Below, one piece after another: positions 1 through 64,000 of a stretch of DNA of 64,000 nucleotides (positions within the stretch are counted from its first letter, which is position 1; each line of letters starts with the position of its first letter). The stretch is from Propionicimonas sp. (lineage in GTDB: Bacteria > Actinomycetota > Actinomycetes > Propionibacteriales > Propionibacteriaceae), in contig JASGEM010000030.1 of assembly GCA_049841235.1 (NCBI GenBank), forward strand, positions 23,452 through 87,451, in the 5' to 3' direction. The position numbers and the translations under genes were made by a program. The notes beneath the pieces were generated by a model that saw only the letters and a list, made by a program, of their open reading frames with translations, was not told the DNA's origin and ran no database searches.

Positions 1-70
1 GCAGCGCCAGCTGATAGGTCTCCCCGACGCTCAGGATCACCTCGGCCGGGATCTCGGGCGAGTCAGGCAT
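1..70 (-). CDS. 5' end of an unidentified gene (partial, runs off the window)
   Basis: ATG at 70-68 overlaps the TGA of the upstream protease gene (ATGA overlap). It reads MPDSPEIPAEVILSVGETYQLAL. Too short to classify. Confidence 0.3.
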   Translation of the reverse strand, partial: MPDSPEIPAEVILSVGETYQLAL

Positions 71-1866
71 CAGGCACCGTCCAGGGCGACGATGGTGGCC
101 GGCTCGCCGGTGATCTTGGCGCCCAGGTTGCCGAAGGAGGCCATCCAGGTGCCGTCCGGCTTGCGCAGATGGTGCCAGGGCTTGCCGCCGGCGAGTGCGA
201 GTACCTGCAGGGTGGTGCCGACCTCGGTGCAGGAGATCGCGGTGAAGACCGCCGGTGTACCGGCACCGGCCGAGGCGATCTGCCGCCAGGTGCCCCAGCC
301 GCCGGACGTCCGCTCCAGGTGCCAGGGCCGTCCGCCGCTGAGCGCGACCACGTTGAGCAGGCCGCCGACCACGGCCGCCCCCACGGCGGTGAAGGAGCCG
401 GGGAGTTTGCCGTCCGAGGGGACGATCCGCGCCGGCGCCTTCCAGCTGCCGTCCTTCTTGCGGGAGGTGAGCCACAGCGCGCCGCCCGCCACTGCGACGA
501 CGTTGGCCTCGCTGCCGCGGGCGGCCGCTGCCATTGCGGTGAACTTCCCGGCCGGCGTGGTGGCGGAGGCGATCCGCAGCCAGGACTTCTGCCAGTTGCT
601 GTTCGAGGTCCTGCGGGAGTGCCACAGCGCCCCGCCGGCCAACGCGGCCAGATGGACGACATCCCCCGCGGCGGTGCAGCTGATCGCCGTCCATTTCGTT
701 ACGCTCGAGGGCAGCTTGGAGGTCGGCTTCTCCCACTTCGCCCAGCCAGCGTCGGTGCGCTTGCGGGTGTACCACAGCTTGCCGCCGATCAGCCCGAAGA
801 CGTGCAACCGGTTGATGGTGGTGGCGCTGGTGATCGTGGTGAAGCTGCCCGGATCGCCGGGCTTGCCGGTGTCCAGCCGCTCCACGGGGCTCTTCCAGCT
901 ACCGGATTCGCTGCGGATGGTGTGGTAGACGTTGCCCGCGCCGGCCGCGACCACATGGAGCTTCGTGCGGATCAGGGGTGACGTGATCTTGCCGTTGATC
1001 CCCCACATCTCGGCGTCGATGCCGGCGCTGCCGTAGGCGATCCGGAAGTAGCCCTCCTCGCCCCAGCCGGTGCCCCAGCTGTTCTTGGCGATCCAGCACT
1101 GTTTGGCGTCGTCATAGCCGATGATCGCGACGCAATGACCACCCATCACCTCCCCTGCGGTCGCCGCGCGGTATTTGTAGACGCCGCCGGTGTAGTAGTA
1201 GAGGAAGTCCTCGTAGACGGTGAAGCAGGCGACCATCGGGCCGACCGTGGCCAGGTAGGTCTTCATCGAGGTGCGCGAGGTCTTGCGGGTGTAGCCGTCG
1301 AACGTGGTCAGCCGCGATTTCCAATCCGGCTTGCGCATGCAGTGCTGCGGGTAGTCGGTGTACGGGTAGTTGGCTTCGTCCGAGATGCCGGCCTTCATTC
1401 CGGCCAGCGCCTGAGCCGGCCACCACCCGCCCTCGGGGCAGGGCCAGGCGCCGTGGTTGGGGCCGATGCAGTTGAAGGCGTAGCCCTCGGAGAGGTTGAC
1501 TGCCAGGGTCGGTTGCTTTGCCCTGATCCGCACCATCGACTCCAGCACCGCGACCGTGCCGAAGGCGACGCAGGATCCGCAGCCGGCCTGATCCTTCACC
1601 GCCGTCACGTAGTTCGCGCCGGCGACGCTGCGCCAGTCGTGCTGAGGTGGTGCGGCGGCCGCCGCGGCCAACCCGAGCACGGTCTCGCCGGCAACGGCAG
1701 CGTTTCGCTGCCGGGAGAGCAGCGCGCCCGTCCCTCCCGGTGGGAGGGCACCGAGCCGGGCGCGGGCCCGGAGCTCCGAGATGCCGGAGTTGGTGGTCTC
1801 ACCCGGCTGCCAGGTGAGTTCGGACTTCAGGGCCGCGCTGGAGAGTGCGGAGAAGGTCAGCGACAT
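70..1866 (-). CDS. Papain-like (C1 family) cysteine peptidase fused to a C-terminal six-repeat beta-propeller-like (lectin-like) domain
   Basis: 598-aa ORF with ATG at 1866. It carries the catalytic-Cys motif QAGCGSCVAFG, then GGHCVAIIGYDD (His) and KNSWGTGWGEEGYFRI. The C-terminal ~300 aa form six ~50-aa repeats of the type V.ALAGG.LWH..R...G.W..W. No obvious signal peptide. Confidence 0.8.
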   Translation of the reverse strand: MSLTFSALSSAALKSELTWQPGETTNSGISELRARARLGALPPGGTGALLSRQRNAAVAGETVLGLAAAAAAPPQHDWRSVAGANYVTAVKDQAGCGSCVAFGTVAVLESMVRIRAKQPTLAVNLSEGYAFNCIGPNHGAWPCPEGGWWPAQALAGMKAGISDEANYPYTDYPQHCMRKPDWKSRLTTFDGYTRKTSRTSMKTYLATVGPMVACFTVYEDFLYYYTGGVYKYRAATAGEVMGGHCVAIIGYDDAKQCWIAKNSWGTGWGEEGYFRIAYGSAGIDAEMWGINGKITSPLIRTKLHVVAAGAGNVYHTIRSESGSWKSPVERLDTGKPGDPGSFTTITSATTINRLHVFGLIGGKLWYTRKRTDAGWAKWEKPTSKLPSSVTKWTAISCTAAGDVVHLAALAGGALWHSRRTSNSNWQKSWLRIASATTPAGKFTAMAAAARGSEANVVAVAGGALWLTSRKKDGSWKAPARIVPSDGKLPGSFTAVGAAVVGGLLNVVALSGGRPWHLERTSGGWGTWRQIASAGAGTPAVFTAISCTEVGTTLQVLALAGGKPWHHLRKPDGTWMASFGNLGAKITGEPATIVALDGA

Positions 1867-1988
1867 GGCATCCCCCTCGGGGTTGGTGAGCGATGCTGCC
1901 CACCACGACCATCCCGCTCCGTGGCCCGGAGCGCAAGCCCTTTCGGGCCGGTAGTTTGCTGCCCGGTTCAGCGACCTGACTCAGCCAT

Positions 1989-2549
1989 TCAGCGACCGCG
2001 CCCGCCCTTGCCGATCCGGACGATGCCCTGGTCGGCCGCCTTCTGGACGGCGTCCGCCTCGGCCTGGGTGAGCTTCCCATCCTTGACCGCCTGGTCGAGA
2101 ACGGCCTTGCTCTCCGCGGCCCGTTCGGCATCCCGTTCGGCGCGCAGTTCGTCAAGGGCCGTGGTGACCTTGGCCTCGTCGATGCCGAGTTCTGCCGCGA
2201 GGGCCTTCGCGAAAGCCTCCTGGCGTGCTGTCCGGGCGGCCTCGCGTTCGGCCTGGGTCTGTTCGGAGGGCTTGGTCTTCTCGGTCGACCCGATGGTCTT
2301 GCGCGCCGCGGTGATGGCTTCGGTGAGCTTGGTCTCGTCGACGCCGAGTTTGCCCGCCAGTCCGCTCACGTCCAGCTTGGCCTCGCCCCGATGCCCGCCA
2401 CCCTTGCGTCCGGGGTTGTTCTGCTCGGCACTGGACGAGGGTGAGGGGGAGGGCGTCGGTGTCTCGGCGCTGGCCAATTGGCTGACCCCGACCCCCAGAC
2501 CGGCGGTCAGGACCACGGCGGAGACTGCGGCAACAGCTTGCTTCTTCAT
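1989..2549 (-). CDS. Secreted helical-repeat protein, function unknown
   Basis: Signal peptide MKKQAVAAVSAVVLTAGLGVGVSQLASA. Repeated LG(V/I)DE.K.T.A and GKLTQAEADAV motifs in an E/K/A-rich sequence. Confidence 0.6.
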   Translation of the reverse strand: MKKQAVAAVSAVVLTAGLGVGVSQLASAETPTPSPSPSSSAEQNNPGRKGGGHRGEAKLDVSGLAGKLGVDETKLTEAITAARKTIGSTEKTKPSEQTQAEREAARTARQEAFAKALAAELGIDEAKVTTALDELRAERDAERAAESKAVLDQAVKDGKLTQAEADAVQKAADQGIVRIGKGGRGR

Positions 2550-2873
2550 CGGCAGGACTCTTTCTCTGGGTTCGGCCGGGTGTCTCCCGGTATCTCCAAG
2601 GGTTGGAAACCAACCTGGCGGGAAGCTGTGGCCCGGCTACGACTTGGCCGGCCCGGCCGGCCGTGCGTCCGCTGGTCGCGCCTGCCGGGGCAATGGTCTC
2701 ACCACATGACACGGATGTGACGAAACCCGGTCGCCGGAGTACCGTGGGGACACGAGCTGCACGTTGCCTGGTCACCCCACCGGCACGCGACAACCCACAC
2801 CAAATCACCCGCTGGCGCCCCAGTACTTTGTTGGCGCGCCCGTGGGTTTCCTGCGCTACTTCCCCGAAAGACG

Positions 2874-4262
2874 ATGACGAAAGATCTGACTGTAGGTTCG
2901 CCACTCCGCGTGATCGTGGCGTTCACCCTTCCCCTGCTGATCGGCAACCTGTTCCAGCAGCTGTACGCCTTCACCGATGCCGCGGTGGTCGGCCAGCTGC
3001 TGGGTGTGAAGGCCCTGGCCGCGGTCGGCGCCAGCGGCAGCCTGCACTTCCTGCTGATCGGATTCACCTTCGGTGCGGCGGCCGGCCTGGGTATTCCGAT
3101 CGCGAAGGCCTTCGGAGCAGGCGACTTCGACGCGATGCGCCGTCACATCGCCGCGGGAGTCATGGTCTCAGGCGGCATTGCGCTCGCGATCACCGCGATC
3201 GGCGAGCTGGCCGCCCGTCCGATGCTGCGGCTGCTCGGCACGCCGCCGGAACTGCTGCCCGCCGCCGCCACCTTCCTCACCGTGACCTTCTGGGGCGCCG
3301 GGGCGATCATGGCTTTCAACTTCCTGGCTGCGGTGATCCGCGCGCTGGGCGACAGCCGCACGCCGCTGTACTTCCTGATCGTCTCCTGCGTGCTGAACGC
3401 GGGGCTGGTCTGGTTCTTCATCGCCGTGCTGGGAACCGGTGTCGGCGGGGCCGCGCTGGCGACCGTGATCGCCCAGTTGACCGCCGTGCTGGCCTGCCTG
3501 GTGCTGATCGCGCGGAAGATGCCGCAACTGCGGCTGCGCCGGCAGGATTGGCAGCTGCAGCCCGGCGAGTTCGCCGAGTCGGCCCGCAGCGGCCTGACGA
3601 TGGGCTTCAACCTCTCGGTCATCGCTATCGGGGCCGTGGTACTGCAGTCGGCGATCAACCGGTTGGGGGCGGACGCGGTCGCCGCGACCACCGCGGCCAT
3701 GCGGGTCGACCAGCTGGCGGTGGCTCCGCTCGCCTCCTTCGGTGCCGCCATCACCACCTTCGTCGCCCAGAATCGCGGCGCACTGGAATGGAAGCGGATC
3801 CGGCTCGGGGTGTTCCGGACGCTGCTCGCGGTCTGGGCCTTCGCCGCCCTCCTGGGCGGGATCATCGTCCTGGCCGGGACGCCGATCGTCCGGCTGTTCG
3901 TCGGCGAGGGCGAGCAGGCCGTGGTGGCGATGGCTCACCAGTACCTGGTGATCAACGCAGCCCTCTACCCGCTACTGGCGACGCTGTTCGTGCTCCGCAA
4001 TGCGATCCAGGGTCTCGGCTCGACCGGAGTGCCCACCATCGCCGGATTCATGGAGCTGCTCTTCCGCGGTGCGACCGGCCTGCTGCTGGTTGCCCCGCTG
4101 GGCTTCGTCGGGGTGGCGTTGGCCGCCCCACTGGCCTGGCTCGGTGCGTTGCTGCCGGTGATCTTCGCCTGGGTCGTCCATCGTCGCCGGCTGCTGTCAC
4201 TGGAGCGCGGCGAGCTTCCGCTGCGGGTCGGCGCCCAGCTCCCTGCCCTGGCGCCGGCCTGA
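2874..4262 (+). CDS. MATE family multidrug/toxin efflux transporter
   Basis: 462 aa with about 12 hydrophobic helices. The N-terminus (PLRVIVAFTLPLLIGNLFQQLYAFTDAAVVGQLLG) is typical of the MATE family. Confidence 0.9.
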   Translation: MTKDLTVGSPLRVIVAFTLPLLIGNLFQQLYAFTDAAVVGQLLGVKALAAVGASGSLHFLLIGFTFGAAAGLGIPIAKAFGAGDFDAMRRHIAAGVMVSGGIALAITAIGELAARPMLRLLGTPPELLPAAATFLTVTFWGAGAIMAFNFLAAVIRALGDSRTPLYFLIVSCVLNAGLVWFFIAVLGTGVGGAALATVIAQLTAVLACLVLIARKMPQLRLRRQDWQLQPGEFAESARSGLTMGFNLSVIAIGAVVLQSAINRLGADAVAATTAAMRVDQLAVAPLASFGAAITTFVAQNRGALEWKRIRLGVFRTLLAVWAFAALLGGIIVLAGTPIVRLFVGEGEQAVVAMAHQYLVINAALYPLLATLFVLRNAIQGLGSTGVPTIAGFMELLFRGATGLLLVAPLGFVGVALAAPLAWLGALLPVIFAWVVHRRRLLSLERGELPLRVGAQLPALAPA

Positions 4263-4296
4263 CCGTCCGCCACCGGCCCCGGACCGGGCTTTCCGG

Positions 4297-6624
4297 TCAA
4301 GGGCCGCTCGGCACCTGACCGACCGGGTGATAGCTTTCCCGGAACTTCGAGTCGGGGACGATCCAGTGGTTGCCGTCCGCGTCCCGCACCACCCAGCCGT
4401 CCGATCCGGCGGTGGTGGGGCCCTCCTGGGTGTCGATCCGCTCACCCGGCCGGACCGGACGAGCATCCACCTCGGAGGTGCGCTGCCAGCGGTCGCCGTC
4501 CAGCTGCAGGTGGGTGGCGCGGAAGCTGGCGTCGGTCACCGTGCGCACGCTCCCGGCGGCGTCGTTCACCAGCCAGTCCCCGGGCTGGCCAATCAACGTC
4601 TCACCGGTGGCGGTCTGCCACGAGTGCGGTTCGGTGAGCCGGCTGGCCAGCACCACACCGAAGCGGCGGTACCGCTGCCAAGCGGAGCGATCAGGTGCCG
4701 GGCGGACGGCGCGATGCCCCAGTGCCCGCAGCTGGAAAAGCGTGTCGACGACCCCGGTCATCGCGACCTCACGCCGTCCTTCGGGCAGGGCTTCCCACTC
4801 GAGCAGGTCGGGGTGCCGGCGCTGCGCATCATCCCGGGAGGCGGCGTAGCTCCAGCCGGCATCGCGATAGTGGGCCAGCCAGGATTCGTGCTCGGAGCGC
4901 GCCAGCTGGGTCAGCTCGTCCAGGGAGAGGTCGAAGACCGCCAGGCCGTCCTCGATCGGACGCTGCGGGTCGGCATCCAGCGCGGTTAGGTTGTCGGCCG
5001 AACTCGGGCTCCAGGTGCGGCCGAGCGCAGCCAGTTCACGGCGGACGACGCCCAGCTGGCGCCGGTTCGACTGCCGATAGAACTCCGGCAGCTCCTCCCA
5101 GGGCACCGCGCGTGCCGCACCGGGGTGCCGGCGCCGGTACCGCTCGTGGATCAGCCGGGAGGCACGCTCCCAGGCGTCCGCCCGCGGAGTGGCCAGTGAC
5201 AGGCCGAAGCTGACCAGGGAGCCGACCGTGGGGGTCTCCGCAGTGACCGCGACGGCGTCCCCTTCCGCCTCGAAGACCGGCAGGGCGGGGAGCCGGATGC
5301 CCAGCTGGGTGCCCAGCCGGGTGCCGGGGCGGGTGATCACCACGGCGCAGCCGGTGCCGTCGCCCAGCCACTCCAGGACGGCGGCCAGCCGCGGCTCGGC
5401 ATCGACCGTGGTGATCGTCAGGGGGTCGAAGGCGAAGCGGCGTTGCAGGACGCGATGGTCGTCCACCAGTTCACCGGCCCGTTCGGCCAGCACGGTGACC
5501 TCCGGGAGCGCGGCCTCGTCCCCGAGAAACTGCAGCTCCCGGCCCAGCTGGGAGAGTTCGGTGCACAGCGCGAGGGTGAGCGGTGCGTCCCCGACGATCA
5601 GCAGGCGTCGTGGCCGTGCCTGGCGGAGCCGGACGATCAGCGCACCCGAGGTCGCCTCGTACAACCCGACCGCGTCGGCGGCGATCCGGGGATCGCCCAC
5701 CAGCCGTTTGCGCCATTCGTCGGCATGCCAGGGATCATCGATCCGGGCGACCACGGTCAGCAGTGAGGAACGTGAGGTGCCGGCCAGCAAGCTCTGAATC
5801 TGCTCCACCCGTGCGCGGTTCCAGCCGTCGTCGGCGGCCAGCAGGTAGACCTTGTCGATCCGCTCCAGCCGGATTCCCCGCCCTGTGCCGAGTGGATCGT
5901 CGGGGTCGGCGCGGACGACCAGCAAGCCGGCCGCCCGTGCTCGCTCGGTGACCACGGGGTCGAGTTCCGGCGCCAGCAGTGCGGTCCGGTGCCCGGCGGA
6001 ACGGGACGGTGACACCCGCTCGATCAGCTCCCAGGAGCGGTCGTCCAGCCCGGTGACGACGGTCAGGCTGCGGGCGCGCCGGGCGGCCAGCCGATCGAGT
6101 TGCGATCGGGAGAGCGACAGCATCACCGACGTCGCCCCGGAGGCGGTGGCCAGCAGCGCGAGGCCACGGGCGATGTGCATGCCGACCGGCGTGGCGTAGG
6201 CGCAGACCTCGCCCGGCCCGAACGGCTTGTCGAAGCTGCCGAGGAAGAGGGAGACGGTCGAGCTGAACGCGTCCCAGACCGGTGGTCCGTCGCCGGGGCA
6301 GGGCAGGTAGCCGAGGAAGGCGACCGGCGCCGCGCTTGCCGCAGACCAGGCCGAGACCAGCAGTGGCAGCCGGGTGCCCCGCGCGCGGTCGCCGCCCGAA
6401 CGCAGTACCAGGGTGAACGCCCCGGCGCCCAGGACGAGAGTGATCAGCATCGCCCAGAGTGAACTCGGCGCGGCCAGCGCCGCTGCCCAGGCCGGCACGT
6501 GATCCAGGATGCGGGGGTTGAAGGCGGCCAGCGCCAGCCAGCCCAGCTGTGCCGCGTAGAGCGCCAGCACCACGACGGCGAGGGCGCGTCGTGGAGTGGT
6601 CGGCGTGGCTTCGTCCCCCGCCAT
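4297..6624 (-). CDS. Membrane protein with Rossmann-like (TrkA-N-like) modules, a RyR-type domain and a C-terminal small beta domain
   Basis: N-terminal hydrophobic helices are followed by LTVVTGLDD and RLLIVGDAPLTLAL segments. A RyR-like repeat reads ESWLAHYRDAGWSYAASRDDAQRRHPDLLEWEALPE, and the C-terminus contains GQPGDWLVND. Start placed at ATG 6624 (MAGDEATP); the ORF itself extends to 6693. Confidence 0.7.
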   Translation of the reverse strand: MAGDEATPTTPRRALAVVVLALYAAQLGWLALAAFNPRILDHVPAWAAALAAPSSLWAMLITLVLGAGAFTLVLRSGGDRARGTRLPLLVSAWSAASAAPVAFLGYLPCPGDGPPVWDAFSSTVSLFLGSFDKPFGPGEVCAYATPVGMHIARGLALLATASGATSVMLSLSRSQLDRLAARRARSLTVVTGLDDRSWELIERVSPSRSAGHRTALLAPELDPVVTERARAAGLLVVRADPDDPLGTGRGIRLERIDKVYLLAADDGWNRARVEQIQSLLAGTSRSSLLTVVARIDDPWHADEWRKRLVGDPRIAADAVGLYEATSGALIVRLRQARPRRLLIVGDAPLTLALCTELSQLGRELQFLGDEAALPEVTVLAERAGELVDDHRVLQRRFAFDPLTITTVDAEPRLAAVLEWLGDGTGCAVVITRPGTRLGTQLGIRLPALPVFEAEGDAVAVTAETPTVGSLVSFGLSLATPRADAWERASRLIHERYRRRHPGAARAVPWEELPEFYRQSNRRQLGVVRRELAALGRTWSPSSADNLTALDADPQRPIEDGLAVFDLSLDELTQLARSEHESWLAHYRDAGWSYAASRDDAQRRHPDLLEWEALPEGRREVAMTGVVDTLFQLRALGHRAVRPAPDRSAWQRYRRFGVVLASRLTEPHSWQTATGETLIGQPGDWLVNDAAGSVRTVTDASFRATHLQLDGDRWQRTSEVDARPVRPGERIDTQEGPTTAGSDGWVVRDADGNHWIVPDSKFRESYHPVGQVPSGP

Positions 6625-6889
6625 GCCGACTCCTCTCGTCTCGGATACCGGCCGGGCTCGCCGCAGCAGTCTGCAGCCGCCCTGCTGCGCCACCCTAGCG
6701 GTGGCGGTTGGCTCCGTGGCGGTGGCTCAATTGCCTCCGCCGGGGAAGCCCCGATTCTCGCCCACTGTCGTCCTGCGTCTCTTGGCCGTCGCGTCCCCTG
6801 CCTCTCCTGGCGTCCCGGTGCAGGCCGGGGTCGTTCTGCCCGGGATGCCGGCCGGCGACGGAATGACAAGCATCGGTCGCGATGACCCT

Positions 6890-6908
6890 TTCCCGATAGT
6901 TTCGGGAA
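6890..6908. promoter_or_regulatory. Candidate LacI-family operator (palindrome TTCCCGATA-G-TTTCGGGAA)
   Basis: Near-perfect palindrome centred on G6899, 13 nt upstream of the LacI start at 6921. It shares the core CGA(A/T)AGTTTCG with the site at 15486-15498. Confidence 0.45.
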
Positions 6909-6920
6909 TATGCTGCCGTT

Positions 6921-7940
6921 GTGTCGGAGGATCAGAACTCACGGGTGACCCTGGCCGCGGTGGCCGCCGAGGCAGGAGTGTCGCTGGCCACCATCTCCAA
7001 GGTGCTCAACGGCCGCCCGGATGTCGCCACCGCCACCCGTGAACGGGTCGAGGCGCTGCTCTCGGCGCGTGGCTACGAGCGGCGTGGCGGGGCCAATGGT
7101 CCGCGCGGAGAACTGATCGAACTCGTCTTCCATGAGCTGCAGGACATCTGGTCGATGGAGATCATCGCCGGGGTGGAGTCGGTTGCCCAGCAGCAGGGAT
7201 TGTCGCTGGTGCTCACCGCCAGTGGCACCCGGCACTCGCCCGATCCGGCGTGGATCGAAGGGGCGATGCGCCGGCGGCCGGTGGGGATCGTCCTGGTCTT
7301 CTCCGATCTGGCACCGAAGTACCGGGCCCAGCTGGCCGCCCGCTCGATCCCGTTCGTGATCATCGATCCCGCGGGGGACCCCTCCCCGGACGTCGCGTCA
7401 GTGGGCTCGGCGAACTGGTCGGGCGGCCTGCAGGCCACTCGCCACCTGATCGACCTGGGACACCAGCGGATCGCCGCGATCACCGGACCGGACGACATGA
7501 TGTGCTCGCTGGCCAGGCTGGACGGCTACCGTTCGGCGATGAACGCCGCCGGCCTGGCGATCGATCCGGCCTGGATCCGCTACGGCGACTTCCACGTCGA
7601 GGGCGGACGGACGCGGGCGATGGAACTGCTGATGCTGCCGCAGCCCCCCACCGCGATCTTCGCGGGCAGCGATCTGCAGGCCCTCGGTGTCTATGAGGCG
7701 GCCCGCAGCCTGGGCATCCGGGTGCCGGAGGAGCTCTCGATCGTGGGCTACGACGACATCAAGGTCGCCGAGTGGGTCAGCCCACGGCTGACCACCGTCC
7801 ACCAACCGCTGGGCCGGATGGGAGCCGAGGCCGCACGGATCGTCATCGAGATGGCCAAGCATCCGCCGTCCGCCACCCCCCGGCTCGACCTCGCCACCCA
7901 CCTGGTCGTCCGCGAGAGCACGTCGCCACCCCTGCGCTGA
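6921..7940 (+). CDS. LacI family transcriptional regulator
   Basis: N-terminal HTH VTLAAVAAEAGVSLATISKVLNG followed by a periplasmic-binding-protein-like sugar-binding core. GTG start. Confidence 0.9.
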   Translation: MSEDQNSRVTLAAVAAEAGVSLATISKVLNGRPDVATATRERVEALLSARGYERRGGANGPRGELIELVFHELQDIWSMEIIAGVESVAQQQGLSLVLTASGTRHSPDPAWIEGAMRRRPVGIVLVFSDLAPKYRAQLAARSIPFVIIDPAGDPSPDVASVGSANWSGGLQATRHLIDLGHQRIAAITGPDDMMCSLARLDGYRSAMNAAGLAIDPAWIRYGDFHVEGGRTRAMELLMLPQPPTAIFAGSDLQALGVYEAARSLGIRVPEELSIVGYDDIKVAEWVSPRLTTVHQPLGRMGAEAARIVIEMAKHPPSATPRLDLATHLVVRESTSPPLR

Positions 7941-7963
7941 CCGCTCGGCAATGAGCCGTAGCC

Positions 7964-8584
7964 TCAGGCGGTAGTGACGGGTTGGCGGAGGATCGTCCGT
8001 AGCTTCTCGGGGGCGACCCTGCGAGGGTCGCTGAGGTAGATCTCGTGATGTTTGCCGGTCAGGCGAAGTCCGTGGTCGGGGATGAACTCGTGGTGCATAC
8101 GCTCCAGCACGGGTCCCTCGTCGTCGAAAGGACCGAGGTGGAGGGTCTGGACGCAGCGTCCTTCCGACAGTGGACGCAGCCGGATGTCGGCCACACGTGC
8201 CGGTGGGTCCTTGGTCACCACCTGTGCGAGAGTGGCCTCGAACAGACCGCCATCGATCCACTCGGGCACCATCAGCATCATCGTCCAATCCCAGCGGGAC
8301 TTGTCGCGCGATGCGGTGAAGGCGTCCATGTCGTCGGCCCACCACAGCCCTTCCAGCGGCGGAACCACGTAGTCACGGTCGAGTTCCCGCTTGCTGGCGA
8401 ACTTCAGCTTGTAAGCGAGTGGGTACAGCGCGGCGAGTGCGTCGGTGTAGGCGAGCGAGGTGTTGGGATCGCCGTGGCCGTCCACCATGAGGTACTGCTG
8501 GTCAGGGATTTCCACGATTTCGAACCGGCCCGGGGCCGCGCGGTAGCCGGCGAGGATCTTCTTGAAGTCGAGCTTGTCGGTCAT
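7964..8584 (-). CDS. GyrI-like small-molecule-binding domain protein
   Basis: Reads MTDKLDFKKILAGYRAAPGRFEIVEIPDQQYLMVDGHGDPN and has a GyrI-like family pattern. The start is ambiguous: ATG 8584, ATG 8593, or the ORF start at 8668. Confidence 0.75.
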   Translation of the reverse strand: MTDKLDFKKILAGYRAAPGRFEIVEIPDQQYLMVDGHGDPNTSLAYTDALAALYPLAYKLKFASKRELDRDYVVPPLEGLWWADDMDAFTASRDKSRWDWTMMLMVPEWIDGGLFEATLAQVVTKDPPARVADIRLRPLSEGRCVQTLHLGPFDDEGPVLERMHHEFIPDHGLRLTGKHHEIYLSDPRRVAPEKLRTILRQPVTTA

Positions 8585-8832
8585 CGGATACATGATCGCG
8601 CAGGTCAGCCCGCTAAGCGAGAGCCTTGCCCATCGTTCAGTGGGCCGGCCAGAAGACGCGAGGTGCATGCCTGTCGGCTACGAAGCCCGGAATCGTCGGG
8701 GCGCAGGCGCGCAGTGCAGCACCTCGGCATTCCGCCGTCCTGGCGAGGGTCCACGTCGCAGCTGTGTAATGGCCCGACCTGCGGTCGGATCGTCGGGATG
8801 CTGGGCATGGTCAGACGCGTGGACATGCTCGG

Positions 8833-9165
8833 TCATCCGCCGGCTCGTACCTGGTAGCGGATGTGGCTTCGTGGGCGTTGGCGGGGGTCGACGCGGCGGG
8901 GTGGGATGACTTCGGGTGTGCCGTCCGAGCGTAGGCGGATGTGCCATCGGTCGGCGGTGGGGTCGTGTCCGGGTTCGACGATGCCGTGGTGGTGTGGACA
9001 GACCAGGACGAGATTGAGCAGGTCCGTTCTCCCGCCCTTCCACCACGCGACGATGTGGTGGGCGTGGCAGGCTTGGGGTGGTTTGTCGCAGCCGGGGAAC
9101 GCGCAGACCTGCCATGAGGGGAACGTCGCCGCTGCACCGACCGGCTCTTGGCGTCCCGGCCAGTG
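8833..9165 (-). pseudogene. Truncated HNH endonuclease (C-terminal relic of a DUF222/13E12-type actinobacterial HNH gene)
   Basis: This frame is absent from the ORF track because it has no Met. It reads ..FPSWQVCAFPGCDKPPQACHAHHIVAWWKGGRTDLLNLVLVCPHHHGIVEPGHDPTADRWHIRLRSDGTPEVIPPRRVDPRQRP.., ending at TGA 8835-8833. An in-frame stop lies at 9168-9166, so the whole N-terminal DUF222 part is missing. Confidence 0.7.
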
Positions 9166-9182
9166 TCACCCATACTCAAGGG

Positions 9183-9761
9183 ATGGACGCCAAGGAGGTC
9201 ATGCTGAACCGTCTGCGTTCGCTGCGCGGTGATCTGCTCAGCAAGCTCGACGGCTTGGACGAGTACCAGGTGCGACGGCCGATAACCCCGACCGGAACAA
9301 ACCTGCTGGGGCTGGTGAAGCACGTTGCCAGCGTCGAACTCGGCTACTTCACCGAGGTGTTCGGCCGCGATCCCGGCCGCGAACTGCCCTGGTTCAGCGA
9401 CGGCGCCGAACCCGATGACGATCTCTGGGTGACCGCTGGCGAGACCCGGGAGGAGATCCTGGGCCTCCACCACTACTCGGCTCAGATCAGCGACGCGACG
9501 ATCACCGAACTGGACCTCGACGCCACCGGCGTCGTGCCGTGGTGGCCACCGGAGCGCCGGCAGGTCACGCTGCACCAGATCCTCGTCCACATGCTCGTGG
9601 AGACCGCCCGGCACACCGGCCAGACCGACATTCTCCGCGAATCCCTCGACGGCCGCGCCGGCATGGGCCCGAACGACCAGAACCTCACCCCTCGCTCCGC
9701 CGAGGAGTGGCAAGCGCACGTCGCCCGCATCGAGAACGCTGCCCGCCAGGCAAGCCGCTGA
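9183..9761 (+). CDS. DinB/DUF664 family (mycothiol-transferase-like) protein
   Basis: Reads MDAKEVMLNRLRSLRGDLLSKLDGLDEYQVRRPITPTGTNLLGLVKHVASVELGYF, and later HQILVHMLVETARHTGQTDILRE. ATG at 9183. Confidence 0.85.
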   Translation: MDAKEVMLNRLRSLRGDLLSKLDGLDEYQVRRPITPTGTNLLGLVKHVASVELGYFTEVFGRDPGRELPWFSDGAEPDDDLWVTAGETREEILGLHHYSAQISDATITELDLDATGVVPWWPPERRQVTLHQILVHMLVETARHTGQTDILRESLDGRAGMGPNDQNLTPRSAEEWQAHVARIENAARQASR

Positions 9762-9770
9762 CGGGTGGCG

Positions 9771-12287
9771 TCAGCTTCTGAGTTCGTCGCGGATGACCGC
9801 GGTCCACAGCACGGCCTCACCGGAGGCGGAGTGCTTGCCATCGGATGCCCGGTGGTCCTCCGCGACGGCTCCCTCACGTTCCGCCTTCGACCCTTGTTCG
9901 ACCCGCACCACGGGGTGCAGGACGCGGGTGTGGTCGACCTCGCGGACGGGGCCGGTCAGGTCGACCGGCAGCGCGGCGACGACGTCCGAACTGGAGCGGG
10001 CGAAGCCGAGGTCGATCCGTCCGGGTTCAACGATCCGCTGCCCGTCCGCACCGGTGAAGCTGGTCAGGTCGGGGTGCACCCCGAAGCTCACCTGAACCAC
10101 CTCGCCCGGCTCCAGGGACACCCGGGCGAAGCCGATCAGCCGCTGTACCGGACGGACCACGCTGGCGAAGGGGTCGTGCAGGTACAACTGCACCACCTCG
10201 GCGCCGGCCCGGTCCCCGGTGTTGGCGATCCGGATCGACACCGTCACCGGCTGATCGGTGGCGACCTGCTCGGCCGAGGCGACCGCGTCCGTCCATTCGA
10301 ACGAGGTGTAGCTCAGCCCGTGTCCGAAGCCGTAGGCGGGAGTCGGATCGATGTTGGATACTCCGCTGCGGCGCGCCAAGGGGGCCGCCAGGTAGGTGGA
10401 CGGCTGCGAGCCGGGATCGGTGGGCATCGACACCGGCAGCCGGCCGCTGGGATTGACCCGGCCGCTCAACACGCCCGCGATGGCGCCTGTCCCCTCCTCG
10501 CCGACGAAGAATGCGGCCACGATGGCCCCGGCCCGTGAGCCCGCCGAGCCCAGCGCGTACGGACGGCCCGCGAGCAGCGTCACCACCACCGGGGTGCCGG
10601 TCGCCAGAACCGCCTCCAGCAAGGCCTGCTGAGCCCCGGGCAGGGAGAGATCGGCGGCGTCGCAGCCCTCACCCGAGGTGCCGCGTCCGAACAGCCCGGC
10701 CCGGTCGCCCAGCGCCAGCACCACCACGTCCGCAGCCTTCGCGGCGGCCAGGGCTGCCGCGAAGTCGGTCTCGCCGCCGTCCACCGAGGTGCCCTGGACG
10801 TAGTCGATCGCCGCGTCCGGGAACTCCGCGCGCAAGGCGTCGACCAGGGTGGGAAGCTCCAGACCGATCGGCACCTCCGGGTTGCGGACGCCGACGTGGG
10901 ACGGGAACGAGTAGCAGCCCAGCACCGCGTACGGGTCGGCCGCGTTGGGTCCGATCAGGGCGATCCGCCGGGGCGAGGTCGTGGCGGGTGGGCCACCAGG
11001 AACCGTCCCCGCTGGTCCCGGGTTCAACGGCAGTAGGCCGTCGTTGTGCACCAGGACCACAGCTTGCTCGGCGATCTGCCGGGCCAGCTCCCGGTTTTCG
11101 GGCGGGTCGAGCTGGATGCTGCCGCGCAGCCCGTCCAGATCGTCCAGGTCGGCGCCGGTCAGTGCCGGCGGGACGGGGGAGTAGTCGGCGTCCAGCATGC
11201 CGAACGCGGCCTTCTGCCGCAGCACCCGCCGCAGTGCCCGATCGAGCAGGGTCTCGTCGATCCGTCCGGCTTCGACCGCCTCGCCCAGCGCGCCGTTGTA
11301 GGCCTTCGCCGAGGGAAGCTCCACATCGATTCCGGCTCGCAGCGCGAGTTCACCGGCCTTCACGAAGTCTTCGGCGACGGCATGCAGAGTGTGCAGGAAG
11401 CCGATCGCGAAGTAGTCCGACACCACCGTGCCGTCGAATCCCCAGGTGTCGCGCAGCAACCCGGTCAGCAGAGACGCGTCGGCCGCGACCGCGACCCCGT
11501 CCACATCGGTGTAGGAGTTCATCACCGACCGGACGCCGCTCTCCCGCAGCGCCATCTCGAAGGGAACCGCCAGGACGTCGGCGAACTCCCGCGAACCGAT
11601 CGAGACCGGGGCGAGGTTGCGTCCGGCCTTGGAGGCCGAATAGCCGATGAAGTGCTTCAAGGTGGCGATCACCCCGGTGGATTCGACCCCGCGAACGTAG
11701 GCCGAGGCGACCCGTCCGACCAGGTAGGGGTCCTCTCCGATGGTCTCCTCAACGCGTCCCCAGCGCAGGTCGCGCACCACGTCCAGCACCGGTGCCAACC
11801 CCTGATGGATGCCCAGGGCGGCCATGTCCGCGCCGATCCGCTCGCCCATCCGGCCGATCAGGTCGAGGTTGAAGGTCGCTCCCCAGCTCAGCGGGACGGG
11901 GTAGGCGGTGGCCTGCCAGGCAGCGAAACCGGCCAGGCACTCCTCGTGGGCGATCGCCGGCAGGCCGAGCCGGCTCTCGGTCATGATCCGGCGCTGGGTG
12001 CGCAGCAGCGAGACCGCGCCGACGGCCGGGTCGACCGGGGCGGTGCCGAACGGACGGGTGAGCTGGCCCAGCCCGCGGGGGAGCAGTTCGCCCAGGTCGA
12101 TCGGATCGGACATCTCGTGCTGGTTGGGTGCGACATCCTCGCCGTCCTCGGAGGCGCCGACCCACAGCCCGTAGAGCTGGGCGACCTTCTCGGTCACCGT
12201 CATCTCGGCGATCAGCGCTTCCACACGCTGCTCGACCGGGAGCGAGCTGTCATGCCACGGCCAGGTTGGGGTTTCGGACACGGTCAT
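9771..12287 (-). CDS. Glycoside hydrolase family 3 beta-glucosidase
   Basis: Begins MTVSETPTWPWHDSSLPVEQRVEALIAEMTVTEKVAQL. GH3 motifs include KHFIGYS and a DG-rich segment ending VVSDY. The ATG at 12287 overlaps the permease stop (ATGA). The upstream 195 codons of the tracked ORF are a shadow frame over the permease gene. Confidence 0.9.
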   Translation of the reverse strand: MTVSETPTWPWHDSSLPVEQRVEALIAEMTVTEKVAQLYGLWVGASEDGEDVAPNQHEMSDPIDLGELLPRGLGQLTRPFGTAPVDPAVGAVSLLRTQRRIMTESRLGLPAIAHEECLAGFAAWQATAYPVPLSWGATFNLDLIGRMGERIGADMAALGIHQGLAPVLDVVRDLRWGRVEETIGEDPYLVGRVASAYVRGVESTGVIATLKHFIGYSASKAGRNLAPVSIGSREFADVLAVPFEMALRESGVRSVMNSYTDVDGVAVAADASLLTGLLRDTWGFDGTVVSDYFAIGFLHTLHAVAEDFVKAGELALRAGIDVELPSAKAYNGALGEAVEAGRIDETLLDRALRRVLRQKAAFGMLDADYSPVPPALTGADLDDLDGLRGSIQLDPPENRELARQIAEQAVVLVHNDGLLPLNPGPAGTVPGGPPATTSPRRIALIGPNAADPYAVLGCYSFPSHVGVRNPEVPIGLELPTLVDALRAEFPDAAIDYVQGTSVDGGETDFAAALAAAKAADVVVLALGDRAGLFGRGTSGEGCDAADLSLPGAQQALLEAVLATGTPVVVTLLAGRPYALGSAGSRAGAIVAAFFVGEEGTGAIAGVLSGRVNPSGRLPVSMPTDPGSQPSTYLAAPLARRSGVSNIDPTPAYGFGHGLSYTSFEWTDAVASAEQVATDQPVTVSIRIANTGDRAGAEVVQLYLHDPFASVVRPVQRLIGFARVSLEPGEVVQVSFGVHPDLTSFTGADGQRIVEPGRIDLGFARSSSDVVAALPVDLTGPVREVDHTRVLHPVVRVEQGSKAEREGAVAEDHRASDGKHSASGEAVLWTAVIRDELRS

Positions 12288-13147
12288 CCCTTCACGGCTC
12301 CGGTGAGGCCGCCGACGATCCGCTTCTCGGCGGCGATGAAGAACAGCAGTGCCGGCAGCATCGACAGCGAGGTGTAGGCCAGCACGGCACCGGTGTCCTG
12401 GGAGTACTGGGTGGCGAACTGGGTGACGCCCAGCGGCAGCGTCCACAGGTTCTGCGGCATGCCGCCGGCGGCCATGATCAGCAGCGGTAGCAGGTAGGCG
12501 TTCCAGGAGCCGATGAAGGCCAGGACACCGACGGTGGTCAGACCGGGCATCGAGAGCGGCAGCATGATCCGCCAGAAGAAGCCGATCCGGCTCGCGCCGT
12601 CGATCGCCGCCGCCTCTTCCAGTTCGTCCGGGATGGCACGCAGGAAGGGCACCAGGATGATGATCGTGGTGGGCAACGCGAAGGCGATCTGGGGGATGAT
12701 CACGCCGGCGAAGCTGCCGTGCAGGCCGAGGCTGCGGATCAGCAGGTTCAGCGGCAGCGAGGCGACGGTGAGCGGGAACATCAGCCCGGCGGCGAACAGG
12801 GTGTAGAGCCCCTGCCGTCCGCGGAAGTCGTACTTGGCGATCACGAAGGCCGCCATGATGCCCAGCACACACACCCCGACGGTGGTGCCGACGGCCACCA
12901 GCGATGAGGAGAACAGGGAACCCCAGAAACGGTCCGAACCCAGCACGGTGAGGAAATTCTGCGCATACCAGGGGTTGGGCCAGCCGGCCGGGTTGGCGTT
13001 GATGTCGGCATTGGAACGGAAGCCGTTCAGCCAGACGTACAGCACCGGCACCACGGAGGCGACCACGATCAGGTAGGCGATGACGTAGATCAGCGGGGAC
13101 GACCAGTTGATCCGCCGCTGCGGGATGGACGCGGTGAGCTCAGCCAT
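12284..13147 (-). CDS. Carbohydrate ABC transporter permease (MalG-like)
   Basis: 287 aa with 6 TM helices and the EAA-loop motif PDELEEAAAIDGASRIGFFWRIMLP. Confidence 0.9.
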   Translation of the reverse strand: MAELTASIPQRRINWSSPLIYVIAYLIVVASVVPVLYVWLNGFRSNADINANPAGWPNPWYAQNFLTVLGSDRFWGSLFSSSLVAVGTTVGVCVLGIMAAFVIAKYDFRGRQGLYTLFAAGLMFPLTVASLPLNLLIRSLGLHGSFAGVIIPQIAFALPTTIIILVPFLRAIPDELEEAAAIDGASRIGFFWRIMLPLSMPGLTTVGVLAFIGSWNAYLLPLLIMAAGGMPQNLWTLPLGVTQFATQYSQDTGAVLAYTSLSMLPALLFFIAAEKRIVGGLTGAVKG

Positions 13148-13148
13148 C

Positions 13149-14120
13149 TCAGCGCACCCCCCGGGTGATCGCGCCCGCGAGGTCGCGGCGCATCGCCAGG
13201 CGCTGGTAGACCAGCGCGACGGTCAGCGAGATCAGGAACAGGATGACGGCGATCGCGCTGCCGTAGCCCGGCCGAGTCTGGCCGTTGACGATCATGTACA
13301 CCGCCATCGTGTTGGTGGCGTTGAGAGGACCGCCGCGGGTGGTCACCCAGACCATGTCGAACAGCTGCAGCGAGCCGATCATCGACAGGAAGACCCAGAT
13401 CCGGATGGTCGGGCCGAGCAGCGGCAGGGTGATGTACCACTGCGCCTTCCACCAGCCCGCGCCGTCGATCGCGGCGGCCTCGTGCAGTTCGTCGGGGACG
13501 CCCTGCAGGCCGGCCAGCATGATCAGGATCGCGAAACCGAGGTACTTCCAGCTGATGATGCCGAACATCACCCAGAGCGCGATGTCGGGGTCGCCCAGCC
13601 AGGGACGGGTCCAGTCGTGCAGACCGACCATCTCCAGCAGGGCGTTGATGAAGCCGTTGGGGGAGAGCAGCAGCTTCCAGGAGAGACCGGCGATGACCTC
13701 GGCCAGCACATAGGGGACGAAGATCGCGGCGCGGATGAAGGCGCGTCCCTTGAGCTTGCGGTTGAGCAGCATCGCCGCTGCGATCGCCAGCGGTCCCTGG
13801 ATCAGGATCGAGGCGACCAGGATGGAGAAGTTGTTGCCGATCGCCTGGACGAAGTTGGGATCGGTGAACGCCTCGACGTAGTTGTCGAAGCCGATGAACC
13901 GCTCCAGCGGGGTGAGCCCGTTCCAGTTGAACAGGCTGTACACCGCTGCCAGACCCACCGGCAGGATGACGAAGGTGAGGAAGACGACCAGCGCCGGGCC
14001 GGCGAAGAGGGCGATCTCCAGCCACTTGCGCGCCTGCCCTGACCGGGGGGTCCGGGGGCTTCGCCTGGCCGGGGCAGGGCCCGCGGTAGCCGCGGGCCCT
14101 GCCGATGTGGTCGTTGTCAT
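13149..14120 (-). CDS. Carbohydrate ABC transporter permease (MalF-like)
   Basis: EAA loop PDELHEAAAIDGAGWWKAQWYITLP. Start placed at ATG 14120 (MTTTTSAG); the ORF extends to 14201. Confidence 0.9.
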   Translation of the reverse strand: MTTTTSAGPAATAGPAPARRSPRTPRSGQARKWLEIALFAGPALVVFLTFVILPVGLAAVYSLFNWNGLTPLERFIGFDNYVEAFTDPNFVQAIGNNFSILVASILIQGPLAIAAAMLLNRKLKGRAFIRAAIFVPYVLAEVIAGLSWKLLLSPNGFINALLEMVGLHDWTRPWLGDPDIALWVMFGIISWKYLGFAILIMLAGLQGVPDELHEAAAIDGAGWWKAQWYITLPLLGPTIRIWVFLSMIGSLQLFDMVWVTTRGGPLNATNTMAVYMIVNGQTRPGYGSAIAVILFLISLTVALVYQRLAMRRDLAGAITRGVR

Positions 14121-14139
14121 GGTTGTGGATTGACTGTCG

Positions 14140-15474
14140 TTACAGGTTCGCCGCTGTCTTCTCGAGCGCGTCCACGATGTCCTGTGGCGTGCCCTTGCCA
14201 CCCATCAGGTTGACGATGGCGTCGTTCAGCGGGTTGCCGAACTCCGGGCCCAGGGCGCTGTCGAGCCACAACTGGACGTAGGACGAGGCTGCCAGACCCT
14301 GGGCGATCGCCTTCAGGTTCTCGTCGGTGATGCTGTCGGCGGCAGCCGGATTGACCGGGATGCCGGAACCGGCGGCGCCGAATGCCGACTGGTTTTCCGC
14401 GTTGAGCAGGAATTCGACGAACTCGACGGCGACATCCGGAGCGTCCTTGTACACGCCGAAGCCGTCACCGCCACCCATGGTCACCGTGGGATCACCCGCG
14501 GTGTCGGGAATGCTCGGGAACGGGAACCAGCCCAGGAAGGCGGGAACCTGGCCGTCAGGTGCCAGGGAACCGATCTGGCCGGCGTTCCAGTGACCCATGA
14601 ACTCCATTGCTGCCTTGCCGTTGGCGACCATGCCGGCCGAGGAGTCCGCGCCCTGCTGGGCGGAGGTGGCCAGGAAGCCCTCCTGGAAGGGCTCGATCTT
14701 CATCCACTCCTGCAGCTTCTCGCCCGCCTGGATCCAGCACGGATCGGTGAAGTCGAGCGCCGGAATGGCGGTCTGCAGGGTCTGGACGGAGCAGGTGTTC
14801 AGCGCGAACTGGTACCACCAGTGACCGGCCGGCCACTTGTCGCCCGCGCCGACCGCGATCGGCGCGACGTTGATCGCCTTCAGCTTGGCGACGGCGTCGG
14901 CGAGTTCAGGAAGGGTCTTCGGAGTGTCGGTGATACCGGCCTGGGCGAAGAGATCCTTGTTGTACCAGATGCCGGTGATGCCGAAGGTGTACGGCAGCGC
15001 GTACTGCTTGCCGTCCACCTCCCAGGGCTTCACCACGCCGCCCAGTTCGGCGATCGTGCCGGAGGCAAGGCCGGTGAGATCCTTCAGGTGCCCGGCTTCG
15101 GCCTGGGCGCGCACCTCACCGCCCGGCCAGACCATGAAGACGTCCGGCGCGGCGTCGCCGCCGGCCTGCAGTGCCTGCGGGATCAGGGTGCGCTGGAGTT
15201 CCTCGTTCTGGTAGCCGGTGACCTCGATGGTCACGCCGGGGTGGGTGGCCTCGAAGTCTCGGGCGGCCTTCTCCCAGATGCCCTTCTGTGGATCGGCCGT
15301 GGCGTTGTGCCAGAACCGTAGGGTCACCGGCTCGGACGGCGCGTCCGTGGTCGGCGCCGGTGCAGTGTCAGTGGGGCTGGGGGCCGGTGCTGCCGGCGTG
15401 CAGGCAGCCAGACCGAGTGCCATCGCAGTGGCCGCGAGGCCGGCTACGAGCCCCCGAGTCGAAAATCTGTTCAT
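14140..15474 (-). CDS. ABC transporter sugar-binding lipoprotein (solute-binding family 1)
   Basis: Lipobox LGLAAC after a signal peptide, with a typical family-1 SBP sequence. First gene of the SBP, two permeases and GH3 operon. Confidence 0.9.
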   Translation of the reverse strand: MNRFSTRGLVAGLAATAMALGLAACTPAAPAPSPTDTAPAPTTDAPSEPVTLRFWHNATADPQKGIWEKAARDFEATHPGVTIEVTGYQNEELQRTLIPQALQAGGDAAPDVFMVWPGGEVRAQAEAGHLKDLTGLASGTIAELGGVVKPWEVDGKQYALPYTFGITGIWYNKDLFAQAGITDTPKTLPELADAVAKLKAINVAPIAVGAGDKWPAGHWWYQFALNTCSVQTLQTAIPALDFTDPCWIQAGEKLQEWMKIEPFQEGFLATSAQQGADSSAGMVANGKAAMEFMGHWNAGQIGSLAPDGQVPAFLGWFPFPSIPDTAGDPTVTMGGGDGFGVYKDAPDVAVEFVEFLLNAENQSAFGAAGSGIPVNPAAADSITDENLKAIAQGLAASSYVQLWLDSALGPEFGNPLNDAIVNLMGGKGTPQDIVDALEKTAANL

Positions 15475-15485
15475 CCTCGAACCTC

Positions 15486-15498
15486 TCGAAAGTTTCGA
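15486..15498. promoter_or_regulatory. Candidate LacI-family operator (TCGAAA-G-TTTCGA)
   Basis: Perfect 6-1-6 palindrome 12 nt upstream of the SBP start codon. A half-site repeat GTCGAAAGT follows at 15507-15515. The core matches the site at 6890-6908. Confidence 0.45.
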
Positions 15499-15610
15499 CC
15501 GCGCAGTCGAAAGTGGTTAGGCGCTTTCAGCATAGGTTCGCGGGGGTATGCAGTCAACGGCAACATATTTCGGTGGGGTAACGATTGAGCCTCGCAGCGC
15601 GTGCCGACCT

Positions 15611-15683
15611 CGCAGAAACCGGGTGATTCGTGGTGTCCGCGCCACCTATGCCCGCACCCGGTCGAATTCACCCGGTTTCTGCG
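15611..15683 (-). terminator. Long hairpin (16-bp perfect stem) downstream of the sigma operon
   Basis: CGCAGAAACCGGGTGA (15611-15626) pairs with TCACCCGGTTTCTGCG (15668-15683). It lies between the end of the 93-aa gene and the promoter region of the ABC operon. There is no U-tract. Confidence 0.45.
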
Positions 15684-15764
15684 GGAGGACTGGTCGAGCT
15701 CCCGCTTTCGCGGCGACGGTGGAGGCAGGAACGGGAGTGACTGTGGTTGGAGAGGAGAGGCCGG

Positions 15765-16046
15765 CTACTCCGGATCGGTGAGGGGCACCGCGGGGCTCGG
15801 CTGGTGCTGGACAGTCTTGCGGAACGGCTCGGAGCCCGGCGTCGGCTCCGCGTCGTTGCCGAACAGGGCCGCGCGGGTGGCGGCCTCGTCGGCGAGGGCC
15901 GAGAGGACGCGGAGGCGCACCGGCTCGGGGATGGAAAGGCCGGGCTGACTGCGGAGAAGTGCCTGGACAGCCTGGTCGGCCTCATTGTCGAGGTCTGACG
16001 GTAGCGGCATGGCATCCTCACTGGGCGGCGGTTCGGGGACCATCAT
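15765..16046 (-). CDS. Small acidic protein co-transcribed with the ECF sigma factor (possible anti-sigma or partner)
   Basis: Its ATG overlaps the sigma gene stop (ATGA). It is 93 aa, with no zf-HC2 motif and no TM helix, so the anti-sigma role is only a positional inference. Confidence 0.4.
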   Translation of the reverse strand: MMVPEPPPSEDAMPLPSDLDNEADQAVQALLRSQPGLSIPEPVRLRVLSALADEAATRAALFGNDAEPTPGSEPFRKTVQHQPSPAVPLTDPE

Positions 16047-16597
16047 GCCTCCACCAGGTGTCGTAACAGCGGTGCCAGCTTCGCTCGCCCGCGGGAACAG
16101 CGGCTTTTCACCGTCCCGGGCGCGCAGCCGAGCAGCACCGCGGCCTCATCGATCGAGTAGCCGTCGAGATCGACCAGGATGAGCGCGGCGCGCTGGTCCG
16201 CGCTGAGTTGGGCCAGCGCGTGCTCTACCTCGTCCGACAACTCGCGCTGCAGCACGACCGCCTCGGGCCCGTCCGCCCGGCTGGGTAGCGTGGCGACGAT
16301 CTCATCCCCGGCGAAAGCGGTCGGACGAGCCTTGACCCGGCGCAGCCGATCCAGGCAGGCGTTCAGGACGATCCGGTACAGCCAGGTGCCCACCGCGGCC
16401 TCGCCACGGAAGCCGCCGGCACGACGGAAGGCGGCCAGCATGGCCTCCTGCAGCACCTCCTCGGCGTCCTCAGGACGCTGCAGGGTGCGCAGCGCGAGCG
16501 ACCACAGCCGATCTGCGTGGCGCTGGAAGAGCTCGCCGAAGGCCTCCGGGTCGCCGGCGATGTGTGCGGCCAGCAGGGTGTGATCGTCGCGGGTCAT
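16043..16597 (-). CDS. ECF-type RNA polymerase sigma factor (SigM-like by synteny)
   Basis: Begins MTRDDHTLLAAHIAGDPEAFGELFQRHADRLWSLALRTL, with region 2 in GTWLYRIVLNACLDRLRR and a region 4 HTH in YSIDEAAVLLGCAPGTVKSRCSRGR. The ATG at 16597 overlaps the murJ stop. Confidence 0.85.
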   Translation of the reverse strand: MTRDDHTLLAAHIAGDPEAFGELFQRHADRLWSLALRTLQRPEDAEEVLQEAMLAAFRRAGGFRGEAAVGTWLYRIVLNACLDRLRRVKARPTAFAGDEIVATLPSRADGPEAVVLQRELSDEVEHALAQLSADQRAALILVDLDGYSIDEAAVLLGCAPGTVKSRCSRGRAKLAPLLRHLVEA

Positions 16598-19500
16598 CCG
16601 AGCACCTCGATCTCGGCCACGGCGCCGCGGAAGTAATTCTCCTCCACCGGAGGCAGTTCGGTGAGATAGACCAGCAGGTAGCGGGTCGGCTCGGCGTCGA
16701 AGACCAGCGTGAAGCTGCCGGTGCGGGCGTCCACTCCGGCCACCCGTCGCCACTGCTGCTGCGACTCCATTGGCGCCTCATCGGTGGTGGCCTCGGTCGG
16801 CACCCGGACCTCCAGCGCGGTCGGCCCACCCAGCAGGGTGATCTTCACCTCGCTCGCCTCGCGCACCTCGCCGAGATCCAGCACCAGTCCCACGCCGGGT
16901 TTCAGCCCGCCGAAGTCGGGACGCTTGCGGTACCGCTCTGTACGCCAGGCGGTCTTCCGGTCGCCGTCGATCGCGAGAGCGACCTCCTTCGGGTTCTCCT
17001 GGGCGCTGCCGCCGTCCGCCCGGGGGTCGAAGTCGGTGGCCTTGGCGATCGCCAGCCGGGTGACCCTCGGCAGGGAGGGCTCGGCCGGCACGTCCCCACC
17101 GCCCCCGGAGAGCGCCAGCCAGATTCCCGCCACCGCGACGACCAGCAGACCAGCGCCGCCGAGCCACCAGCCGGCCCGGGAGCCCCGGGAGCGCTGTGCC
17201 GGCTCCGGTGGCGGAGGGACTGGCGTGAAGGGCGGAGGGGTGTCCTCCTCGGCCTTCGGAGCGGAGACGGCACCGATCCCTGAGCCTGACGTCCTGGGAG
17301 CGGGCGAGCCTTCGTCAGGCTCGGGCATCACTCCGCTCACCTCGAAGCGCGGACGAGCCGGCACGGGGACCGGCGGGGCCACCGTGGAGACCGACGGTGA
17401 GCCGTCCTGGGAGTGGTCCAGCCGCAGCCGCAGGTCGCCGGCCGAACTGATCGGGCCCAGCACCAGCGACAACTCGGTGGTGACCTCGGCGGCGGTGACC
17501 AGACGTGAGGCGTGCTGGCGTGGGACGGGGGAGAGGATCCGGTCGACCACCACGTCCACGGGGTGGGCGACTCCGGTGCGCACCTGGCTGGGCAGCAGCA
17601 GCCGTCCCTCGTGCTCGGGCGCGGCGGGCAGCCCGTGGGCCTCCCTGCCGGGCCAGCGAGCGACCAGGCAGGCGTAGAGGAGGTTGCCCAGAGCGGTCAC
17701 GTCCGCCGCCTGGCCGTCGTCCCGGCTGCGCGCGGGAGCACCGGAGAGCACCTCGTCGACCAGCAGACCGATGATCTTCACGTTCCCGCTGGCCGTGATC
17801 AGAACCGTGGACGGGCTGAGGTGGCGGTGGAACACCCCGGCGGGATGCAGTGCGACCAGGGCGTCCGCGACCTCGCGCACCACCCAGGCGGTCTCGGCTC
17901 CGGTCAGTGGACCGCTGGCCAGCACCCGCTGCAGGGTTTGCCCAGTGGCGTACTCGTAGACCAGATAGGCGCCATGCTCCCCGGGAGAGGGCGGGACCAC
18001 GTCCAGCACCCTCAGGAAACGGGAGTCGGTGGCCAACGCGGCCCGGCGCGCCAGCCCGAGCAGGTCGTCGCTGCGCGGGTCGCCCTGTTGCAGCAGATGG
18101 ATCAGCACCGGCCGGGTGAGGACGGTGTCCTCGGCCCGCCAGGTCTGGTGTCCACCGCGCTCGGCCAGTAGTTCGGCCAACCGGTAGCGGCCGGCCAGCA
18201 GCCTGCCGATGTCGATCAGGTTGGTGGGCTCGGCGATCGGGTCGGGGGTCTCGTCGCCGGTCGGCTCGGGGTAGTCGAGGACGTCCGGTGGCGGAGCCTG
18301 CGGATCCACCGAGACGAAGACGCCGACACCGTCGGGATCGGTGTTGAGCGGCTCCGGTTCGGCCGCATCACCGCTCGTCGGGCTGCCCGGAGCCGGGCTC
18401 GGTGCGGAGACCGGGGATGCCGGCACGGCTTCGTCCGGGGCCCACGACCCAGGGTCGGCGACCTGAGCCTCCGTGACAGCGGAGAGGCTGCCGGCGAGAT
18501 CGTCGGTCACCTCGACGGTGGCGACCGGACGCCGACGCAGCACTGAGATCAACTCGCTGGCTTCCGGAATGCCCATGCGCTTGGCCGTGAAGAAGTAGGC
18601 GATCACCGCCAGCCCGCCCGCGGCGGCGAGCCCGATCACCTGCCACAGCAGGCCGCCCATCGAGGAGACCCCGTAGTTCACCCCGAAGGCGAGCGCTGCC
18701 GCGGGCAGCGAGGCCAGCAGCAGCCGGCCCAGGTGGCGCAGGGTGTCATGCCACGGCAGGTCGGGGATCCGCCGGGAAAGCGCCCGATGGGTCAGCCACC
18801 AGCCCAGGAAGTAGGCGACCGAGTAGGACAGCGCCAGCCGGGCGGCCACCGTCCCGGGGGAATCCAGCGCGACCACGAAGGCCACCGCCAGCAACGCGTT
18901 CGCGCCGGAGATCGCGATCTGCAGCAGGAAGGGCGTCCGGGTGTTGTCCAGCGCGTAGAACGCGCGCAGGTAGAGGTACTGGATGGTGAATGGCACCAGG
19001 CCCACCCCGAAGCCCATCAGCGCCCAGGCGACGAACTGGAAGTCACCACCCCCCTGGCCGTGACCGAAGAGCAGCGCGGTGATCGGAAGGGCGAGCGCGA
19101 TCAGCCCGAGACTGGCCGGCACCAGGAAGGTGGTGGCCAGCCGGATCGCCCGGTCGGTCTCCCGGGTCACCCCGGCCAGATCGCCGGCCAGCGCCGAGCG
19201 TGAGGCGGCCGGCAGCATCGCGGTGGCGAGCGAGACGGTCAGCAACGAGTGCGGCAGGATCCAGATCAGGTAGGCGTTCTGATAGGCGCCCGGACCACCG
19301 CCGCCGGCGGAACTGGCGGTCGAGGCCAGGTTGGTCACCACGACCTGTGCCAGCGAGGTCAGCGCCACGTAGCCGACCATCCACTTGGCCACGTGGAAGG
19401 TGCGGCCCAGCCCCGTCCCCTTCAGATCGAACCGCGGACGGTAGCTGAAACCCGCCTTCTTCAGGAAGGGCAGCAGCACCAGGGTCTGGGCGACGATGCC

Positions 19501-20145
19501 GAGGGTCGAGCCGCCGCCCAGCAGCCAGATCTGCTGCTCGGTGAAGGTGGCGCGCTCCGCGGCGTTGGCTCCCCAGGTGGCGATGTAGATGCCGAGCACG
19601 GCGATCGAGACCACGTTGTTGACGATCGGCGCCCACATCATCGGCCCGAACACGTCGCGGGCGTTCAGCACCTGCCCGATCAGGAAGAAGACTCCGAAGA
19701 AGAACAGCTGCGGCATGGTGATGTAGCTCATCAGCAGCAGGTTCTGCCAGGCGTCGGCCATGCCCGGGTCGCGCAGCGGTGCGGCGTAGAGCGTCATCAC
19801 CCACGGCACCGCCACGGTCAGGATCGCGGCGAGGACGGCCAGGGAGGCCAGGAAGGCGGTCATGATCCGGTCAACGAAGGCCTTGCCCTTGTCCTCGTCG
19901 TGCAGCACGGCCCGGACGATCTGCGGCACCAGCACGTTGTTCAGGGTGCCCCCGGCCAGCAGCATGTAGAGCGAGTTGGGAACCAGCATCGAGATGGTGA
20001 AGACGTCCATCCGCAGGCCGGCATTGCCCAGCGCGAAGGCGAGCAGCATGTTGCGCACCAGCCCCAGGATGCGGGAGACCATCGTCCCGGACGCCATCAC
20101 CGCGGTGGCGTTGAGCAGCCGGCGCCCGCCGGTCGCTTCAGCCAT
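16594..20145 (-). CDS. murJ: Lipid II flippase MurJ (MviN) fused to an intracellular pseudokinase domain and an extracellular C-terminal domain (Rv3910-like)
   Basis: The N-terminal ~550 aa are a polytopic MviN/MurJ region (MASGTMVSRILGLVRNMLLAFALG). A kinase-like domain follows, then a TM helix and a C-terminal discoidin-like beta domain. Confidence 0.9.
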   Translation of the reverse strand: MAEATGGRRLLNATAVMASGTMVSRILGLVRNMLLAFALGNAGLRMDVFTISMLVPNSLYMLLAGGTLNNVLVPQIVRAVLHDEDKGKAFVDRIMTAFLASLAVLAAILTVAVPWVMTLYAAPLRDPGMADAWQNLLLMSYITMPQLFFFGVFFLIGQVLNARDVFGPMMWAPIVNNVVSIAVLGIYIATWGANAAERATFTEQQIWLLGGGSTLGIVAQTLVLLPFLKKAGFSYRPRFDLKGTGLGRTFHVAKWMVGYVALTSLAQVVVTNLASTASSAGGGGPGAYQNAYLIWILPHSLLTVSLATAMLPAASRSALAGDLAGVTRETDRAIRLATTFLVPASLGLIALALPITALLFGHGQGGGDFQFVAWALMGFGVGLVPFTIQYLYLRAFYALDNTRTPFLLQIAISGANALLAVAFVVALDSPGTVAARLALSYSVAYFLGWWLTHRALSRRIPDLPWHDTLRHLGRLLLASLPAAALAFGVNYGVSSMGGLLWQVIGLAAAGGLAVIAYFFTAKRMGIPEASELISVLRRRPVATVEVTDDLAGSLSAVTEAQVADPGSWAPDEAVPASPVSAPSPAPGSPTSGDAAEPEPLNTDPDGVGVFVSVDPQAPPPDVLDYPEPTGDETPDPIAEPTNLIDIGRLLAGRYRLAELLAERGGHQTWRAEDTVLTRPVLIHLLQQGDPRSDDLLGLARRAALATDSRFLRVLDVVPPSPGEHGAYLVYEYATGQTLQRVLASGPLTGAETAWVVREVADALVALHPAGVFHRHLSPSTVLITASGNVKIIGLLVDEVLSGAPARSRDDGQAADVTALGNLLYACLVARWPGREAHGLPAAPEHEGRLLLPSQVRTGVAHPVDVVVDRILSPVPRQHASRLVTAAEVTTELSLVLGPISSAGDLRLRLDHSQDGSPSVSTVAPPVPVPARPRFEVSGVMPEPDEGSPAPRTSGSGIGAVSAPKAEEDTPPPFTPVPPPPEPAQRSRGSRAGWWLGGAGLLVVAVAGIWLALSGGGGDVPAEPSLPRVTRLAIAKATDFDPRADGGSAQENPKEVALAIDGDRKTAWRTERYRKRPDFGGLKPGVGLVLDLGEVREASEVKITLLGGPTALEVRVPTEATTDEAPMESQQQWRRVAGVDARTGSFTLVFDAEPTRYLLVYLTELPPVEENYFRGAVAEIEVLG

Positions 20146-22252
20146 GGTGATCCTTCACGTCGGCGAGGATCTGGGGTTCGTCCGCCGCGTCCTCGGCTTG
20201 CGGGACCGGACGGGGTTCTTCGCCGGCGCCTTCGGATTGCTTGGCCTTGCGGCGAACCTGCCAGATGCGCAGCGCGGTGGCGCCCAGCACCACCGAGCCG
20301 GAGGCGATCACGATCACCCAGCCGACGAAGCCCAGCTCGGTCATCTCGATCGTGATCGCGATGGGCGGCGAGACGCGGGTGCCGTCCTCGGTGGCGACCC
20401 AGGCCTGCGCGATCGCCACGCCGTTGGCGCTGGCCTCGGGATGGATGGTGATCGAGGCGCTCTGTCCTGCCGCGATGCTGACGACGTCGCTGTCGGGGAT
20501 CCGCAGCCGCTGTGGGTTGTTGGCTTCCACCTGCTCGGTCCGCACCTTCACCCGGATCGGCTCGCTGAGGTGGTTGGTGACCGTCAGCGGAAACTGGCTG
20601 GTGCGTGCCGACATCACGAACCGGGGCGCGGCATCCAGGGTGACGGCGTTCTTCAGCGCTTCCTCGCCGATCAGCTGGTCAAGGTCCTTCAGCAGCGCGG
20701 CGTGCGCGTCGTCCCGGCCGATCCACGCTTGGGCGACCGCCCGGCTCAGCAGTGAGGCGGCTTCTGAGGGGATGACGGAATCGGGCGCCAGCTGACGGTA
20801 GGCGGCGACCGACGTCTCCAACTCGGCGACGGCGGCGAACTGTTCGGGCTGCAGCATGTCGGGAATGACCGGGACGAACTCCCCGGGACGGGACTCGCCG
20901 GCCAGCACCTGGTCCAGCGGCCGGGGTTGCTGCCACTCGGTGGTGATCGCCCGGTCGGCGGCGAGGTCGGTCGGCTCGCGCAGCACCCGTAGCTGTCCCG
21001 CTTCCGCGGCCAGCACGGTCTCGGCCAGCGCGAGTTGCCGGGTGGTGAAGTCAGTGGGATCGGTGGGCAGGGTGACCGCGGCTGCCAGCACCGTCCGGCC
21101 GCTGGCGGCGGTCTGCCTTACGCCCGCACTGAGCGGATTGGTGGCCAGCAGCGGGGCATCGCCGGCAAGGTAGGCGTCCACCGCTTCGGTATAGGCCCCG
21201 CCGGTGGGCCACACCACGAGTGGCAGGCTGCGCAGGCTGCTGACCTGGTTGCCGGCGGTCCTGATCCGCGCCAGCAGCTCCGGATCGCCGACCGCCGCGC
21301 CGCCGGCGAGATCGGGATTGCCGAACAGGCTGCGGGCGCCCGCGGCGGGATCGAGTTGCCGGAAACGCTGCAGCCACTTGGTCGCGGTCTGCTGCCCGGT
21401 GCCGGACTGGAGTCCCTCGGTGCCCTGCACCTGGTAGCCGTCGGACATGTCGGCGACCTCGTCGACCAGTGCCGGGTCGATCAGCCAGGACATGCCGGGT
21501 TCGGCGGCGGCCGAGAGCAGCGCATCCAGTCGTCCGGTCAGCTCGGCTGCCAGATTCTCGTTGCGGAAGATGCCGTCGGTCAGTTTGGTGGGGGTGGTGC
21601 TCAGCACCACGAGCCGGGTGACCGGGACCGGCTGGCCGGGCAGAGCGATCACCGTCGAACCCTGGCCGACCCTTCCGAAGGCCGGGCTGCCGGCGACGGT
21701 CCCCACCGCCCTGGCACCGACCAGATAGGCCTTGCCGAGAGTGTCGAAGCCGAGATCGTCCAGGCTGGCCCGCAGGGTGAAGTCGGCGGTGGCGCCGGCC
21801 GCGAAGGGGACGTTGGAAGCCGTGATCGGGAAGTAGCTCTCCTCCTGACCCTTCCCACCGGGAAGGATCACACCGGGCGGCGTAGCCGGACCGGTCACCT
21901 GGCGCAGTGCGGCCAGATCGCCGATCGGATCGCGCGAGCGCCACATTGCCATCACCAGGCCGTACACCTGGGCGCCGGTCGGGTTGCTCACCCGTCCGGT
22001 CACCGTGACCTGGTCGGAGGGGCCGGAGCCGGTGATCTCCACGCCGGTGATCTCCACTGCGAGCTGGGGAACCGCCGCCGCCGCGGGCAGCGCCGTCCCG
22101 GCCAGCCAGGCCACCGCCAGGAGAGCTGCCGCCGCGACCGCGACGGCGCGCCACAGCAACCCCGGCCTCCGATTCACTGCTCCATCGTACGGGCGGGGAC
22201 GCGATAGCCATGCCCGGCGCGAGGGCGAGTCCACTGGCCCCGGGCATGGCAT
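20138..22252 (-). CDS. Rv3909-like conserved actinobacterial envelope protein
   Basis: N-terminal signal/anchor LLWRAVAVAAAALLAVAWLAG and a C-terminal TM helix (FVGWVIVIASGSVVLGATALRIW). Its position between murJ and cca matches the mycobacterial Rv3909 slot. The start is uncertain (ATG 22252 or GTG 22330). Confidence 0.7.
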   Translation of the reverse strand: MPCPGPVDSPSRRAWLSRPRPYDGAVNRRPGLLWRAVAVAAAALLAVAWLAGTALPAAAAVPQLAVEITGVEITGSGPSDQVTVTGRVSNPTGAQVYGLVMAMWRSRDPIGDLAALRQVTGPATPPGVILPGGKGQEESYFPITASNVPFAAGATADFTLRASLDDLGFDTLGKAYLVGARAVGTVAGSPAFGRVGQGSTVIALPGQPVPVTRLVVLSTTPTKLTDGIFRNENLAAELTGRLDALLSAAAEPGMSWLIDPALVDEVADMSDGYQVQGTEGLQSGTGQQTATKWLQRFRQLDPAAGARSLFGNPDLAGGAAVGDPELLARIRTAGNQVSSLRSLPLVVWPTGGAYTEAVDAYLAGDAPLLATNPLSAGVRQTAASGRTVLAAAVTLPTDPTDFTTRQLALAETVLAAEAGQLRVLREPTDLAADRAITTEWQQPRPLDQVLAGESRPGEFVPVIPDMLQPEQFAAVAELETSVAAYRQLAPDSVIPSEAASLLSRAVAQAWIGRDDAHAALLKDLDQLIGEEALKNAVTLDAAPRFVMSARTSQFPLTVTNHLSEPIRVKVRTEQVEANNPQRLRIPDSDVVSIAAGQSASITIHPEASANGVAIAQAWVATEDGTRVSPPIAITIEMTELGFVGWVIVIASGSVVLGATALRIWQVRRKAKQSEGAGEEPRPVPQAEDAADEPQILADVKDHHG

Positions 22253-22285
22253 AGTCGCAGGCACCCCGATTTCCTGGAGGTCGCG

Positions 22286-22624
22286 ATGCAGACATTGGCC
22301 GTGAGCCTGACCCCGTCCCAGGCTGCCCACCTGGTGCGCCAGCAGGTGGAGGCCTCGGGTACCACCGTCGAATTGGTGGGGGAGTACGTCAATCGCTCGC
22401 CCGACGGCCGCGAGGTGATCATGCTGGTCTTCGAGAAGTACTACATGCGCAACTCCAGCCGGGCCAGCCTGTCGGTGGTGCTGGAGAGCCTGAACGACCA
22501 GACCTGGGTGGGCTACCTGGGATCCGGTGGTGGCCAGGGCGCTGTGTTCCGGTTCGACTGGGGCACCGCCGAGGACTTCGCGAGCGTGGTCACCTCGGCT
22601 CTGCAGCCGTACGTCCTGCGCTGA
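22286..22624 (+). CDS. Small hypothetical protein (112 aa)
   Basis: The composition looks like real protein (MQTLAVSLTPSQAAHLVRQQVEASGTTVELVGEYVNRSPDGREVIMLVFEKYYMRNSS). No recognisable motif. Confidence 0.5.
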   Translation: MQTLAVSLTPSQAAHLVRQQVEASGTTVELVGEYVNRSPDGREVIMLVFEKYYMRNSSRASLSVVLESLNDQTWVGYLGSGGGQGAVFRFDWGTAEDFASVVTSALQPYVLR

Positions 22625-22780
22625 GAGCGCGACCGCTCACCTGCCCTCCTGCCGCACCAGCACAATCCGGGCAATCCCGGCCCTGTGCCTGCACTATCCC
22701 CCAGGCTGGGCCGGATCACCCGGTTTCCGCGGCTGCAGCGAGCCGGGGAGACCGGGGTCAGCACGGTAAAGTGACCGGCT

Positions 22781-24232
22781 GTGCCCCACCTGACCTCTGC
22801 CCAGCGCGCCTCGCTCGACGCGGTGCGGGCGTCCAGTGCGTCGATGGACCGGCTGACGCAGACCTTCGCCGCCGCCGGGCACGAGTTCTATCTGGTCGGC
22901 GGTTCGGTGCGCGACGCGCTGCGCAGTGAACTGGGCCAGGATCTCGACTTCACCACGTCGGCTCGTCCGGACGAGATCGAGGCGTTGGTGCGTAGCCTGA
23001 CGAAGACGGTCTGGGACGTCGGCCGCGACTATGGGACGATCGCCTGCCAGTTGACGGATCCGGACGGCACCCGCCGGCTGATCGAGGTCACCACCTTCCG
23101 GGCCGACACCTACCGCGAGGATTCCCGCAAGCCGGAGGTGATCTTCGGCGACCACCTGGGCGGTGACCTGGTCCGGCGTGACTTCACGGTCAACGCGATG
23201 GCCCTCGACATGACCACCGGCGAGTTGCTCGATCCCTTCGGTGGCCTGGCCGATCTTGCCGGCGGGCGGATCCGCACCCCGGCCGCACCCGAGCTGTCGT
23301 TCTCCGACGACCCGCTGAGGATGATGCGGGCGGCCCGGTTCACCTCCCAGCTGGGCTTCACTTGCGTCCCTGAGGTCGTGGCGGCGATGACCGCCATGGC
23401 CAGCCGGCTGGCCATCGTCTCCGCCGAGCGGATCCGGGATGAGTTGGTGAAGCTGCTGCTCACCGACGATCCCCGCCCCGGCCTCGACCTGCTGGTGCAG
23501 ACCGGGATCGCCGAGATCGTGCTGCCCGAATTACCGGCTCTACAGATGGAGAGGGACGAGCACAATCGGCACAAGGACGTGTACCAGCACTCCCTGACCG
23601 TTCTCGACCAGGCGATCGAGCTGGAGCGCGCGCGCGGTCACCAGCCGGACCTCGTGAATCGGCTGGCGGCCTTGCTGCACGACATCGGAAAGCCTGCCAC
23701 CCGCTGCTTCGAGCCCGGCGGCAAGGTGAGCTTCCACCACCACGATGTGGTGGGCGCCAAGCTGGCCCGCAAGCGGATGCAGGCACTGCACTTCTCCAAC
23801 GAGCAGATCAAGGCGGTTGCCAAGCTGATCGAGCTGCACCTGCGGTTCCACGGCTACGGCGAGGGCAACTGGACCGACTCCGCCGTCCGCCGCTACGTCC
23901 GCGACGCGGGCGACCAGCTGGAGCGGCTGCACATCCTGACCCGGTCGGACTGCACCACCCGTAACGTCCGCAAGGCGCAGCGACTGCAGCGCGCCTACGA
24001 AGAACTGGAGTGGCGGATCGACGCGCTGGCCGAGCAGGAGGAGCTGGACGCGATGCGTCCCGACCTGGACGGCACCCAGATCATGGAGATCCTCGGCATC
24101 GGCCCCGGGCCGGTGGTGGGTCAGGCCTACAGGTACCTGCTGGAGAAGCGGATCGATGACGGCCCGCTGGGTCCCGAACGCGCCCGGGAGGCGCTGCTGG
24201 AGTGGTGGGCGGACCGGGAACAGACCGCCTGA
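22781..24232 (+). CDS. cca: CCA-adding tRNA nucleotidyltransferase / poly(A) polymerase family with HD domain
   Basis: Pol-beta NTase head (FYLVGGSVRDALR..DLDFTT), a DPLRMMRAARF motif, and an HD region (HKDVYQHSLTVLD..LLHDIGKP). Confidence 0.9.
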   Translation: MPHLTSAQRASLDAVRASSASMDRLTQTFAAAGHEFYLVGGSVRDALRSELGQDLDFTTSARPDEIEALVRSLTKTVWDVGRDYGTIACQLTDPDGTRRLIEVTTFRADTYREDSRKPEVIFGDHLGGDLVRRDFTVNAMALDMTTGELLDPFGGLADLAGGRIRTPAAPELSFSDDPLRMMRAARFTSQLGFTCVPEVVAAMTAMASRLAIVSAERIRDELVKLLLTDDPRPGLDLLVQTGIAEIVLPELPALQMERDEHNRHKDVYQHSLTVLDQAIELERARGHQPDLVNRLAALLHDIGKPATRCFEPGGKVSFHHHDVVGAKLARKRMQALHFSNEQIKAVAKLIELHLRFHGYGEGNWTDSAVRRYVRDAGDQLERLHILTRSDCTTRNVRKAQRLQRAYEELEWRIDALAEQEELDAMRPDLDGTQIMEILGIGPGPVVGQAYRYLLEKRIDDGPLGPERAREALLEWWADREQTA

Positions 24233-24321
24233 GGAGGCCGGTTCGTGCCTCCTGGGAGGGTGTGCGGCCCGTTCCGATCCCATCGCGCCAAGGAGGCCGG
24301 ATTCCGGGACGCACACCCCGC

Positions 24322-24825
24322 TCAGTGCTCGGGCGCCTCGCCCGGGTGGAGTTGGATCTGGGGCAGGCCGGTCACCTTGAGGTCGCGCTCCCGGTCGATC
24401 CAGCCATCGCTGAGTTCCTGCAGGAAGATCTCGCCCTGGGTCCAGATCGTGGCGCGGAACACGTGGCCGCCGCGCACCTGGCCGCCGGCCTCGGAGAAGA
24501 CTCCGTGGCAATGTGCCCACAGCTTGCCCTCGTCGTCGATCGTGACGTTGCCCTGCAACGACAGGATCTCCATCGGCCGCCTGAGGTAGACGGTGTCGAT
24601 CTGGTCCGCCCACTCGTACTCACGCTGGATGGGGAGGGTGGTGTTGTCACGAGGGTTGCGGAGGTAGAGCTCCTGGACGGTGCCGACCGCCGAGGCGATG
24701 ACGGCGGTCCGGACGCCGTGGGCACGGCAGATCTGCTCGATCGAGTCGGTGAGCGGTGCCCCCGGTGCGAGACTCGCCGCGATCAACCGTCCGGGCCGGC
24801 CGACGAGGGTCTTGAAATCGGTCAT
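24322..24825 (-). CDS. PPC (DUF296) domain protein
   Basis: 167 aa. GRPGRLIAASLAPGAPLTDSIEQICRAHGVRTAVIASAVGTVQEL and LSLQGNV..D..LWAHCHGV fit the PCC/PPC fold pattern. It is the last gene of the GntR-ABC operon, 13 nt after the permease stop. Confidence 0.7.
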   Translation of the reverse strand: MTDFKTLVGRPGRLIAASLAPGAPLTDSIEQICRAHGVRTAVIASAVGTVQELYLRNPRDNTTLPIQREYEWADQIDTVYLRRPMEILSLQGNVTIDDEGKLWAHCHGVFSEAGGQVRGGHVFRATIWTQGEIFLQELSDGWIDRERDLKVTGLPQIQLHPGEAPEH

Positions 24826-24838
24826 CCTGTCTTCTCTC

Positions 24839-25696
24839 CTATTTCCCGCTGCCGAGCGTCATGCCGGTAACGATGTGTTTCTGCGCGAAGATCGCGATGA
24901 CGATGACGGGCACCGTGATGACGGTGGCGTAGGCCATCATCGGCCCCCATTCGAGCGAGGCCTCGTTGATGAAGTTGTAGACCGCGACGGGAAGCGTGCG
25001 GGTCTGGGCGTTCGACAGCACCAGCGCCATCTTGAAGTCGTTCCAGCTGAAGATGAACGCCAGGATTCCCGATGTGACGAGCCCGCTCCGGGTCAGCGGG
25101 AGGGCGACCCGGAAGAAGACGCCGAAGCGCGTGCAGCCGTCCACCTCGCCGGCGTCGTACAGCTCCTCCGGAATTCCCTCGAAGAAGTTGACCATGATGA
25201 ACACGGTGAGGGGGAAGGTCACCAGGACGTGCCCGAGGATGATCGCCGGGTAGCTGCCCATCATGCGAAGTTGGGTGAAGAGGATGAAGAACGGCACCAG
25301 GAAGGCCACCCCCGGTAACAGCCGGGCCGTCAGCAGCGACAGCGACAGGCGCTTCTGGTTGTAGCGGGCGATGGTGTAGGCCGCGGGAACTCCGATGACC
25401 AGGCCGAACAGGCTGGCGGCGGTCGCGACGAGCATGCTGTTGCCGGCGTAGAGAAGGAAGGGCGTGCGCTGGAAGGCCCTGACGTAGTTGTCCCACGTCG
25501 GGGTGAAGCTCAGCCATTTCGGGGGCATCGTGTAGATGTCGACGCCCTGCTTGAGCGACGAGGTCACCATCCAGAAGAACACGAACGCCGCAGGAATCAG
25601 CAGTGCGGCGATTGCGACGACGAGTCCGAGCCGGCGTCCCCACCTTCTGATCGCCGCGGGGGCCAGGCTGGCCGGCGAGGTTCCCAGGGCGGTCAT
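24839..25696 (-). CDS. Carbohydrate ABC transporter permease
   Basis: Begins MTALGTSPASL, with EAA loop PEELYDAGEVDGCTRFGVFFRVALP. The ATG at 25696 overlaps the upstream stop (ATGA). Confidence 0.9.
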   Translation of the reverse strand: MTALGTSPASLAPAAIRRWGRRLGLVVAIAALLIPAAFVFFWMVTSSLKQGVDIYTMPPKWLSFTPTWDNYVRAFQRTPFLLYAGNSMLVATAASLFGLVIGVPAAYTIARYNQKRLSLSLLTARLLPGVAFLVPFFILFTQLRMMGSYPAIILGHVLVTFPLTVFIMVNFFEGIPEELYDAGEVDGCTRFGVFFRVALPLTRSGLVTSGILAFIFSWNDFKMALVLSNAQTRTLPVAVYNFINEASLEWGPMMAYATVITVPVIVIAIFAQKHIVTGMTLGSGK

Positions 25697-26643
25697 GAGA
25701 GCGCCTCGCTTCCCTTGCGCCGCAACCAGCTGATCATCAGCGCGACCCCGAAGACGATCACGGTCAACCACACCAGCAGCGCCGAGCCATAGCCGAAGTT
25801 GAGGAACGACAGGCTGGTGTTGAAGGCGTAGAGGTTCAGGGTCTCGGAGGCGAATCCCGGCCCGCCCGCGGTGATGATCATGATGATGTCGAAGGTCTTG
25901 ATGCAGTCGATCAGCCGGAACATCGCGGCGGTCAGAATGGTGGGGGTGAGCATCGGAAGCGTGATGTACCACAGCGTTTGGAGCGCACCCGAGCCGTCGA
26001 CGCGCGCTGCCTCGTAGGGTTCCTGCGGCAGCGCCGAGAGCCCGCTCAGGATGATCAGCATCACCAGCGGAGTCCACTGCCAGGTATCCACCATCGCCAA
26101 CGCGGGGATCACCAGTTGGGGATCGGAGGTCCAGGTGATCGGCGGACCGCCGGCCGATTGGCTGAGGTAGCTCAGTACACCGAGCGTCGGGTCGAACATC
26201 ATCTTCCAGACCAGCGCGATCGCGGTCGGAGTGGCGATCATCGGGAACAGGTAGAACGCACGGACGGCTCCGCGTCCGAAGAACTTCTGGTGGAAGATGA
26301 GCGCGGCCGCCAGGCCGAGCAGCACCTGGGCGCCGACGGAGAGCGAGACGAACCCGACGGTGTGCCAGAGGCTGGCCCAGAACCGCTCGTCGGCCAGGCT
26401 GCGGGCGAAGTTGTCCAGGCCGACGAACTGGGGCGGACGCCGTCCGCCGCTCCAGGTGTGGACACTCATGTACAGCGTGAAGCCGACGGGGAAGGCCAGC
26501 AGCAACAGCACCAGGATCAATGCCGGTGCCGGAAGGACGAAGCGGTCGAGATCGACCCGGCTGAAGAAGGCGCCGCGGCGGAGGTTCGCCTCCGGCGGGG
26601 AATCGGGCGCCAGGTGAGGCCGCGTCTTGGTTGCGGTGACCAT
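25693..26643 (-). CDS. Carbohydrate ABC transporter permease
   Basis: EAA loop PQEPYEAARVDGSGALQTLWYITLP. Start placed at ATG 26643, preceded by GAGAGGAA. Confidence 0.9.
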   Translation of the reverse strand: MVTATKTRPHLAPDSPPEANLRRGAFFSRVDLDRFVLPAPALILVLLLLAFPVGFTLYMSVHTWSGGRRPPQFVGLDNFARSLADERFWASLWHTVGFVSLSVGAQVLLGLAAALIFHQKFFGRGAVRAFYLFPMIATPTAIALVWKMMFDPTLGVLSYLSQSAGGPPITWTSDPQLVIPALAMVDTWQWTPLVMLIILSGLSALPQEPYEAARVDGSGALQTLWYITLPMLTPTILTAAMFRLIDCIKTFDIIMIITAGGPGFASETLNLYAFNTSLSFLNFGYGSALLVWLTVIVFGVALMISWLRRKGSEALS

Positions 26644-26695
26644 AGGGTTCCTCTCGGTCGGGCGGGGATCCACCGGATCCCCGCCCGTGGTGCCG

Positions 26696-28042
26696 TCAGG
26701 CCGACGGCATCGCGTCGATCAATTGCTGCAGCTCTGCATTCTGCGTATCGGCGACCTTCTGGAGTTCCTCTCGGGAGATGCCTTCGAGCGCCTTGTTGGC
26801 CACCAGACCCGCGATCTCCCGGGCCTGGACGCCCGGCGCGACCGGGGGATTCATCCGCGCCGAGGCGGCCTGAGTGCTGTCCAGCACCACCTTGGTGAAC
26901 TCCGGAGTCTTGTCGGTGCTCTTGAACTCGGCCGAATCCCACGCGGAGGTGCGCGGTGAGGGCCAGCCGGTGAGCTTCATCTCGAGGTTGAGTTCGGCAC
27001 TTGTCGCCCACTGAAGGAAGTACCAGGCCGGATCGGCCTTGTCCGAGAACGGGTTGATCGCGTAACCCCAGCCACCGATGAACGGTGCCCGGCCACTCGG
27101 GCCCTCCGGCACCATCGCGTAGCCGACATCCCCGGCAACGGTGGACTTCGTCGGATCCTCCAGTTCCGGAACGAACAGATTGATGTCGACGAAGGCGAAG
27201 ACCTTCCCCTGGCCGAACTGCTGGGACGGCACCGGCCAGTCGAAACCGACGATGCCGGGCGGACCGTACTGCGAGCCCCACCGGCCGAAGGTCTCATAGG
27301 CGTCGACCGCCTGCGGGGTGTTGATGCTCGCAGCACCGTCGGTGACCCAGGCGCCTCCCATCGCGTACAGGAAGGAGGAGAAGGGCGTGGTGGTCTGGTA
27401 GGGGATGCCACGCAGCGCGAACCCGTAGATCCCGTTGGCCGGATCGTGGATCTTGGCCGCCGCCGCCTCCCACTCCTCGAAGGTGTTCGGGACAGGCAGT
27501 CCCGCCTTCTCCAGCAGGTCCTTGCGGTAGTAGGTGAGGATGGTCTGCATCTCCCACAGCACCGTGACGGTCTGATCGTCCACCTGCATCGCGCGGCGGA
27601 CGCCCTCGCCGAAGTCGTCGAAGGCGAAGTCGGGGTTGGTGACCGAGGGGTTGGTGATGTAGTCGTCGAGTGGCACGTACCATCCATTGGCGGCGAACTG
27701 GGGGCCGTCAACCTCGGGGAAGGTGGCCATCACGTCGAAGTCGGATGCCTGGGCGGTCAGTCGGATGGGCAGGTTCTGCCGGTAGCTGGTGACGTCGGCG
27801 GTCTCGATGGTGACGTCGATGCCGGTCAGTTCTTCGAACTCGGGCAGCTTCTGCTGAAGCAGTTCGGCCTGTCCGGTGTCGGCGATGTAGACCGACAGTG
27901 TCTCCTGGTCGAATCGCTTCCAGTCGAACTCGCCGGTCACGTCGCTGCCGCTGGTGGGCGTCGCCGGAGAGCTGCAGGCGGTGGTGGCAAGCGCGATCGC
28001 ACCCGCCAACGCCGCGAGTCGCTTGACTCGTGCTGTGGTCAC
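26696..28042 (-). CDS. ABC transporter substrate-binding lipoprotein
   Basis: GTG start preceded by AAGGAGG. Lipobox LATTAC. Family-1 SBP-like sequence. Confidence 0.9.
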   Translation of the reverse strand: MTTARVKRLAALAGAIALATTACSSPATPTSGSDVTGEFDWKRFDQETLSVYIADTGQAELLQQKLPEFEELTGIDVTIETADVTSYRQNLPIRLTAQASDFDVMATFPEVDGPQFAANGWYVPLDDYITNPSVTNPDFAFDDFGEGVRRAMQVDDQTVTVLWEMQTILTYYRKDLLEKAGLPVPNTFEEWEAAAAKIHDPANGIYGFALRGIPYQTTTPFSSFLYAMGGAWVTDGAASINTPQAVDAYETFGRWGSQYGPPGIVGFDWPVPSQQFGQGKVFAFVDINLFVPELEDPTKSTVAGDVGYAMVPEGPSGRAPFIGGWGYAINPFSDKADPAWYFLQWATSAELNLEMKLTGWPSPRTSAWDSAEFKSTDKTPEFTKVVLDSTQAASARMNPPVAPGVQAREIAGLVANKALEGISREELQKVADTQNAELQQLIDAMPSA

Positions 28043-28096
28043 TGAATCCTCCTTGATGTGTTCGGGTGGCGGCGCGATGGGTCTGTGGATGGCGGG

Positions 28097-28858
28097 CTAG
28101 GGCTCCGCGACGACGGTGCAGGGAGCTTCCCCGACCTCGCTGACGTTCAGCGGAGCAACCGTGAGCCTGGTCCGTCCGCGAAGGCTGCCTCCACCGGCGA
28201 GGCCCAGCACCAGGAGCGCATGGCGCAGGATCTCGACCGTCGGTGCCCAGTCGGCCAGCACCTGATCGCGGGGGTAGAAACGGTCGAGGTAGGCGGCAGC
28301 CGTCGACGACGGCCAGGGAGGGCGCTGCCAGCCGGGGACGGCGAGCCACTGCCTTCCGGCATGGGTGGCGGCGGGATCGGTCAGGTAGGGCAGGTCGGTG
28401 AGCACCAGGTCGATTCCCCGCTGCGCGACCGTGGTGGCCAGCAACTCCGCCGCCTCGGGCGAGAACCACGGCGCCGTCCGCAGGCGGGCTTCGTCGGCCA
28501 CGGGTACGTCTCCCCAGCCGGTGAGCAGCATGAGCGCGCTGGCTCCGCCGGTGGCCTCGAGGGCAACGGCGAGAGCATCCCGCCCGATCTCTCCGCCCTG
28601 CTGCGCCGCGACCCTGAGGACGTCGGCCTCACGGTTGATCAGTCGCAGAGGATCGGTGTCCTGCAACGACGGCGCGGCACCATCCGCCACGCGTAGGCAG
28701 AGAATCCGGGTGGAGACGCTCGGACTCATCCGGATGTGGAACAGATTCGCACCGTTGTGATCGAGCGTGGCGATCGGCTCGGTGCGGTACGGCTGCTCCC
28801 AGGGCAGCAGCGAACCGGCGGACGACGCGGTGGAGAGCGGATGGGTCAGCGAGATCAT
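28097..28858 (-). CDS. Cyclase-family-like protein (degenerate metal site), paralogue 2
   Basis: 253 aa. It has LMLLTGWG (compare the GD..LIRTGW motif of the kynurenine-formamidase/cyclase fold) but lacks the HxGTHxD motif. It starts 4 nt after the upstream gene. Confidence 0.5.
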   Translation of the reverse strand: MISLTHPLSTASSAGSLLPWEQPYRTEPIATLDHNGANLFHIRMSPSVSTRILCLRVADGAAPSLQDTDPLRLINREADVLRVAAQQGGEIGRDALAVALEATGGASALMLLTGWGDVPVADEARLRTAPWFSPEAAELLATTVAQRGIDLVLTDLPYLTDPAATHAGRQWLAVPGWQRPPWPSSTAAAYLDRFYPRDQVLADWAPTVEILRHALLVLGLAGGGSLRGRTRLTVAPLNVSEVGEAPCTVVAEP

Positions 28859-28862
28859 GGCG

Positions 28863-29669
28863 TCACTCCTCCTCCTGCATGGCGAACACGGTGCAGGTCG
28901 ACCCCTCGCCGCCTGCCAGGAGCAGAGGCAGGACGGTCACCCGGATCCGCCGGGCGGTGATCTGGTCGACATTGGTCAGGGCCGGGACGATCGACAGCGC
29001 GGCGTGGAGCACGACCGATGCCGCCCAATCCGGTGCGCCGCCACCGGCGCCCCGCGCGGGGGTGTAGTGGCGCATGTAGGCGCGTGCCTGGTCGGAGGGG
29101 AAGGGCGGCCGGTCCCAGGGTTCCCGCTCGGCCCACTCCCGGTACATGAAGCGTTCGCCCAGATTGCCGACATAGGTGCAGTCGGTGAGCAGCAGGGTGG
29201 TGTTTCTGCGCTGCATGTGCTCGATCAGGCGGTGGGCACCCGCGACGGAGAAGTGGGGGCTGTGCCTGGCGTAGTCGTCGCCCAACTCGAGGTGATTCGA
29301 GCCGCGTCCCCAGCCGGTCCGGATCAGCAGGGCATCTCCGTCACGGAAGTCCGGGTTGTCGGTGAGCGCGCGGTCGAAGTCCTCCGGGAGCAACTCGCTG
29401 TCCGGCGGTTTCGGTATGTCGACCACAAGGCATTCGCGGTTGACGTAGCCGGTCAGATCGAGTTCGTCGATGCGCGCGGCGGCGTCGTCGTAGCAGGCAC
29501 TGAGCATCAGGCGGGTGCCCGCCTCGCTGTGAAAGCTCATCACGTACTGCTCCACGCCGTGCTTCTCGCGGGTCATCGTGTGTTCGAGCCGGAAGGGCGC
29601 GTCCCACGCCCACACGTTCCCGATGGGCATGTACGGGTAGAGCGGAAGGGTGAGGTTGAGAGTCTTCAT
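28863..29669 (-). CDS. Cyclase-family-like protein (degenerate metal site), paralogue 1
   Basis: Begins MKTLNLTLPLYPYMPIGNVW. FHSEAGTRL occupies the place of HxGTHxD, and DGDALLIRTGWG is present. The ATG at 29669 overlaps the gntR stop (ATGA). Confidence 0.55.
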   Translation of the reverse strand: MKTLNLTLPLYPYMPIGNVWAWDAPFRLEHTMTREKHGVEQYVMSFHSEAGTRLMLSACYDDAAARIDELDLTGYVNRECLVVDIPKPPDSELLPEDFDRALTDNPDFRDGDALLIRTGWGRGSNHLELGDDYARHSPHFSVAGAHRLIEHMQRRNTTLLLTDCTYVGNLGERFMYREWAEREPWDRPPFPSDQARAYMRHYTPARGAGGGAPDWAASVVLHAALSIVPALTNVDQITARRIRVTVLPLLLAGGEGSTCTVFAMQEEE

Positions 29670-30430
29670 CGGGCCGCCTCCGCGGTCGACGGCTCGCGCC
29701 AGAGGGGACCGGGAGCAGTCACCCGAGGTTGCTGAGCGGCCCAGCGGCGTCGTTCGGTCTGCAATGCGCTGCCGACGAAGTACACATGCGAGAGCACCTC
29801 GTCGAAGATCTCGTCGGGATGGCCCTTCAGCACGGCATCGAGGATCTGTCGGTGACGTGCGGCGATGTGATCGTGATGCTCGCTCAAGGTGTCGCCGACC
29901 ATGTTGAGCCACAGCCTGACCAGGACGTGCTGCCGTTCCCACATCTCCACCAGGCGCGGCAGCCGCGACGCCGTGCAGACCGCTTGGTGGAAGGCATAGT
30001 CCAGTCGAGCGACAGCCTGGCGGTCCCCGGCCTCGGAGGCTGCCTGCATATCGCTCAGGATGTTCTCGATCTCGGCGATCTCTTCGGTGGTGATATGGAT
30101 CGCCGCGTGCTGGCAGGCGACCGATTCGAGCAGGACACGCAGCATGTGGAGCTCCCGGATCGATTCCAGGTCCAGCGAGACCACTCGTGTCGTCCGGGTG
30201 GACTCCCCGACCAGCAGACCCTCGCCCTTGAGAAGCAGCAGTGCCTGTCGCAGCGGGGCCCGGCTGACCTCCAGCTGCTGGGCGAGCGCCTCCTCGATGA
30301 TCCGCGCGCCCGGGGGGAGCGCCCCGCGGAGGATGGCATCTCGGAGGCTTTCGTAGACGCGTTCGCAAAGCTCGCCGCGGCTGGCTTCCGTGATGGGTGC
30401 TAGCGGGAGCACCTCCTGCGTAAGCGACAT
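29666..30430 (-). CDS. GntR family (FadR/FCD-type) transcriptional regulator
   Basis: Winged HTH LCERVYESLRDAILRGALPPGARIIEEALAQQLEVSRAPLRQALLLLKGEGLL plus a helical FCD domain. Start is ATG 30430 or GTG 30439. Confidence 0.85.
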   Translation of the reverse strand: MSLTQEVLPLAPITEASRGELCERVYESLRDAILRGALPPGARIIEEALAQQLEVSRAPLRQALLLLKGEGLLVGESTRTTRVVSLDLESIRELHMLRVLLESVACQHAAIHITTEEIAEIENILSDMQAASEAGDRQAVARLDYAFHQAVCTASRLPRLVEMWERQHVLVRLWLNMVGDTLSEHHDHIAARHRQILDAVLKGHPDEIFDEVLSHVYFVGSALQTERRRWAAQQPRVTAPGPLWREPSTAEAAR

Positions 30431-30449
30431 CGTGTCCACTCGCTCTCTC

Positions 30450-30484
30450 TCGACGATGAGGTTGTACGGTCTATCGTCGACGAT
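30450..30484. promoter_or_regulatory. Candidate GntR operator (TCGACGAT ... ATCGTCGACGAT)
   Basis: A perfect 12-bp palindrome ATCGTCGACGAT lies at 30473-30484, with an inverted copy TCGACGAT at 30450-30457. TTGTAC lies between them. The site begins 11-20 nt upstream of the gntR start. Confidence 0.4.
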
Positions 30485-30682
30485 AATGGCCCTATCGGAT
30501 TCTGTCTAGGGTTCTTCGTAGACAAAAATAGGTTCGCGAGGGTACCTCGCTCGTCCGGAGGGGACGGCAGAGCGGTCATCGTCTTGCTCTCCTTGCCTGG
30601 TTGGCCGCCTCGCCCGGGAGGGTCCCCGCTGATCGCGCGGTGCTGAGCGTGAAGGGCGGCTGGGCCGCCTTTGCCCGGCCTT

Positions 30683-30714
30683 TAGTTAGCTAAGCTAATG
30701 AGCTAGACTAACTA
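30683..30714. promoter_or_regulatory. Candidate MarR operator and leaderless-type promoter (AT-rich nested palindromes)
   Basis: TAGTTAG (30683-30689) pairs with CTAACTA (30708-30714). Inside them sits the perfect 6-1-6 palindrome TTAGCT-A-AGCTAA (30686-30698). TAGACT (30704-30709) is a possible -10 element, 8 nt before the GTG at 30718. Confidence 0.5.
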
Positions 30715-30717
30715 TCT

Positions 30718-31137
30718 GTGACCATCGCCCTTGCCAAGCTTGCCTATGAACTGCGGATCGCCTGCCAGCAGGTGAGCCGCCGCGTCCGCTTCGAGCCCAG
30801 CGCGGAGATCCCACCGCACCAGGTCGGAGTGCTGGGCAAGCTGATCGATGGCCCGAAGACCCCAGGAGAACTCGCCGATCTCGAACAGGTCAGCGCCCCG
30901 AGCATGACCCGCACCACCAACTGCATGGTCGACAAGGGGCTCATCGACCGCACCGACCACCCCAGTGACGGGCGCAGCAAGGTGCTCAGCCTCACCGACG
31001 AAGGACGAGCCGTGCTGAAGCGGGTGTCGCGGGCCCGGGACGACTGGATGTACCACCGCCTGAAGGGTCTGACCGAGGAGGAACTCGAGGTGCTCCAGCG
31101 GGCTGCCGTCCTGCTGCGGGAGAAGGTGCTGGCGTGA
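30718..31137 (+). CDS. MarR family transcriptional regulator
   Basis: 139 aa with a winged HTH: PHQVGVLGKLIDGPKTPGELADLEQVSAPSMTRTTNCMVDKGLIDRTDHPSDGRSKVLSLTDEG. Confidence 0.9.
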   Translation: MTIALAKLAYELRIACQQVSRRVRFEPSAEIPPHQVGVLGKLIDGPKTPGELADLEQVSAPSMTRTTNCMVDKGLIDRTDHPSDGRSKVLSLTDEGRAVLKRVSRARDDWMYHRLKGLTEEELEVLQRAAVLLREKVLA

Positions 31138-31198
31138 GCACCGCACGAAGGTCTTCTCCTCCGCTGCGCTCCCCCGAACAACGTCGCGGGGACCCCGC

Positions 31199-32482
31199 AT
31201 GAGCGTCGCGACCGCCGAACGGGTGCCGATGTTCGCCTCGTTCGGTCTCTACAACTACCGGCTGTTCTGGAGCGGCGGCTTCGTCTCCAATGTCGGGACG
31301 TGGATGGCCCGGGTGGCGCAGGACTGGCTGGTGCTCACCATCTTGACCAACAACTCCTCGCTGGCGCTGGGGATCGTGACCGGCCTGCAGTTCCTGCCCA
31401 CCGCCGTCCTGGCGCCTTGGGCGGGTTCGGTGGCCGACCGGTTCGACAAACGGCGGGTGCTGCTGCTGACCCAGCTGGCCATGACGGTTACCGGGCTGGT
31501 GCTGGCCGGGCTGGTGTTCTCGGGCCATGTCGCGCTGTGGCATGTCTACCTGTTGGCTACTCTGCAGGGTGCTGCTGCCGCCTTCGACGGCCCGGCCCGC
31601 CAGGCCTTCGCCCCCGAGATGGTGCCTCGGCACTTGATCGCGAACTCGGTCGGGCTCAACACGACGTCCTTCCACGCCGCACGGCTGATCGGGCCGGCCG
31701 TGGCCGGTCTGACGATCGCGTGGTGGGGCGTCTCGCTGGCGCTGCTGCTGAATGCGCTGAGCTTCGTGGCGGTGATCGTCGCCCTGCTGCTGATGCGGGT
31801 CGGTGAGCTGACCCCGGCTCCCGTGGCGCGGGCCAGGGGCGCGGTGCGCGAGGGACTTGTCTACATCAGGAATCGACCCGAGATCATGGTTGTGCTGTTC
31901 GTGGTGTTCATGTTGGGCACCTTCGGGATGAACTTCCAGCTCACCAACTCGCTGATGGCCACCGCGGAGTTCAAGGTCGGGCCCGAGGAGTTCGGCCTGA
32001 TGGGCTCCATCATGGCGATCGGCTCGCTGGCGGCCGGATTGGTCGCCGCCCGTCGCACAACCTTGCGGCTGCGGCTGATCCTGAGTGCGCTGGCCGGTTT
32101 CACTCTCGCCACCGCAGTGCTTGCGCTGGCCCCCAGCTACCTCTCCTACGTCGCCATCCTGATGCCCACCGGCTTCCTGGCGCTGACCGTGATGACCGCC
32201 TCCAACGCGTCGGTGCAGTTGGCTGTCGAACCCGAGATGCGCGGTCGGGTGATGGCCATCTACTCCGCGGTCTTCCTTGGCGGGACGCCGCTGGGCTCAC
32301 CCCTGCTGGGCTGGGTCGGCGAAGCCTGGGGCCCCCGCTGGACGATCGCCATCGGCTCGCTCGCCTGCGGTCTCGCCGTCGTGGTGGCCGGCCTCTATCT
32401 GCTCCGCCGCAACCACTGGGAGTGGCCGCGGCTGCGCACCCCAGACGACCCCGAACTGGAGATCGTCGAAGAACCCCGCTAG
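31199..32482 (+). CDS. MFS transporter (EntS/MFS_3-like efflux)
   Basis: 427 aa with 12 TM helices. The N-terminus FGLYNYRLFWSGGFVSNVGTWMARVAQDWLVL is typical of this MFS subfamily. It sits downstream of marR. Confidence 0.9.
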   Translation: MSVATAERVPMFASFGLYNYRLFWSGGFVSNVGTWMARVAQDWLVLTILTNNSSLALGIVTGLQFLPTAVLAPWAGSVADRFDKRRVLLLTQLAMTVTGLVLAGLVFSGHVALWHVYLLATLQGAAAAFDGPARQAFAPEMVPRHLIANSVGLNTTSFHAARLIGPAVAGLTIAWWGVSLALLLNALSFVAVIVALLLMRVGELTPAPVARARGAVREGLVYIRNRPEIMVVLFVVFMLGTFGMNFQLTNSLMATAEFKVGPEEFGLMGSIMAIGSLAAGLVAARRTTLRLRLILSALAGFTLATAVLALAPSYLSYVAILMPTGFLALTVMTASNASVQLAVEPEMRGRVMAIYSAVFLGGTPLGSPLLGWVGEAWGPRWTIAIGSLACGLAVVVAGLYLLRRNHWEWPRLRTPDDPELEIVEEPR

Positions 32483-32486
32483 CCCT

Positions 32487-32571
32487 GGGACACCGGGGAC
32501 GGTTCCTGCTGGCACACCCGCGCTACCCGGTCCTGACAAGCTGGGACGGAAGGAACCGTCCCCGGGGTCCC
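32487..32571. repeat. REP-like palindromic element, family A (GGGGACGGTTCC arms); probable bidirectional terminator
   Basis: GGGACACCGGGGACGGTTCCT (32487-32507) and AGGAACCGTCCCCGGGGTCCC (32551-32571) form a 21-bp inverted repeat with 1 mismatch. It lies between convergent genes. A second copy of the same arms is at 63654-63897. Confidence 0.6.
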
Positions 32572-32578
32572 GCTGCCG

Positions 32579-34282
32579 TCAGCTGAGTGGCGTGAGCGCG
32601 TCCAGTGACTCCTTCACCTGCTTGCGCAGGACCTTGCCGAGCATCGACTTGGGGAGTTCCTCCAGCTGGTAGTACTCGCGCGGCACCTTGTAGCCGGAGA
32701 GACGCTCCTTGCAGAAGGCACGCAACTCGGCGGCGTCCAGCGTCGCGCCCTCGTTGGGCAGTACCGCGGCCACCACCCGCTCACCACCGCCGGCGGCCGG
32801 CAGACCGACCACCGCGACGTCCGCTATCCCCGGGTGCGCCTTCAGCGCCACCTCGACCTCCGACGGCGAGACGTTGAACCCGCCGGTGATGATCAACTCC
32901 TTCACCCGGTCGACGATGGTGGTGAAGCCGTCGGCGTCCACCGTCACCACGTCCCCGGTGCGTAGCCAGCCGCCCGGCAGCAGGGTCTTCTCGGTCTCGG
33001 CCTCGTTGTTCCAGTAGCCGCCGAAGACCTGCGGGCCCTTGATCAACAGTTCACCGCGCTCGCCCTGTGGCACCTCGCGGGTCGGATCCTCGGTGTCGAC
33101 CACCCGCATCCAGGTGGACGGGAAGGGGATCCCGATCGTCCCGGTGCGGCGGCTGGGATGGAAGGGGTTGCCCAGGCAGACCGGGGAGGCCTCGGTCATG
33201 CCGTAGCCCTCGACCAGCAGCCCGCCCGAGACGCTCTCCCACAGCGCCACCGTGGCGTCCGGCAGGTTCATCGCGCCGGAGATGCAGTACTTGGCGGTGC
33301 TGATGTCGACGCCCTTCTCGATCGCCTTCTTCGCGGTGGCCTCGTAGATCGGCGGCACCGCGCAGTAGACGGTCGGCGGGTTCTTGCGGGCGGCGTCGAT
33401 CACCATGTCCGCGTCGAAGGACGGGAACAGCACCAACCGGGCCTGCTTGAGGACGCCGTAGGTGAGGAAGAGCGTCATGCCGAAGGCGTGGAACATCGGC
33501 AGAATGGCGTAGAAGACCTCCTTGCGGTACTGCGCGCCGTGCATCCAGGCCTCGCCCTGCAGGGCGTTGGAGTACAGGTTGGAGTGACTCAGCATCGCGC
33601 CCTTGGGCTGCCCGGTGGTGCCGGAGGTGTACTGGATCACCGCCAGGTCGTTCACCGACGGACGGGAGTGGGCCGGGTCGATCGGCGGCGCCGAGAGCAG
33701 CTCCTCCCAGCTCATCGTGCCCGGCGCGGGCTGGGTGAGCCGGTTCCGGGTGGCGCGCAGCGAGGGGACGGGGAGCCTCAGCGCCAACTGCTTCACCAGC
33801 GGGAAGGCCTTCAGCAGGTTCACCGCGATGATCCGTTCGGGCTTGACGTCAGCGGGTAGCTCGCGCAGCTTCGCCACCGCAGCGTCCCAGGAGATCACCA
33901 CCCTCGCCGCGTGGTCCTCGAACAGGTGCCGCAGTTCGCGCGCGGTGTAGAGCGGGTTGTGCTCCACCACGATCGCTCCCAGCCGCAGGGTGGCGTAGAA
34001 CGCGACCACGTGCTGAGGGCAGTTCGGCAGGATCAGCGCGACCCGGTCGCCGGCCTTCACGCCGAGTCGGCGGAGCCCCTCGGCAGCCCGGGCGATCTGG
34101 TCGCCCAATTCGGTGTAGGTGGTGGTGCGTCCGAAGAAGTCGGTGGCAATCGCCTGGCCACCCTCGGCCACCGACCGCTCGCACAGGGCGACCAGCGATT
34201 CGGTGGGCAGTTCGATCTCGGCCGGCACGCCCGGCTGGTAATGCCTGGTCCAGGGTGCTGCGGGTTTGGCGTCGTCGCTCAT
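32579..34282 (-). CDS. Long-chain fatty-acid--CoA ligase (AMP-binding, FadD-like)
   Basis: 567 aa with the AMP-binding core IQYTSGTTGQPKGAMLSH, plus GYGMTE and GWLRTGD motifs. Confidence 0.9.
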   Translation of the reverse strand: MSDDAKPAAPWTRHYQPGVPAEIELPTESLVALCERSVAEGGQAIATDFFGRTTTYTELGDQIARAAEGLRRLGVKAGDRVALILPNCPQHVVAFYATLRLGAIVVEHNPLYTARELRHLFEDHAARVVISWDAAVAKLRELPADVKPERIIAVNLLKAFPLVKQLALRLPVPSLRATRNRLTQPAPGTMSWEELLSAPPIDPAHSRPSVNDLAVIQYTSGTTGQPKGAMLSHSNLYSNALQGEAWMHGAQYRKEVFYAILPMFHAFGMTLFLTYGVLKQARLVLFPSFDADMVIDAARKNPPTVYCAVPPIYEATAKKAIEKGVDISTAKYCISGAMNLPDATVALWESVSGGLLVEGYGMTEASPVCLGNPFHPSRRTGTIGIPFPSTWMRVVDTEDPTREVPQGERGELLIKGPQVFGGYWNNEAETEKTLLPGGWLRTGDVVTVDADGFTTIVDRVKELIITGGFNVSPSEVEVALKAHPGIADVAVVGLPAAGGGERVVAAVLPNEGATLDAAELRAFCKERLSGYKVPREYYQLEELPKSMLGKVLRKQVKESLDALTPLS

Positions 34283-34396
34283 GAACCTATCCTGCCCGCT
34301 CAGATCTCATGAAGCGATGAAAACCTACGATTCCGTAGTTGCCCGCCGCCGGCCGTAGCTGCCTGCCCGCCCATCCTGCAATCGGCTGCCCGCCCC

Positions 34397-34497
34397 GTCC
34401 CCTTCGTGCTGCCCGCCACTCTTCCCGTCCGTCCCCTTCGTCGACCGCCACTCTTCCCGTCGAGCGCCACGCCCTGGGGTGAAGCGCTCGACGGGAA
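34397..34497. repeat. REP-like element, family B: tandem ~33-nt direct repeat followed by a GTCGAGCGC hairpin
   Basis: Units at 34397-34430 and 34431-34461 (GTCCCCTTCGT..CCGCCACTCTTCCCGTC). The hairpin pairs TTCCCGTCGAGCGC (34454-34467) with GCGCTCGACGGGAA (34484-34497) around a 16-nt loop. A related hairpin is at 61444-61493. Confidence 0.6.
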
Positions 34498-34594
34498 GGC
34501 AAGCGCTCGGCAGCGGGGAAGGCTCGGTGGAGGGGAGGGGAAGAGCGGGCGGGACGGGGGCGGGGATAGCATGAGCGGGCGGAAGGGAGAGACG

Positions 34595-35191
34595 ATGGGC
34601 GAGCGTTGCGGATGGGTCGGCGAGGATCCGTTCTACGTCGCCTACCACGACACCGAGTGGGGTGTGCCCGAGTACGGGTCCAAGGCGCTTTACGCGAAGC
34701 TCGTCCTGGACGGCTTCCAGGCCGGGCTGGCCTGGATCACCATCCTGCGCAAGCGGGACGGCTTCTACCGGGCGTTCGACGGGCTCGATCCGGATCGCAT
34801 CGCCGGATGGGGCGAGGACGAGGTGCTGCGCTGCCTGGCCGACCCGGGGATCGTCCGGCACCGCGGGAAGATAGAGGCGGCGATCGGCAATGCCATCGCC
34901 TGGCAGCGGATCGAGTCCGAGCGCGGGTTCTCATCCTTCCTCTGGGAGTTCGTGGAAGGGCGCCCGCTGCAGCCGGCGCGGGGCAGCCTCGCCGAGATTC
35001 CGGCATCCACCGAAGTCTCCGAGGCGATGTCGAAGGCGCTGAAGCGGGCCGGCTTCCGGTTCTGCGGGCCGACCATCGTCTATGCCTTCATGCAGGCGGT
35101 CGGCATGGTGAACGACCATGTCGTCGACTGCCCGCGGCATCTGCCGTTGTCCGGGGTGGGACAGCAGGAAACCTCCTCGGTGCCCCGGTGA
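34595..35191 (+). CDS. tag: DNA-3-methyladenine glycosylase I
   Basis: Reads MGERCGWVGEDPFYVAYHDTEWGVPEYGSKALYAKLVLDGFQAGLAWITILRKR and has a C-terminal FMQAVGMVNDH. The ATG at 34595 is preceded by GGAAGGGAGAG. Confidence 0.9.
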   Translation: MGERCGWVGEDPFYVAYHDTEWGVPEYGSKALYAKLVLDGFQAGLAWITILRKRDGFYRAFDGLDPDRIAGWGEDEVLRCLADPGIVRHRGKIEAAIGNAIAWQRIESERGFSSFLWEFVEGRPLQPARGSLAEIPASTEVSEAMSKALKRAGFRFCGPTIVYAFMQAVGMVNDHVVDCPRHLPLSGVGQQETSSVPR

Positions 35192-36054
35192 AGCTGGGGC
35201 TGCCGGCCTGGCTGTCCCCAGTCTGGCTGGTGATCGGTGCGATCGTCTCGGTGCAGTTCGGGGCGGCGATCGCCAAGTCGGTGTTCGGGGTGGTCGATCC
35301 GACCGCGTTCGCATGGCTCCGGATGGCCGTGTCGGCGCTGCTGTTCTACGCCCTCGCCCGGCCCCGCTTCCGGGGACGGACCTGGGCGGACTGGCGGGTG
35401 GCGCTGGGCTACGGGATCTGTCTGGCCACCATGAATTGGTCGATCTACCAGAGCTTCGCCCGGATCCCGCTCGGACTGGCGGTCACCATCGAGTTCCTGG
35501 GCCCGCTGGCCGTGGCGGTCATCACCTCGCGGCGGTTGCGGGACTTCCTTTGGGCCGGGCTGGCCGCGGCCGGCGTGGTGCTGCTGGGGTGGTCGCCGGC
35601 ACCACTGGATCCGATCGGAGTCGGCTTCGCCCTGCTGGCCGGGGCGGCGTGGGCCGGCTACATCGTGCTCGCCGGGCCGACCGCGCGGGCCTGGTCGGGC
35701 CTGACCGGTGCCACGGTGGGCAGTCTGGTGGGCGCGATCGGGTTCGCCATCCCTGGTCTGATCACGGGCGGGACGGCACTGTGGCAGCCCTGGGTCCTCG
35801 CGGTCGGGCTGGGGGTCGGCATTCTGTCGTCGACGATTCCGTACGGGCTGGAACTGGTGGCCCGGCGGCGGATCCCGTCCGGAACCTTCAGCATCCTGAT
35901 GAGCCTCGAGCCCGGGGTCGCGGCGCTGTCGGCGCTGATCGTCCTGGGCGAGCGGCTCTCGCCCATCGAATTGCTGGCCATGGCCTGCGTCATCGTCGCG
36001 AGCGTCGGCGCCACCCGGACCATGACGCGGGCGCGCGCCGTCCCGACCGCGTGA
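35188..36054 (+). CDS. EamA/DMT family transporter (RhtA-like)
   Basis: The GTG at 35188 overlaps the tag stop (GTGA). It has 10 TM helices and two EamA repeats (SVQFGAAIAKSVF). Confidence 0.85.
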   Translation: MKLGLPAWLSPVWLVIGAIVSVQFGAAIAKSVFGVVDPTAFAWLRMAVSALLFYALARPRFRGRTWADWRVALGYGICLATMNWSIYQSFARIPLGLAVTIEFLGPLAVAVITSRRLRDFLWAGLAAAGVVLLGWSPAPLDPIGVGFALLAGAAWAGYIVLAGPTARAWSGLTGATVGSLVGAIGFAIPGLITGGTALWQPWVLAVGLGVGILSSTIPYGLELVARRRIPSGTFSILMSLEPGVAALSALIVLGERLSPIELLAMACVIVASVGATRTMTRARAVPTA

Positions 36055-36167
36055 CGCGGTTCCGCAGGGCGCGGACTCCGATGCCCGGATCGCGAAGTCA
36101 CCTCAGGTAGGCGGGCCGGCGGACGAATCTGCCAGTCAGGTCTGCCAGGTGACGGTGCTTCGCGACC

Positions 36168-37049
36168 TCAGGCCGGCGGACCCGGGACGCCGGGCACCAC
36201 CGGGCCGTGGTAGCCGGCTTCGCCGAGCGCTTCGATACTGCGCTGCAGCAGGGCCCGTTTCACACCCCACTGCTGGTTGGGCAGGGTCTTGGCGGTGATC
36301 CGCAGGGTGGTGCCGGTGGCGGTCACCGAATCCACCCCGACCACGCTCGGTGCGTCCATCAGCACGTCGGCGAACTGCTCGTCCGCGCCGACCGCGCTGG
36401 CGACGGCCTTCAGGATCTCCAGCGCCTGCGCGGCGTCCTCATCGTTGCCGATCGGCACGTCGGCGATGGCGGTGGACCAGCCCTGGGACTGGTTGCCGAC
36501 CCGCAGGATCTCGCCATTGCGGACGTACCAGACCTGGCCGTTGGCATCGCGCAGCCGCGTGACGCGGAGGCCGACCTCCTCGACGGTACCGGTGACCTGG
36601 CCGGTGTCGATGATGTCGCCGACACCGTACTGATCCTCCATGATCATGAACATGCCGGAGAGGTAGTCGCGCACCAGCGACTGGGCGCCGAAACCGAGGG
36701 CCACGCCGCCAACGCCGGCGGTGGCCAGCAGGGGGCCGAGCGGGACATCGAAGATCGCCAGGATGGTGAGGATGGTGACGGTGAACACCCCCACTGCCAC
36801 CACGCTGCGCAGCAGCGAGCCCATGGTGGCGGCGCGCTGCTCGTACCGGGCGCTGTCCGCGCCGGTCATCGCGGCGATGATGCGTCCGGCCGGGGTGGCG
36901 GCCTTTCTACGCTGGGCGCGTTCCGTCATGCTGCGGGTGATCAGGCCGATCGCGCGCACCAGCAGCCAGCGCGCCACCAGCGCGACCACGATCACCAGCA
37001 GGATCAGCAGGGCCTTGTCGAGCCAGGGGATGTCGTAGCCGAAGAGCAT
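36168..37049 (-). CDS. Mechanosensitive ion channel (MscS family)
   Basis: N-terminal TM helices followed by the MscS beta domain (GVGDIIDTGQVTGTVEEVGLRVTRLRDANGQVWYVRNGEILRVGN). Confidence 0.9.
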   Translation of the reverse strand: MLFGYDIPWLDKALLILLVIVVALVARWLLVRAIGLITRSMTERAQRRKAATPAGRIIAAMTGADSARYEQRAATMGSLLRSVVAVGVFTVTILTILAIFDVPLGPLLATAGVGGVALGFGAQSLVRDYLSGMFMIMEDQYGVGDIIDTGQVTGTVEEVGLRVTRLRDANGQVWYVRNGEILRVGNQSQGWSTAIADVPIGNDEDAAQALEILKAVASAVGADEQFADVLMDAPSVVGVDSVTATGTTLRITAKTLPNQQWGVKRALLQRSIEALGEAGYHGPVVPGVPGPPA

Positions 37050-37380
37050 GGCCCCATTCTTCCCTGCTCAGCCCGGATCCAGCGATGGCCGTGGCGGCTG
37101 GGCCAGACCGATGCCAAAGGATTCCGGGCAAGGACGAGCCGATGGAGGGCCTCGGTCGGCGAACGGCGGATGGCAAGACGATCGCGCGAGGCAGACCGCG
37201 TCGTCCGATGAGCGTGGGCCGCGGCGCCGGATCTTGCTGTCAGTCGAACTGATGCGGTTTGGCGAGCGAAGCCGGGAACGGCCGGCGCGCGATCAAGAAT
37301 CGTGTGCAGGCCCGCCAAACTCACAGTGCGTACGCCGGGAGCGGCCAGCGTGCCTGGTAGAGGGACACGCTCGATCGGGT

Positions 37381-38202
37381 TCAGGCCTTGGCGTCCTTCA
37401 GGCTGCCCTTGATCCCGCCCTTGGGAGAACCGACGCTGCAGACCAGGCGGTGATCCTTGACGTTGCGCCACAGGTCGCCGTCGGCGATGAAGTAGGTGTA
37501 CTCGTACTTCGAACTGGCGGCGTCCTTGCCGACGAACTTCTTGAACTCGGCGATGCAGACGCTGCTGATCAGCTTGGCGAGTTCCTTTTCGTCCGGTGCC
37601 TTCTTTCCCTTGATCTTCTTCTCGGCATAGACCTCGTAGTGGTGCTTCTTGGCGCAGTCGATCACCTCGAGGTCGAGCACCGGGACGTCCTGTCGTCCGG
37701 TGCATTCGCCGACCGTGGGGAAGAGGTCGGTGTCGTCCCGGGCAGTGGTGCTCAGGGTCTCCTCGGCGGAGCCGAGCAGGCAGGTGAGCTGGCGCAGCGC
37801 CGGTGTCTCCCAGGCCACTTCGTCGGGTGAGATGAACAGGGAGTTGTAGCGGCTGTGACTCGGGGTGACTCCCACGTAGGCCTCGAAGGCGGGCAGGCAG
37901 CGGTTGTTTGCGATCACCCTCATGGTCTCCATGCCGGGCAGCGTCTCGCCACCCAGTGGCACCACCTCGAACACCTCGTAGGTGTGGTCGGTGTCGCACG
38001 GAACCGTGGGGATCGGATCGCTGCTGAGCATGGCGGGCAACGGTCCGGTGCAATCGCCGACGGCGAGTTGGCGGGGCGGCGGCGTGGAGGTCGGGGCGGC
38101 CGATCCGGTGGGGGTCGGTGGGTTGACCGGGGGAGCCGCGGCAGGAGTGCAGCCGACGAGCGCGACGAACGCCGCGACGGCGATCAGGACGCGCTGGCGC
38201 AT
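37381..38202 (-). CDS. Septum-formation-family lipoprotein (duplicated Cys-rich domain)
   Basis: Lipobox in MRQRVLIAVAAFVALVGC. Two repeats of the GDC/GEC..VPC/IDC..H.YEV..C..F pattern. Confidence 0.7.
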   Translation of the reverse strand: MRQRVLIAVAAFVALVGCTPAAAPPVNPPTPTGSAAPTSTPPPRQLAVGDCTGPLPAMLSSDPIPTVPCDTDHTYEVFEVVPLGGETLPGMETMRVIANNRCLPAFEAYVGVTPSHSRYNSLFISPDEVAWETPALRQLTCLLGSAEETLSTTARDDTDLFPTVGECTGRQDVPVLDLEVIDCAKKHHYEVYAEKKIKGKKAPDEKELAKLISSVCIAEFKKFVGKDAASSKYEYTYFIADGDLWRNVKDHRLVCSVGSPKGGIKGSLKDAKA

Positions 38203-38471
38203 GGAACTCCCTTCGACGGACTCCCATGCTAACCAGTAGCCCAACCCGCCGAGACGAATCCGGCCGCTGGCTGGGCCATACCCACCAGGGTTCGGCCCCG
38301 GGACGCTGGATCGGGCGTGGATCGCACCGAATCGCGGTAGATCGGGCTCACGGCGGATGTGAGGCCGGCGAGGAACGCCGGTGGGCCGGGTCCGTCTCGC
38401 CTCTGGACGCCTGGACGATGCTGCTGAGGAGGCGATCGCTGGCGCGAAGAGGGGTGCGGTACCCTCGACGC

Positions 38472-38882
38472 ATGTCCGAACCGAATCAGCGTCACGCGGA
38501 CGCGCGGCGCCGGCTCGAGTTGGCGACGGCTGCCGCCAACGCGGAGGCCGCCGCCGCGCAGCCGCAGCTGGACGCCTTCGTCACCGAGGCCACGGCGCGG
38601 GGTCTTGCGCCGGAGGCGCTGCAGGCCACGCTGCTCACCGGACGCCGGGTGAAGACTCCGCTGAAGGGCTGGTACATCAACGCGGCGCAGACGATCGCCG
38701 TGGGCGTCGGCGGGGAGTTCTACAACCTGGTGACCTCGGGGCCGCCGCTGGCCCGGTTCACCGGGGTGACGCCCCCGCCCGCCCGCCCGGTGACGGAGAT
38801 CGGACGGGGCGGCCGCGACGGCGAGACCGGCCCGTTGGCCGACTTCCTGGCACGGGCGCTGGAGAATTACTCCGGTCGATAG
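38472..38882 (+). CDS. Hypothetical protein (136 aa)
   Basis: ATG at 38472 (MSEPNQRHADARRRLELATAAANAEAAAAQ). No recognisable motif. Confidence 0.45.
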   Translation: MSEPNQRHADARRRLELATAAANAEAAAAQPQLDAFVTEATARGLAPEALQATLLTGRRVKTPLKGWYINAAQTIAVGVGGEFYNLVTSGPPLARFTGVTPPPARPVTEIGRGGRDGETGPLADFLARALENYSGR

Positions 38883-39090
38883 AGATGTGGGCCGCCGGCC
38901 GGAGCCGAACATGGCACCAGGGGGCTGCTGGATATCCGAGCAACCCCCTGGGCGATCAGGAATCGGTGGAGGACTGCAGCGGACTCGCGCCGATGCTTCA
39001 GTATCGGGTGAAGGCGCTCGTCAACGCCACTTGAAACGTCACTTGTAATCAGATCGTTAGGAAACCTACGCAATCGTCAGTAGCGACACG

Positions 39091-39154
39091 CGGACAATAC
39101 CTTCCTCAGACGGACAACACCGGGGTTGAGCCGGACAACACCCGCGACAACACC
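39091..39154 (+). repeat. Four direct repeats of C/GGACAA(C/T)ACC (iteron-like)
   Basis: Cores GACAATACC (39093), GACAACACC (39113), GACAACACC (39134) and GACAACACC (39146). Spacing is 20, 21 and 12 nt. They lie in a locally ~50% GC intergenic region just upstream of the sigma-like gene. Confidence 0.55.
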
Positions 39155-39173
39155 CGTCCGCCAGGGTGGCTCC

Positions 39174-39836
39174 ATGCGATCGAGTCACCCCACCTTGCGG
39201 CGGCTGAACGCCGAGTGGCAGAAGCTCTCGGAGGCTCCCGTGCCGTCGTGCTGGGGGTCGGAACCTCCGCTCACCGAAGCCGCCGATCTGGCAGGGGTGC
39301 TGGCGTCGGTGCGGGCCGCGCCGGACGTCGTGCTGGGGGCATTGCTGCGGTGTGGTGACGCCACTGCCCACCGGGTGGTGCTGCAGGCGATGCTCGGCGG
39401 TGTGGTGCTGGATGCCGCGAGGGACCCGCTCCACGACCTCGACGAGTACGTCGCCGAGCTGTGGCTGCGGATCGCCACCTATCCACTCGTCCGCCGTCCC
39501 GGCCGGATCGCAGCCAACCTCGTCCTCGACACTCGCAAGCGGGTGCGTGGCCGGCTGGTTCCCCCGGTCGATCCGGCGGAACTGGCGGGCTCCGGCCAGG
39601 GAGCGGAGGATGCCGGCCCCTCGCCGGCCGACCTGGTGCTCGCCGAGGCCCGTCGGTCAGCCTTGATCACCGCTGAGACCGAGCGTGCCCTTCGTCTGGT
39701 CTACACCGAAGGTCTCGCCACCGGTCAGGCGGCCATCGTGCTCGGCGTGGCTCCCGCCGCCCTGCGGCAACGTTGTTCTCGCGCCGTGCGCCGTCTGGCC
39801 GCTCACTCGCGGGAACTGCTGGAGGCCATCGCCTGA
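39174..39836 (+). CDS. Divergent sigma-70/ECF-like HTH protein
   Basis: The C-terminal region-4-like HTH reads ERALRLVYTEGLATGQAAIVLGVAPAALRQRCSRAVRRL. A region-2-like segment reads YVAELWLRIATYPLVRRPGRIAANLVLDTRKRV. The ATG at 39174 is preceded by AGGGTGG; the tracked ORF begins at a TTG at 39126. Confidence 0.6.
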   Translation: MRSSHPTLRRLNAEWQKLSEAPVPSCWGSEPPLTEAADLAGVLASVRAAPDVVLGALLRCGDATAHRVVLQAMLGGVVLDAARDPLHDLDEYVAELWLRIATYPLVRRPGRIAANLVLDTRKRVRGRLVPPVDPAELAGSGQGAEDAGPSPADLVLAEARRSALITAETERALRLVYTEGLATGQAAIVLGVAPAALRQRCSRAVRRLAAHSRELLEAIA

Positions 39837-39837
39837 G

Positions 39838-39889
39838 TTATCCACAGCCCTTATCCACAGTGGGGATAACTACATCGGTGTTATTCCCA
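39838..39889. promoter_or_regulatory. Cluster of DnaA-box-like 9-mers
   Basis: TTATCCACA (39838-39846), TTATCCACA (39851-39859), TGGGGATAA which is the reverse complement of TTATCCCCA (39861-39869), and TTATTCCCA (39881-39889). The cluster starts 2 nt after the stop of the sigma-like gene and lies about 50 nt upstream of the GNAT gene. Confidence 0.45.
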
Positions 39890-39940
39890 CGTGGTGGCGC
39901 GCTTCCGGCCTCCCCCCTGCGGACTCCGTAGCATGGTCGT

Positions 39941-40444
39941 ATGAGCCATCGCGGCGCGCTCGACGATCTGTACGGGACTGCACTGTCCAGCATCGTCATC
40001 CTCGGCCCAGACGACGCCGGAGAAATCCTCACCCTCCAACGAGCCGCGTACGTGACAGAAGCCGCGGCCCACCACGACTTCGATCTTCCGCCGCTGACAC
40101 AGACCTTGGCCGACCTCGAAGAAGAACTCGCAGATCCCGCCGTCGTCGCCCTCGGCATTCGCGACAACGGCCGGCTGATAGGAGCGGCCCGGCTGCGGTG
40201 TTCGGGCCACACGGTCGAACTCGGACGACTTGTCGTAGCACCCGACCGGCAGCGTGAGGGTGTCGGCACCCGGCTTCTCCTCCACGCCGAGACCGTGACC
40301 CCCGAGATTCGCGAGATGCGCCTGTTCACCGGCGAGCACAGCACCGCCAATATTCGTCTCTACACCCGGCACGGCTACCACGAAACGAGCCGGACGTCCG
40401 CCGGCAGTTACCAGCTGGTGAACTTCGTCAAGGCCGTACGGTGA
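39941..40444 (+). CDS. GNAT family N-acetyltransferase
   Basis: 167 aa with acetyl-CoA motif A: LGRLVVAPDRQREGVGTRLL, followed by FTGEHSTANIRLYTRHGY. Confidence 0.85.
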   Translation: MSHRGALDDLYGTALSSIVILGPDDAGEILTLQRAAYVTEAAAHHDFDLPPLTQTLADLEEELADPAVVALGIRDNGRLIGAARLRCSGHTVELGRLVVAPDRQREGVGTRLLLHAETVTPEIREMRLFTGEHSTANIRLYTRHGYHETSRTSAGSYQLVNFVKAVR

Positions 40445-40480
40445 CCCCCGGCCTCGAGGTTACCGGCCAAGGCGGTTGTC

Positions 40481-41218
40481 ATGCGTGACCTGGAGCCGCG
40501 GATCGCAGCGCTGAAGGCGATGTGTGAGCAGACCCCCGGGGTGACGTCGCTGACGGTGTTCGGATCGACGGCTGCCGCCGCGGCCGCACGCCGGGACGAC
40601 TGGAGCGACCTGGACTTCGTCGTGTTCCTGGCACCGGTATCCGCGGCGGAACTGCGGCGGAGTTGGGCCTTCCTGCCCGATCGCGAAGACCTGGTGCTCA
40701 CCGCGCGGGAGGGCGACAACGGGGGAGTCGCGGTCTACTCCGATGGCCTGCTGTGTGAGTTCGGCGCGGGGGAGCCCTGGGTGATTCGTGATCCGGACCG
40801 TGAGGTGTTGCTCGACGGTGGTGACATCGCGACCGCGGCGCCACCACCGTTGCCCGACCCGGCCGATCAGATCGGGCTGTTCCTGGTGAAGACGGCCATC
40901 GGCGTCGGGCGTGTCCGTCGCGGCGAGCGGGTCGCCGGCAACGCCCATATCAGGGTCTACGCCCTCATCGCGCTCTGCGAGGTGTTGCGGCAACGGCTCG
41001 CCCCCGACGCGCCGCGCAACCCGTTTGATCCGTTGCGCCACCTTGAGCAGGCGCTGCCTCAGGTGGCGGACCGCGTTGCGGACCTCCTGGATGCCGAGGC
41101 CGAGATTTGTGCCCGCGGCCTGGTCCGGCTGGCTCGGGCCGAGCTTGAGCCCGGCTGGACGGAGTTTCCCAGCCGGGCCTTTGACGTCGTGCAGCGGTCT
41201 TTGGGCTGGCACGCCTGA
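40481..41218 (+). CDS. Nucleotidyltransferase-domain protein with helical C-terminal (KNTase/HEPN-like) domain
   Basis: Pol-beta NTase signature LTVFGSTAAAAAARRDDWSDLDFVVFL (GS...DxD). The C-terminal helical domain contains RVAGNAH (Rx5H). Confidence 0.65.
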   Translation: MRDLEPRIAALKAMCEQTPGVTSLTVFGSTAAAAAARRDDWSDLDFVVFLAPVSAAELRRSWAFLPDREDLVLTAREGDNGGVAVYSDGLLCEFGAGEPWVIRDPDREVLLDGGDIATAAPPPLPDPADQIGLFLVKTAIGVGRVRRGERVAGNAHIRVYALIALCEVLRQRLAPDAPRNPFDPLRHLEQALPQVADRVADLLDAEAEICARGLVRLARAELEPGWTEFPSRAFDVVQRSLGWHA

Positions 41219-41263
41219 CCGATCTCGGTCCTCAACCTGCACCGAACCCTCGAAAGGCCCCCA

Positions 41264-42100
41264 ATGACCCGCTCCCGTCCGTTCGCCCAGGTGGATGTGT
41301 TCTCCCGCGAGCCCTACCGAGGGAATCCGGTCGCCGTGATCCTCGACGCCGAGGGCATGGACGACGAGGCGATGCAGCGGATCGCGCGCTGGACGAACCT
41401 CTCCGAGACCACCTTCGTCCTGCCGGCCACCGCCCCGGAGGCCGACTACCGGCTGCGCATCTTCACCCCAGCCGGTGAGCTGCCGTTCGCGGGGCACCCC
41501 ACCCTCGGCTCGGCTGCTGCGTGGCTCGACAATGGGGGCCGGCCGCGCGCCGAGGGTCGGATCGTGCAGGAGTGCGGAGTAGGGCTGGTCGAGTTGCGTC
41601 AGGACGGCGGACTCGCCTTCGCCGCGCCGCCACTGCTGCGCACCGGTCCGCTCGACGAGGACTACCTGGCGCGGATCATCACCGCTTGGGGGATCGCCGC
41701 GGAGCAGGTGATCGGGCACCAGTGGGTGGACAACGGTCCGGGCTGGGCGGTGATCCGGCTCGCGACCGCCGCCGAGGTGCTGGCGCTCGATCCCGACCTG
41801 TCACTCATCCCGGACGCCATGGTCGGAGCCGTCGGCGCCTACCCGGAGGGCTCGCGCCATGGGTTCGAGTTGCGTGCCTTCGCCCCGGCCGTGAACGTGC
41901 CGGAGGATCCGGTCACCGGGAGCCTGAACGCCTCGGTGGCCCAATGGCTGGCCAGCGCCGGCCAGGCTCCCGACCGCTACACCGTCTCCCAGGGAACCCG
42001 GCTCGGCCGCGCCGGTGAGATCACGATCACCGTCGAGAACGACATCGTGTGGGTCGGTGGCGCCACCACTGTCTGTTTCCGCGGCCTGGCTGTCGTCTGA
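41264..42100 (+). CDS. PhzF family isomerase
   Basis: Reads FAQVDVFSREPYRGNPVAVILDAEGMDDEAMQRIARWTNLSETTFVLP and later FAGHPTLGSA. Confidence 0.9.
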   Translation: MTRSRPFAQVDVFSREPYRGNPVAVILDAEGMDDEAMQRIARWTNLSETTFVLPATAPEADYRLRIFTPAGELPFAGHPTLGSAAAWLDNGGRPRAEGRIVQECGVGLVELRQDGGLAFAAPPLLRTGPLDEDYLARIITAWGIAAEQVIGHQWVDNGPGWAVIRLATAAEVLALDPDLSLIPDAMVGAVGAYPEGSRHGFELRAFAPAVNVPEDPVTGSLNASVAQWLASAGQAPDRYTVSQGTRLGRAGEITITVENDIVWVGGATTVCFRGLAVV

Positions 42101-42315
42101 TCCCGTCCGGTCAGGCGGGGGTGATGCTCGGCCTTTGCGCGGTGTTCCTCCCGCCTGAGGACCATACTGTCGCGACACTCGAACTCGAGGAGACGCTGGT
42201 GGCCGTGGCGTGGACGCCAGGTCCACATCGCCCGGGCCCGCCACATCGACGCGCCCCCCCGCGATTGGTGGTCCGCGGTGTTGGCGATCTCATCGCGGCC
42301 GAGCCGGCTTTCCGG

Positions 42316-42699
42316 CTAGCTACTCTGCTGCATCCTCACCGTGGTGGTCGTGCCCATGACGGTGAACTCGAAAGAGAGTTCTCCATTGGAATATGCGAAC
42401 TCCTTGTCGTCTGCTGTCGACCCTAGGAGGGAGCCGTTCAGAGCTTCCTTATCGGCGACGGACGTGAATGTGGGTGACTGAGAATGATCGAAGGTTCCCT
42501 TCCAGTAGAGCATCTTCGCTCCGTCGGAAACGATTTCGACCACGATCTCGTCTGTGGAAATGTCCGCTTCGAACTGGGACGGCGTGTCGCCGACGCTCGT
42601 CCAGGTTCCCGTCATGTCGACGGGTTCGGCTACGGGCGCGCTGCATCCCATCAGGACCAGCAGCGGGAGCGCCAGGGCGGCGAGCATCTTCTTGAACAT
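42316..42699 (-). CDS. Small lipoprotein, unknown function (low-GC islet)
   Basis: Lipobox in MFKKMLAALALPLLVLMGC. 127 aa. Hand-counted GC is 48-60% per 60 nt across 42361-42540. Confidence 0.6.
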   Translation of the reverse strand: MFKKMLAALALPLLVLMGCSAPVAEPVDMTGTWTSVGDTPSQFEADISTDEIVVEIVSDGAKMLYWKGTFDHSQSPTFTSVADKEALNGSLLGSTADDKEFAYSNGELSFEFTVMGTTTTVRMQQSS

Positions 42700-42781
42700 G
42701 GGTGGACCTTTCTAGGCAAGGTTGGTCGAAACTGGTGGTTGTCGGATTTGCTTTCGCCGAAGTGCTTCTTGATCGACTTCT

Positions 42782-43141
42782 CTACTCGTATCGAATCGAC
42801 CCGACGGGTGGCGGTAGTCCGTCCTGCCACACCCGCGCAAAGACGTCGGCGACCAGGGGCCAGATGCGTCGGACGCCCTCATCGACGGAGTGGATGAGAG
42901 GGGCCGCTGATCCGAGGAGGACGAAGTCGTGAGGGATCGTGCGGCCAGCCACGTCCTTCCGGTCCAGAGGATCGGGGAACCGCAGCGCCAGGCGTCCGCC
43001 GGTGAGCCTGCAGACCGTGTCCCGGTCCTCCAGACCGGCGAACGCCTGCTCGTAGCTTGCCAGCGGGTCGGCCAAGCCTCCGTCGAGAAGGAAACGGAAC
43101 CCCCAGGAACGGCCGCGTGTCGCCCAGATCAGGTTCACCAT
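42782..43141 (-). CDS. 119-aa protein of unknown function, translationally coupled to the GTPase-like gene
   Basis: Its ATG at 43141 overlaps the upstream stop by 7 nt (ATGGTGA). It reads MVNLIWATRGRSWGFRFLLDGGLADPLASYEQAF. No motif recognised. Confidence 0.6.
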   Translation of the reverse strand: MVNLIWATRGRSWGFRFLLDGGLADPLASYEQAFAGLEDRDTVCRLTGGRLALRFPDPLDRKDVAGRTIPHDFVLLGSAAPLIHSVDEGVRRIWPLVADVFARVWQDGLPPPVGSIRYE

Positions 43142-44304
43142 GGGTTCTTGACGAGGAGATGGTTCGCCACACCCTCATCGAGGTCGAGCCGGAGCTTGGT
43201 GAGGATGGCCGTGAGGTAGTCCTTGTCTTGCAGCGCCTGCTGGTGAATCTCCGCCAGCTTCGACCTTCCGAGCTGGACGAGCTCCGCCAGTGCCGGCATC
43301 GCCAGCGGACCGAGGATGCGTCCGACCTTCGGTACCTTGACAAGCAATTTCGTGGTCGCTTTCGCACCTACGCCCGTCAGCACCGTCGCCAGCACTTCCG
43401 CGTGGTCGACCAGTCCGCCCAGCACCTTGAGCGGGATGTTGAACGTGTCGGCCCATTGCGCGACTCGCTCCAACGGGAGCATGGAGGCCACCGGCAGGAT
43501 GAGGTCGACGCCCACTCGCTCGCTGACCGTGATCCTGTCGGGCTCGAACTTCGCCGAGGACAGGAGGAGGAAGTCTTCACCGAGCGAGAGTGCCTCGGGC
43601 ACCTGGACGAACCCCTTGAGCGTCTCCTGCAGTGCTGCGACATCGCCGGCTGCCTTCTCCACCACGAGATCCTGAAACCCCTGGACGTCAAGACCGGGGT
43701 GCAGATCGGCTTTGGAGAGCGCCAGAACCCAGATGCGCGGGAACTCGGCAAGGGGCTCGCCGTCAGTCAGGATGTCGTCCTTGAGCCGCTCCAGCCCGTC
43801 CCCGATGCTACTGAGCAGGTACTTGAGGTACTTCTCCTCCTCGCCTACGTGATCGATCAGCTTCTGACCGTCGATCAGGATGAGGGCGACGTCGGACTTC
43901 ATCAGTTTCGTGAAGGTCGCGACCCGCCGCGCGGCTTCCTGCTCGCTGCTGGGATCCTCCTCGAACCACTCACCCGGGTAGTCATGCCAGACCAGCCGCA
44001 GCGCGCTGAACGGCTGCCCCTTGACGCTCTTGGTGCCGTCCCCGCTGTTCGGCTTCACAGTGAAGGCATAGCTGGTCGGCTTGAACGTGGTGGGTCGGGG
44101 AGCCTGTGACGCGTTCTTCATCCTGAGGTAGTTCTGGTGCAGCCGGTTGCCCTGCCCCGTATCTGCGGCAATCAGGCTATACAGACTCTTGCTGCGGAAG
44201 GAGGGCTCCCGGGTGGCGCCGTAGAAGGACGAGAGGAGTACGGTCTTGCCGCTGCCGCTGGCACCGAACACAGCCAGGTTCTGTTCTCTCACCTTCATGG
44301 CCAT
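43135..44304 (-). CDS. Septin-like (TRAFAC-class) P-loop GTPase-like protein with a novel helical C-terminal half
   Basis: Motif positions are in 392-aa ORF numbering: Walker A GASGSGKT (aa 17-24), VWHDYPGE (DxxG, aa 111-114) and LALSKAD (septin-type xKxD G4, aa 200-203). The start is probably ATG 44304, after AGGTGG; alternatives are GTG 44313 and ATG 44298. Confidence 0.75.
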   Translation of the reverse strand: MAMKVREQNLAVFGASGSGKTVLLSSFYGATREPSFRSKSLYSLIAADTGQGNRLHQNYLRMKNASQAPRPTTFKPTSYAFTVKPNSGDGTKSVKGQPFSALRLVWHDYPGEWFEEDPSSEQEAARRVATFTKLMKSDVALILIDGQKLIDHVGEEEKYLKYLLSSIGDGLERLKDDILTDGEPLAEFPRIWVLALSKADLHPGLDVQGFQDLVVEKAAGDVAALQETLKGFVQVPEALSLGEDFLLLSSAKFEPDRITVSERVGVDLILPVASMLPLERVAQWADTFNIPLKVLGGLVDHAEVLATVLTGVGAKATTKLLVKVPKVGRILGPLAMPALAELVQLGRSKLAEIHQQALQDKDYLTAILTKLRLDLDEGVANHLLVKNPW

Positions 44305-44435
44305 GCGCGCCACCTGAGCTTTCGTACCGTCCGGCTCATATCGGTCTTCCTTCTTTGTCGACGCGTCGGTGCGGCATTTGAGGTTGGAACGTGAGGAAAC
44401 GGAGGAGATGGTCTCCGCCAGCCCCCGAATGGCGA

Positions 44436-44470
44436 ATGTGACTCATAGTCCGTGGACTCATTGTCAGCAT
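44436..44470. promoter_or_regulatory. Double C-box operator of a restriction-modification-type controller protein
   Basis: The sequence is ATGT GACTCATAGTC CGTG GACTCATTGTC AGCAT. Box 1 (44440-44450) is a perfect GACT-N3-AGTC palindrome. Box 2 (44455-44465) matches 3 of 4 arm positions. The spacer is the 4-bp CGTG. The site ends 18 nt before the C-gene ATG. Confidence 0.65.
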
Positions 44471-44487
44471 AGCGGAACGGTGGGGTC

Positions 44488-44742
44488 ATGCCCCTCCCGT
44501 CGCCGCGCATCGCCTTTGGTACGCGGCTACGCGAACTGCGCAGGGGAAAGGGCTGGTCGCAGGAAGAGCTTGCCCATCGCGCCGATCTCGACCGAACCTA
44601 CGTCAGCGGCGTCGAGCGAGGAGTCAGGAATCCGACCCTCGACGTGATCACGAGATTCGCCACCACCCTCAACGTCGAGGTCGCGGATCTCTTCCCGCGC
44701 GCCGACGGTGGATCAGAAGGCCCCGCCAACCCTTCCCGGTGA
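44488..44742 (+). CDS. XRE-family HTH protein of the R-M controller (C-protein) type
   Basis: 84 aa. FGTRLRELRRGKGWSQEELAHRADLDRTYVSGVERGVRNPTLDVITRFATTL carries the LDRTY(I/V)SG(I/V)ER..RNPT signature I associate with C proteins. It lies directly behind the C-box pair. Confidence 0.8.
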   Translation: MPLPSPRIAFGTRLRELRRGKGWSQEELAHRADLDRTYVSGVERGVRNPTLDVITRFATTLNVEVADLFPRADGGSEGPANPSR

Positions 44743-44764
44743 CCTGATGGAGACCTGCGGGAGG

Positions 44765-47092
44765 TCAGCGCGGCAGTAGGTCAAGGACTGCGGCGGCGAT
44801 CGAATCGGCGTCGATCTCGTGGTACCGGTAGACGCTGGCGAGGTCGCCGGACTGGCCGAAGCGGGTGACCCCAAGGTGCGTGCTCGGCACCCGCTGGACG
44901 CCCGCGAGGAATGACAGCGCGTGCGGGTGCCCGTCCAGGACGGTGACCAGCGGAGCCTTGCGCTCCTCGGGCAGCAGGGTGCGCAGCACCCACTCCCCGT
45001 CGGGTCGGACCTCTTCGACCCGACGATGCCGCGCCTGCAGTGCGGAGAAGAGCAGCCCGGGGCTGGTGATGCACAGCACCTCCACTTCAGCGCCGAGGCT
45101 GGTGAGCTGGTCAGCTGCCGCGAGGGCCTCCGGCACTACCGCACCCATCGCGGCGATCACCGCGTCCGGTCGCTCCACCGGACGCAGCCGGTAGCCGCCG
45201 GCGACCGCCTGCCGCCTGCGCAGTTCGCGTGCTTCGGGAGCCGTGGGGAGATCCGCGAGCAGCTGGTCGACCGGCCGGGTGGACAACCGCAGATAGCTGG
45301 ACGTGCCTGAGGCACGCCCCAGGCCGCGGATGCACTCCAGCAGTACCCACTCGGTGTCGACCACGAAGGCCGGTTCGTAGGCGATCACGCCGGGCTGCTC
45401 GAGGCCGATCGACGGCGTGACGATCGACTGGTGCGCGCCGCCCTCGGGCGCGAGACTGACCCCCGAGGGCGTGCCCACGAGGATGGACTGTCCGCCGGCA
45501 TAGACCCCGAACGACCATGGTTCCAGCGCCCGTCCCACGAACGGGTCGTAGACGACGCCGATCGGTATCAGCGCCTCGCCCCACCGGCTCCAGGTGGCGC
45601 CGAGTTCGCCGAGCAGGCCGACCAGGTTGGTTTCGGCGATCCCGAGCTCGATGTGTTGGCCGGAGGGACGTTCCCGCCAGTGAAGGATCGTCTCGGGATC
45701 GTCCTCGAACCAGCCGGAACGCTCGGTCGGCGCCCATACCCCGACCTTGTTGACCCAGCCACCGAGGTTCGTGCTCGAGCTCACGTCGGGGCTGACCGTG
45801 ACGACCCGCCCGCCGATCTCGGGCGCCGACCGGGCAAGATCCAGCAGGACGCGGCCCAGTGCGCTCTGGGTGGTCGCCCGGCCACGCGGGGACCAGCCGA
45901 AGTCGCTCGGCGGAGAGAAGCCCGCAGCGGCCCGGGTCTCCGGTCGGGAGAGCCGCTGGGCGGTCTCGCGGCAGAGCTTCTCCTCCGCGCTGTCCTTCGG
46001 GAAGCCGGCGAAGGGCCGGTCGCGATCGACGCCGAGCCGGCCGGCGAGGTCCTCGAGTTGCTCGGGGGTCAACAGTGCCGAATGGTTCTGGGGATGTCCT
46101 TCGCTGGCGAGTTGGTGACCCTTCACCGTGTAGGCGACGATCACGGTCGGACGGGTGTCGTCGATCTGATCGAAGGCGTCCAGGAGCGTCGCCGGATCGT
46201 GACCGCCGAGATCGCGCAACGCCGACCACAGCTGGTCGTCGCCGACCGGGGCGATCACCTCGCGCAATCCGGGGTGCGCCGGGTCCGCGAGGCGACTGCG
46301 CAGTTCCTCCGGGCGGCAGCGCAGGAGTCGTTGGTACTCCGGATTGCCCATCTGCTCGATCCGGTCCCGCAGCGCTTCGCCTCCGGGAAGGGCGAACAGG
46401 GAGCGCAGCTCGCTGCCGTACTTGGCCTGGATGACCTGCCAGCCGGCGGCTTCGAACATCTGCTGAACCCGTGCCGCGCTGCCCGAGGCAAGGACGCGGT
46501 CGAGCGACTGCCGGTTGAGATCCACGATCCAGACGACTTCGCCGAGTTCGCGGACGAGCGGGTCGCTCACGGCCTCCCAGACCGCGCCCTCATCGAGCTC
46601 GGCGTCTCCGACGAGGGAGTACTGGCGACCTCGGCCGGGAGTGCCACCGTGGTCGGCGACGAAGCGCCGCGCCAGGGTGCCCCACAGGGGCGCGGTCGCC
46701 CCGATCCCGACCGATCCGGTCGAGTAGTCCACCACCCCCCGGTCCTTGGTCCGGCTGGGGTAGCTCTGCAGCCCTCCGAAGGATCGCAGCGTGGTCAGGT
46801 CCGCCTCCTCGAGTTGCCCGAGCAGGTAGTTGATGGCGTGCAGCACCGGGGAGGCGTGCGGCTTGACCGACACCCGGTCCTCCGGCTCGAGCCGGTCGAA
46901 CCACAGGCAGGTCATGATCGTGGTCATCGAGGCGCTCGACGCCTGATGGCCACCGACCTTGAGCCCGCTCGGGTCTCGGCGGACCCGATTGGCGTGGTCG
47001 ACCATGGCGGTCGCGAGCCAGAGCACCCGTCGTTCGACGGATCGCAGCAGGCTCTCGCGATCGGTGAGCACATCGGTGGCCGGAAGGCTCAT
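44765..47092 (-). CDS. AceE-like homodimeric 2-oxoacid dehydrogenase E1 / transketolase-superfamily TPP enzyme
   Basis: 775 aa. TPP motif LVGDAELDEGAVWEA..VVWIVDLNRQSLD. The N-terminal KVGGHQASSASMTTIM resembles AceE GGHIAS. The ATG overlaps the upstream stop (ATGA). Confidence 0.8.
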   Translation of the reverse strand: MSLPATDVLTDRESLLRSVERRVLWLATAMVDHANRVRRDPSGLKVGGHQASSASMTTIMTCLWFDRLEPEDRVSVKPHASPVLHAINYLLGQLEEADLTTLRSFGGLQSYPSRTKDRGVVDYSTGSVGIGATAPLWGTLARRFVADHGGTPGRGRQYSLVGDAELDEGAVWEAVSDPLVRELGEVVWIVDLNRQSLDRVLASGSAARVQQMFEAAGWQVIQAKYGSELRSLFALPGGEALRDRIEQMGNPEYQRLLRCRPEELRSRLADPAHPGLREVIAPVGDDQLWSALRDLGGHDPATLLDAFDQIDDTRPTVIVAYTVKGHQLASEGHPQNHSALLTPEQLEDLAGRLGVDRDRPFAGFPKDSAEEKLCRETAQRLSRPETRAAAGFSPPSDFGWSPRGRATTQSALGRVLLDLARSAPEIGGRVVTVSPDVSSSTNLGGWVNKVGVWAPTERSGWFEDDPETILHWRERPSGQHIELGIAETNLVGLLGELGATWSRWGEALIPIGVVYDPFVGRALEPWSFGVYAGGQSILVGTPSGVSLAPEGGAHQSIVTPSIGLEQPGVIAYEPAFVVDTEWVLLECIRGLGRASGTSSYLRLSTRPVDQLLADLPTAPEARELRRRQAVAGGYRLRPVERPDAVIAAMGAVVPEALAAADQLTSLGAEVEVLCITSPGLLFSALQARHRRVEEVRPDGEWVLRTLLPEERKAPLVTVLDGHPHALSFLAGVQRVPSTHLGVTRFGQSGDLASVYRYHEIDADSIAAAVLDLLPR

Positions 47093-49098
47093 GGTGTCCT
47101 CCTTGGACGCTCGGGCGTGGGCGGGCGAGTGCCACCGGAACGGCTGGACGTGAGCCGGGCCAGCACCGACTCGAGTGCGGCACAGCAGCCCGCCGGGTGG
47201 TCGGCGAGCTCGGCCGGACGCGATTCCAGGAGGCGGATCAGATCGGGGACATCGGCGATCTCGAGCAACCCGTGCCGGTAGGCCATCGGGGTGGTCTCGC
47301 GTGGGCTGGGCACGAGAAGGTCTTCGAGGCTCCGCAGTCCCTCGACGACCACCCCGGCCACCCGGTCGTCGAGCGTTGCCGCCAGCAGGGCCACCAGACC
47401 GAAGGCGCCGGCCCCGGCCAGGATGATGCTCCCCTTGTCGAGTTGCTGGGCCGACGAGTACCGGGCCGAGAGATAGTCCACCAGCCGGCCCACGTCCCCG
47501 ACCCGCTGGCTCAGCAGGTCGCGGTCGAGCATCCAGGCCGCGGTCGCGATCTCGAACTCGGAGGCGTCGGACTCGCCGGTTCCCCGCAGGTCAGGTAGCA
47601 GCACGGCCCACCCGCGTTCACGTGCCAGCGCGGTGGCGGGCAGGTCCAGCGCCGCCTGCTTTCCGCCCTCGTCCAGGATGACGACGATCGGAGCGAGCGC
47701 GTCCGTCCAGTTCTCCGGCAGCAGCAGGAGCGCGTCGAGCACGATCCCCGGCTCGGAGTCGAATTCGAGGTGCTGCGCGAAGCCACCCTCGATCGGGAGA
47801 TGCCGGCGCACCCGGACGGGTGGTGGCCGGTCCTGCGGATCCAGTCCGAGGAAGGCGCGAAGCGACCCTGCGTCCGCGGGGGGCCGGGTCGTCCGCAGGG
47901 CGGCCGCTCGTTGCCGGGCAAGCTCGACCAGGGGCAGGTTGGCGTCCACCGGGCTGGGCAGGCAGGTGCCGGACGAGGGGCGGGGGGACATGTCCTGGGG
48001 CCGGCGTGCCGAGCCCAGGTTGTGCGGGTTCGGCCATTGCGGGTCGAAGTCCGGCCTCCCGTCGGGAAGGGTGGTCGCCGCGTGACCGGCGAGTTGGCGG
48101 ACGAGGTGGCCGGCGACGACCTCGCGCATCGCGGCGGAGGCGAAGCCGTGCCCGCCGGGAACCTCGACGTAGGCGAAAGAGAGGTCCTGCTCGCCGAGGA
48201 GCTCCCGGACCTCCGTGGCGACCTCGCGGGCACCGGCCAGGGGGAACGGCGGATCGTCGGTCGCATTGGCCACCAGGAGCTGCCGTGGGGCGACACAGGC
48301 CAGGATCTCGCCCATCGTGCCGATCGCGCAGAGCCGGGGAACCTGGTTGCACAGGTCGACCCAGCCGTCCCAACCGGTTCCGAACGCGGCGTCGCCGAGC
48401 TGGCCGAGGTGGGTGTTCACGATCGACGAGATCGCTGCGACCCCGATCCGTGGGTCGAGCACGGCGGCGAAGATCGAGGAGAACCCGCCGCCGGAGGCCC
48501 CCACCACCCCGAGACGGGAGGGGTCGACCTCGGGCAGGCCCTCCAGAATGCCGAGCGCCGTCCGGGTCTCGGCGACCATCAGGCCGAGAGTGGTGAACCC
48601 GGTCAGCACCGGCGCCAGTTGTCCGTGCTGGTGCCAGCCGACCCTCCGCTCACCCTGGCCCACCGTGTCGTAGCAGAGCACGGCGATGCCGTCGCGGACC
48701 AGGCGGAGATTCATGAGCTGCAGCGGCGCGGCGAGCTTGCCGTCCTCCATCCAGTGCCCGGGCGGGTGCACCACCGCCGGGTGCGGGCCGGCGCCGTCCG
48801 GAAGATACAGCAGCGCCGGGACCGGGAGCCCCGGTGCGGTCTCGAAGACGAGCTTCCGAATCCGGTAGCCCGGGCCCTCCACCTCATCGAGCCAGGTGCG
48901 TGCCTCGGCCGACGGGATGCGGTCGGTACCGAGCGAGCGGATGAGTGCCTCCCGGATCCGTTCCGGCTCGGGCAATTCGCCCCGCGCCCGAGCCTCGCGC
49001 TGCCGCCGGGCCAGCAGGCTGGCCTGATCGAGGACGAAGTCCGGCAGCATCGACCCGCGCGCGGGTGGCCGGAGCAACTGCTCGAGACGCCTCACCAC
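47089..49098 (-). CDS. Tandem alpha/beta-hydrolase-fold protein (N-terminal esterase-like half with GASGG elbow; C-terminal half lacks a Ser)
   Basis: The GTG at 49098 is preceded by GAGGGAGAA; an alternative ATG is at 49050. Half 1 reads PAVVHPPGHW..VGASGGGFSSIF. Half 2 reads PIVVILDEGG..LLPDLRGTGES..IILAGAGAFGLVA. The Arg/Pro-rich 137 codons upstream in the tracked ORF were rejected. Confidence 0.65.
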   Translation of the reverse strand: MVRRLEQLLRPPARGSMLPDFVLDQASLLARRQREARARGELPEPERIREALIRSLGTDRIPSAEARTWLDEVEGPGYRIRKLVFETAPGLPVPALLYLPDGAGPHPAVVHPPGHWMEDGKLAAPLQLMNLRLVRDGIAVLCYDTVGQGERRVGWHQHGQLAPVLTGFTTLGLMVAETRTALGILEGLPEVDPSRLGVVGASGGGFSSIFAAVLDPRIGVAAISSIVNTHLGQLGDAAFGTGWDGWVDLCNQVPRLCAIGTMGEILACVAPRQLLVANATDDPPFPLAGAREVATEVRELLGEQDLSFAYVEVPGGHGFASAAMREVVAGHLVRQLAGHAATTLPDGRPDFDPQWPNPHNLGSARRPQDMSPRPSSGTCLPSPVDANLPLVELARQRAAALRTTRPPADAGSLRAFLGLDPQDRPPPVRVRRHLPIEGGFAQHLEFDSEPGIVLDALLLLPENWTDALAPIVVILDEGGKQAALDLPATALARERGWAVLLPDLRGTGESDASEFEIATAAWMLDRDLLSQRVGDVGRLVDYLSARYSSAQQLDKGSIILAGAGAFGLVALLAATLDDRVAGVVVEGLRSLEDLLVPSPRETTPMAYRHGLLEIADVPDLIRLLESRPAELADHPAGCCAALESVLARLTSSRSGGTRPPTPERPRRTP

Positions 49099-49132
49099 GG
49101 CTTTCTCCCTCGCGCGAACGTAACCGGTGTCC

Positions 49133-49942
49133 TCATGTGCCGCCGTCCACCCAGTCGGCGAGCAGGCCGGCGAACTCCGGCGCCCGCTCGATCTGCGCCC
49201 AGTGCCCAACATCCTCCCAGACGACCGAACGGCTGTGCGGATCGCCGTACAATCTCCGCTCCCAGTCGGCCCCGGCGGGCGTCGTGTGCACCGCGAGCAC
49301 CGGTTGCACCCGTCGCACCAGATAGGCCTCCGCACCCGCTCGGCTGCAGATCTCGTCGGGTGCCTCGAACAGGCCGGCGAGGCAGGCCTCGAGCACCGCC
49401 GGATCGCAGCCCAGCGCCCGCCGGGCAAGCCACTCGACCAACCACTCGGGGGTGGTGGGGCCGGCCCAGGACCGGACCGCCTCCGCCGCCGCGACCGGGC
49501 CGCGGGCACGGACGGCCCTCAGCAGTTCGAGCCGTTCGGGCCATTCCTGCTCCGAGACGCCGTACGAGGGGTCGACCACGACCACCGCTGAGACGAGTTC
49601 GGGACGCTCTACCGCCAGCGCGGAGACGACGACGGCGCCCAGCGAGTGGCCGACGGCGACGACCCCGGTGAGGCCGAGCCCGTCGAGCAGAACGGCAAGA
49701 TCCCCCGCGAGCTCGCGCGGGGCGTAGCCGGCAGGAGTCGCCGTGGAGTGGCCGAAACCGCGCAGATCGGGAACGATCAGACGGCGCCCCGAGAGCGCCG
49801 GCATCTGCCACGACCAGTCGCTGCCGTCCGCGGACCAGCCGTGGACCAGCAGCATCGCCGGCTCGCCCGATCCCCGTTCGGTGACGAAAAGGCTCGCGTC
49901 CCCCACGTCCATCCGGCTGATCCGGTCAACCACGGCGCTCAC
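49133..49942 (-). CDS. Alpha/beta hydrolase
   Basis: Reads PAMLLVHGWSADGSDWSWQMPAL..VPDLRGFGHS..AVGHSLGAVV (GHSLG elbow). The GTG at 49942 overlaps the permease stop (GTGA); an alternative ATG is at 49912. Confidence 0.8.
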   Translation of the reverse strand: MSAVVDRISRMDVGDASLFVTERGSGEPAMLLVHGWSADGSDWSWQMPALSGRRLIVPDLRGFGHSTATPAGYAPRELAGDLAVLLDGLGLTGVVAVGHSLGAVVVSALAVERPELVSAVVVVDPSYGVSEQEWPERLELLRAVRARGPVAAAEAVRSWAGPTTPEWLVEWLARRALGCDPAVLEACLAGLFEAPDEICSRAGAEAYLVRRVQPVLAVHTTPAGADWERRLYGDPHSRSVVWEDVGHWAQIERAPEFAGLLADWVDGGT

Positions 49943-50769
49943 TTGCCGATCCCCGCAGTGAGACCCCGGACGAAGAAGCGCTGGCCGAAGATGTAGAGCA
50001 GCACGATGGGGACGACCGAGATGAACGCGCCCGCCATGACCAGCGGCTGCTGGGCCAGGTAGCGCCCCTGGAAGGTGGCGAGGCCGGCCATGAGCGTGCG
50101 GGCATCCCCCTGCTGCAGGAAGACCAACGCGATCAGCAGCTCGTTCCAGGCATAGATCAGGTTGACCAGGACCAGCGTGAACAACGCCGGTCCGGAGAGC
50201 GGGGTGACGATCCGGGTGAGGGTGCTGAGCGGGCCGAGGCCGTCCATCTTCGCCGCCTCGATCAGTTCCATGGGGACGCTCCGCAGGAAGCTGGTGAGGA
50301 AGAACACCGAGAACGGCAGGAACAGCCCGACGTAGATGACGATCACCGAAGGCAGGCGATTGATCAGCCCGATGTCCACCATGAGGACGAACAGCGGGGT
50401 CAGCAGGGTGACCGGCGGCACCACCATGAGCGCGAGGTTCCCGTTGGCGAACAGTGAGCGGCCGGGGAACCGCGCGAAGACCACCGCGTAGCTGGCCAGC
50501 AGGGCGATCGCTGTCGTCGCGATCGAGGCCGCAACGGAAACCACAATGCTGTTCAGCAGCCAGGTCAGCACCGGCATGGACTCGATGAGCTGGACGAAGC
50601 TCTGCACCGTCGGCGGCACCGGCAGGCCGAGCGGATCCTGCTGGTATTGCGGGTCGGTCTTCAAAGAGGTCTGGACGATGAACCAGATCGGGTACAGACA
50701 GACCAGGCATACCGCGACGAGGAAGGCATGCTTGACGACCGAGCCGGCGCGCGGACCGCGGCTGTTCAC
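49939..50769 (-). CDS. Carbohydrate ABC transporter permease
   Basis: EAA loop PMELIEAAKMDGLGPLSTLTRIVTP. The GTG at 50769 overlaps the upstream stop (GTGA). Confidence 0.85.
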   Translation of the reverse strand: MNSRGPRAGSVVKHAFLVAVCLVCLYPIWFIVQTSLKTDPQYQQDPLGLPVPPTVQSFVQLIESMPVLTWLLNSIVVSVAASIATTAIALLASYAVVFARFPGRSLFANGNLALMVVPPVTLLTPLFVLMVDIGLINRLPSVIVIYVGLFLPFSVFFLTSFLRSVPMELIEAAKMDGLGPLSTLTRIVTPLSGPALFTLVLVNLIYAWNELLIALVFLQQGDARTLMAGLATFQGRYLAQQPLVMAGAFISVVPIVLLYIFGQRFFVRGLTAGIGK

Positions 50770-51659
50770 GACTCCCCCTGGGCGCGGCGCAGCCGTGAGT
50801 AGATGACGATGAGCACGCCGGAGAGGGTGAGCAGCACGACCGCGGCCGCCGAACTCAGCCCTGGCGAGTTGTACTCGAAGGCGTAGCGCCACACGTACAG
50901 ATCCATCACGCTCGATGCGGTGCCCGGGCCGCCGCGAGAGATGACGTAGACGTAGGGAAAGGTCCACGCCAGCACCTGGATCGCCTGAAGCACGAGGAAG
51001 AACTCGATGGTGCCCCGGATCGCCGGGACGAGGACCAGACGGTTGCGTTGCCAGCGCGTCGCACCGTCCACCATCGCTGCCTCGCTCAGCTCGGCAGGGA
51101 CCGCGTCGAGCGCGGCGGCGAAGATGACCACCCCGAAGCCGAGCTGGGCCCAGACGAGCACACCACCGATGGTGGGCAGGACCCACGCCGGGTCTCCGAG
51201 CCAGTCCATGGCGAGAGCATCGAGACCCACTCCACGCAACAGCGAGTTCACGATGCCTCGCTGCTGTAGCAGGAAGGAGAAGCTGAGCCCGATCGCGGTT
51301 GCCGGAATCAGGTAGGGCAGGAACACCAGGATGCGGTACAGCCGCCAGCCACGAGTGCCCTCGTAGAGCAGGAGTGCGACGACCAGCGCGACCGTCGTCG
51401 TCACCGGCACCGCGAGCAGCAGCTTCAGGCTGTTGGTCAGCGAGGTGACGAAGACCGGGTCGGCCAGCAGCGCCTCGAAGTTGCGCAGCCCACCGAACTG
51501 CATGCGACCCATCGAGCCGGTGTAGAGGCTGTTGCGGATCACGGAAACCAGCGGGAACACGAACACCAACCCGAGGACGGCCACCGCCGGGAGGATGAAG
51601 AGAAACGGCCAGACCCCGCCGTCACGCGGCGGGGTCACGCCGGCTACCCCTCGGCCCAC
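50766..51659 (-). CDS. Carbohydrate ABC transporter permease
   Basis: EAA loop PAELSEAAMVDGATRWQRNRLVLVP. The start is at 51659, or at GTG 51638, 6 nt after the SBP stop. Confidence 0.85.
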   Translation of the reverse strand: MGRGVAGVTPPRDGGVWPFLFILPAVAVLGLVFVFPLVSVIRNSLYTGSMGRMQFGGLRNFEALLADPVFVTSLTNSLKLLLAVPVTTTVALVVALLLYEGTRGWRLYRILVFLPYLIPATAIGLSFSFLLQQRGIVNSLLRGVGLDALAMDWLGDPAWVLPTIGGVLVWAQLGFGVVIFAAALDAVPAELSEAAMVDGATRWQRNRLVLVPAIRGTIEFFLVLQAIQVLAWTFPYVYVISRGGPGTASSVMDLYVWRYAFEYNSPGLSSAAAVVLLTLSGVLIVIYSRLRRAQGES

Positions 51660-53026
51660 GTCAGATAGGCCTCGAACTCCGCGGGCTGCTGGGTCTGCCA
51701 GGCCTCGATGACCCGCTGAATCTCAGCGGCCGCCTCGTCGGGCGTGAGGGAGCCGGCGATCAGTGCCTGCCCGACGGACCGTAGCCCCTGGGAATCCACC
51801 TGAGGCGGTGCGTAGTTCTGGGCCCAAAGCTGTAGCGGCAGGGTGTTGAGCTCGTAGAGGTCGCGCTTGAGCCCGTCCTCGACGAGGCTGGAGTCGAACC
51901 GCTTGTCCGCCGGGAAGGAGCCGGTCGTCTCGTACCAGCTGACCAGGTTCTCGGGGTCGTGAAGCCAGGCGAGGAAGGTGGCGGCCTGCACCTTCTGCTC
52001 CGACCACGATGTCACGAAGGCGGAGATCGACTGGGTCGCGGTGTAGGCCTGGGCGAGCGCGCCGTCCCCTGCGGTGGGCGTCTTCTGGACACCGAGGGAG
52101 CTGCCCAGACCCGAGTTCATCCACTCGACCACGTTGCCGTCCGTCGCCCACGTCATCGCAGCCTGACCCTGGGCGAACTGCTGCCAGCCTTCGAGAGCGT
52201 CGATGGAGGAGATGTCACTGTTGAGGTAGCCCTTCTCCACGAGTTCTGCGAGCAGTTCCAGGTAGCGCGAGTACTTGGGTTCGGTGAACTGGGCCTTGCC
52301 GGAGTAGACGGCCTGCAGTTCCTGGACGGAATCCAGCGTCTGCGTGCCGACCATGCCCTGGAACCAGCCTCCGAAGGCACCGTCCTTGGCACCGAAGACG
52401 ATCGGGGTGATCCCGGCCGCTTTGAGCTTCTCCGACGCCGCCAGCAGCTCGTCCCAGGTCTGGGGGCCTTGGTCGGTGGGCAGGCCGGCTTGAGCGAACA
52501 GGTCCTTGTTCCAGACGAAGGGTGCGCCGAGAAGGTACAGCGGCATGGCCCAGACCTTGCCGTCGTAGGTGTTCTCGGCGGTGTTGAGCCAGTTGGCCAT
52601 CTCCGCTTCGGGGACGAGCCCGGTGAGCGGCTCGACATAGCCCCGCCACACCGGGGTGAGCACGGGCAGAGTGGCCCATTGCATCGCGATGTCAGGGCCG
52701 GAGCGGGATTGTCCCGCGGTCTCGAAGGCCCCCTGGAGCGTCTCGCTCGCCTGCGGCACCAACTCGATCGAAATGTCCGGATGCAGCTGCTCGTATCGGG
52801 TGATCGCCTCCTCCATCCACGCGGTTGCACCCGGGACGTCAGGTTCCGCCCAGAACCAGAAAGTCAACGTGCCGGCGTACGCTTCGTCCGTTGTCGGGCC
52901 GGCCGACGGCTGTCCCCCCGGTGTGGTTGCCGAGGGTGCCGTCGATCCCGAACAGGCCGCCGCGGTGAGCAGGAGTGCCATCCCCCCGACTCCGGCGAGC
53001 AGCTTCCTCAGAGTGCGAGCTTTCAT
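51644..53026 (-). CDS. ABC transporter sugar-binding lipoprotein
   Basis: Begins MKARTLRKLLAGVGGMALLLTAAAC (lipobox). The ATG at 53026 is preceded by GAGGAGAA. Confidence 0.9.
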   Translation of the reverse strand: MKARTLRKLLAGVGGMALLLTAAACSGSTAPSATTPGGQPSAGPTTDEAYAGTLTFWFWAEPDVPGATAWMEEAITRYEQLHPDISIELVPQASETLQGAFETAGQSRSGPDIAMQWATLPVLTPVWRGYVEPLTGLVPEAEMANWLNTAENTYDGKVWAMPLYLLGAPFVWNKDLFAQAGLPTDQGPQTWDELLAASEKLKAAGITPIVFGAKDGAFGGWFQGMVGTQTLDSVQELQAVYSGKAQFTEPKYSRYLELLAELVEKGYLNSDISSIDALEGWQQFAQGQAAMTWATDGNVVEWMNSGLGSSLGVQKTPTAGDGALAQAYTATQSISAFVTSWSEQKVQAATFLAWLHDPENLVSWYETTGSFPADKRFDSSLVEDGLKRDLYELNTLPLQLWAQNYAPPQVDSQGLRSVGQALIAGSLTPDEAAAEIQRVIEAWQTQQPAEFEAYLTWAEG

Positions 53027-53133
53027 CCGTGTTCTCCTCGATCTCTTGTCTGCGGGCCGGGCCCGGACGCCTCGGAACCGGGCAGTGGACGTCGTTGACA
53101 CTATCCGACGGGTGGACACCATGGCAAGATGCA

Positions 53134-53150
53134 TGCAGCAATATACTGCA
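53134..53150. promoter_or_regulatory. Candidate LacI operator (TGCAGCA-type)
   Basis: TGCAGCAATATACTGCA, with a further CTGCA at 53155-53159. It lies in the divergent region between the SBP gene and lacI. Confidence 0.35.
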
Positions 53151-53271
53151 AGAACTGCAACATGTGCCTGGCTATTCACGAGTGTCCGTGGATGGAGCAG
53201 GCCGTCGCGAGAATCCGGGAGCGGCTCGCTGCGATATCGTGGCGCTGCCGCAAGAACGCTCTGGAGGCAAT

Positions 53272-54279
53272 GTGAAGGTCACTCTGTCCGACGTCGCCCG
53301 TCACCTGAGGATCTCGCCGTCGACCGTCTCCCGCGCGATCTCCGCACCTGACCGGGTGAATGCCACCACCAGGGAGCGGGTGCTCGCAGCGGTCGCGGAA
53401 CTGGGCTATGTCCATCCGGGCGCGCCGCGGCCGTCCGGACGGGCCTCGCACATGATCGGGCTCATCGTCCCCGACATCGTCAATCCCTTCTTCCCGCCGA
53501 TCATCAAAGCGGTGCAGGCTCGTGCCGCGGCGCGGGGATGGACGGTGCTGATCGCCGACATCGACGAACACCCTGCCGACGAACTGCGGCGTGCCAAGCA
53601 ACTGCTGGATCAGGTGGACGGCCTGATCGTGGTGAGCGCCCGCACGCCTCCCGACCAGTTCCACAAGCTGGTGGCAATGCAGCCGATCGTCCTGGTCAAC
53701 CGGGAATGGGACGGGGTCGCCAGCGTGAACATCGAGAACGGCGCCGGCATCGAGGACGCGGTGGAGCACCTCGTCGCGTTGGGTCACCGACACCTGTGCT
53801 ACCTGAACGGCCCGCGGCGGTCCTGGTCGAATCAGCAGCGGCAGAGAGCGGTCCGGGAGGCGTGTGAGCGTGCCGGTGTCGACCTGGTGGAGTTCGGGCC
53901 CTTCGAGCCGCAGATCCAGGCCGGCATGCGCGCGGCAGACCTGCTGTGCGCATCTGGGGCGACAGCGGTGATCGCCTACGACGACCTGCTCGCCCTGGGT
54001 GTGATGACCCGCCTCAACGAGCGTGGCATTCAGGTGGGGTCCGGGATCAGCGTGATCGGCATCGACGACAGCCCGATGTCGGGCATGGTGCATCCCTCCC
54101 TGACCTCCATCCAGATTCCCGGTAGCGAGGCCGGGATGACCGCGGTGGATGCGCTGCTCGACCTGGTGGCCGCCCAGAGCGAAGGCCGGGACCTGCAACC
54201 GTTGCTGGTGAGCTCGCTGCTCGAGACCCGACTGGTGGTGCGCACCTCGACCGCGCCGCCCCCGGCCGAGCGCCTTTAG
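53272..54279 (+). CDS. LacI family transcriptional regulator
   Basis: The GTG at 53272 follows GGAGG. HTH VTLSDVARHLRISPSTVSRAISAPDRV. PBP-type sugar-binding core. Confidence 0.9.
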   Translation: MKVTLSDVARHLRISPSTVSRAISAPDRVNATTRERVLAAVAELGYVHPGAPRPSGRASHMIGLIVPDIVNPFFPPIIKAVQARAAARGWTVLIADIDEHPADELRRAKQLLDQVDGLIVVSARTPPDQFHKLVAMQPIVLVNREWDGVASVNIENGAGIEDAVEHLVALGHRHLCYLNGPRRSWSNQQRQRAVREACERAGVDLVEFGPFEPQIQAGMRAADLLCASGATAVIAYDDLLALGVMTRLNERGIQVGSGISVIGIDDSPMSGMVHPSLTSIQIPGSEAGMTAVDALLDLVAAQSEGRDLQPLLVSSLLETRLVVRTSTAPPPAERL

Positions 54280-54289
54280 CGACGCCTCG

Positions 54290-54315
54290 GCAGCAAGTGT
54301 GCTGCATGTGCAGCA
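54290..54315. promoter_or_regulatory. Candidate LacI operator (overlapping palindromes GCAGCA-AGTG-TGCTGCA-TG-TGCAGCA)
   Basis: Two overlapping inverted repeats are built from the same TGCAGCA/TGCTGCA heptamer seen at 53134. They lie upstream of the nagB-like gene. A further 7-2-7 palindrome GAGTGAC-TC-GTCACTC is at 54339-54354. Confidence 0.4.
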
Positions 54316-54420
54316 AAGGCATGTTAGGGTGAGCGCAAGAGTGACTCGTCACTCAGCAGACCGGCGTAGGTCCCGCGACCCCGCGGCCGCGGTGACGGCA
54401 CCCAACCAGGAGAAGCTCCT

Positions 54421-55182
54421 ATGCATGCAACCCGCAGCCAGGATCTCGAGATCACGATCCTCGACAGCAACGCAGAACTGGGCCGGCGGGCGGCGGCGGA
54501 GTTCGCCTCGATCGTCCGCGGTGAACTGGCGGAGCGTCGCGAGATCGCCGTCATCCTGGCTACCGGTAACTCCCAGTTCAGCTTCACCGAGGCCCTTCGC
54601 GACCGGACTGACATCGAGTGGGGCCGGATCACGGTGCTCCACATGGACGAGTACCTCGGCATGGACGCCGGGCATCCGGCGAGCTTCCGTCGCTGGATGC
54701 AGGAACGGGTGGTCGAACCCTTCCGCCCAGCGCGGTTCGAGGGCATCGACGGCGACGCCGATTCCGTCGAGGCGGAGCTCCGGCGCTACAGCACCCTGCT
54801 CCGGGAACTGGAGCCGGCGATCTGCGTCATGGGCATCGGTGAGAACGGACATCTGGCGTTCAACGATCCGCCTGCCGACTTCGACACTCCGGAGCTGATT
54901 CGAGTGGTGGAGATGGACGAGATCTCCCGCCGGCAACAGGTCGGCGAGGGCCACTTCCCGTCCCTGGCCGAGACGCCGACCCACGCTCTCACCCTAACCA
55001 TCCCGGCGCTGCTCGCCCCGCGTCACGTCCTGGTGCTGACTCCTGAAGCCAGGAAGGCCGAGGCAGTCAGGCGGGCGCTCCAGGGAGAGATCGGCGCCGA
55101 CTGCCCGGCGTCCATCCTGCGCACCCAGCCGCAGGCCAAGCTCTTCCTGGATCGGGAGTCCGCCGCCCTGCTTGACCACTGA
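54421..55182 (+). CDS. nagB: Glucosamine-6-phosphate deaminase / 6-phosphogluconolactonase family protein
   Basis: Reads ILATGNSQFSF..VLHMDEYLG..VMGIGENGHLAFNDP. The ATG is preceded by AGGAGAAG. Confidence 0.8.
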   Translation: MHATRSQDLEITILDSNAELGRRAAAEFASIVRGELAERREIAVILATGNSQFSFTEALRDRTDIEWGRITVLHMDEYLGMDAGHPASFRRWMQERVVEPFRPARFEGIDGDADSVEAELRRYSTLLRELEPAICVMGIGENGHLAFNDPPADFDTPELIRVVEMDEISRRQQVGEGHFPSLAETPTHALTLTIPALLAPRHVLVLTPEARKAEAVRRALQGEIGADCPASILRTQPQAKLFLDRESAALLDH

Positions 55183-55189
55183 GCCTGGA

Positions 55190-57103
55190 TCAGGCTCGGA
55201 GTGCCGACGCGTCCGAGGGGGCGGTGACCGGCGGAGTGAAGGCACCCTCGATCGAACGGGCGGCACCCTTGTCGGCGGACAGCGCCAGCGCGGCATAGAT
55301 CTTCAGCGCCTGGGAGACCTCGCGCTGCCGGGTCCTCGGCTTCCAGCCGAGCTGGTTCTGCCGCAGCCGCCGCTCCTCCAGGGTGGCTTCGTCCACCAGG
55401 ACGTCGATCGACCGGTTCGGGATGGAGATCTGGATCAGGTCGCCGTCCTCGATCAGGCCGATCGCGCCGCCGGAGGCAGCCTCCGGCGAGATGTGGCCCA
55501 GCGACAGCCCCGACGAGCCGCCGGAGAACCGTCCGTCGGTGATCAGCGCGCACTTCGGCCCGAGGCCGGTGCCCTTCAGGTAGGAGGTCGGGTACAGCAT
55601 CTCCTGCATGCCCGGCCCGCCCTTGGGGCCCTCGTAGCGCACCACCACGACGTCACCGGCCCGCACCTTCTTGCTCAGGACGGCCTCGACGGCCTCCTCC
55701 TGCGACTCGGTGACGATGGCCGGACCGGTGAAGTCCCACTGCGCCTCGGGGACGCCGGCGGTCTTCACGATCGCGCCGTCAGGGGCGATGTTGCCCTTCA
55801 GGACGGCCAGCCCGCCGTCAGCGGTGTAGGCGTGCTCGACCGAGCGAATGCAGCCGTGCTCGGCGTCGGTGTCCAGATCGGCCCAGCGGTTGTTGGTGCT
55901 GAACGCCTCGGTGGTGCGGACGCCGCCGGGCGCGGCGTACCACAGGTCCATCGCCTCGGGAGATGCCTTGCCGCCGCGCAGGTCCCAGGCGTCCAGCCAT
56001 TCGGCCAGCGAAGGGGAGTGGACGGCGTGCACCGACTCGTCCAGCAGGCCGCCGCGGCGGAGTTCGCCGAGGATCGCGGGCATCCCGCCGGCCCGATGCA
56101 CATCCTCCATGTAGAACTTGGTCGAGTTCGGCGCCACCTTGCTCAGGCAGGGGGTCACCCGCGACAGGGCGTCGATGTCGTCCAGGGTGAAGTCGACGCC
56201 GGCCTCGACGGCGGCGGCCAGGATGTGCAGCACGGTGTTGGTCGAGCCGCCCATCGCGATGTCCAGCCGCATGGCGTTGCTGAACGCCGCCTTGGTGGCG
56301 ATCGAGCGCGGCAGCACCGACTCGTCGTCGCCGTGGTAGTACCGGTTGGCCAACTCGACTGCCAACCGTCCCGCCTCCAGGAACAGGCCCTTGCGCGCCA
56401 GCGCGGTCGCCAGCGTCGAGCCGTTGCCGGGCAGCGAAAGCCCGAGCGCTTCGGTGAGGCAGTTCATCGAGTTGGCGGTGAACATGCCCGAACAGGAGCC
56501 ACAGGTCGGGCAGGCGTTCTGCTCGATCGCCGCGATCTGCTCGTCCGTGACCGACTCGTCGACCGCCTTCACCATGGCGTCGACCAGGTCGAGCCGCTCC
56601 GAGCCGCCCTCGTCGGGCGCGCCGGAGACCACCCGGGTGCCGAGGATCCGTCCGGCCTCCATCGGGCCGCCGGAGACGAAGACGGTGGGGATGTTCAGCC
56701 GCAGCGCGGCCAGCAGCATGCCGGGGGTGATCTTGTCGCAGTTCGAGATGCAGACCAGCGCATCCGCGCAGTGCGCGTTGACCATGTACTCCACCGAGTC
56801 GGCGATGATCTCGCGGCTGGGCAGCGAGTAGAGCATGCCGGCGTGTCCCATCGCGATGCCGTCGTCGACCGCGATGGTGTTGAACTCGCGGCCGATCGCG
56901 CCGGCCTCGTGGATGGCGCCGGCGACCAGCTGGCCCATGTCCTTGAGGTGGACGTGGCCGGGCACGAACTGGGTGAAGGAGTTCGCGATCGCGATGATCG
57001 GCTTGCCGAAATCGGAGTCGGTCACGCCGGTGGCACGCCAGAGCGCACGGGCTCCGGCCATGTTGCGGCCGTGGGTGGTGGTCCGGGATCGCAGGACGGG
57101 CAT
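55190..57103 (-). CDS. ilvD: Dihydroxy-acid dehydratase
   Basis: Reads [76 protein letters not shown]. The ATG at 57103 is preceded by AAGGAGAA. Confidence 0.95.
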
Positions 57104-57274
57104 CGTCGTTTCTCCTTCGCGAATGCCAAGACACCCAGGGTACTTCCCATCGCCTCCGGAGCCGGGCGAGGGCCGAGCAGCGGCCAGACCGGCCTCGCCC
57201 GAGGCGTCCGCCCGCCGCGGATCGAGCCGGGGTTCGGCGTTGTCGGCCCGGGGTCGGGTGGGTATCGTCCCGGC

Positions 57275-58369
57275 ATGGAACCGCACCGGCTGAGCCGGCA
57301 GGACGCCCGGCGGCTGGCCGTCCGCGCGCAGTTGCTGGACGCCGTCCGGCCGTCCCTGGTAGCCGAGGTGGTCGAGGAACTCGCCGTCCTCAACATCGAC
57401 CCGACCAACGCGATCGCGCCCAGCGAGGATCACATCCTGTGGTCCCGTCTCGGGGCCGGCTACGAGCACGGCCTGCTGCAGCAGGCGGTGGAGGACGACC
57501 GGACCGTGTTCGAGTACGACGGCATGTATCGCCCGGTGCTGGACCTGCCGCTGTACCAGGCCCTGATGCGGCAGCCGCTGCGCTACGCCGAGACCCGGCA
57601 GTGGCTGGACGACAACGCCGGCTTCCGTCGCGACATCCTCGCCCGGCTCCGTGACGAAGGGCCGCTGCGCACCGGCGAGTTCCCCGACACCGCGCGACGT
57701 TCCTGGGGATCGACGGGGTGGACGAACAACCGCAATGTCACCCAGATGCTTGAGATCCTGGCGCGGCTGGGCGAGATCGCGATCGCGGGCCGCACCGGAC
57801 GGGAGCGCTGGTGGGATCTCGCCGAGCGCGTCTACCCGCCGGGCCTGCCGGAACTCGAGAGTGCCGAGGCGGAGCGGCAGCGGGATGCCCGGCGGCTGCA
57901 GTCGCTCGGCATCGCGCGGGCACAGCAGACCGCGGTGTCGATGGAGCCGATGGGCGTCGGTGGGACCGGCGAGCAGGCCGTGGTCGAGGACGTCCCGGGC
58001 ACCTGGCGGGTGGATCCGGTGGGACTGGCCGGTCTCGGGCTCCCCTTCGCCGGACGGACGGCGTTGTTGTCGCCCTTCGACCGGCTGGTCTTCGATCGGA
58101 CGCGAGCCCAGGCGCTGTTCGGCTACGAGTACATCCTGGAGATGTACAAGCCGGCGGCGAAGCGGCGCTGGGGTTACTTTGCGCTGCCGATCCTGCACGG
58201 CGACCAGCTGATCGGGAAGGTGGATGCCAAGGCCGACCGCAAGGCCGGGCTGCTGCGGGTGTTCGCCGTCCACCGCGACGTCGCGTGGGAGGACGAGGCG
58301 GTGGAAGGCGTCGACACCGAGCTCCGGGCTCTGGCCGACTGGCTCGGGCTGGAACTCGAACGGGACTGA
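57275..58369 (+). CDS. Winged-helix DNA glycosylase AlkZ/YcaQ-like (DUF1006) protein
   Basis: Begins [21 protein letters not shown] and continues ..WSRLG..TVFEY and ..[28 protein letters not shown]. It is the real C-terminal third of the 1065-aa tracked ORF. Confidence 0.8.
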
Positions 58370-58393
58370 GCCGGACGTCAGTGCGCCGACGGG

Positions 58394-58705
58394 TCAGTGC
58401 GGAAGGTCGACCAGCTCCAGGCTGACCGGGATCAGGTCGCCTTCGGAGATGCCCTCCCGGTCACGCACCGCGCGCTTGAGCGCGAGCGCGAACCGTCCGT
58501 CGCCGGAGGGGAAGATCGAGGTGCGCCAGGTGGTCGCACCGATCGTCGCCTGCACCCGCAGCGAGCCGAACCCGCCCCGGGGGATGGGCAGGGAGTCGAT
58601 CTCCTCCGCCAGTTCGAGCGGCACGTGGGCGAACAGCCAGACATCCCGGCGGCTCTCCCAGCGGGTCACCTCCGAACTGAACTCGAACAGCGGTGAAGCG
58701 CCCAT
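58394..58705 (-). CDS. DUF1905 domain protein
   Basis: 103 aa: FAHVPLELAEEIDSLPIPRGGFGSLRVQATIGATTWRTSIFPSGDGRFALALKRAVR. Confidence 0.7.
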   Translation of the reverse strand: MGASPLFEFSSEVTRWESRRDVWLFAHVPLELAEEIDSLPIPRGGFGSLRVQATIGATTWRTSIFPSGDGRFALALKRAVRDREGISEGDLIPVSLELVDLPH

Positions 58706-58720
58706 CGCGGAATGCCTGGC

Positions 58721-59860
58721 TCAGCTCTCGCCCAAGCCGGTCCCGAGCTTGCGGGCGGTCTGGATCCACTCGTGATCCAGCGGCACCAGCTTCAGGTTGC
58801 CGGCCACCTCCGACAGCGGGACGGGGGTGGTCTCCTCGCCGCGCGCGGCCACCATGATGCCGAACTCGCCCTTGGAGACATGGTGGGCGGCGGCCGTCCC
58901 GATGCGGGAGCCGAGTAGGCGGTCGGCGGCCACGGGCGTCCCGCCGCGCTGTACGTAGCCCAGGATCGACACCCGCGACTCCAGCCCGGTCGCGGCCTCC
59001 AGTTCCCGGGCGAGCTTGAAGGTGTGTTCGCGCTGGGAGTCCACCACATTGGCCAGGTGCTTCTTCGCCGCACCGACGGATTCGGGGGTCTTGGCGGCCT
59101 TCACCAGCGCTTCCGCGGCCGCGATGTCGGCGGCATCGGCCAGGTCGCGCGCGCCCTCGGCGACCGCCACCACCGAGAAGGTGCTGCCACGGGACCGGCG
59201 GGCGTTGATGGTCTCGGCGACCGACTCCACCGAATAGGGGATCTCCGGCAGCAGGATGATGTCCGCGCCGCCGGCGATGCCGGAGCCCAGGGTGAGCCAG
59301 CCGGCCCGGTGGCCCATGATCTCGGTCAGGATGATCCGGTGGTGGCTGTGCGCGGTGCTGTGCAGCCGGTCGATCGCCTCGGTGGCGATCTCCATCGCGG
59401 TCGAGAAGCCGAAGCTGGTGTCGGTGTGGGCGATGTCGTTGTCGATCGTCTTCGGCAGATGGACGACGTTCAGCCCCATCTCCGCCAGCCGCATGGCGTT
59501 CTTCGCGGTGCCCCCGCCGCCGAGCAGGACGAGTGCGTCCAGCCCTTCCCTCTGGTAGTTCTCCACCACCTGCTGCCGCATGTCGCGGGTTTCGCCGTCC
59601 ACCACCATCCGGTGCACCTTGTCCCGGCTGGTGCCCAGGATCGTCCCGCCAACCGTCAGGATTCCGGAGAGGGCCGCCCCGTCGAGCGGGACGAAGCGGT
59701 TCTCGACCAGGCCGCGGATGCCGTCCCGGAAACCGATCAACTCCATGCCGTAATGGCCGATCGCCGCCTTGCCGAAGCCGCGGATCGCGGCGTTCAGACC
59801 GGGGCTGTCCCCGCCTGCGGTGAGGATCCCGATTCGTTTCCTGCTGCTACCCGTCGTCAT
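58721..59860 (-). CDS. pfkA: 6-phosphofructokinase
   Basis: Reads [45 protein letters not shown] at 59860. Confidence 0.9.
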
Positions 59861-60108
59861 CGCGCTGCATCCTTCCTCTCTGGACCAGCAGGGTATCGGC
59901 TGGTGAAGAAGGCGACGAGGTTCGGCGGGGGATGCCCGGAGCCCTGGGGTCGGCCGGGCATAATCGGAAGTGGTCTTCGGGAGCGCGCAGCGCTTTCCGC
60001 CGGGGAGCCCGCCGAGACCACGGGCTCGCCGGGTACCTCCGGTGGTCTCGGCAAGCTCGACCAGGTAAACCAGTGGTTCCCCAGTGGCCACCAACGGAAG
60101 GAGCCGGG

Positions 60109-60819
60109 ATGCGGCGCTTGAACGGATCGGTGCTCGTCGCGGGCATCTCGGCAACCCTGCTGCTGACCGGCTGCGGCCAGACCACGCCCACCATCGCCGC
60201 GCCGGCCCCGCCGTCCGCCACGGCCACGGGCACGACTCCGGCGACCACCGCACCCACGGTGTCGCCGACGACCGCCCCGACCCCCTCGGACCCGGCCTCC
60301 CCGACGGCCTCCCCCTCGGTCACCGCCACCCCCACTCCCTCGCCCAGCCCGACCAAGGCGAAGGGCCTGGTGCTGTCCGGCAGCGGTGTCGGTGGCCACA
60401 AGTTCGGCACCGCCGAGGCCAAGGTCGAGAAGACCCTGGAATCGACCCTGGGCGAGCCGGACGAATCCGTGCAGGGGATCCTCTGCGAGCTCGATTCCGG
60501 CAGCCCCTGGCAGCGGTCGGTGATCTACGAGGGATTCGCGGTGGTGTTCACCGCGAAGTCGGCGAAGAAGTCCGCGCCGCGTACGCTCAACAGCTGGTCG
60601 CTGTCACTGGACGGCAAGCTGCCCAAGGTCCAGCTCGAGGACGACATCCCGCTCAACCTGAGCTTCAAGCAACTCAAGGCCAACTACCCCAAGGGCAAGC
60701 TGGCGGACACCGGGTTGGGTGACGGCAGCGAGATCTTCACCCTGCCCAACGGCATCCGGTTCGTCGGGGTGGAGGTCCCCGACATGGTGATGGCCGGGGA
60801 ACTGCACTACTGCGAGTGA
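60109..60819 (+). CDS. Lipoprotein with Pro/Thr-rich linker, unknown function
   Basis: Lipobox in [22 protein letters not shown]. The ATG is preceded by GGAAGGAG. A ~60-aa P/T/S/A linker is followed by a globular C-terminal domain. Confidence 0.6.
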
Positions 60820-60895
60820 GAGCCCGGCTCCGGCCTCAGCCGGGGGCTGGCGAGCAGTCTCGACGGCCGCGCCAGCGGGCCGGGGGAGCATCCCG

Positions 60896-61327
60896 TCACC
60901 CGATCCAGACAGCCGTTGCGCCCAGGTGCCCGGTGATGGCCACCACGGTCAGCGATCCGAGCGCCAGCACCACGGTGGCCACGGCCAAGGTCAGTTGGAG
61001 CGGACGGTTGGTTCCGCGTCCGGCCAGCAGGTACCCGATCAGGGCCAGGGCCAGGGCGGTGGACGGCCAGGGTGCGATCAGCCCCCAGAACATGTGAGCG
61101 CCCAGCGTCCCGGTGGCGGTGGTGGTGCCGGCCAGCGCCTCGCCGCTGAGCCTGGCGCCGATCGTCGCTACAGCGGCGACCACCGCCCCGACCGCCAGCA
61201 GCGATCCGTAGCGTTCCCGGGCCTGCCGGGACAGCACGATCACGATCGCCCCGAGCGCGACCAGTGGCAGCAGCACCACCGCCGCGTGCACGACGAGGGG
61301 ATGGGCCGGGGGCATCGCGATCTCCAT
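60896..61327 (-). CDS. DUF2231-like small membrane protein
   Basis: Begins MEIAMPPAHPLVVHAAVVLLPLVALG and has 4 TM helices. It is the real C-terminal 143 aa of the 907-aa tracked ORF. Confidence 0.65.
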   Translation of the reverse strand: MEIAMPPAHPLVVHAAVVLLPLVALGAIVIVLSRQARERYGSLLAVGAVVAAVATIGARLSGEALAGTTTATGTLGAHMFWGLIAPWPSTALALALIGYLLAGRGTNRPLQLTLAVATVVLALGSLTVVAITGHLGATAVWIG

Positions 61328-61443
61328 GGTTGATTGTTCAACCAGCTCCCCGGCCACGGCAACCCCTCCTTCCCGATTCACAGCCAACCCACAGCCCGAA
61401 CCGGCGGCTCGGCACGCGCCGTCCCCGATCTCGCCGAGCGCTT

Positions 61444-61493
61444 CCCTTCGCGTCGAGCGCCAGCCCCTAGGCACAAGCGCTCGACGCGAAGGG
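61444..61493. repeat. REP-like element, family B hairpin (second copy)
   Basis: CCCTTCGCGTCGAGCGC (61444-61460) pairs with GCGCTCGACGCGAAGGG (61477-61493), giving a 17-bp stem. The 16-nt loop CAGCCCCTAGGCACAA resembles the loop of the 34454-34497 copy (CACGCCCTGGGGTGAA). Confidence 0.6.
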
Positions 61494-61591
61494 TGGCGGT
61501 CAATGGGCCGTGGGGCGAAGGGTGACGGGTTCTGCGAGCGGCGAGGTGCCTTTGAATGGACCTGAGCGCTCGGCGGGGACAGGATGAGCGT

Positions 61592-63649
61592 ATGACTGTG
61601 GCCAACCCGCTCACCGACCGCTCCACGCTGCCCTTCGAGCTTCCCGACTTCGCCGTGCTGACGCCCGAGCACTACCGCTCGGCGTTCACCGCGGGCATGG
61701 CCGAGCAATTGGCCGAACTCGCCGCGGTCGCGGAGAACCCCGAACCGCCCACCCAGGCCAATGTGATCGATGCCTGGGAGGCCTCCGGCCAGCTGCTGGG
61801 GCGGGCGGCGCTGGCCTTCTTCACCGTGAAGTGGGCCGACACCACCGACGAACTCAGCGCGATCGATGAGGAGATGGCACCGCGGCTGGCTGCTCACTCC
61901 GATGCGATCCACCTCGACCCGGTGCTGTACCGGAGGGTGGTGGCGCTGGCCGATCGGGTCGCTGCCGACGAGACGGACCTGGACGAACAGGGCGCGTACT
62001 GGCTGGAACGCACCCGGCAGCGCTTCGAGCGCTCCGGCATCGCGCTGCCCGAACCCGCGCAGCAACGACTGCGCGAACTGAACGGACGGATCGCCGAACT
62101 GCAGTCGAAGTTCGGACGGCTCGCGCTGGCGGGGATGAACGCGGCCGCGGTCTGGGTGACCGAGGCGGACGAGTTGGACGGGCTGTCCGAGGCCGAGGTC
62201 AAGGCGGCTGCGGAGTTGGCCGCCGAGCGCGGACGTCCCGAAGCCTGGTTGATCGAGATCGCGAACACCACCGGCCAGCGTCCGCTCGATGTGCTGACCA
62301 ACCGGGCGCTGCGCGAGCGGATCCACCGCGCCGCGATCGGACGCGGGCTGGGCGGCGAGCACGACACCCGGGCGGTGCTGCTGGAACTCGCCCGGCTGCG
62401 CGCCGAACGGGCCACCCTGCTGGGCTTCGCCAACCATGCCGACTATGTCGCCGCGGACGCCTGCGCCAAGACCGCGGAGGCGATCTGGGAGAGGCTCACC
62501 GGCCTGGTTCCGGCCCTGGCTGAGAACGTGGCCGCCGAGGCCGCCGAGCTGGATGCCGTCCTGCAGCGGCTGGAGCCCGGCGCGACCCTGCGGCCGTGGG
62601 ATTGGCAGTTCCTCAGCGAGATCGTCCGGGCCGAGCGGTACGCGCTGGACGCGGGCGCGCTGCGTCCCTATCTGGAGGTCGAGCGCGTGCTGCGGGACGG
62701 CGTGTTCGCCGCGGCGACCGGAATGTACGGCATCACCTTCCACGAGCGGAGCGACCTGGTGCCCTACCACCCGGAGGTGCGGGTCTTCGAGGTGCGCGAG
62801 GCGGACGGGACGGCGATCGGGCTCTTCCTGGCCGACTTCTTCACCCGTGCCGCCAAACAGGGCGGCGCTTGGATGAACAACATCGTCGATCAGAACCACC
62901 TGCTCGACCAACTGCCCGTCGTGGTGAACAACTCCAACCTGGTCAAGCCGCCGACCGGCGAGCCGGCGCTGATGAGCTGGGACGACGTGATCACGCTGTT
63001 CCACGAGTTCGGGCACTCCCTGCACGGCCTGCTCTCCGACACCCGCTACCGTTCCCAATCCGGCACCGAAACCCCGCGGGACTTCGTGGAGTACCCCTCT
63101 CAGGTGAACGAGATGTGGGCGCTGGAGCCCGCCCTGCTGGCGCAATACGCCGTGCATGTGGAGACGGGAGAGCCGATTCCCGCCGCCTGGGTGGAGACGC
63201 TGATCGGATCGACGCTGTTCCAGCAGGGCTTCAAGACCGCCGAGTACCTGGCTGCCGCGCTGCTCGACCAGGTCTGGCACACCACCCCGCTCGCCGAACT
63301 GCCGGAGGATCCCGAGCAGGTCGAGGCCTTCGAGCAGGCCGCCCTGGCCAAGGTCGGGCTGGACCTGCCTCTGGTGCCGCCGCGCTATCGCTCGGCCTAC
63401 TTCCGTCATACCTTCGAGGGCGGCTACGACGCCGGGTACTACTCCTACATCTGGTCCGAGGTGCTGGACGCCGACACCGCCGCCTGGATCCGTGCCACCG
63501 GCGGGCTCACCCGCGAGAACGGCGAGCGCTACCGCCGGCGGTTGCTGGCCAGGGGCGGCTCGATCGACGCCATGGACGCCTACCGCGACTACCGCGGTCA
63601 GGATCCCGACCTGCGCCACCTGCTGGAGCGCCGCGGTCTGTTGCGCTGA
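61592..63649 (+). CDS. dcp: M3 family peptidyl-dipeptidase (Dcp/oligopeptidase A-like)
   Basis: 685 aa with the zinc motif LFHEFGHSLHG. ATG at 61592. Confidence 0.9.
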   Translation: MTVANPLTDRSTLPFELPDFAVLTPEHYRSAFTAGMAEQLAELAAVAENPEPPTQANVIDAWEASGQLLGRAALAFFTVKWADTTDELSAIDEEMAPRLAAHSDAIHLDPVLYRRVVALADRVAADETDLDEQGAYWLERTRQRFERSGIALPEPAQQRLRELNGRIAELQSKFGRLALAGMNAAAVWVTEADELDGLSEAEVKAAAELAAERGRPEAWLIEIANTTGQRPLDVLTNRALRERIHRAAIGRGLGGEHDTRAVLLELARLRAERATLLGFANHADYVAADACAKTAEAIWERLTGLVPALAENVAAEAAELDAVLQRLEPGATLRPWDWQFLSEIVRAERYALDAGALRPYLEVERVLRDGVFAAATGMYGITFHERSDLVPYHPEVRVFEVREADGTAIGLFLADFFTRAAKQGGAWMNNIVDQNHLLDQLPVVVNNSNLVKPPTGEPALMSWDDVITLFHEFGHSLHGLLSDTRYRSQSGTETPRDFVEYPSQVNEMWALEPALLAQYAVHVETGEPIPAAWVETLIGSTLFQQGFKTAEYLAAALLDQVWHTTPLAELPEDPEQVEAFEQAALAKVGLDLPLVPPRYRSAYFRHTFEGGYDAGYYSYIWSEVLDADTAAWIRATGGLTRENGERYRRRLLARGGSIDAMDAYRDYRGQDPDLRHLLERRGLLR

Positions 63650-63653
63650 CCCT

Positions 63654-63897
63654 GGACACCGGGGACGGTTCCTGGTGTCCGGGGATCAACGCGCATCCAC
63701 ACCACCCATGACGGCCCGTCGATCGTCGAGCGGCGCGAACCGCGCGTCCTTACCGTTCGCAGACCAGAACGAAGGCTCCTGTCCGGCGTGGGCGGTTCCG
63801 TGCCGGCACCCTTCAGGGCGCCGGCACCTGCGGTGTCACTGCCGGATCGGGCGCCTGCAGCCGGACCAGGAAGCCTGGGACCGGAGGAACCGTCCCC
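63654..63897. repeat. REP-like element, family A (second copy, arms about 210 nt apart)
   Basis: GGACACCGGGGACGGTTCCT (63654-63673) shares 20 nt, GACACCGGGGACGGTTCCTG, with 32489-32508. The inverted arm AGGAACCGTCCCC is at 63885-63897. An internal hairpin pairs GTGCCGGC (63801-63808) with GCCGGCAC (63821-63828). Confidence 0.55.
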
Positions 63898-63963
63898 GTG
63901 GCCGACGCAGCGGGAGAAACCTACGGTAGGGTAACTTAGCGTCGAAGCCGACAGGAGTGGTGG

Positions 63964-64000
63964 ATGGATCCCAACAACATCGCGGTGAGGTTTGCTGCGG
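63964..64000 (+). CDS. 5' end of an unidentified gene (partial)
   Basis: The ATG at 63964 is preceded by ACAGGAG at 6-nt spacing. It reads MDPNNIAVRFAA and runs off the window. Confidence 0.3.
   Translation, partial: MDPNNIAVRFAA

Follow-up and report, generated by a model that had tools for sequence, protein, structure and literature searches.

What is a controller (C) protein of the kind found in restriction-modification (R-M) systems doing beside a GTPase gene pair, in a low-GC islet that holds no restriction or methylation gene? An earlier note on this DNA (a stretch of 64,000 nucleotides from Propionicimonas sp., hereafter the window) had proposed that the controller's delayed switch was recruited to hold back a toxic or abortive module. 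The description of the locus stands almost throughout, while the recruitment does not; with a confidence a little better than even, we regard the locus as an accessory, conflict- or toxin-like GTPase pair lying side by side with an orphan C regulator, that is, as two separate things.

The drop in composition on which the islet was defined is real, if modest in size: over roughly 42200-44600 the GC profile of the window falls to 0.58-0.65, against 0.69-0.74 in the flanks, and GC3 of the four islet genes is 0.76-0.84 against 0.83-0.88 in their neighbours. On the left is a PhzC-PhzF gene (41264-42100, plus strand; E = 8e-60) and on the right a gene for a 775-residue transketolase/PDH-E1-like protein (44765-47092, minus strand), the phzF-like and aceE-like flanks of the earlier account. 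The minus-strand operon is also as described, with the GTPase at 44304-43135, its partner at 43141-42782 after a 7-nt overlap, and a lipoprotein at 42699-42316. Neither a methyltransferase, nuclease, integrase or tRNA nor any meaningful flanking repeat was found in or around the islet, in agreement with what had been reported; Rfam gave zero matches at the islet, and the stretch from 36 to 53 kb of the window is free of R-M domains, which upholds the absence of R-M cargo. The islet therefore carries none of the marks of a genomic island that were looked for (integrase, tRNA target, flanking direct repeats), only lower GC and variable position. The lipoprotein (127 aa; 42316-42699, minus strand) has a signal peptide and an LMGC lipobox Cys, and its homologues are confined to the syntenic relatives L081, L102 and L103, besides one 31% match in L011; we considered it as a member of the module and rejected it, its restriction to the window's lineage marking it as a local passenger.

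The 84-aa XRE HTH protein (44488-44742, plus strand; recognition helix DLDRTYVSGVE) matches Pfam HTH_3 (E = 3e-15) and PADLOC Control_protein (E = 5e-19), and its best solved relative among PDB chains is C.AhdI (1y7y, E = 4e-15), with C.BclI and C.Esp1396I next. Like the C.AhdI/C.PvuII-type controllers, which it also resembles in size, it has an operator immediately upstream of its own start codon: a double C-box (44440-44465, plus strand) composed of OL, GACTCATAGTC (44440-44450), the spacer CGTG, and OR, GACTCATTGTC (44455-44465). Fifteen of 16 symmetric positions fit GACT-N3-AGTC-N4-GACT-N3-AGTC; the double-box pattern occurs once in the 64 kb, where 0.01 occurrences are expected, and footprinting across relatives finds it almost invariant in L001 and L002 amid a diverged remaining spacer. 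A DR[T/S]Y recognition helix is known to pair with a CGTG inter-operator spacer (PMC2175313), and this covariation rule is satisfied by the helix DLDRTY and the spacer found here. The HTH protein is a genuine C.AhdI/PvuII-type controller with canonical C-boxes, and the claim of an R-M-type controller holds.

Unlike those controllers, it has no restriction or methylase gene nearby and no co-transcribed gene downstream; it is transcribed away from the GTPase pair, and the next gene is convergent. In its Propionibacteriales lineage it is instead part of the conserved chromosome near ilvD. The double C-box is 22 nt from the ATG, whereas the operator-to-start distance in C proteins, with their leaderless mRNA, is typically 17-18 nt, and a sigma-70 promoter scan detected no consensus promoter. 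Further C-boxes or half-sites, which might have pointed to a regulon, are found neither near the GTPase operon nor elsewhere in the window. Orphan C homologues have been known as a class since 2009 (PMC2632904), the year in which Sorokin et al. asked whether non-R-M C proteins might gate other genes, and the present locus, where an orphan controller of the C.AhdI type is conserved on the chromosome together with a perfect operator, is a clean natural case that would be useful for asking what C regulators do outside R-M systems.

The larger gene of the pair (43135-44304, minus strand) encodes a TRAFAC GTPase of 389 aa from its ATG, or 392 aa from a GTG at 44313, with a G domain at about residues 1-240 and a helical C-terminal domain at about 265-389. 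The motifs G1 (GASGSGKT, starting at residue 14), G3 (DYPG), G4 (SKAD) and G5 (SAK) are invariant across homologues. These had been called septin-type: all four are present, the G4 shares the xKxD form of the septin AKAD, and a septin is among the structural matches, which are only generic. The AlphaFold2 model is of low confidence (pLDDT 59.8), and Foldseek returns large GTPases of several kinds (Sey1p, atlastin, GBP, septin, YcjX; E about 1e-4), this class, to which the bacterial dynamin-like defence proteins also belong, giving the best matches at TM-scores of only 0.26-0.39. The order of G domain and helical C-terminal domain is common to the large dynamin-, GBP-, atlastin- and septin-like GTPases; the window's protein has no sequence-level relationship to any solved structure; comparison of both members of the pair with PDB chains gave nothing meaningful. 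The GTPase lacks a transmembrane helix (maximum hydropathy 1.42), and in PADLOC-DB 2.0 it has a P-loop-only match (mad3, E = 0.005).

The one family that it enters is Pfam PF19993, DO-GTPase2, in which it passes the threshold of 27 bits with a weak and partial match over residues 13-181 (35.7 bits, E = 9.6e-9); the hit is also precomputed for nearly all of its homologues. DO-GTPase/GAP1 conflict systems are a computational prediction (Kaur, Burroughs, Iyer and Aravind 2020, eLife; Pfam PF19993); that paper alone was found on this GTPase family in defence, and the literature searched held no experimental tests of DO-GTPase systems. Both groups occur mainly in Actinomycetota, have a conflict role that is predicted rather than proven, and carry an acidic or Gln residue after Walker B/G3 (DYPGE/Q). 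Unlike the predicted systems, the pair has no GAP1, GASH, FNIII, zinc ribbon or transmembrane segment, no second paralogous GTPase and no variable effector, its neighbours being mutually unrelated; what it has is a fixed 119-aa partner outside any Pfam family. GAP1 does not appear in the per-set lists of the 25 commonest neighbour families, the N-terminus of the GTPase has no Cys-rich stretch, and the window holds a single GTPase. The tie to DO-GTPase systems is a distant one.

The partner (42782-43141, minus strand), directly downstream of the GTPase, is a 119-aa protein of alpha/beta fold (AlphaFold2 pLDDT 84) with the invariant motifs WATRG..WGFRFLL and RFPDPxxRxDxAGRxIPH. It has no match in Pfam (E up to 0.1), NCBIfam or PADLOC, and Foldseek against the PDB finds nothing significant; the inability to match the pair to a named defence system, admitted in the earlier note, persists after searches of PADLOC and NCBIfam. 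The partner's weak PDB matches are enriched in longin/roadblock GTPase-regulator domains, at probabilities of 0.38 or less, which is a lead only.

Relatives of the partner do exist in phages. A homologous domain forms the C-terminal part of Gordonvirus gp8 (phrog_38171), in the Arthrobacter phages Nightmare and Tokki, with 33-44% identity to the partner, a TM-score of 0.72, and the motifs ATRG and RFPDPxGRKDxAGRxIPH retained; partner-like domains also occur in three IMG/VR contigs. Unlike the partner, gp8 has DUF7211 at its N-terminus, contains a transmembrane helix and is never found with the GTPase, which is in none of these phages or contigs; its gene lies between those for terminase and portal. 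A positively charged N-terminus and the transmembrane helix precede the partner-like domain, a predicted topology that may place the domain outside, beyond the reach of a cytoplasmic GTPase. Recent capture of the phage copy from Micrococcaceae hosts was considered and rejected, the phage domain being equally distant (33-44%) from all partners. A 'Bacteriophage sp.' record that does contain the pair (MT835574) was not counted as a phage, as it is flagged UNVERIFIED, has no annotation, and the 15.6 kb examined have a GC content of 72%.

Linkage of the two genes, as expected of a functional pair, is nearly universal: the partner directly follows the GTPase in 79 of 80 GTDB loci, making the pair obligate. 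In the remaining locus, L017, the GTPase is intact and a transposase has replaced the partner, an observation that argues against strict toxin-antitoxin dependence. Apparent Rosetta-stone fusions of GTPase and partner were rejected, P0364 being a frameshift artefact and P0033 an over-extended N-terminus. The family is rare and patchy, with 237 tblastn-confirmed stretches among 185,579 species (one genome each), and the GTPase profile recovers only 410 clusters at 50% identity from 1.84 billion representatives, of which the best 150 have lengths up to about 515 aa. Identity of the pair is 50-80% across orders, and some genomes have two copies (L065; L045 and L079).

Its position is variable. 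Flanks are common to only six of 78 Kribbella species pairs, one of 15 in Rhodococcus, one of ten in Nocardioides, and to none of the 15 Cellulomonas-like and 15 Tessaracoccus/Brooklawnia pairs, although the module is syntenic in all ten Geodermatophilaceae pairs and has therefore been stably inherited there. At 73 of 76 loci the pair is lower in GC than its flanks, the mean difference being 4.3 points. When matches to the two nearest genes on each side were aggregated, the immediate neighbours included GmrSD/type IV enzymes (four or five loci), DpdE, DrmD, JetC and UzuA, as well as TrwC, transposases and toxin-antitoxin genes; many others are ordinary housekeeping genes, and defence or mobile genes adjoin some copies only. 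Among contigs that share 98.5% identity or more with the window, the GTPase is interrupted by S240* in L101 and L103 and by a frameshift in L102, while the partner is intact in all three. These two independent knock-out alleles, both from metagenome assemblies, suggest that the GTPase is costly. Judged by its distribution, the pair is a small, unnamed, accessory and positionally mobile family of Actinomycetota. The proposal of a toxic or abortive module has some hallmarks on its side (GC, mobility, defence neighbours, GTPase knock-outs), and a conflict reading also draws on the partner-like domains of phages and on tight expression control by leaderless mRNAs or short uORFs; against it are L017, the synteny in Geodermatophilaceae and the many housekeeping neighbours.

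The association with the controller is of a different order. The HTH gene lies beside the pair in only two of the 80 GTDB loci (L001 and L002), and these, the window and L081, a syntenic relative from a separate look-up outside the 80, all represent one common ilvD-linked chromosomal site. In the window, ilvD itself (55193-57172, minus strand; 90.6% identity in a tblastn search with IlvD of L001) serves as a neighbourhood marker 10 kb from the HTH locus; it adjoins the HTH gene in L001, L087 and L089, as ilvBNC does in L091-L093. The closest homologues of the HTH protein (71-86% identical) occupy this ilvD/ilvBNC site with the same C-box and without the GTPase, the C-box being found upstream of the HTH gene in L087 and L089-L093. 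R-M genes are absent beside these homologues too; they usually face a conserved lipoprotein gene, divergent from the HTH gene in L087, L089 and L091. As the HTH gene is beside the pair only at this site, where the C-box is kept in the absence of the GTPase, their adjacency is inherited in one lineage and not repeatedly selected, and co-occurrence of GTPase and C protein is not general.

How the two came to be so close is visible in the contig of L081, which retains the C-box but stops before the HTH gene, and whose GTPase is 89% identical to that of the window. The order there is C-box, lipoprotein gene, GTPase, and blastn between L081 and the window reveals a clean 686-bp indel, the L081 segment with its 180-aa lipoprotein gene, a homologue of the one that faces the HTH gene in L087, L089 and L091, being absent from the window at 44396-44397. 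We propose that the HTH gene is the resident, a chromosomal gene near ilvD in this Propionibacteriales lineage whose usual divergent neighbour is the lipoprotein gene, and that the pair was inserted beside this HTH/lipoprotein locus in an ancestor of the window's lineage. The lipoprotein gene is absent from the window, so the present start of the operon is some 100 bp away from the C-boxes. Autoregulation through the OL/OR C-boxes is the most likely role of the HTH protein, whose own promoter is probably near-leaderless. The pair would be a conflict- or toxin-like switch in which the costly effector or switch is the large GTPase, a G domain joined to a helical C-terminal domain, and the translationally coupled small protein is its putative regulator. 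The appearance of a C switch built to carry GTPase cargo is mostly explained by inherited adjacency.

The C protein may nevertheless regulate the GTPase operon, and an unlikely but coherent alternative is a lineage-limited co-option, in which C protein bound at OL/OR represses or activates the divergent promoter, so that the orphan switch gates a toxic GTPase operon and its expression is delayed and thresholded. The leader sequence gives this some purchase. Members of the GTPase family have leaderless mRNAs, mostly from a TANNNT-ATG promoter, or short uORFs ending at the GTPase start; the window's subclade has lost that promoter and has a longer leader with a Shine-Dalgarno uORF, and therefore transcription must start nearer the C-box. 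In the window the uORF of 14 codons, MSRTVRKLRWRAWP and a stop (44295-44339, minus strand), is preceded by the Shine-Dalgarno sequence GAAGGAAG (44346-44353, minus strand), is probably translated, and has a stop that overlaps codon 3 of the GTPase (ATGGCCATGA); L001, L002 and L081 likewise have a Shine-Dalgarno sequence and a uORF of 14-16 codons whose end lies in the first codons of the GTPase. No excess of structure is seen in the leader RNA (z = +1.27). The uORF start is about 100 bp away from the C-boxes and the indel junction 43 bp, the knock-out alleles suggest that the GTPase is costly, and a role of exactly this kind for non-R-M C proteins was the possibility that Sorokin et al. raised; in Serratia (L095), a C-like HTH gene lies directly 5' of a BstA_C-domain gene. 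Yet the association is limited to a single inherited site where HTH and C-box are conserved without the pair, nothing is co-transcribed with the divergent C gene, a whole lipoprotein gene separates C-box from GTPase in L081, and the operon has no second C-box or half-site. We do not, on this evidence, uphold the view that the switch was recruited to control the pair.

Returning to the pair as a conflict module beside an unrelated regulator, a rather improbable alternative is that it is a cellular GTPase switch and its regulator without any part in conflict, comparable to MglA/MglB or to Rag with longin/roadblock proteins, acting at the membrane or envelope and merely happening to sit in variable regions. 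The resemblance to large GTPases with helical stalks (dynamin, atlastin, GBP, septin), the longin/roadblock enrichment among the partner's non-significant matches, the 50-80% identity across orders, the Geodermatophilaceae synteny and the lipoprotein genes close by in the window's lineage are all consistent with it. Against these stand the rarity and patchiness of the family, its shifting position within genera, a GC content consistently below the flanks, loss of the GTPase in near-identical strains, the defence and mobile neighbours of some copies, and the genomes with two copies.

A more ambitious form of the conflict reading, in which the pair represents a minimal defence family of Actinomycetota, new and of an abortive-infection or toxin-like kind, phage proteins with the partner domain interfere with it and the orphan C switch gates the whole, seems to us quite improbable as a combination. 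Were it true, the partner would restrain a costly large GTPase, actinophage proteins joining DUF7211, a transmembrane helix and the partner domain would interfere with the module, and the locus would be a natural example of the question of 2009 about non-R-M C proteins gating toxic genes. If the pair alone served in defence or as a toxin module, the defence repertoire of Actinomycetota, a phylum little explored in this respect, would gain a compact GTPase system of two genes, and the phage-borne partner domain would become a candidate counter-defence.

That the pair is instead selfish, a toxin-antitoxin-like addiction module without a part in defence whose toxin is the GTPase and whose antitoxin is the 119-aa protein, we find very improbable: two overlapping or closely spaced genes, inactivation of the GTPase while the partner is kept, mobility, a FitA-like RHH gene adjoining the pair in L001 and PhdYeFM/PIN at this hotspot in L089, where the pair is missing, would suit it, but no plasmid or integrative-element context is seen for most loci, the order of large gene before small and a partner without a DNA-binding domain are atypical of type II toxin-antitoxin systems, and L017 retains its GTPase without the partner.

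The gene layout described in the earlier note was borne out by an ORF map. Between a PhzF-like gene (41264-42100, plus strand) and a convergent transketolase/E1-like gene (47092-44765, minus strand) lie three minus-strand genes, encoding a 389-aa P-loop protein (44304-43135), a 119-aa partner that overlaps it by 7 nt (43141-42782) and a 127-aa lipoprotein (42699-42316), together with a divergently transcribed gene for an 84-aa HTH protein (44488-44742, plus strand). The drop in composition is equally real, GC being 0.58-0.65 over 42.2-44.6 kb against ~0.71 outside; GC3 of these genes is still high (0.76-0.84), so that the islet is only a mild one. An R-M gene, an integrase, a tRNA and a meaningful repeat, all previously reported to be absent, were looked for in and around the islet, as was any Rfam element, and none was found. 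The observations on which the earlier note was built are correct.

The HTH protein is, as claimed, a controller (C) protein of the restriction-modification type. It matches the PADLOC 'Control_protein' models (E 5e-19), among solved structures it is closest to C.AhdI (E 4e-15), with C.BclI and C.Esp1396I next, and a double C-box, GACTCATAGTC-CGTG-GACTCATTGTC, is located at 44440-44465, a pattern that occurs once in the window against 0.01 expected. The C-box consensus is GACT-N3-AGTC-N4-GACT-N3-AGTC, in which a CGTG spacer pairs with a DR(T/S)Y recognition helix (Mruk et al., PMC2175313); the helix here is DLDRTY, and so protein and operator fit as a pair. Between the operator and the HTH ATG are 22 nt, near but not equal to the usual spacing in leaderless C genes, 17-18 nt (PMC2632904). 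Orphan C homologues have already been described by Sorokin et al., who asked whether such proteins regulate toxic genes of other kinds.

The earlier note proposed that this switch had been recruited to the GTPase pair, and it expected the two genes to be linked both to each other and to C proteins. A GTDB scan with one genome per species returned 237 relatives, and in the best 80, all Actinomycetota, only half of that expectation stood: the partner is directly downstream of the GTPase in 79 loci, but an HTH homologue is present only in the two closest relatives, L001 and L002. The HTH is absent from a relative at 74% identity (group P0004) and from all more distant ones, and a Pfam scan that took in the nearest two genes to either side turned up HTH_3 in 2/144 upstream neighbours and no conserved neighbour of the pair. 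Recruitment is not supported by this co-occurrence; control by the C switch is a possibility locally and no further, given that the operator lies ~100 bp from the operon leader. In the sole partner-less locus (L017, 5929-8152) the GTPase (410 aa) is intact, and a transposase-like ORF of 236 aa stands in the partner's place behind it. Two module copies occur in Kitasatospora arboriphila (L045 and L079) and in Kocuria cellulosilytica, the latter within 6 kb of each other (L065, 36-1552 on the minus and 6001-7496 on the plus strand).

In explaining how the HTH gene came to adjoin the pair, we note that its closest homologues (71-86% identical; Propionicimonas, Micropruina and Propionibacteriaceae MAGs) adjoin ilvD or ilvBNC, not R-M genes or GTPases. 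They keep the same C-box, and their usual divergent neighbour is a gene for a 166-201-aa lipoprotein, homologous across loci. In L001 ilvD is next to the HTH; the window's ilvD, 90.6% identical to it, is 10 kb away. L081 shares synteny with the window across the partner, lipoprotein and PhzF genes, and its GTPase is 89% identical; its order is C-box, a lipoprotein gene of the divergent kind just described, GTPase leader. Alignment of the two gives a clean 686-bp indel at window 44396/44397 (L081 101-786), and the L081 segment carries a 180-aa lipoprotein gene (MNRRIATWAV..LTAC) whose homologues are the usual divergent HTH neighbour in the GTPase-less loci L087, L089 and L091. The simplest reading is that the pair inserted once, in an ancestor, next to an orphan C gene already resident there, and that the locus was then inherited vertically and rearranged locally. 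The C protein is genuine, but orphan and resident.

Several features of these loci deserve mention. A perfect 5-3-5 palindrome (GGAGA-TGG-TCTCC, 44404-44416) lies 23 nt from the C-box, immediately ahead of the indel junction; it is kept in L081 as GGAGA-TTG-TCTCC, is missing in L001 and L002, and is a possible second operator. L087 (~4960-4990) has a truncated second C-box (GACTCATAGTCCGTTGACTCATAGCGGAAC), as though a deletion had removed OR; this would predict that autorepression is lost there. The stretch from the HTH gene to ilvD is a variable hotspot: the two are directly adjacent in L001 and L087, are separated in L089 by a PhdYeFM/PIN toxin-antitoxin pair and a GNAT gene (5396-6531), and in the window enclose ~10 kb (44765-55192) with the E1-like gene, an 806-aa esterase-like protein and ABC transporter parts. 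More distant HTH homologues lie upstream of other cargo. In Serratia fonticola (L095, 5001-6173) a C-like HTH, 63% identical to that of the window, is directly upstream of and co-oriented with a gene for a 302-aa BstA_C-domain protein inside a resolvase-bearing element; this may be a C-type regulator whose cargo is a defence gene outside R-M.

The 389-aa protein matches Pfam DO-GTPase2 (PF19993) over residues 13-181 with 35.7 bits, above the cut-off of 27, and its G1, G3, G4 (SKAD) and G5 motifs are invariant. Its AlphaFold2 model is mediocre (pLDDT 59.8) and matches generic large GTPases only. The partner is modelled well (pLDDT 84) and has no match in Pfam, NCBIfam or PADLOC and no significant structural neighbour in the PDB, where neither protein has a sequence relative; its weak structural matches there tend to longin/roadblock GTPase-regulator domains, which is a lead only. 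DO-GTPases were defined as the switch of predicted conflict systems (Kaur et al. 2020). A GAP1 protein is a constant part of those systems, which as a rule also have zinc ribbons, FNIII proteins and variable effectors; the window pair has none of these. The novelty lies in the pair, a relative of the predicted DO-GTPase systems that is minimal and bears a partner, rather than in its coupling with the C protein.

In most family members the GTPase mRNA has no leader, and TANNNT stands 6-7 nt ahead of the ATG. The window, L001, L002 and L081 instead have a conserved 14-16-codon uORF, led by a Shine-Dalgarno sequence, that overlaps the GTPase start; in the window it occupies 44295-44339 on the minus strand (Shine-Dalgarno 44346-44353) and ends inside the first GTPase codons (ATGGCCATGA), and in L081 it occupies 845-895. 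Leaderless uORFs of 12-18 codons stop beside the GTPase ATG in five further loci (L006, L011, L013, L016 and L083).

The pair belongs to a small family, for which 1.84 billion representatives yield 410 clusters at 50% identity, and is mobile in position. The module is alignable in almost every within-genus species pair while its flanks seldom are (Kribbella 6/78, Rhodococcus 1/15, Nocardioides 1/10, Cellulomonas-like 0/15, Tessaracoccus/Brooklawnia 0/15), Geodermatophilaceae being the exception (10/10), and its GC is lower than that of the flanks in 73/76 loci. The nearest genes include GmrSD/type IV enzymes, DpdE, DrmD, JetC, UzuA, relaxases, transposases and TA genes, and also many housekeeping genes. 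Two independent mutations inactivate the GTPase in three contigs that match window 42701-44800 at 98.5% identity or more: S240* (TCG to TAG, codon 240) in L101 (1835-3007) and L103 (1149-2318) and, in L102 (~162-1333), a +1 frameshift near codon 131. All three keep the partner intact. Small family size, mobility, low GC, neighbours, extra copies, knock-outs and expression control all fit a costly, tightly dosed accessory gene, and the pair is a separate, unnamed module that is probably conflict-related.

The partner also has relatives in phages. A Foldseek search of BFVD returned gp8 of Arthrobacter phage Nightmare (E 2.3e-7, TM-score 0.72, 40% identity), tblastn confirmed a partner-like gp8 in the Gordonviruses Nightmare and Tokki, and phrog_38171 matches the partner at E 5.5e-14. 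Three IMG/VR contigs (L104-L106) encode proteins built the same way: a DUF7211 N-terminus is followed by a transmembrane helix and by a partner-like domain that carries an RFPDPxGRKDxAGRxIPH motif. No bona fide phage or IMG/VR contig was found to carry the GTPase; the only 'phage' record with the pair is an unverified high-GC scaffold (72% over the fetched stretch), which we discounted. The phage domain could be a counter-defence mimic, an idea made uncertain by the likely N-in/C-out topology of gp8. In Nightmare (L098, 4734-6771) gp8, gp9 and gp10 are consecutive between terminase and portal, as also seen in Tokki (L100) and L104-L106. Each starts with a 25-residue DUF7211 motif (HYGVKGMKWG) and then diverges, gp8 being the one with the transmembrane helix and partner-like domain, and the set resembles a cassette in which a shared N-terminal handle bears variable C-terminal domains.

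Follow-up and report, generated by a model that had tools for sequence, protein, structure and literature searches.

A predicted DO-GTPase/YcjX-class GTPase and its longin-like partner: a possible mobile two-gene switch for membrane stress or conflict

Results

The window, i.e. the whole stretch of DNA analysed here, comprises 64,000 nucleotides of Propionicimonas sp. (GCA_049841235.1 JASGEM010000030.1:23452-87451), and carries on its minus strand a GTPase gene followed directly by the gene of a small partner protein (Table 1). We consider ATG 44304 the likelier start of the GTPase, because a Shine-Dalgarno-like AGGTGG ends just upstream of it and the homologues are 388–389 aa long. Residues are nevertheless numbered here according to the 392-aa version from GTG 44313. 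An earlier note on this DNA had given the gene an end at 44304, which implies 389 aa, whereas its residue numbers followed the 392-aa GTG start. Judging from the overlapping reading frames, the partner is translationally coupled to the GTPase gene. No promoter, terminator or operator repeats were found around the cassette. The sole run labelled as RNA was uninformative as transcript evidence, with flat, DNA-like contigs of up to 274 kb.

Table 1. Positions of the cassette genes, their conserved elements and one neighbouring gene in the window
Feature	Coordinates	Strand	Remarks
GTPase gene	43135..44304	-	389 aa from ATG 44304; ORF list
GTPase gene, alternative upstream start	43135..44313	-	392 aa from GTG 44313
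Shine-Dalgarno-like AGGTGG	44310..44315	-	Read from the sequence; ends 5 nt before ATG 44304; putative function
G1 / P-loop GASGSGKT, aa 17-24	44242..44265	-	G17, G20, G22, K23 and T24 at least 90% conserved
Candidate switch-I / G2, P72-R-P-T75-T76	44086..44100	-	Putative assignment
G3 / Walker B VWHDYPGE, aa 108-115	43969..43992	-	W109 to G114 invariant
G4 LALSKAD, aa 197-203	43705..43725	-	NKxD-type guanine-specificity motif; A198, L199, K201, A202 and D203 invariant
G5 LSSAKF, aa 251-256, SAK-type	43546..43563	-	L251, S252, S253, A254 and F256 invariant
C-terminal helical extension, aa 292-392	43138..43440	-	AF2, hydropathy, conservation
Partner gene	42782..43141	-	119 aa; ATG overlaps GTPase stop (ATGGTGA)
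Partner beta1-beta2 hairpin, W6-A-T8-R9-G10-R-S-W13-G-F-R-F-L-L19	43085..43126	-	Conserved family-wide
Partner loop, A52-L-R-F-P-D57-P-L-D-R61-K-D63-V-A-G-R67-T-I-P-H71	42929..42988	-	Conserved family-wide
Divergent XRE-family HTH gene	44488..44742	+	84 aa; neighbour, outside conserved core

More than 1,800 proteins belong to the family of the GTPase (E <= 1e-3). The G1, G3 and G4 motifs had been placed correctly in the earlier note, and we found all three conserved in 41 homologues of 59–89% identity; a canonical G5 had been overlooked. In these homologues W109, H110, D111, Y112, P113, G114, K201 and D203 were invariant. The stretch D111-Y-P-G114 was invariant in the distant set as well, and GASGSGKT was conserved both in the 41 close and in 27 distant homologues. 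At about 30% identity, the K and D of G4 were still invariant, with S, T or N at the first position of the motif. G5 comes after the strand at aa 243–250 of the AF2 model, and 'LLLSS' is kept in distant homologues. For the G2 candidate, P72 was invariant and T75 frequent; some homologues have N, D or S instead of T75. The counterpart of this candidate is 'FPxxT' in the distant relatives, and a weak profile alignment with YcjX pairs it with 'WPEST' there. The window protein and most of its close homologues have E115 at the position of Ras Gln61; some close ones have Q or G there, and distant relatives mostly G. This variability of a Gln61-equivalent residue fits a catalysis that is assisted in trans.

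By sequence, the window protein is a TRAFAC-type GTPase of the YcjX / double-GTPase (DO-GTPase) class, and GTP binding is predicted. It scored 35.7 bits against Pfam DO-GTPase2 (PF19993; cut-off 27, E 9.6e-9), in a match that spans model positions 3–156 of 226 only. Homologues already carry the precomputed PF19993 annotation, and relatives at about 30% identity matched both DO-GTPase2 and DO-GTPase1. For a member of the DO-GTPase family encoded in certain psp operons of gammaproteobacteria, a role in membrane stress has been predicted (10.1101/2020.09.24.301986). The YcjX-like model DUF463 (PF04317) reached 12.0 bits, under its cut-off of 25, and 21.7 bits with one distant relative. The domain is already catalogued, in Pfam as DO-GTPase2 and at NCBI as 'TRAFAC clade GTPase domain-containing protein'. 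All ABC and AAA Pfam models remained under their cut-offs for the window GTPase. A Foldseek search of PDB with the AF2 model (pTM 0.80) returned almost exclusively TRAFAC GTPases among the top 50 matches listed (all E <= 0.001, TM 0.2–0.37), including eEF2, YcjX, MglA, atlastin, mitofusin, EF1A, Ras/Rab and GBP, and among these matches YcjX had the best query TM-score (0.34–0.37, E 6e-5). YcjX also came first when the family profile was compared with PDB sequences, with a marginal E of 0.026 and with the P-loop and DYPGEW in common; apart from this match, the PDB sequence searches with the GTPase gave nothing significant. The earlier note had preferred a GTPase to an ABC or AAA+ ATPase and had proposed such profile and structure searches. 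Their outcome agrees with its preference, since they placed the protein in a GTPase family and in no non-GTPase P-loop family. In PADLOC-DB v2.0 the best match of the GTPase was mad3 (E 0.005), via the P-loop region, and neither the GTPase nor the partner matched a defence-system model there.

The same note had described aa 230–392, about 160 residues, as long helices without a recognisable effector or transmembrane (TM) segment. The AF2 model has beta strands at aa 243–250, 254–257 and 260–263, followed by a core-like helix at 269–291, and distant relatives align to the GTPase as far as about aa 290. We therefore delimited a family-specific helical extension at about aa 292–392. Since the GTPase fold reaches about aa 291, the unexplained helical tail has about 100 residues and is not half of the protein; within it no effector was recognised, as stated before. 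Its helices are short (4–23 residues) and partly of low confidence, with pLDDT below 50 at aa 305–345, and no long coiled coil is seen. Around aa 297–348 (VLGGLVDHAEVLATVLTGV ... KVPKVGRILGPLAMPALAELV) the model is of low confidence and the sequence moderately hydrophobic, with a hydropathy of 1.25–1.5. The most hydrophobic 19-mers of the GTPase (aa 267–285, 307–325 and 330–348) have a mean Kyte-Doolittle value of 1.4–1.5, so that no segment of the actinobacterial tail exceeds the usual TM threshold of 1.6; the former statement that there is no TM segment holds, if weakly. Column conservation was 0.64 in the extension vs 0.8 in the core, and distant relatives are about 20–25 aa shorter than the window GTPase within the tail region.

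The partner, which the earlier note had named as relevant, turned out to be the key to the system, and its importance had been undervalued. It lies directly downstream of the GTPase in 80 of 81 actinobacterial loci; in the single exception a DDE transposase stands where the partner would be, i.e. an IS insertion. A scan with the alignment subset A5 yielded 70 distant metagenomic loci, and the partner was directly downstream in 57 of them. Among the 13 others, 12 loci break off at the GTPase match or shortly behind it, and only at one (L153) was downstream sequence present that lacked a partner-like ORF. The partner was likewise downstream at two further loci, taken from the plasmid and 'phage' collections. 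Pairwise identities of the GTPases and of the partners were correlated across 79 loci (r=0.77), and no third gene was common to more than 7 of 80 loci. Four apparent GTPase-partner fusions (P0030, P0037, P0046 and P0075) proved to be N-terminal over-extensions, and a fifth (P0245) was a frameshifted read-through into the partner frame.

No Pfam (E <= 1), NCBIfam or PADLOC match was obtained for the partner, and the profile of its family found nothing among PDB sequences. Its AF2 model (pLDDT 89) was assigned by DSSP the elements E4–9, E15–20, H26–34, E43–47, E50–56, E70–75, H77–82 and H86–107. Longin domains have the order b1-b2-a1-b3-b4-b5-a2-a3, and the modelled topology of the partner, b-b-a-b-b-b-a-a, appears longin-like. 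In Foldseek, its PDB matches were mostly longin/roadblock domains of GTPase regulators (GATOR1, SEAC, FLCN-FNIP, Ragulator and Loki Roadblock-Longin), next to Sec22b, VAMP7 and PAS sensor domains, all statistically weak (E 0.026–0.3, probability 0.3–0.85, TM 0.35–0.48). It is well established that longin/roadblock domains serve small GTPases as platforms, GAPs or GEFs (PMC3747258, PMC9481161, PMC12290439). Two elements stand out across the whole partner family, namely the beta1-beta2 hairpin, with G10 invariant and T8, R9 and W13 at least 90% conserved, and a loop in which D57, D63, R67 and H71 are invariant. The distant partners have about 170–380 aa, mostly 200–220, and 15 of 21 carry a C-terminal TM helix (Kyte-Doolittle 2.1–3.0), in contrast to the soluble actinobacterial partner. 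One distant partner extends past its TM helix into an FGE-sulfatase domain, the sole Pfam match among the 21.

A pattern search found the actinobacterial type in about 298 of 185,579 species genomes. The GC content of the cassette was under that of its flanks in 77 of 80 loci, and the neighbourhoods were not conserved, even within Kribbella. Kitasatospora arboriphila has two copies of the cassette, and a plasmid copy in Curtobacterium lies between Tn7-like genes and genes for a Type ISP restriction enzyme and a SAVED protein. Across loci the neighbours include GmrSD, MADS, IS110, TrwC and NERD-UvrD genes, and the immediate neighbours are mostly ordinary metabolic or transport genes; no defence family occurred in more than 3 of 133 immediate neighbours, a modest and non-recurrent signal. 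In a high-GC metagenomic lineage (L092-L107) the pair is in stable synteny with genes for a PMT_2 membrane glycosyltransferase and an FHA-GGDEF protein, which looks like vertical, housekeeping-type inheritance. Genes for an MscS channel and a septum-formation lipoprotein are among the neighbours in the window itself, which comprise no defence genes. The divergent HTH gene (Pfam HTH_3 3e-15; PADLOC 'Control_protein' 5e-19) was rejected as a system component, being present in the two closest loci only, as was the downstream lipoprotein gene, which was conserved once only and weakly.

In two phages of Arthrobacter, Nightmare and Tokki, a TM-anchored homologue of the partner occurs as an orphan, with no GTPase encoded. 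These phage homologues retain D57, D63, R67 and H71 and have lost the hairpin tryptophans. A 'phage' record with the whole cassette (MT835574) was discarded as not being a phage, with its SdhA-like and DUF1846 housekeeping genes and a GC content of 70–77%. A pattern search did not find the cassette in IMG/VR viral contigs.

Discussion

We propose, with about an even chance of being right, that the cassette is a self-contained pair of genes, mobile by horizontal transfer, in which a DO-GTPase/YcjX-class GTPase and a longin-like regulatory partner form a membrane-acting conflict/stress switch. Its first gene would encode a guanine-specific TRAFAC GTPase with a core at about aa 9–291 and a moderately hydrophobic helical extension of about 100 aa, and its second a small alpha/beta protein, of a so far undescribed family with longin-like topology, that may serve as regulator or adaptor of the nucleotide cycle of the GTPase. 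One face of the partner is predicted to bear the invariant T-R-G hairpin together with the D-x5-D-x3-R-x3-H loop. With this face the partner may bind the GTPase, docking on its switch/nucleotide region in an MglB-, GATOR1- or FLCN-like manner and possibly donating an arginine in a GAP-like role. The pair is predicted to work at the cytoplasmic membrane. Most non-actinobacterial partners would be tail-anchored there by the C-terminal TM helix, whereas in actinobacteria, where the partner is soluble, an extra hydrophobic helical insert in the GTPase tail may take its place. The module probably has a role in membrane-linked stress or phage conflict, most likely as an accessory switch, e.g. in anti-phage or anti-MGE defence, that would need no separate enzymatic effector; its output could be that the helical tail, or the complex as a whole, acts on the membrane depending on the GTP state.

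In common with MglA-MglB, Rag-Ragulator, GATOR1 (Nprl2/3) and FLCN-FNIP, the cassette combines a GTPase with a small alpha/beta sandwich partner; the partner model has the strand/helix order of longin domains, its best PDB matches are domains of this kind, and MglA is among the top folds of the GTPase. The longin domains of Nprl2 and FLCN supply an arginine finger, and invariant arginines lie on one face of the partner here. In contrast, the folds resemble each other weakly (E >= 0.026) and the sequences not at all; the present GTPase is of another family and about double a Ras-like G domain in size, and the GAP/GEF role of the partner is our suggestion. If the partner is indeed a GAP/GEF-type regulator, the pairing of a GTPase with a longin/roadblock protein, otherwise known from MglA-MglB and from the eukaryotic Rag and Rab systems, would extend to a different and mobile bacterial GTPase family, and would provide an experimental handle on the YcjX/DO-GTPase class.

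A housekeeping-type envelope or membrane-stress module like YcjX-YcjF, with no conflict role and no need of an effector, is a possible though rather unlikely alternative. By fold and by sequence profile, YcjX (DUF463; PDB 6NZ4, 6NZ5, 6NZ6) is the nearest solved relative and the best whole-length structural match; it shares the P-loop context, the DYPGEW signature of G3 and a 'WPesT' ahead of strand 2, it likewise combines a GTPase with helical elements, and it is encoded beside a membrane-associated partner. The similarity is marginal, however (DUF463 12 bits vs 25, Foldseek TM about 0.36). YcjF, which we take to be a polytopic membrane protein, is presumably unrelated to the 119-aa partner. 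Both stress and infection with phiX174 are reported to induce the YcjX-YcjF pair (PMC8125068, PMC3041696). The TM anchors of most distant partners, the stable synteny in L092-L107, the MscS channel and septum-formation lipoprotein in the window and the mostly ordinary neighbours elsewhere would all suit a housekeeping role. Several observations speak against it. YcjX-YcjF is a conserved chromosomal gammaproteobacterial pair, whereas the present cassette is sparse, varies in its neighbourhood even in Kribbella and is low in GC in nearly all loci. It was furthermore found as Tn7-like plasmid cargo beside restriction and SAVED genes, as two copies in one genome and, in another copy, with its partner lost to an IS insertion, and a partner homologue occurs as an orphan in phages.

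It is improbable, in our judgement, that the cassette is a toxin/regulator pair, in which the partner would be an enzyme or ligand-binding sensor, and the GTPase a regulator, chaperone or antitoxin-like protein. The four residues then proposed as active, D57, D63, R67 and H71, are invariant, and together with G10 these polar or charged positions persist at 20–30% family identity; the loop is kept in the phage homologues though their hairpin tryptophans are gone. PAS-type ligand-binding sensor domains are among the Foldseek matches of the partner, and the two-gene, translationally coupled and mobile layout resembles that of TA modules. Yet no match to a known catalytic fold or motif was obtained for the partner, a simple TM anchor tethers the domain in most lineages, and an invariant arginine with an acidic patch is equally expected of a GTPase-docking surface.

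The remaining two explanations are both very improbable. One is that the cassette belongs to a canonical DO-GTPase/GAP1 conflict system, with further components encoded at other sites or overlooked. The PF19993 family, whose cut-off the window GTPase passes, was defined within such systems (PMC7159879; Kaur, Burroughs, Iyer & Aravind 2020, eLife). The cassette shares with them (PF19993, PF19975) the Pfam family and TRAFAC clade, a Walker-B glutamate (in the DYPGE of the window protein), an immediately following partner gene, a mobile and patchy distribution, frequent membrane association and, in one case, an FGE-sulfatase (FGS) domain. In contrast, it has a single GTPase gene and no paralogous pair, a P-loop from aa 17 with neither a Cys-rich N-terminus nor a zinc ribbon, and a small partner domain in place of the three-domain GAP1. 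Pfam found no GAP1-N (N1/N2), GAP1-M or GAP1-C, nor GASH, GAAD or FNIII, in the partner, the 21 distant partners or the window neighbours. EAD or a variable enzymatic effector is likewise missing here, no third gene is conserved over 80 loci, the Walker-B glutamate is not conserved in the wider family, and the Pfam match is partial. The other, the septin/paraseptin-like GTPase of the earlier note, with C-terminal amphipathic helices as a coiled-coil or filament-forming element, had to be abandoned: the TRAFAC P-loop, the helical C-terminal region and a G4 of the (A/S)KxD form, in which SKAD resembles the AKAD of septins over four residues, are set against a Pfam placement in DO-GTPase2, a DYPGEW common to YcjX and not to septins, a short tail of broken helices, an obligate small partner gene, the absence of septins among the 50 Foldseek matches listed, and a Septin-7 match confined to 21 residues of the P-loop, with E about 1 (family profile vs PDB); there was no similarity of fold or profile past the P-loop, nothing like a septin unique element, polybasic region or filament interfaces in the alignment, and no long coiled coil in the model.

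Returning to the mobile GTPase-partner switch, the cassette may be regarded as a minimal variant of the DO-GTPase/YcjX kind, acting by the mechanism suggested above. Three of its features appear to be new in the searchable literature: this GTPase branch as a strict two-gene module, with a partner for which there is no Pfam, NCBIfam or PADLOC model; the modelled longin-like topology of that partner, with its predicted tail anchor in most lineages; and the orphan partner domain in actinophages. A more specific version, which we regard as speculative and unlikely, would make the cassette a minimal and widely distributed immune module, in which the longin-like partner checks or triggers the GTPase at the membrane and the hydrophobic tail is the effector, perturbing the membrane or causing abortive infection. 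As a countermeasure, Gordonvirus phages of Arthrobacter would then use gp8, a membrane-anchored mimic of the partner. If this were true, a bacterial GTPase with a longin-type regulator would be found in immunity, along with a natural phage inhibitor. As the cassette measures only about 1.5 kb, it is easy to test.

Results and discussion

In the window, the GTPase gene is overlapped by a gene for a 119-aa partner (see table), and we found that this partner is obligate, translationally coupled to the GTPase, and belongs to an undescribed family. A partner homologue lay directly downstream of the GTPase in 80 of 81 related loci; species-representative genomes, each belonging to Actinomycetota or carrying that label, supplied 80 of these loci, and the remaining one is a duplicate. 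The lone partnerless locus, L017, carries a DDE transposase-like ORF directly after the GTPase (L017 7406-8158), which suggests that the partner was lost by IS insertion. Pairwise identities of the GTPases and of the partners were correlated (r = 0.77), as expected for a unit inherited and transferred together. Gene callers often skip the partner, for example in Pengzhenrongella. One apparent fusion, the metagenomic protein P0245 (514 aa), was dismissed: its GTPase is frameshifted after about aa 310 and runs through a low-complexity stretch into the partner frame.

Features of the GTPase-partner cassette, its flanks and the phage homologues of the partner (window positions unless a locus or residue is named; residues counted from the GTG)
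Feature	Position	Strand	Remark
Lipoprotein, 127 aa	42316-42699	minus	signal peptide plus Cys
Partner, 119 aa	42782..43141	minus	start within GTPase stop codon (ATGGTGA)
GTPase ORF from GTG, 392 aa	43135..44313	minus	from ORF list
Probable GTPase start, ATG	44304	minus	
G1, GASGSGKT	aa 17-24	minus	strongly conserved in 41 homologues
G3, VWHDYPGE	aa 108-115	minus	W109-G114 invariant in 41 homologues
G4, LALSKAD	aa 197-203	minus	K201 and D203 invariant in 41 homologues
G5, L251-S-S-A-K-F256	aa 251-256	minus	canonical, invariant in 41 homologues
XRE HTH gene	44488-44742	plus	PADLOC restriction-modification 'control protein' match, 5e-19
Nightmare gp8	L157 5234-5845		partner homologue, ~203 aa
Tokki gp8	L158 5225-5839		partner homologue, ~203 aa

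The ORF reported in an earlier note is real and lies on the minus strand; the note gave coordinates from the ATG and residue numbers from the GTG. The ATG is the likelier start: only 5 nt separate it from a preceding AGGTGG, and homologues have a length of 388-389 aa. G1, G3 and G4 were found at the residues that note had assigned to them and are conserved across 41 close homologues (59-89% identity); the canonical G5 had been overlooked. G1, G3 and G4 are still recognisable in relatives at about 30% identity. E115 of DYPGE, at the position of Ras Gln61, is variable and usually Gly in the distant branch, which is compatible with catalytic help supplied in trans.

Profile and structure comparisons place the protein among the guanine-type TRAFAC GTPases of the YcjX/DO-GTPase class. 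Pfam DO-GTPase2 (PF19993) scored 35.7 bits (cut-off 27), over aa 13-181 only (model positions 3-156 of 226), whereas ABC, AAA and SMC models matched the P-loop alone, all below their cut-offs. NCBIfam and PADLOC searches of the GTPase and partner gave nothing meaningful. Homologues are named 'TRAFAC clade GTPase domain-containing protein' or 'ATP/GTP-binding protein', and the family is compact, with 330 clusters at E<=1e-3 in an exhaustive HMMER search of 1.84 billion representative proteins; its distant clusters match both DO-GTPase2 and DO-GTPase1 weakly. The AlphaFold2 model (41-sequence alignment; pLDDT 76, pTM 0.80) gave almost exclusively TRAFAC GTPases among the 50 PDB matches listed by Foldseek (eEF2, YcjX, MglA, atlastin, mitofusin, EF1A, Ras/Rab, GBP), with the best query TM-score, 0.34-0.37, for the stress GTPase YcjX. 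A PDB sequence search with a profile of 28 diverse family members likewise ranked YcjX top, with a marginal E (0.026), through the P-loop and 'WPesT ... DYPGEW'. A passage in 10.1101/2020.09.24.301986 places a DO-GTPase-family protein, predicted to function in membrane stress, in some psp operons of gammaproteobacteria; this gene context fits ycjX, a gene that the passage does not name.

In the model, the strands and helices of the G domain extend from aa 9 to about 265, with G5 after the strand at 243-250, and are followed by a helix at 269-291. Since this helix is still aligned in distant relatives, the family-specific tail comprises about aa 292-392. The helical C-terminal half described earlier thus holds as to its helices and shrinks in extent. 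The model of the tail shows short helices and has low confidence at 305-345. Conservation of the tail is lower than that of the core (column identity 0.64 versus about 0.8), and the tail is moderately hydrophobic, its best 19-mers having a Kyte-Doolittle mean of 1.4-1.5, under the usual TM threshold.

The GTPase-partner pair is spread far wider than the actinobacteria. Among 70 distant metagenomic loci, whose GTPases are about 30% identical to the window protein and whose GC ranges from 36% to 71%, the partner profile detected a homologous ORF immediately after the GTPase in 57. Of the remaining 13, 12 break off where the GTPase match stops or soon afterwards; L153 has downstream sequence and no partner-like ORF. 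Residues G10, D57, D63, R67 and H71 are invariant in the partner family, and T8, R9, W13 and F34 are conserved at a level of at least 90%. The profile, run against 5.8 billion proteins, matched 'hypothetical proteins' throughout, mostly of about 200-220 aa, and no Pfam domain was found in these matches. Partners from distant loci exceed the actinobacterial one in length, at about 170-380 aa (mostly 200-220 or so), and in 15 of 21 the C-terminus is a strongly hydrophobic helix (Kyte-Doolittle 2.1-3.0), showing that the partner is tail-anchored in most lineages. In one of them (L137 1614-2726) the TM helix is followed by an FGE-sulfatase (SUMF1-like) domain (Pfam E 7e-17); Kaur et al. (2020, PMC7159879) count this 'FGS' domain among the effector or sensor domains of conflict systems. 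No segment of the actinobacterial partner is hydrophobic (maximum 1.36), and the actinobacterial GTPase tail is about 20-25 aa longer than distant ones, at 'KVPKVG..ILGPLAMPALAELV'; in actinobacteria, membrane contact may have moved from the partner to the GTPase. Some distant partners of 367-379 aa (L118 1458-2597, L121 1376-2506, L084 6096-7202) have long C-terminal extensions without a Pfam match, which may be further variable modules.

The partner itself was predicted with high confidence (AF2, pLDDT 89, pTM 0.84) in the element order b-b-a-b-b-b-a-a, which is the longin order. Foldseek returned no significant PDB match; the top-ranked ones (E 0.026-0.3, TM 0.35-0.48) were mostly longin/roadblock domains of GTPase regulators, including GATOR1 Nprl2/3, yeast SEAC, FLCN-FNIP2, Ragulator, a Lokiarchaeal Roadblock-Longin protein, Sec22b and VAMP7. 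We call the partner longin-like on the basis of topology and sub-threshold fold matches. Its conserved residues fall in the beta1-beta2 hairpin and the beta4-beta5 loop, which by the usual longin sheet order would lie at one end of the sheet. Longin and roadblock domains serve as platforms, GAPs and GEFs of small GTPases, including bacterial MglB (PMC3747258, PMC9481161, PMC11016934, PMC12290439), and MglA is among the top matches of the GTPase model.

Cassette GC was below flank GC in 77 of 80 loci (medians 0.632 and 0.671; in the window 0.64 and 0.69). Immediate neighbours in 70 loci were heterogeneous and in the majority ordinary metabolic or transport genes; a minority belonged to defence or mobile elements, with GmrSD at 3 loci, IS110 transposases at 3, TrwC relaxases at 2, and also MADS mad1/mad3, a type IV restriction enzyme and SspE-like proteins. 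No flanking gene recurred in more than 7 of 80 loci. The distribution is sparse, context-variable and sometimes plasmid- or transposon-borne, and there is no third conserved component. On a 108-kb plasmid of Curtobacterium flaccumfaciens, Tn7-like genes (TniQ, AAA ATPase, rve-domain protein) lie on one side of the cassette, and a Type ISP restriction-modification enzyme, a DUF6998 protein and a SAVED-domain protein on the other; Kitasatospora arboriphila has two cassette copies. One distant copy has MGE-like surroundings that include a group II intron reverse transcriptase.

Neighbours in the window include an MscS channel, a septum-formation lipoprotein, a sigma-like protein, GNAT, PhzF, a transketolase-like E1 and esterases. 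The MscS-type mechanosensitive channel and 'Septum_form' lipoprotein (36168-38244) are ordinary envelope genes about 5-8 kb away and were unlinked to the cassette in other genomes. The upstream HTH gene is shared with the two closest loci only; it and the flanking lipoprotein fall below the GC3 >= 0.78 cut-off used to call other genes. Both the window (41264-42100) and the unrelated gammaproteobacterium Agitococcus lubricus (L154 4796-5581) have a PhzF-family gene no more than about 1 kb from the cassette, and a malic enzyme gene lies near several distant copies (L126, L129, L141, L154); both recurrences may be coincidental.

We propose that the partner physically interacts with the GTPase and controls its nucleotide cycle, and that the pair would work at the membrane as an accessory conflict or stress switch. 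There would be no separate enzymatic effector, so that the output would lie in how the complex, or its hydrophobic helical tail, behaves in each GTP state. We give this proposal as a whole an even chance; its association with defence comes from individual loci, as anecdotes, and not from a genome-wide statistic. An envelope-stress role like that of YcjX and its membrane partner YcjF, with no conflict involved, is less probable, yet it has the YcjX resemblance in its favour. Against a pure defence reading, the pair has stable synteny in a high-GC metagenomic lineage (L092-L107, e.g. L099 707-4491), where its neighbours are a diguanylate cyclase of FHA-GGDEF type and a PMT_2 membrane glycosyltransferase of 920 aa, and further distant copies sit among housekeeping genes. 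The synteny hints at a link to the envelope or to c-di-GMP signalling in that lineage. That the small partner is itself an active enzyme or sensor seems improbable; in favour of this reading, some PAS sensor domains appear, at lower rank, among its Foldseek matches.

Two readings have very little probability left. The septin/paraseptin-like label of the earlier note was dropped, as YcjX came first by fold and profile, no septin was among the 50 Foldseek PDB matches listed, and Septin-7 appeared in the profile search at E ~1 through the P-loop alone. A canonical GAP1 system is equally hard to sustain: the DO-GTPase systems of Kaur et al. (PMC7159879) combine a single GTPase or two of them, frequently bearing zinc ribbons, with a GAP1 of three domains, a GASH/FNIII component and variable effectors, whereas the window module shares GTPase-domain membership only, the other defining features having been tested and found absent. 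The minimal pair is without description in that paper, and full-text searches of the literature yielded none of the pair or of the partner domain. The GTPase annotation is already known; the minimal two-gene pairing appears to be new.

Among predicted viral structures, the partner model gave one strong match, to an uncharacterised protein of Arthrobacter phage Nightmare (E 9e-10, TM 0.82, 38% identity), which tblastn confirmed as gp8, present in Nightmare and in Tokki (genus Gordonvirus). Its gene is flanked by those for the terminase and the portal, and the Tokki annotation reads 'membrane protein'; the gene product has a 'HYGVKGMKWGRRK' motif at the N-terminus and an N-terminal TM/hydrophobic segment before a C-terminal partner-like domain. 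It retains T8, R9, D57, P58, R61, D63, R67, H71 and W94 and has lost W6 and W13. This homology explains the match of the partner to phrog_38171. Neither phage has the GTPase, a homologue of which was absent from the phage collection save for one mislabelled contig, and the cassette was not found in IMG/VR by pattern search. As an orphan phage copy of a single component of a host two-gene module, gp8 might, we hypothesize, act as a decoy or inhibitor of that module. The contig in question (L083, GenBank MT835574, 'Bacteriophage sp.', human faeces) was rejected as a phage; its GC of 70-77% and its genes (succinate dehydrogenase flavoprotein-like, DUF1846) give it the look of chromosomal DNA from an actinobacterium. 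Its cassette is closely preceded, on the upstream side, by a NERD-UvrD helicase.

The window host is an uncultured actinobacterium of sludge, wastewater and soil metagenomes, nearest to Propionibacteriaceae-like MAGs. A sludge-metagenome contig from sequencing run X1 has a 1-nt insertion at window 43912 that would frameshift the GTPase near codon 134, and the assembly of run X4 splits into several variant contigs at 43228-43600 (aa ~238-362). These variants indicate that the tail differs between strains and that the gene may be a pseudogene in some of them. The sole 'RNA' run behaved like DNA.

Follow-up and report, generated by a model that had tools for sequence, protein, structure and literature searches.

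A double C-box operator and its C protein gene attached to no restriction–modification system in Propionicimonas and related bacteria

C proteins are the classic example of a switch that times a toxic gene. What does such a switch serve at a locus where neither a restriction gene nor a methylase gene lies downstream of the operator? The question is raised by a 64,000-nt stretch of Propionicimonas sp. DNA (contig JASGEM010000030.1, positions 23,452 to 87,451 of the forward strand), called the window below, and by the following features in it.

44436–44470, + strand: double C-box operator (OL + OR), 28 of 35 positions identical to the C.Esp1396I operator, 15 of 16 consensus bases, 93% conserved
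44436–44452, + strand: OL, the promoter-distal half-operator, a perfect GACT/AGTC inverted repeat with its centre at 44445 (−43)
44437–44450, + strand: parts of OL, namely T-G at 44437–44438, GACT at 44440–44443, CAT at 44444–44446 and AGTC at 44447–44450
44453–44458, + strand: putative −35 hexamer TGGACT, −35 to −30 from the A of the ATG
44454–44470, + strand: OR, the promoter-proximal half-operator, with one mismatch to AGTC and its centre at 44460 (−28)
44455–44469, + strand: parts of OR, namely GACT at 44455–44458, CAT at 44459–44461, TGTC at 44462–44465 and C-A at 44468–44469
44476–44481, + strand: putative weak −10 hexamer AACGGT, −12 to −7
44488–44742, + strand: gene for an 84-aa C-protein homologue with a single HTH_3 domain (Pfam, PADLOC and PDB matches), predicted leaderless

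Judging from sequence comparison, we consider it probable that the operator and the 84-aa protein form a standard C autoregulatory switch. The switch would belong to a chromosomal clade without restriction–modification (R-M) genes, and its usual neighbour would have been deleted here.

The 35-bp site ATGTGACTCATAGTCCGTGGACTCATTGTCAGCAT on the + strand is laid out as ATGT-GACTCATAGTC-CGTG-GACTCATTGTC-AGCAT, with CGTG between the two 11-bp boxes, GACTCATAGTC and GACTCATTGTC, and ATGT and AGCAT outside them. An initial annotation of the window had given these letters and the coordinates 44436–44470 exactly as we find them, although the site ends 17 nt (44471–44487) and not 18 nt before the ATG at 44488. 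The annotation had assigned the site to the C.PvuII, C.AhdI and C.Esp1396I class and had proposed a comparison with known C-box motifs. In this comparison, 15 of the 16 specified bases agree with an idealised consensus used for scoring, GACTnnnAGTCnnnnGACTnnnAGTC, and 28 of 35 positions are identical to the native C.Esp1396I operator, ATGTGACTTATAGTCCGTGTGATTATAGTCAACAT (PMC2504287). From the base composition of the window, about 1.5e-8 chance matches as good as 28/35 are expected per window, and the runner-up match to the C.Esp1396I operator within the window reaches 19/35.

The finer features of the class are also present. The site contains the T2-G3 and C33-A34 ends, the central G17-T18 and the Py-A-T centres of both half-sites. 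The centres of OL and OR are 15 bp apart. OL is closer to the consensus than OR, as in known C-boxes, where the 5′ copy is the better one; the weaker OR overlaps the putative −35 element. The site is AT-rich, with a GC content of 46% against 69% in the window. The double-box pattern occurs once in the window, and pattern scans found neither a second double C-box nor a single half-operator elsewhere in it. A single further GACT-N3-WGTC match, at 27491, is no more than chance would produce. By these sequence matches and the 17-nt gap, 44436–44470 is a real C-box operator of the class that the annotation had named.

The annotation had also pointed to a further 10-bp perfect palindrome, CGACGCGTCG, at 44359–44368. 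The palindrome is there, but it is nothing remarkable: perfect 10-bp palindromes number 132 in the window, roughly one every 485 bp, which puts this one at chance level. The same position reads CGACGCGCCG in the relative L082 (89%), and the palindrome is without conservation in L084. It was therefore rejected as a second operator. An Rfam search of the whole window gave 0 matches.

The 84-aa protein matches Pfam HTH_3 (3e-15) and PADLOC Control_protein (5e-19), and three Control_protein profiles are its best PADLOC models. Its best PDB matches are C.AhdI (4e-15, 35 of 62 positions identical), C.BclI (5e-10) and C.Esp1396I (7e-9), with SinR, DdrO and other XRE proteins lower. In a HMMER alignment, 11 of the 12 DNA-contact and switch residues of C.Esp1396I are kept (R17, Q24, E25, R35, T36, Y37, S39, R43, R46, N47 and T49). 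The sole changed residue, S52, corresponds to Val53 here; position 52 of C.Esp1396I is variable according to the authors of the structure paper. The DNA-reading residues R36, T37 and R47 are present together with E26, and Glu26/Arg36 here is the Glu25/Arg35 pair of C.Esp1396I.

The initial annotation had held that clustering of this protein with generic XRE regulators would count against its reading. Such clustering was not seen, as C.AhdI and Control_protein come out on top. Against NCBIfam repressor and antitoxin families (RstR, HipB-like, SlrR and others) all scores are far below the cut-offs, and no toxin or phage gene adjoins the C gene in the window. A generic XRE regulator of the phage Cro/CI type or a HipB-type antitoxin was ruled out. 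Because C proteins outrank XRE families in both PDB and PADLOC, the 84-aa protein is by sequence a C protein and not a generic XRE regulator.

Downstream there is hardly any space. Between the C stop (44742) and a convergent 775-aa transketolase/E1-like gene, whose stop end is at 44765, lie 22 nt, a distance that the annotation had read correctly. Its statement that no R gene is co-transcribed with C also stands. Pfam searches of the neighbours of the C gene and of the 20 largest ORFs of the window returned no R-M family; the families found included sugar transporters, LacI regulators, glycosidases, MurJ, ilvD, PFK and peptidases. A screen of the window for ORFs with methyltransferase motifs I and IV together was negative. 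Divergent restriction endonucleases are often without a Pfam match, while methyltransferases rarely are. An adjacent or co-transcribed restriction endonuclease with its cognate methyltransferase, as expected of the C class, is absent from the window. For related loci we used the precomputed Pfam matches on the contigs, 7–8 kb around C. No R-M family is called within 7–8 kb of the C gene in L081, L082, L084–92 and L213–219 (about 11 contexts), and so an R-M pair adjacent to the gene in close relatives, which the annotation had considered, was not encountered in the related contexts sampled. Within the window and these contigs, the C switch is attached to no R-M system.

The arrangement of the promoter indicates how the switch might work. 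TGGACT at 44453–44458 is identical to the mapped −35 element of the ahdICR promoter and invariant in 7/7 contexts. A spacer of 17 bp separates it from AACGGT, in which the −11 A and the −7 T are invariant over the 7 contexts. No other positions of a −10 element carry as much weight. Counted from the A of the ATG, OL is centred at −43 and OR at −28. From the −35/−10 geometry, transcription is predicted to start at the A of the ATG at 44488. The gap at 44471–44487 is typical of leaderless C genes, for which an operator-to-start-codon gap of 17–18 nt forms the peak (Sorokin et al. 2009, NAR 37:441; PMC2632904). We predict that the C transcript is leaderless, with its start at ATG 44488. A scan of 44200–44850, which covers the C promoter, for sigma-70 consensus promoters and intrinsic terminators returned nothing. 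C promoters have no recognisable −10 element and their activity is C-dependent (Sorokin et al. 2009, PMC2632904). The missing sigma-70 match at the C gene is expected because C promoters depend on an activator, but it does not count as positive evidence.

This arrangement is most likely that of an autoregulatory switch which limits itself and works from a leaderless promoter. Binding, activation, repression and the leaderless start are deduced from homology to AhdI, PvuII and Esp1396I. A C dimer would bind the better half-site OL (centre −43). The OL-bound dimer would activate the weak promoter TGGACT/AACGGT to yield a leaderless mRNA that starts at the A of the ATG. At a higher C level, a second dimer would join cooperatively at OR (centre −28). 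As OR overlaps the −35 element, its occupancy is proposed to shut off transcription. The Glu26/Arg36 pair might mediate both the sigma-factor contact and the dimer–dimer contact. As far as can be read from the DNA, the switch here would govern only its own gene.

Relatives of the C protein with 71–99% identity fall into about 40 protein clusters. All the named ones come from Propionibacteriales-type MAGs (Propionicimonas, Micropruina, Arachnia and Propionibacteriaceae). The loci compared, with their C protein identities, are as follows.

L081: 99% twin, same gene order as the window
L084/85: 81% (also given as 80%), GTPase module divergent and ilvD convergent
L086–88: 84%, adjoins ilvD, without the GTPase
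L089–92 (Micropruina): 81%, between ilvBNC and a phosphate transporter
L213/214: 86%, adjoins a PhdYeFM-PIN pair and ilvD
L215/216: 71%, adjoins cytochrome c maturation genes
L217/218: 77%, between hrpB and lepA
L219 (Agromyces silvae): 69%, in an integrative element with a serine recombinase

The genes ilvD, DUF1905 and PFK lie at 55–60 kb in the window and beside the C gene in L084. Sharing of these genes by the window and the L084 C locus points to a syntenic chromosomal locus with local rearrangement. Over 7 genomic contexts, anchored on the ATG, the mean pairwise identity of the box is 93% (minimum 83%). For the same contexts it is 71% in the 17-nt spacer and 61% in the first ten codons, so that the operator is better conserved than the C coding sequence. 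The 60 bp upstream of the box are effectively random, with 26% identity. In all aligned relatives the ATG follows 52 nt after the start of the 35-bp site, except in L086–88, where a 9-bp deletion takes out the right half of OR. The C gene itself has a dN/dS of 0.09–0.19 at a dS of 0.4–0.9 (Nei–Gojobori) and is under purifying selection. This strong phylogenetic footprint, together with these dN/dS values, excludes a decaying relic.

One neighbour recurs in this clade. A homologous lipoprotein gene is divergent from C in six different neighbourhoods, with products of 180 aa (L082), 201 aa (L086), 166 aa (L089), 172 aa (L213), 175 aa (L215) and 180 aa (L217). The protein carries a signal peptide whose lipobox reads L-[TSA]-A-C, followed by a Pro/Ala/Thr-rich tether and a domain of about 110 aa in which cysteines are conserved close to the beginning (AEAC) and at the C-terminal end (KLC). 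No Pfam domain was found in it. Its AlphaFold model shows a four-helix bundle (pLDDT 80–95) after a disordered N-terminal region, and a Foldseek search of the model against PDB returned generic helical bundles only (best E=0.13). This secreted lipoprotein of about 170–200 aa (166–201), with a predicted four-helix-bundle domain, is the sole recurrent neighbour in the clade. The family comprises 16 clusters, several members of which appear co-located with C homologues; the partnership rests on the six contexts and this family. From the lipoprotein start codon to the OL edge there are 56–118 bp, and the lipoprotein promoter must therefore be beside or within reach of the operator.

The window has lost this gene, as far as colinearity tells. 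In L082 the order is C, box, lipoprotein gene, GTPase gene, 119-aa gene and 127-aa gene, with the GTPase 89% identical to that of the window. The intergenic region of the window is colinear with the L082 segments that flank the lipoprotein gene, and about 680 bp are absent from the window.

44395–44396, no strand: junction of the ~680-bp deletion that would have removed the ancestral lipoprotein gene, placed by colinearity with L082, with the direction of the change inferred

The Micropruina loci L090 and L091, compared with L089, lack about 965 bp spanning the lipoprotein gene, with flanks that are 99% identical. We read these indels as deletions because the lipoprotein–C pairing occurs in six contexts. 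By parsimony, the lipoprotein gene was probably lost by two independent deletions which left C and its box intact. Simple deletion parsimony is at odds with the more distant L084, which is also without the lipoprotein gene, while the closer L082 has it.

The same box class is found well beyond this clade. A scan of metagenome contigs with TGTGACTNATNGTCCGTNGACT matched at least 120 stretches, 80 of which are listed, with GC contents of 0.29–0.70. Among the matches listed, 73 sites lie directly upstream of a C homologue, and at least 2 of the other 7 are at contig ends. By a crude first-start rule, the start codon follows at 17–18 nt in 35 of the 80. No site without a C gene stood out among the matches listed as a convincing target in high-GC DNA. 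In 48 lower-GC loci, ORFs that lie downstream in the same direction encode, among others, Alw26I-, ScaI- and MjaI-type endonucleases, type I HsdR, an HNH protein and Vsr. The ORFs that adjoin in these 48 loci give 13 C5-methylase, 3 N6/N4 and 3 Eco57I-type methyltransferase matches (about 20 in all). The closest relatives with R-M-type cargo are about 48–58% identical to the C protein of the window; L153 has an HNH endonuclease, L134 HsdR, and L109, L150 and L170 have Alw26I-type enzymes. Some cargo lies outside R-M: three loci have SLFN-g3/DUF2075-type helicases, and L141 has an Abi_2 protein. No R-M linkage was found in those high-GC outgroup loci with the box that were examined.

The gene that is divergent from C in the window encodes a GTPase (ORF 43135–44313, 392 aa, most likely 389 aa from the ATG at 44304). 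It matches Pfam DO-GTPase2 (PF19993, E=1e-8, above the cut-off) and has more than 1800 homologues, mostly in Actinomycetota. Its partner, a 119-aa ORF at 42782–43141, has no family match. In 72 of 80 loci of GTPase relatives, a homologue of the 119-aa protein lies immediately downstream of the GTPase gene, and in none of the 80 is a C homologue or a double C-box beside it. The GTPase pair thus appears self-contained and needs no C protein. The nearest upstream genes of GTPase relatives are mutually unrelated, with 52 singletons among 60, and no upstream regulator recurs. DO-GTPase/GAP1 systems consist of a DO-GTPase, a three-domain GAP1 protein and variable effectors (Kaur et al. 2020). The GAP1 protein of these conflict systems is absent at the GTPase locus of the window.

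Two observations on this gene may be added. The structure model of the GTPase is of mixed quality. A short ORF upstream of the GTPase gene was considered as a family-wide feature and rejected, as it has support in the window, L082 and L084 only.

Several other explanations of the locus have to be weighed. The C switch might have been co-opted for the divergent GTPase and 119-aa module, possibly a toxic conflict system, paralleling the gating of a restriction endonuclease. C and the GTPase gene are divergent over the 183-bp intergenic region in the window, L081 and L084/85, and this adjacency has persisted over a dS of about 0.7. DO-GTPase2 is a family proposed for biological conflict, and elsewhere the box class precedes C and then Abi_2 or SLFN-type helicase genes. 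Sorokin et al. 2009 (PMC2632904) asked whether C proteins outside R-M systems control other toxic genes. The known cargo of C proteins, however, is co-directional with C and downstream of it, whereas the GTPase gene points the other way and has its ATG 132 bp beyond OL. The box and the GTPase gene are separated in L082 by a 180-aa gene, and the GTPase-proximal ~100 bp are retained, which suggests that the GTPase has its own promoter. The window and L084 share neither a second operator nor another conserved intergenic block. With a C gene or C-box at 0/80 other GTPase loci and upstream neighbours that are unrelated, the GTPase was rejected as cargo of the C switch. We regard co-option as unlikely; the adjacency is incidental or secondary, and the module is unrelated to the switch.

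A different role would be host defence. A lone C protein could fire the restriction gene of an incoming R-M system with the same box too early, resulting in mutual exclusion, and cells taking up such elements would be killed or cured; this role is compatible with an autoregulatory switch. Pre-expressed C is known to block the establishment of a cognate R-M system, and related C proteins cross-complement and exclude each other (PMC12707154). The box class is also common and R-M-linked in diverse metagenomes (at least 120 contigs, with restriction endonucleases and methyltransferases nearby), and a defence role would explain the strong selection on protein and box after the loss of the neighbour. 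Set against this, the high-GC loci with the box that were checked are without R-M linkage, which leaves circulation of matching R-M systems in these hosts unsupported, and any fitness benefit from killing a transformed cell is indirect. We think such a role quite improbable. That the locus is instead a decaying relic of an R-M system with R and M recently lost is the least credible reading, and a highly improbable one. Its protein and box do belong with the R-M controllers, the GC content of the locus is lower than that of its flanks, and many orphan C genes have been proposed as remnants of destroyed R-M systems (Sorokin et al. 2009, PMC2632904). But a pseudogene would not fit into the 22 nt between the C stop and the convergent gene, about 11 related contexts are without a called R-M gene, and the locus is syntenic with its relatives (ilvD, DUF1905, PFK). 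The gene and the box are intact, under purifying selection across lineages with a dS of 0.4–0.9. An ancient R-M origin of the C gene is plausible, while a recent relic is largely refuted.

The autoregulatory switch, which we prefer, does not account for everything. A pure self-loop is not expected under such purifying selection, and so the explanation lacks an element, either a target in trans or some function against incoming DNA. That selection is strong although the neighbour was lost repeatedly suggests that the C protein acts in trans. The C switch may have been domesticated as a stand-alone host gene, with the protein acting in trans as a sentinel or on distant chromosomal targets. We consider this domestication rather unlikely; if true, it would give a function to a large class of orphan C proteins.

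The locus is a useful case rather than a surprise. Since 2009, the majority of predicted C homologues with C-boxes have been known to lie away from restriction genes. Here the case is a clean one, with an operator and a protein that are the same in kind as those of bona fide R-M controllers. The module has resided on the chromosomes of Propionibacteriales-type bacteria for a long time, and its sole recurrent partner appears to have been lost at least twice. A clade that contains lipoprotein-plus and lipoprotein-minus strains offers a tractable system for finding what a C switch outside R-M controls. Cultured relatives are possible in genera such as Micropruina and Propionicimonas. For annotation there are two lessons: a perfect C-box does not imply a restriction system, and adjacency to a defence-like GTPase does not imply regulation.

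Among solved proteins the closest is C.AhdI from the AhdI R-M system of Aeromonas hydrophila (PDB 1Y7Y; 4e-15, 35 of 62 identical). In AhdI the operator centres are at −44 and −29, transcription starts at the first base of the ATG and the mRNA is leaderless. The locus here resembles it in having the −35 element TGGACT inside the proximal half-site, centres at −43 and −28, and the same 15-bp spacing. The surroundings differ, as ahdIC is co-transcribed with ahdIR and faces a convergent methyltransferase operon, whereas here there is no R or M gene and nothing is co-transcribed. Phe34 of C.AhdI is replaced by His30.

Crystals of the native 35-bp operator of C.Esp1396I contain two C dimers on it (PMC2504287; PDB 3CLC and related entries). 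Our site shares with it 28 of 35 positions, the TG and CA ends, the central GT and the Py-A-T centres, and the proteins share 11 of the 12 residues, Ser52 being Val53 here. With GACT, OR has a better box here than in Esp1396I, where it reads TGATT. In its own system C.Esp1396I acts on both R and M and has a third binding site at the methyltransferase promoter, whereas the window contains no additional site.

Sorokin et al. 2009 (NAR 37:441; PMC2632904) assigned predicted C-boxes to 201 C homologues. Of the 169 that were new, only 23% were within 3 kb of R-M genes and 77% were not, which makes a lone C-box less unusual than the initial annotation had assumed. The leaderless geometry of 17–18 nt held irrespective of R-M linkage, and the function of C proteins outside R-M was left open (PMC2632904). 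The locus belongs to this already described class, with which it shares the 35-bp double-box motif, the 17–18 nt gap and the lack of an R-M gene within 3 kb. The cases of Sorokin et al. were mostly beside phage or mobile-element genes and were read as remnants, whereas the present clade is chromosomal, partly syntenic and under purifying selection, and, unlike them, has a recurrent lipoprotein neighbour that was repeatedly lost. What is new here is the chromosomal residence with synteny, the quantitative footprint on the operator, and the lipoprotein partner with its recurrent loss.

The orphan C gene, a homologue of restriction-type controller genes standing without restriction-modification (R-M) genes, is always divergent from a small lipoprotein gene in six of the related loci, where the latter lies at the following positions.

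L082:179-721, lipoprotein gene
L086:7238-7843, lipoprotein gene
L089:7333-7833, lipoprotein gene
L213:6312-6830, lipoprotein gene
L215:6365-6892, lipoprotein gene
L217:6341-6883, lipoprotein gene

The family is small (16 clusters) and lacks annotation. Its members combine a lipobox with a Pro/Ala-rich tether and a predicted four-helix bundle, in which two cysteines are conserved. Directly upstream of the ribosome-binding site, the 5' UTR of the lipoprotein gene carries a short hairpin whose sequence, TGCTCC..GGAGCA or GCCCCG..CGGGGC, depends on the lineage. [quoted passage not shown]

The operator is altered in one lineage. Upstream of the C gene in L086-L088 (about 7958-8000), a 9-bp deletion takes out the right half of OR, the promoter-proximal half-site for repression, and shortens the distance to the C-gene ATG. 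The distal half OL and the C gene are still intact despite this deletion, by which the lineage may have lost its repression half-site.

The same C-box class also precedes C genes with a non-R-M downstream gene in the metagenome loci L094 and L141 and in two further loci represented among the 32 ORFs that alignment A4 covers downstream of C. In three of these loci the downstream gene encodes a helicase of the Schlafen-group-3/DUF2075 type (about 650 aa); in L141 it encodes an Abi_2 protein. We regard these genes as candidate non-R-M defence genes under the control of C.

Within the window, GC content falls to 0.58-0.65 at 42200-44700, vs about 0.70 in the flanks. This dip covers the C gene, the GTPase gene, the 119-aa gene and a 127-aa lipoprotein gene (42316-42699), and is consistent with acquired DNA. 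Comparison of window 44765-60253 with L084 showed that the gene content around the C-GTPase segment is common to both, whereas the arrangement differs: in L084, the block made up of the esterase, ABC transporter, LacI and glucosamine-6-P isomerase genes is on the other side. This difference implies that the two are separated by an inversion or transposition whose edge is marked by the C-GTPase segment. Elsewhere in the window, 16594-20145 (- strand) encodes an 1183-aa fusion of a MurJ lipid II flippase with a weak protein-kinase-like domain, and a RyR domain occurs in the 798-aa product of 4297-6693 (- strand). Several window genes come out too long under the first-start ORF rule; ilvD (55190-58273), for example, gains about 420 aa of spurious N-terminal sequence.

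The GTPase module and its upstream ORF are arranged as follows.

42782-44313, - strand, gene for a DO-GTPase2-like P-loop protein (389-392 aa) with an overlapping gene for a 119-aa protein
44295-44339, - strand, 14-codon upstream ORF (MSRTVRKLRWRAWP) with a strong Shine-Dalgarno sequence, GAAGGAAG

The stop codon of the upstream ORF (TGA, 44295-44297) overlaps an ATG (44296-44298) that is in frame with the GTPase ORF and sits just within it relative to the likely start at 44304. This arrangement recurs in L082 and L084, following the pattern M-x-R-T...R-W..W; it was not found in the remaining GTPase loci.

The two-gene module is conserved in 72 of 80 genomes (L001-L080) with unrelated neighbourhoods, and across the 80 loci its hosts are mostly Actinomycetota, with a few Lentisphaerae and Desulfobacterota. 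The 119-aa protein has no family match, and the sole PADLOC match of the module is a weak one to mad3. The pair may represent a conflict or defence module so far undescribed. While DO-GTPase systems are defined by a GAP1 partner (Kaur et al. 2020), the GTPase/119-aa module is without GAP1.
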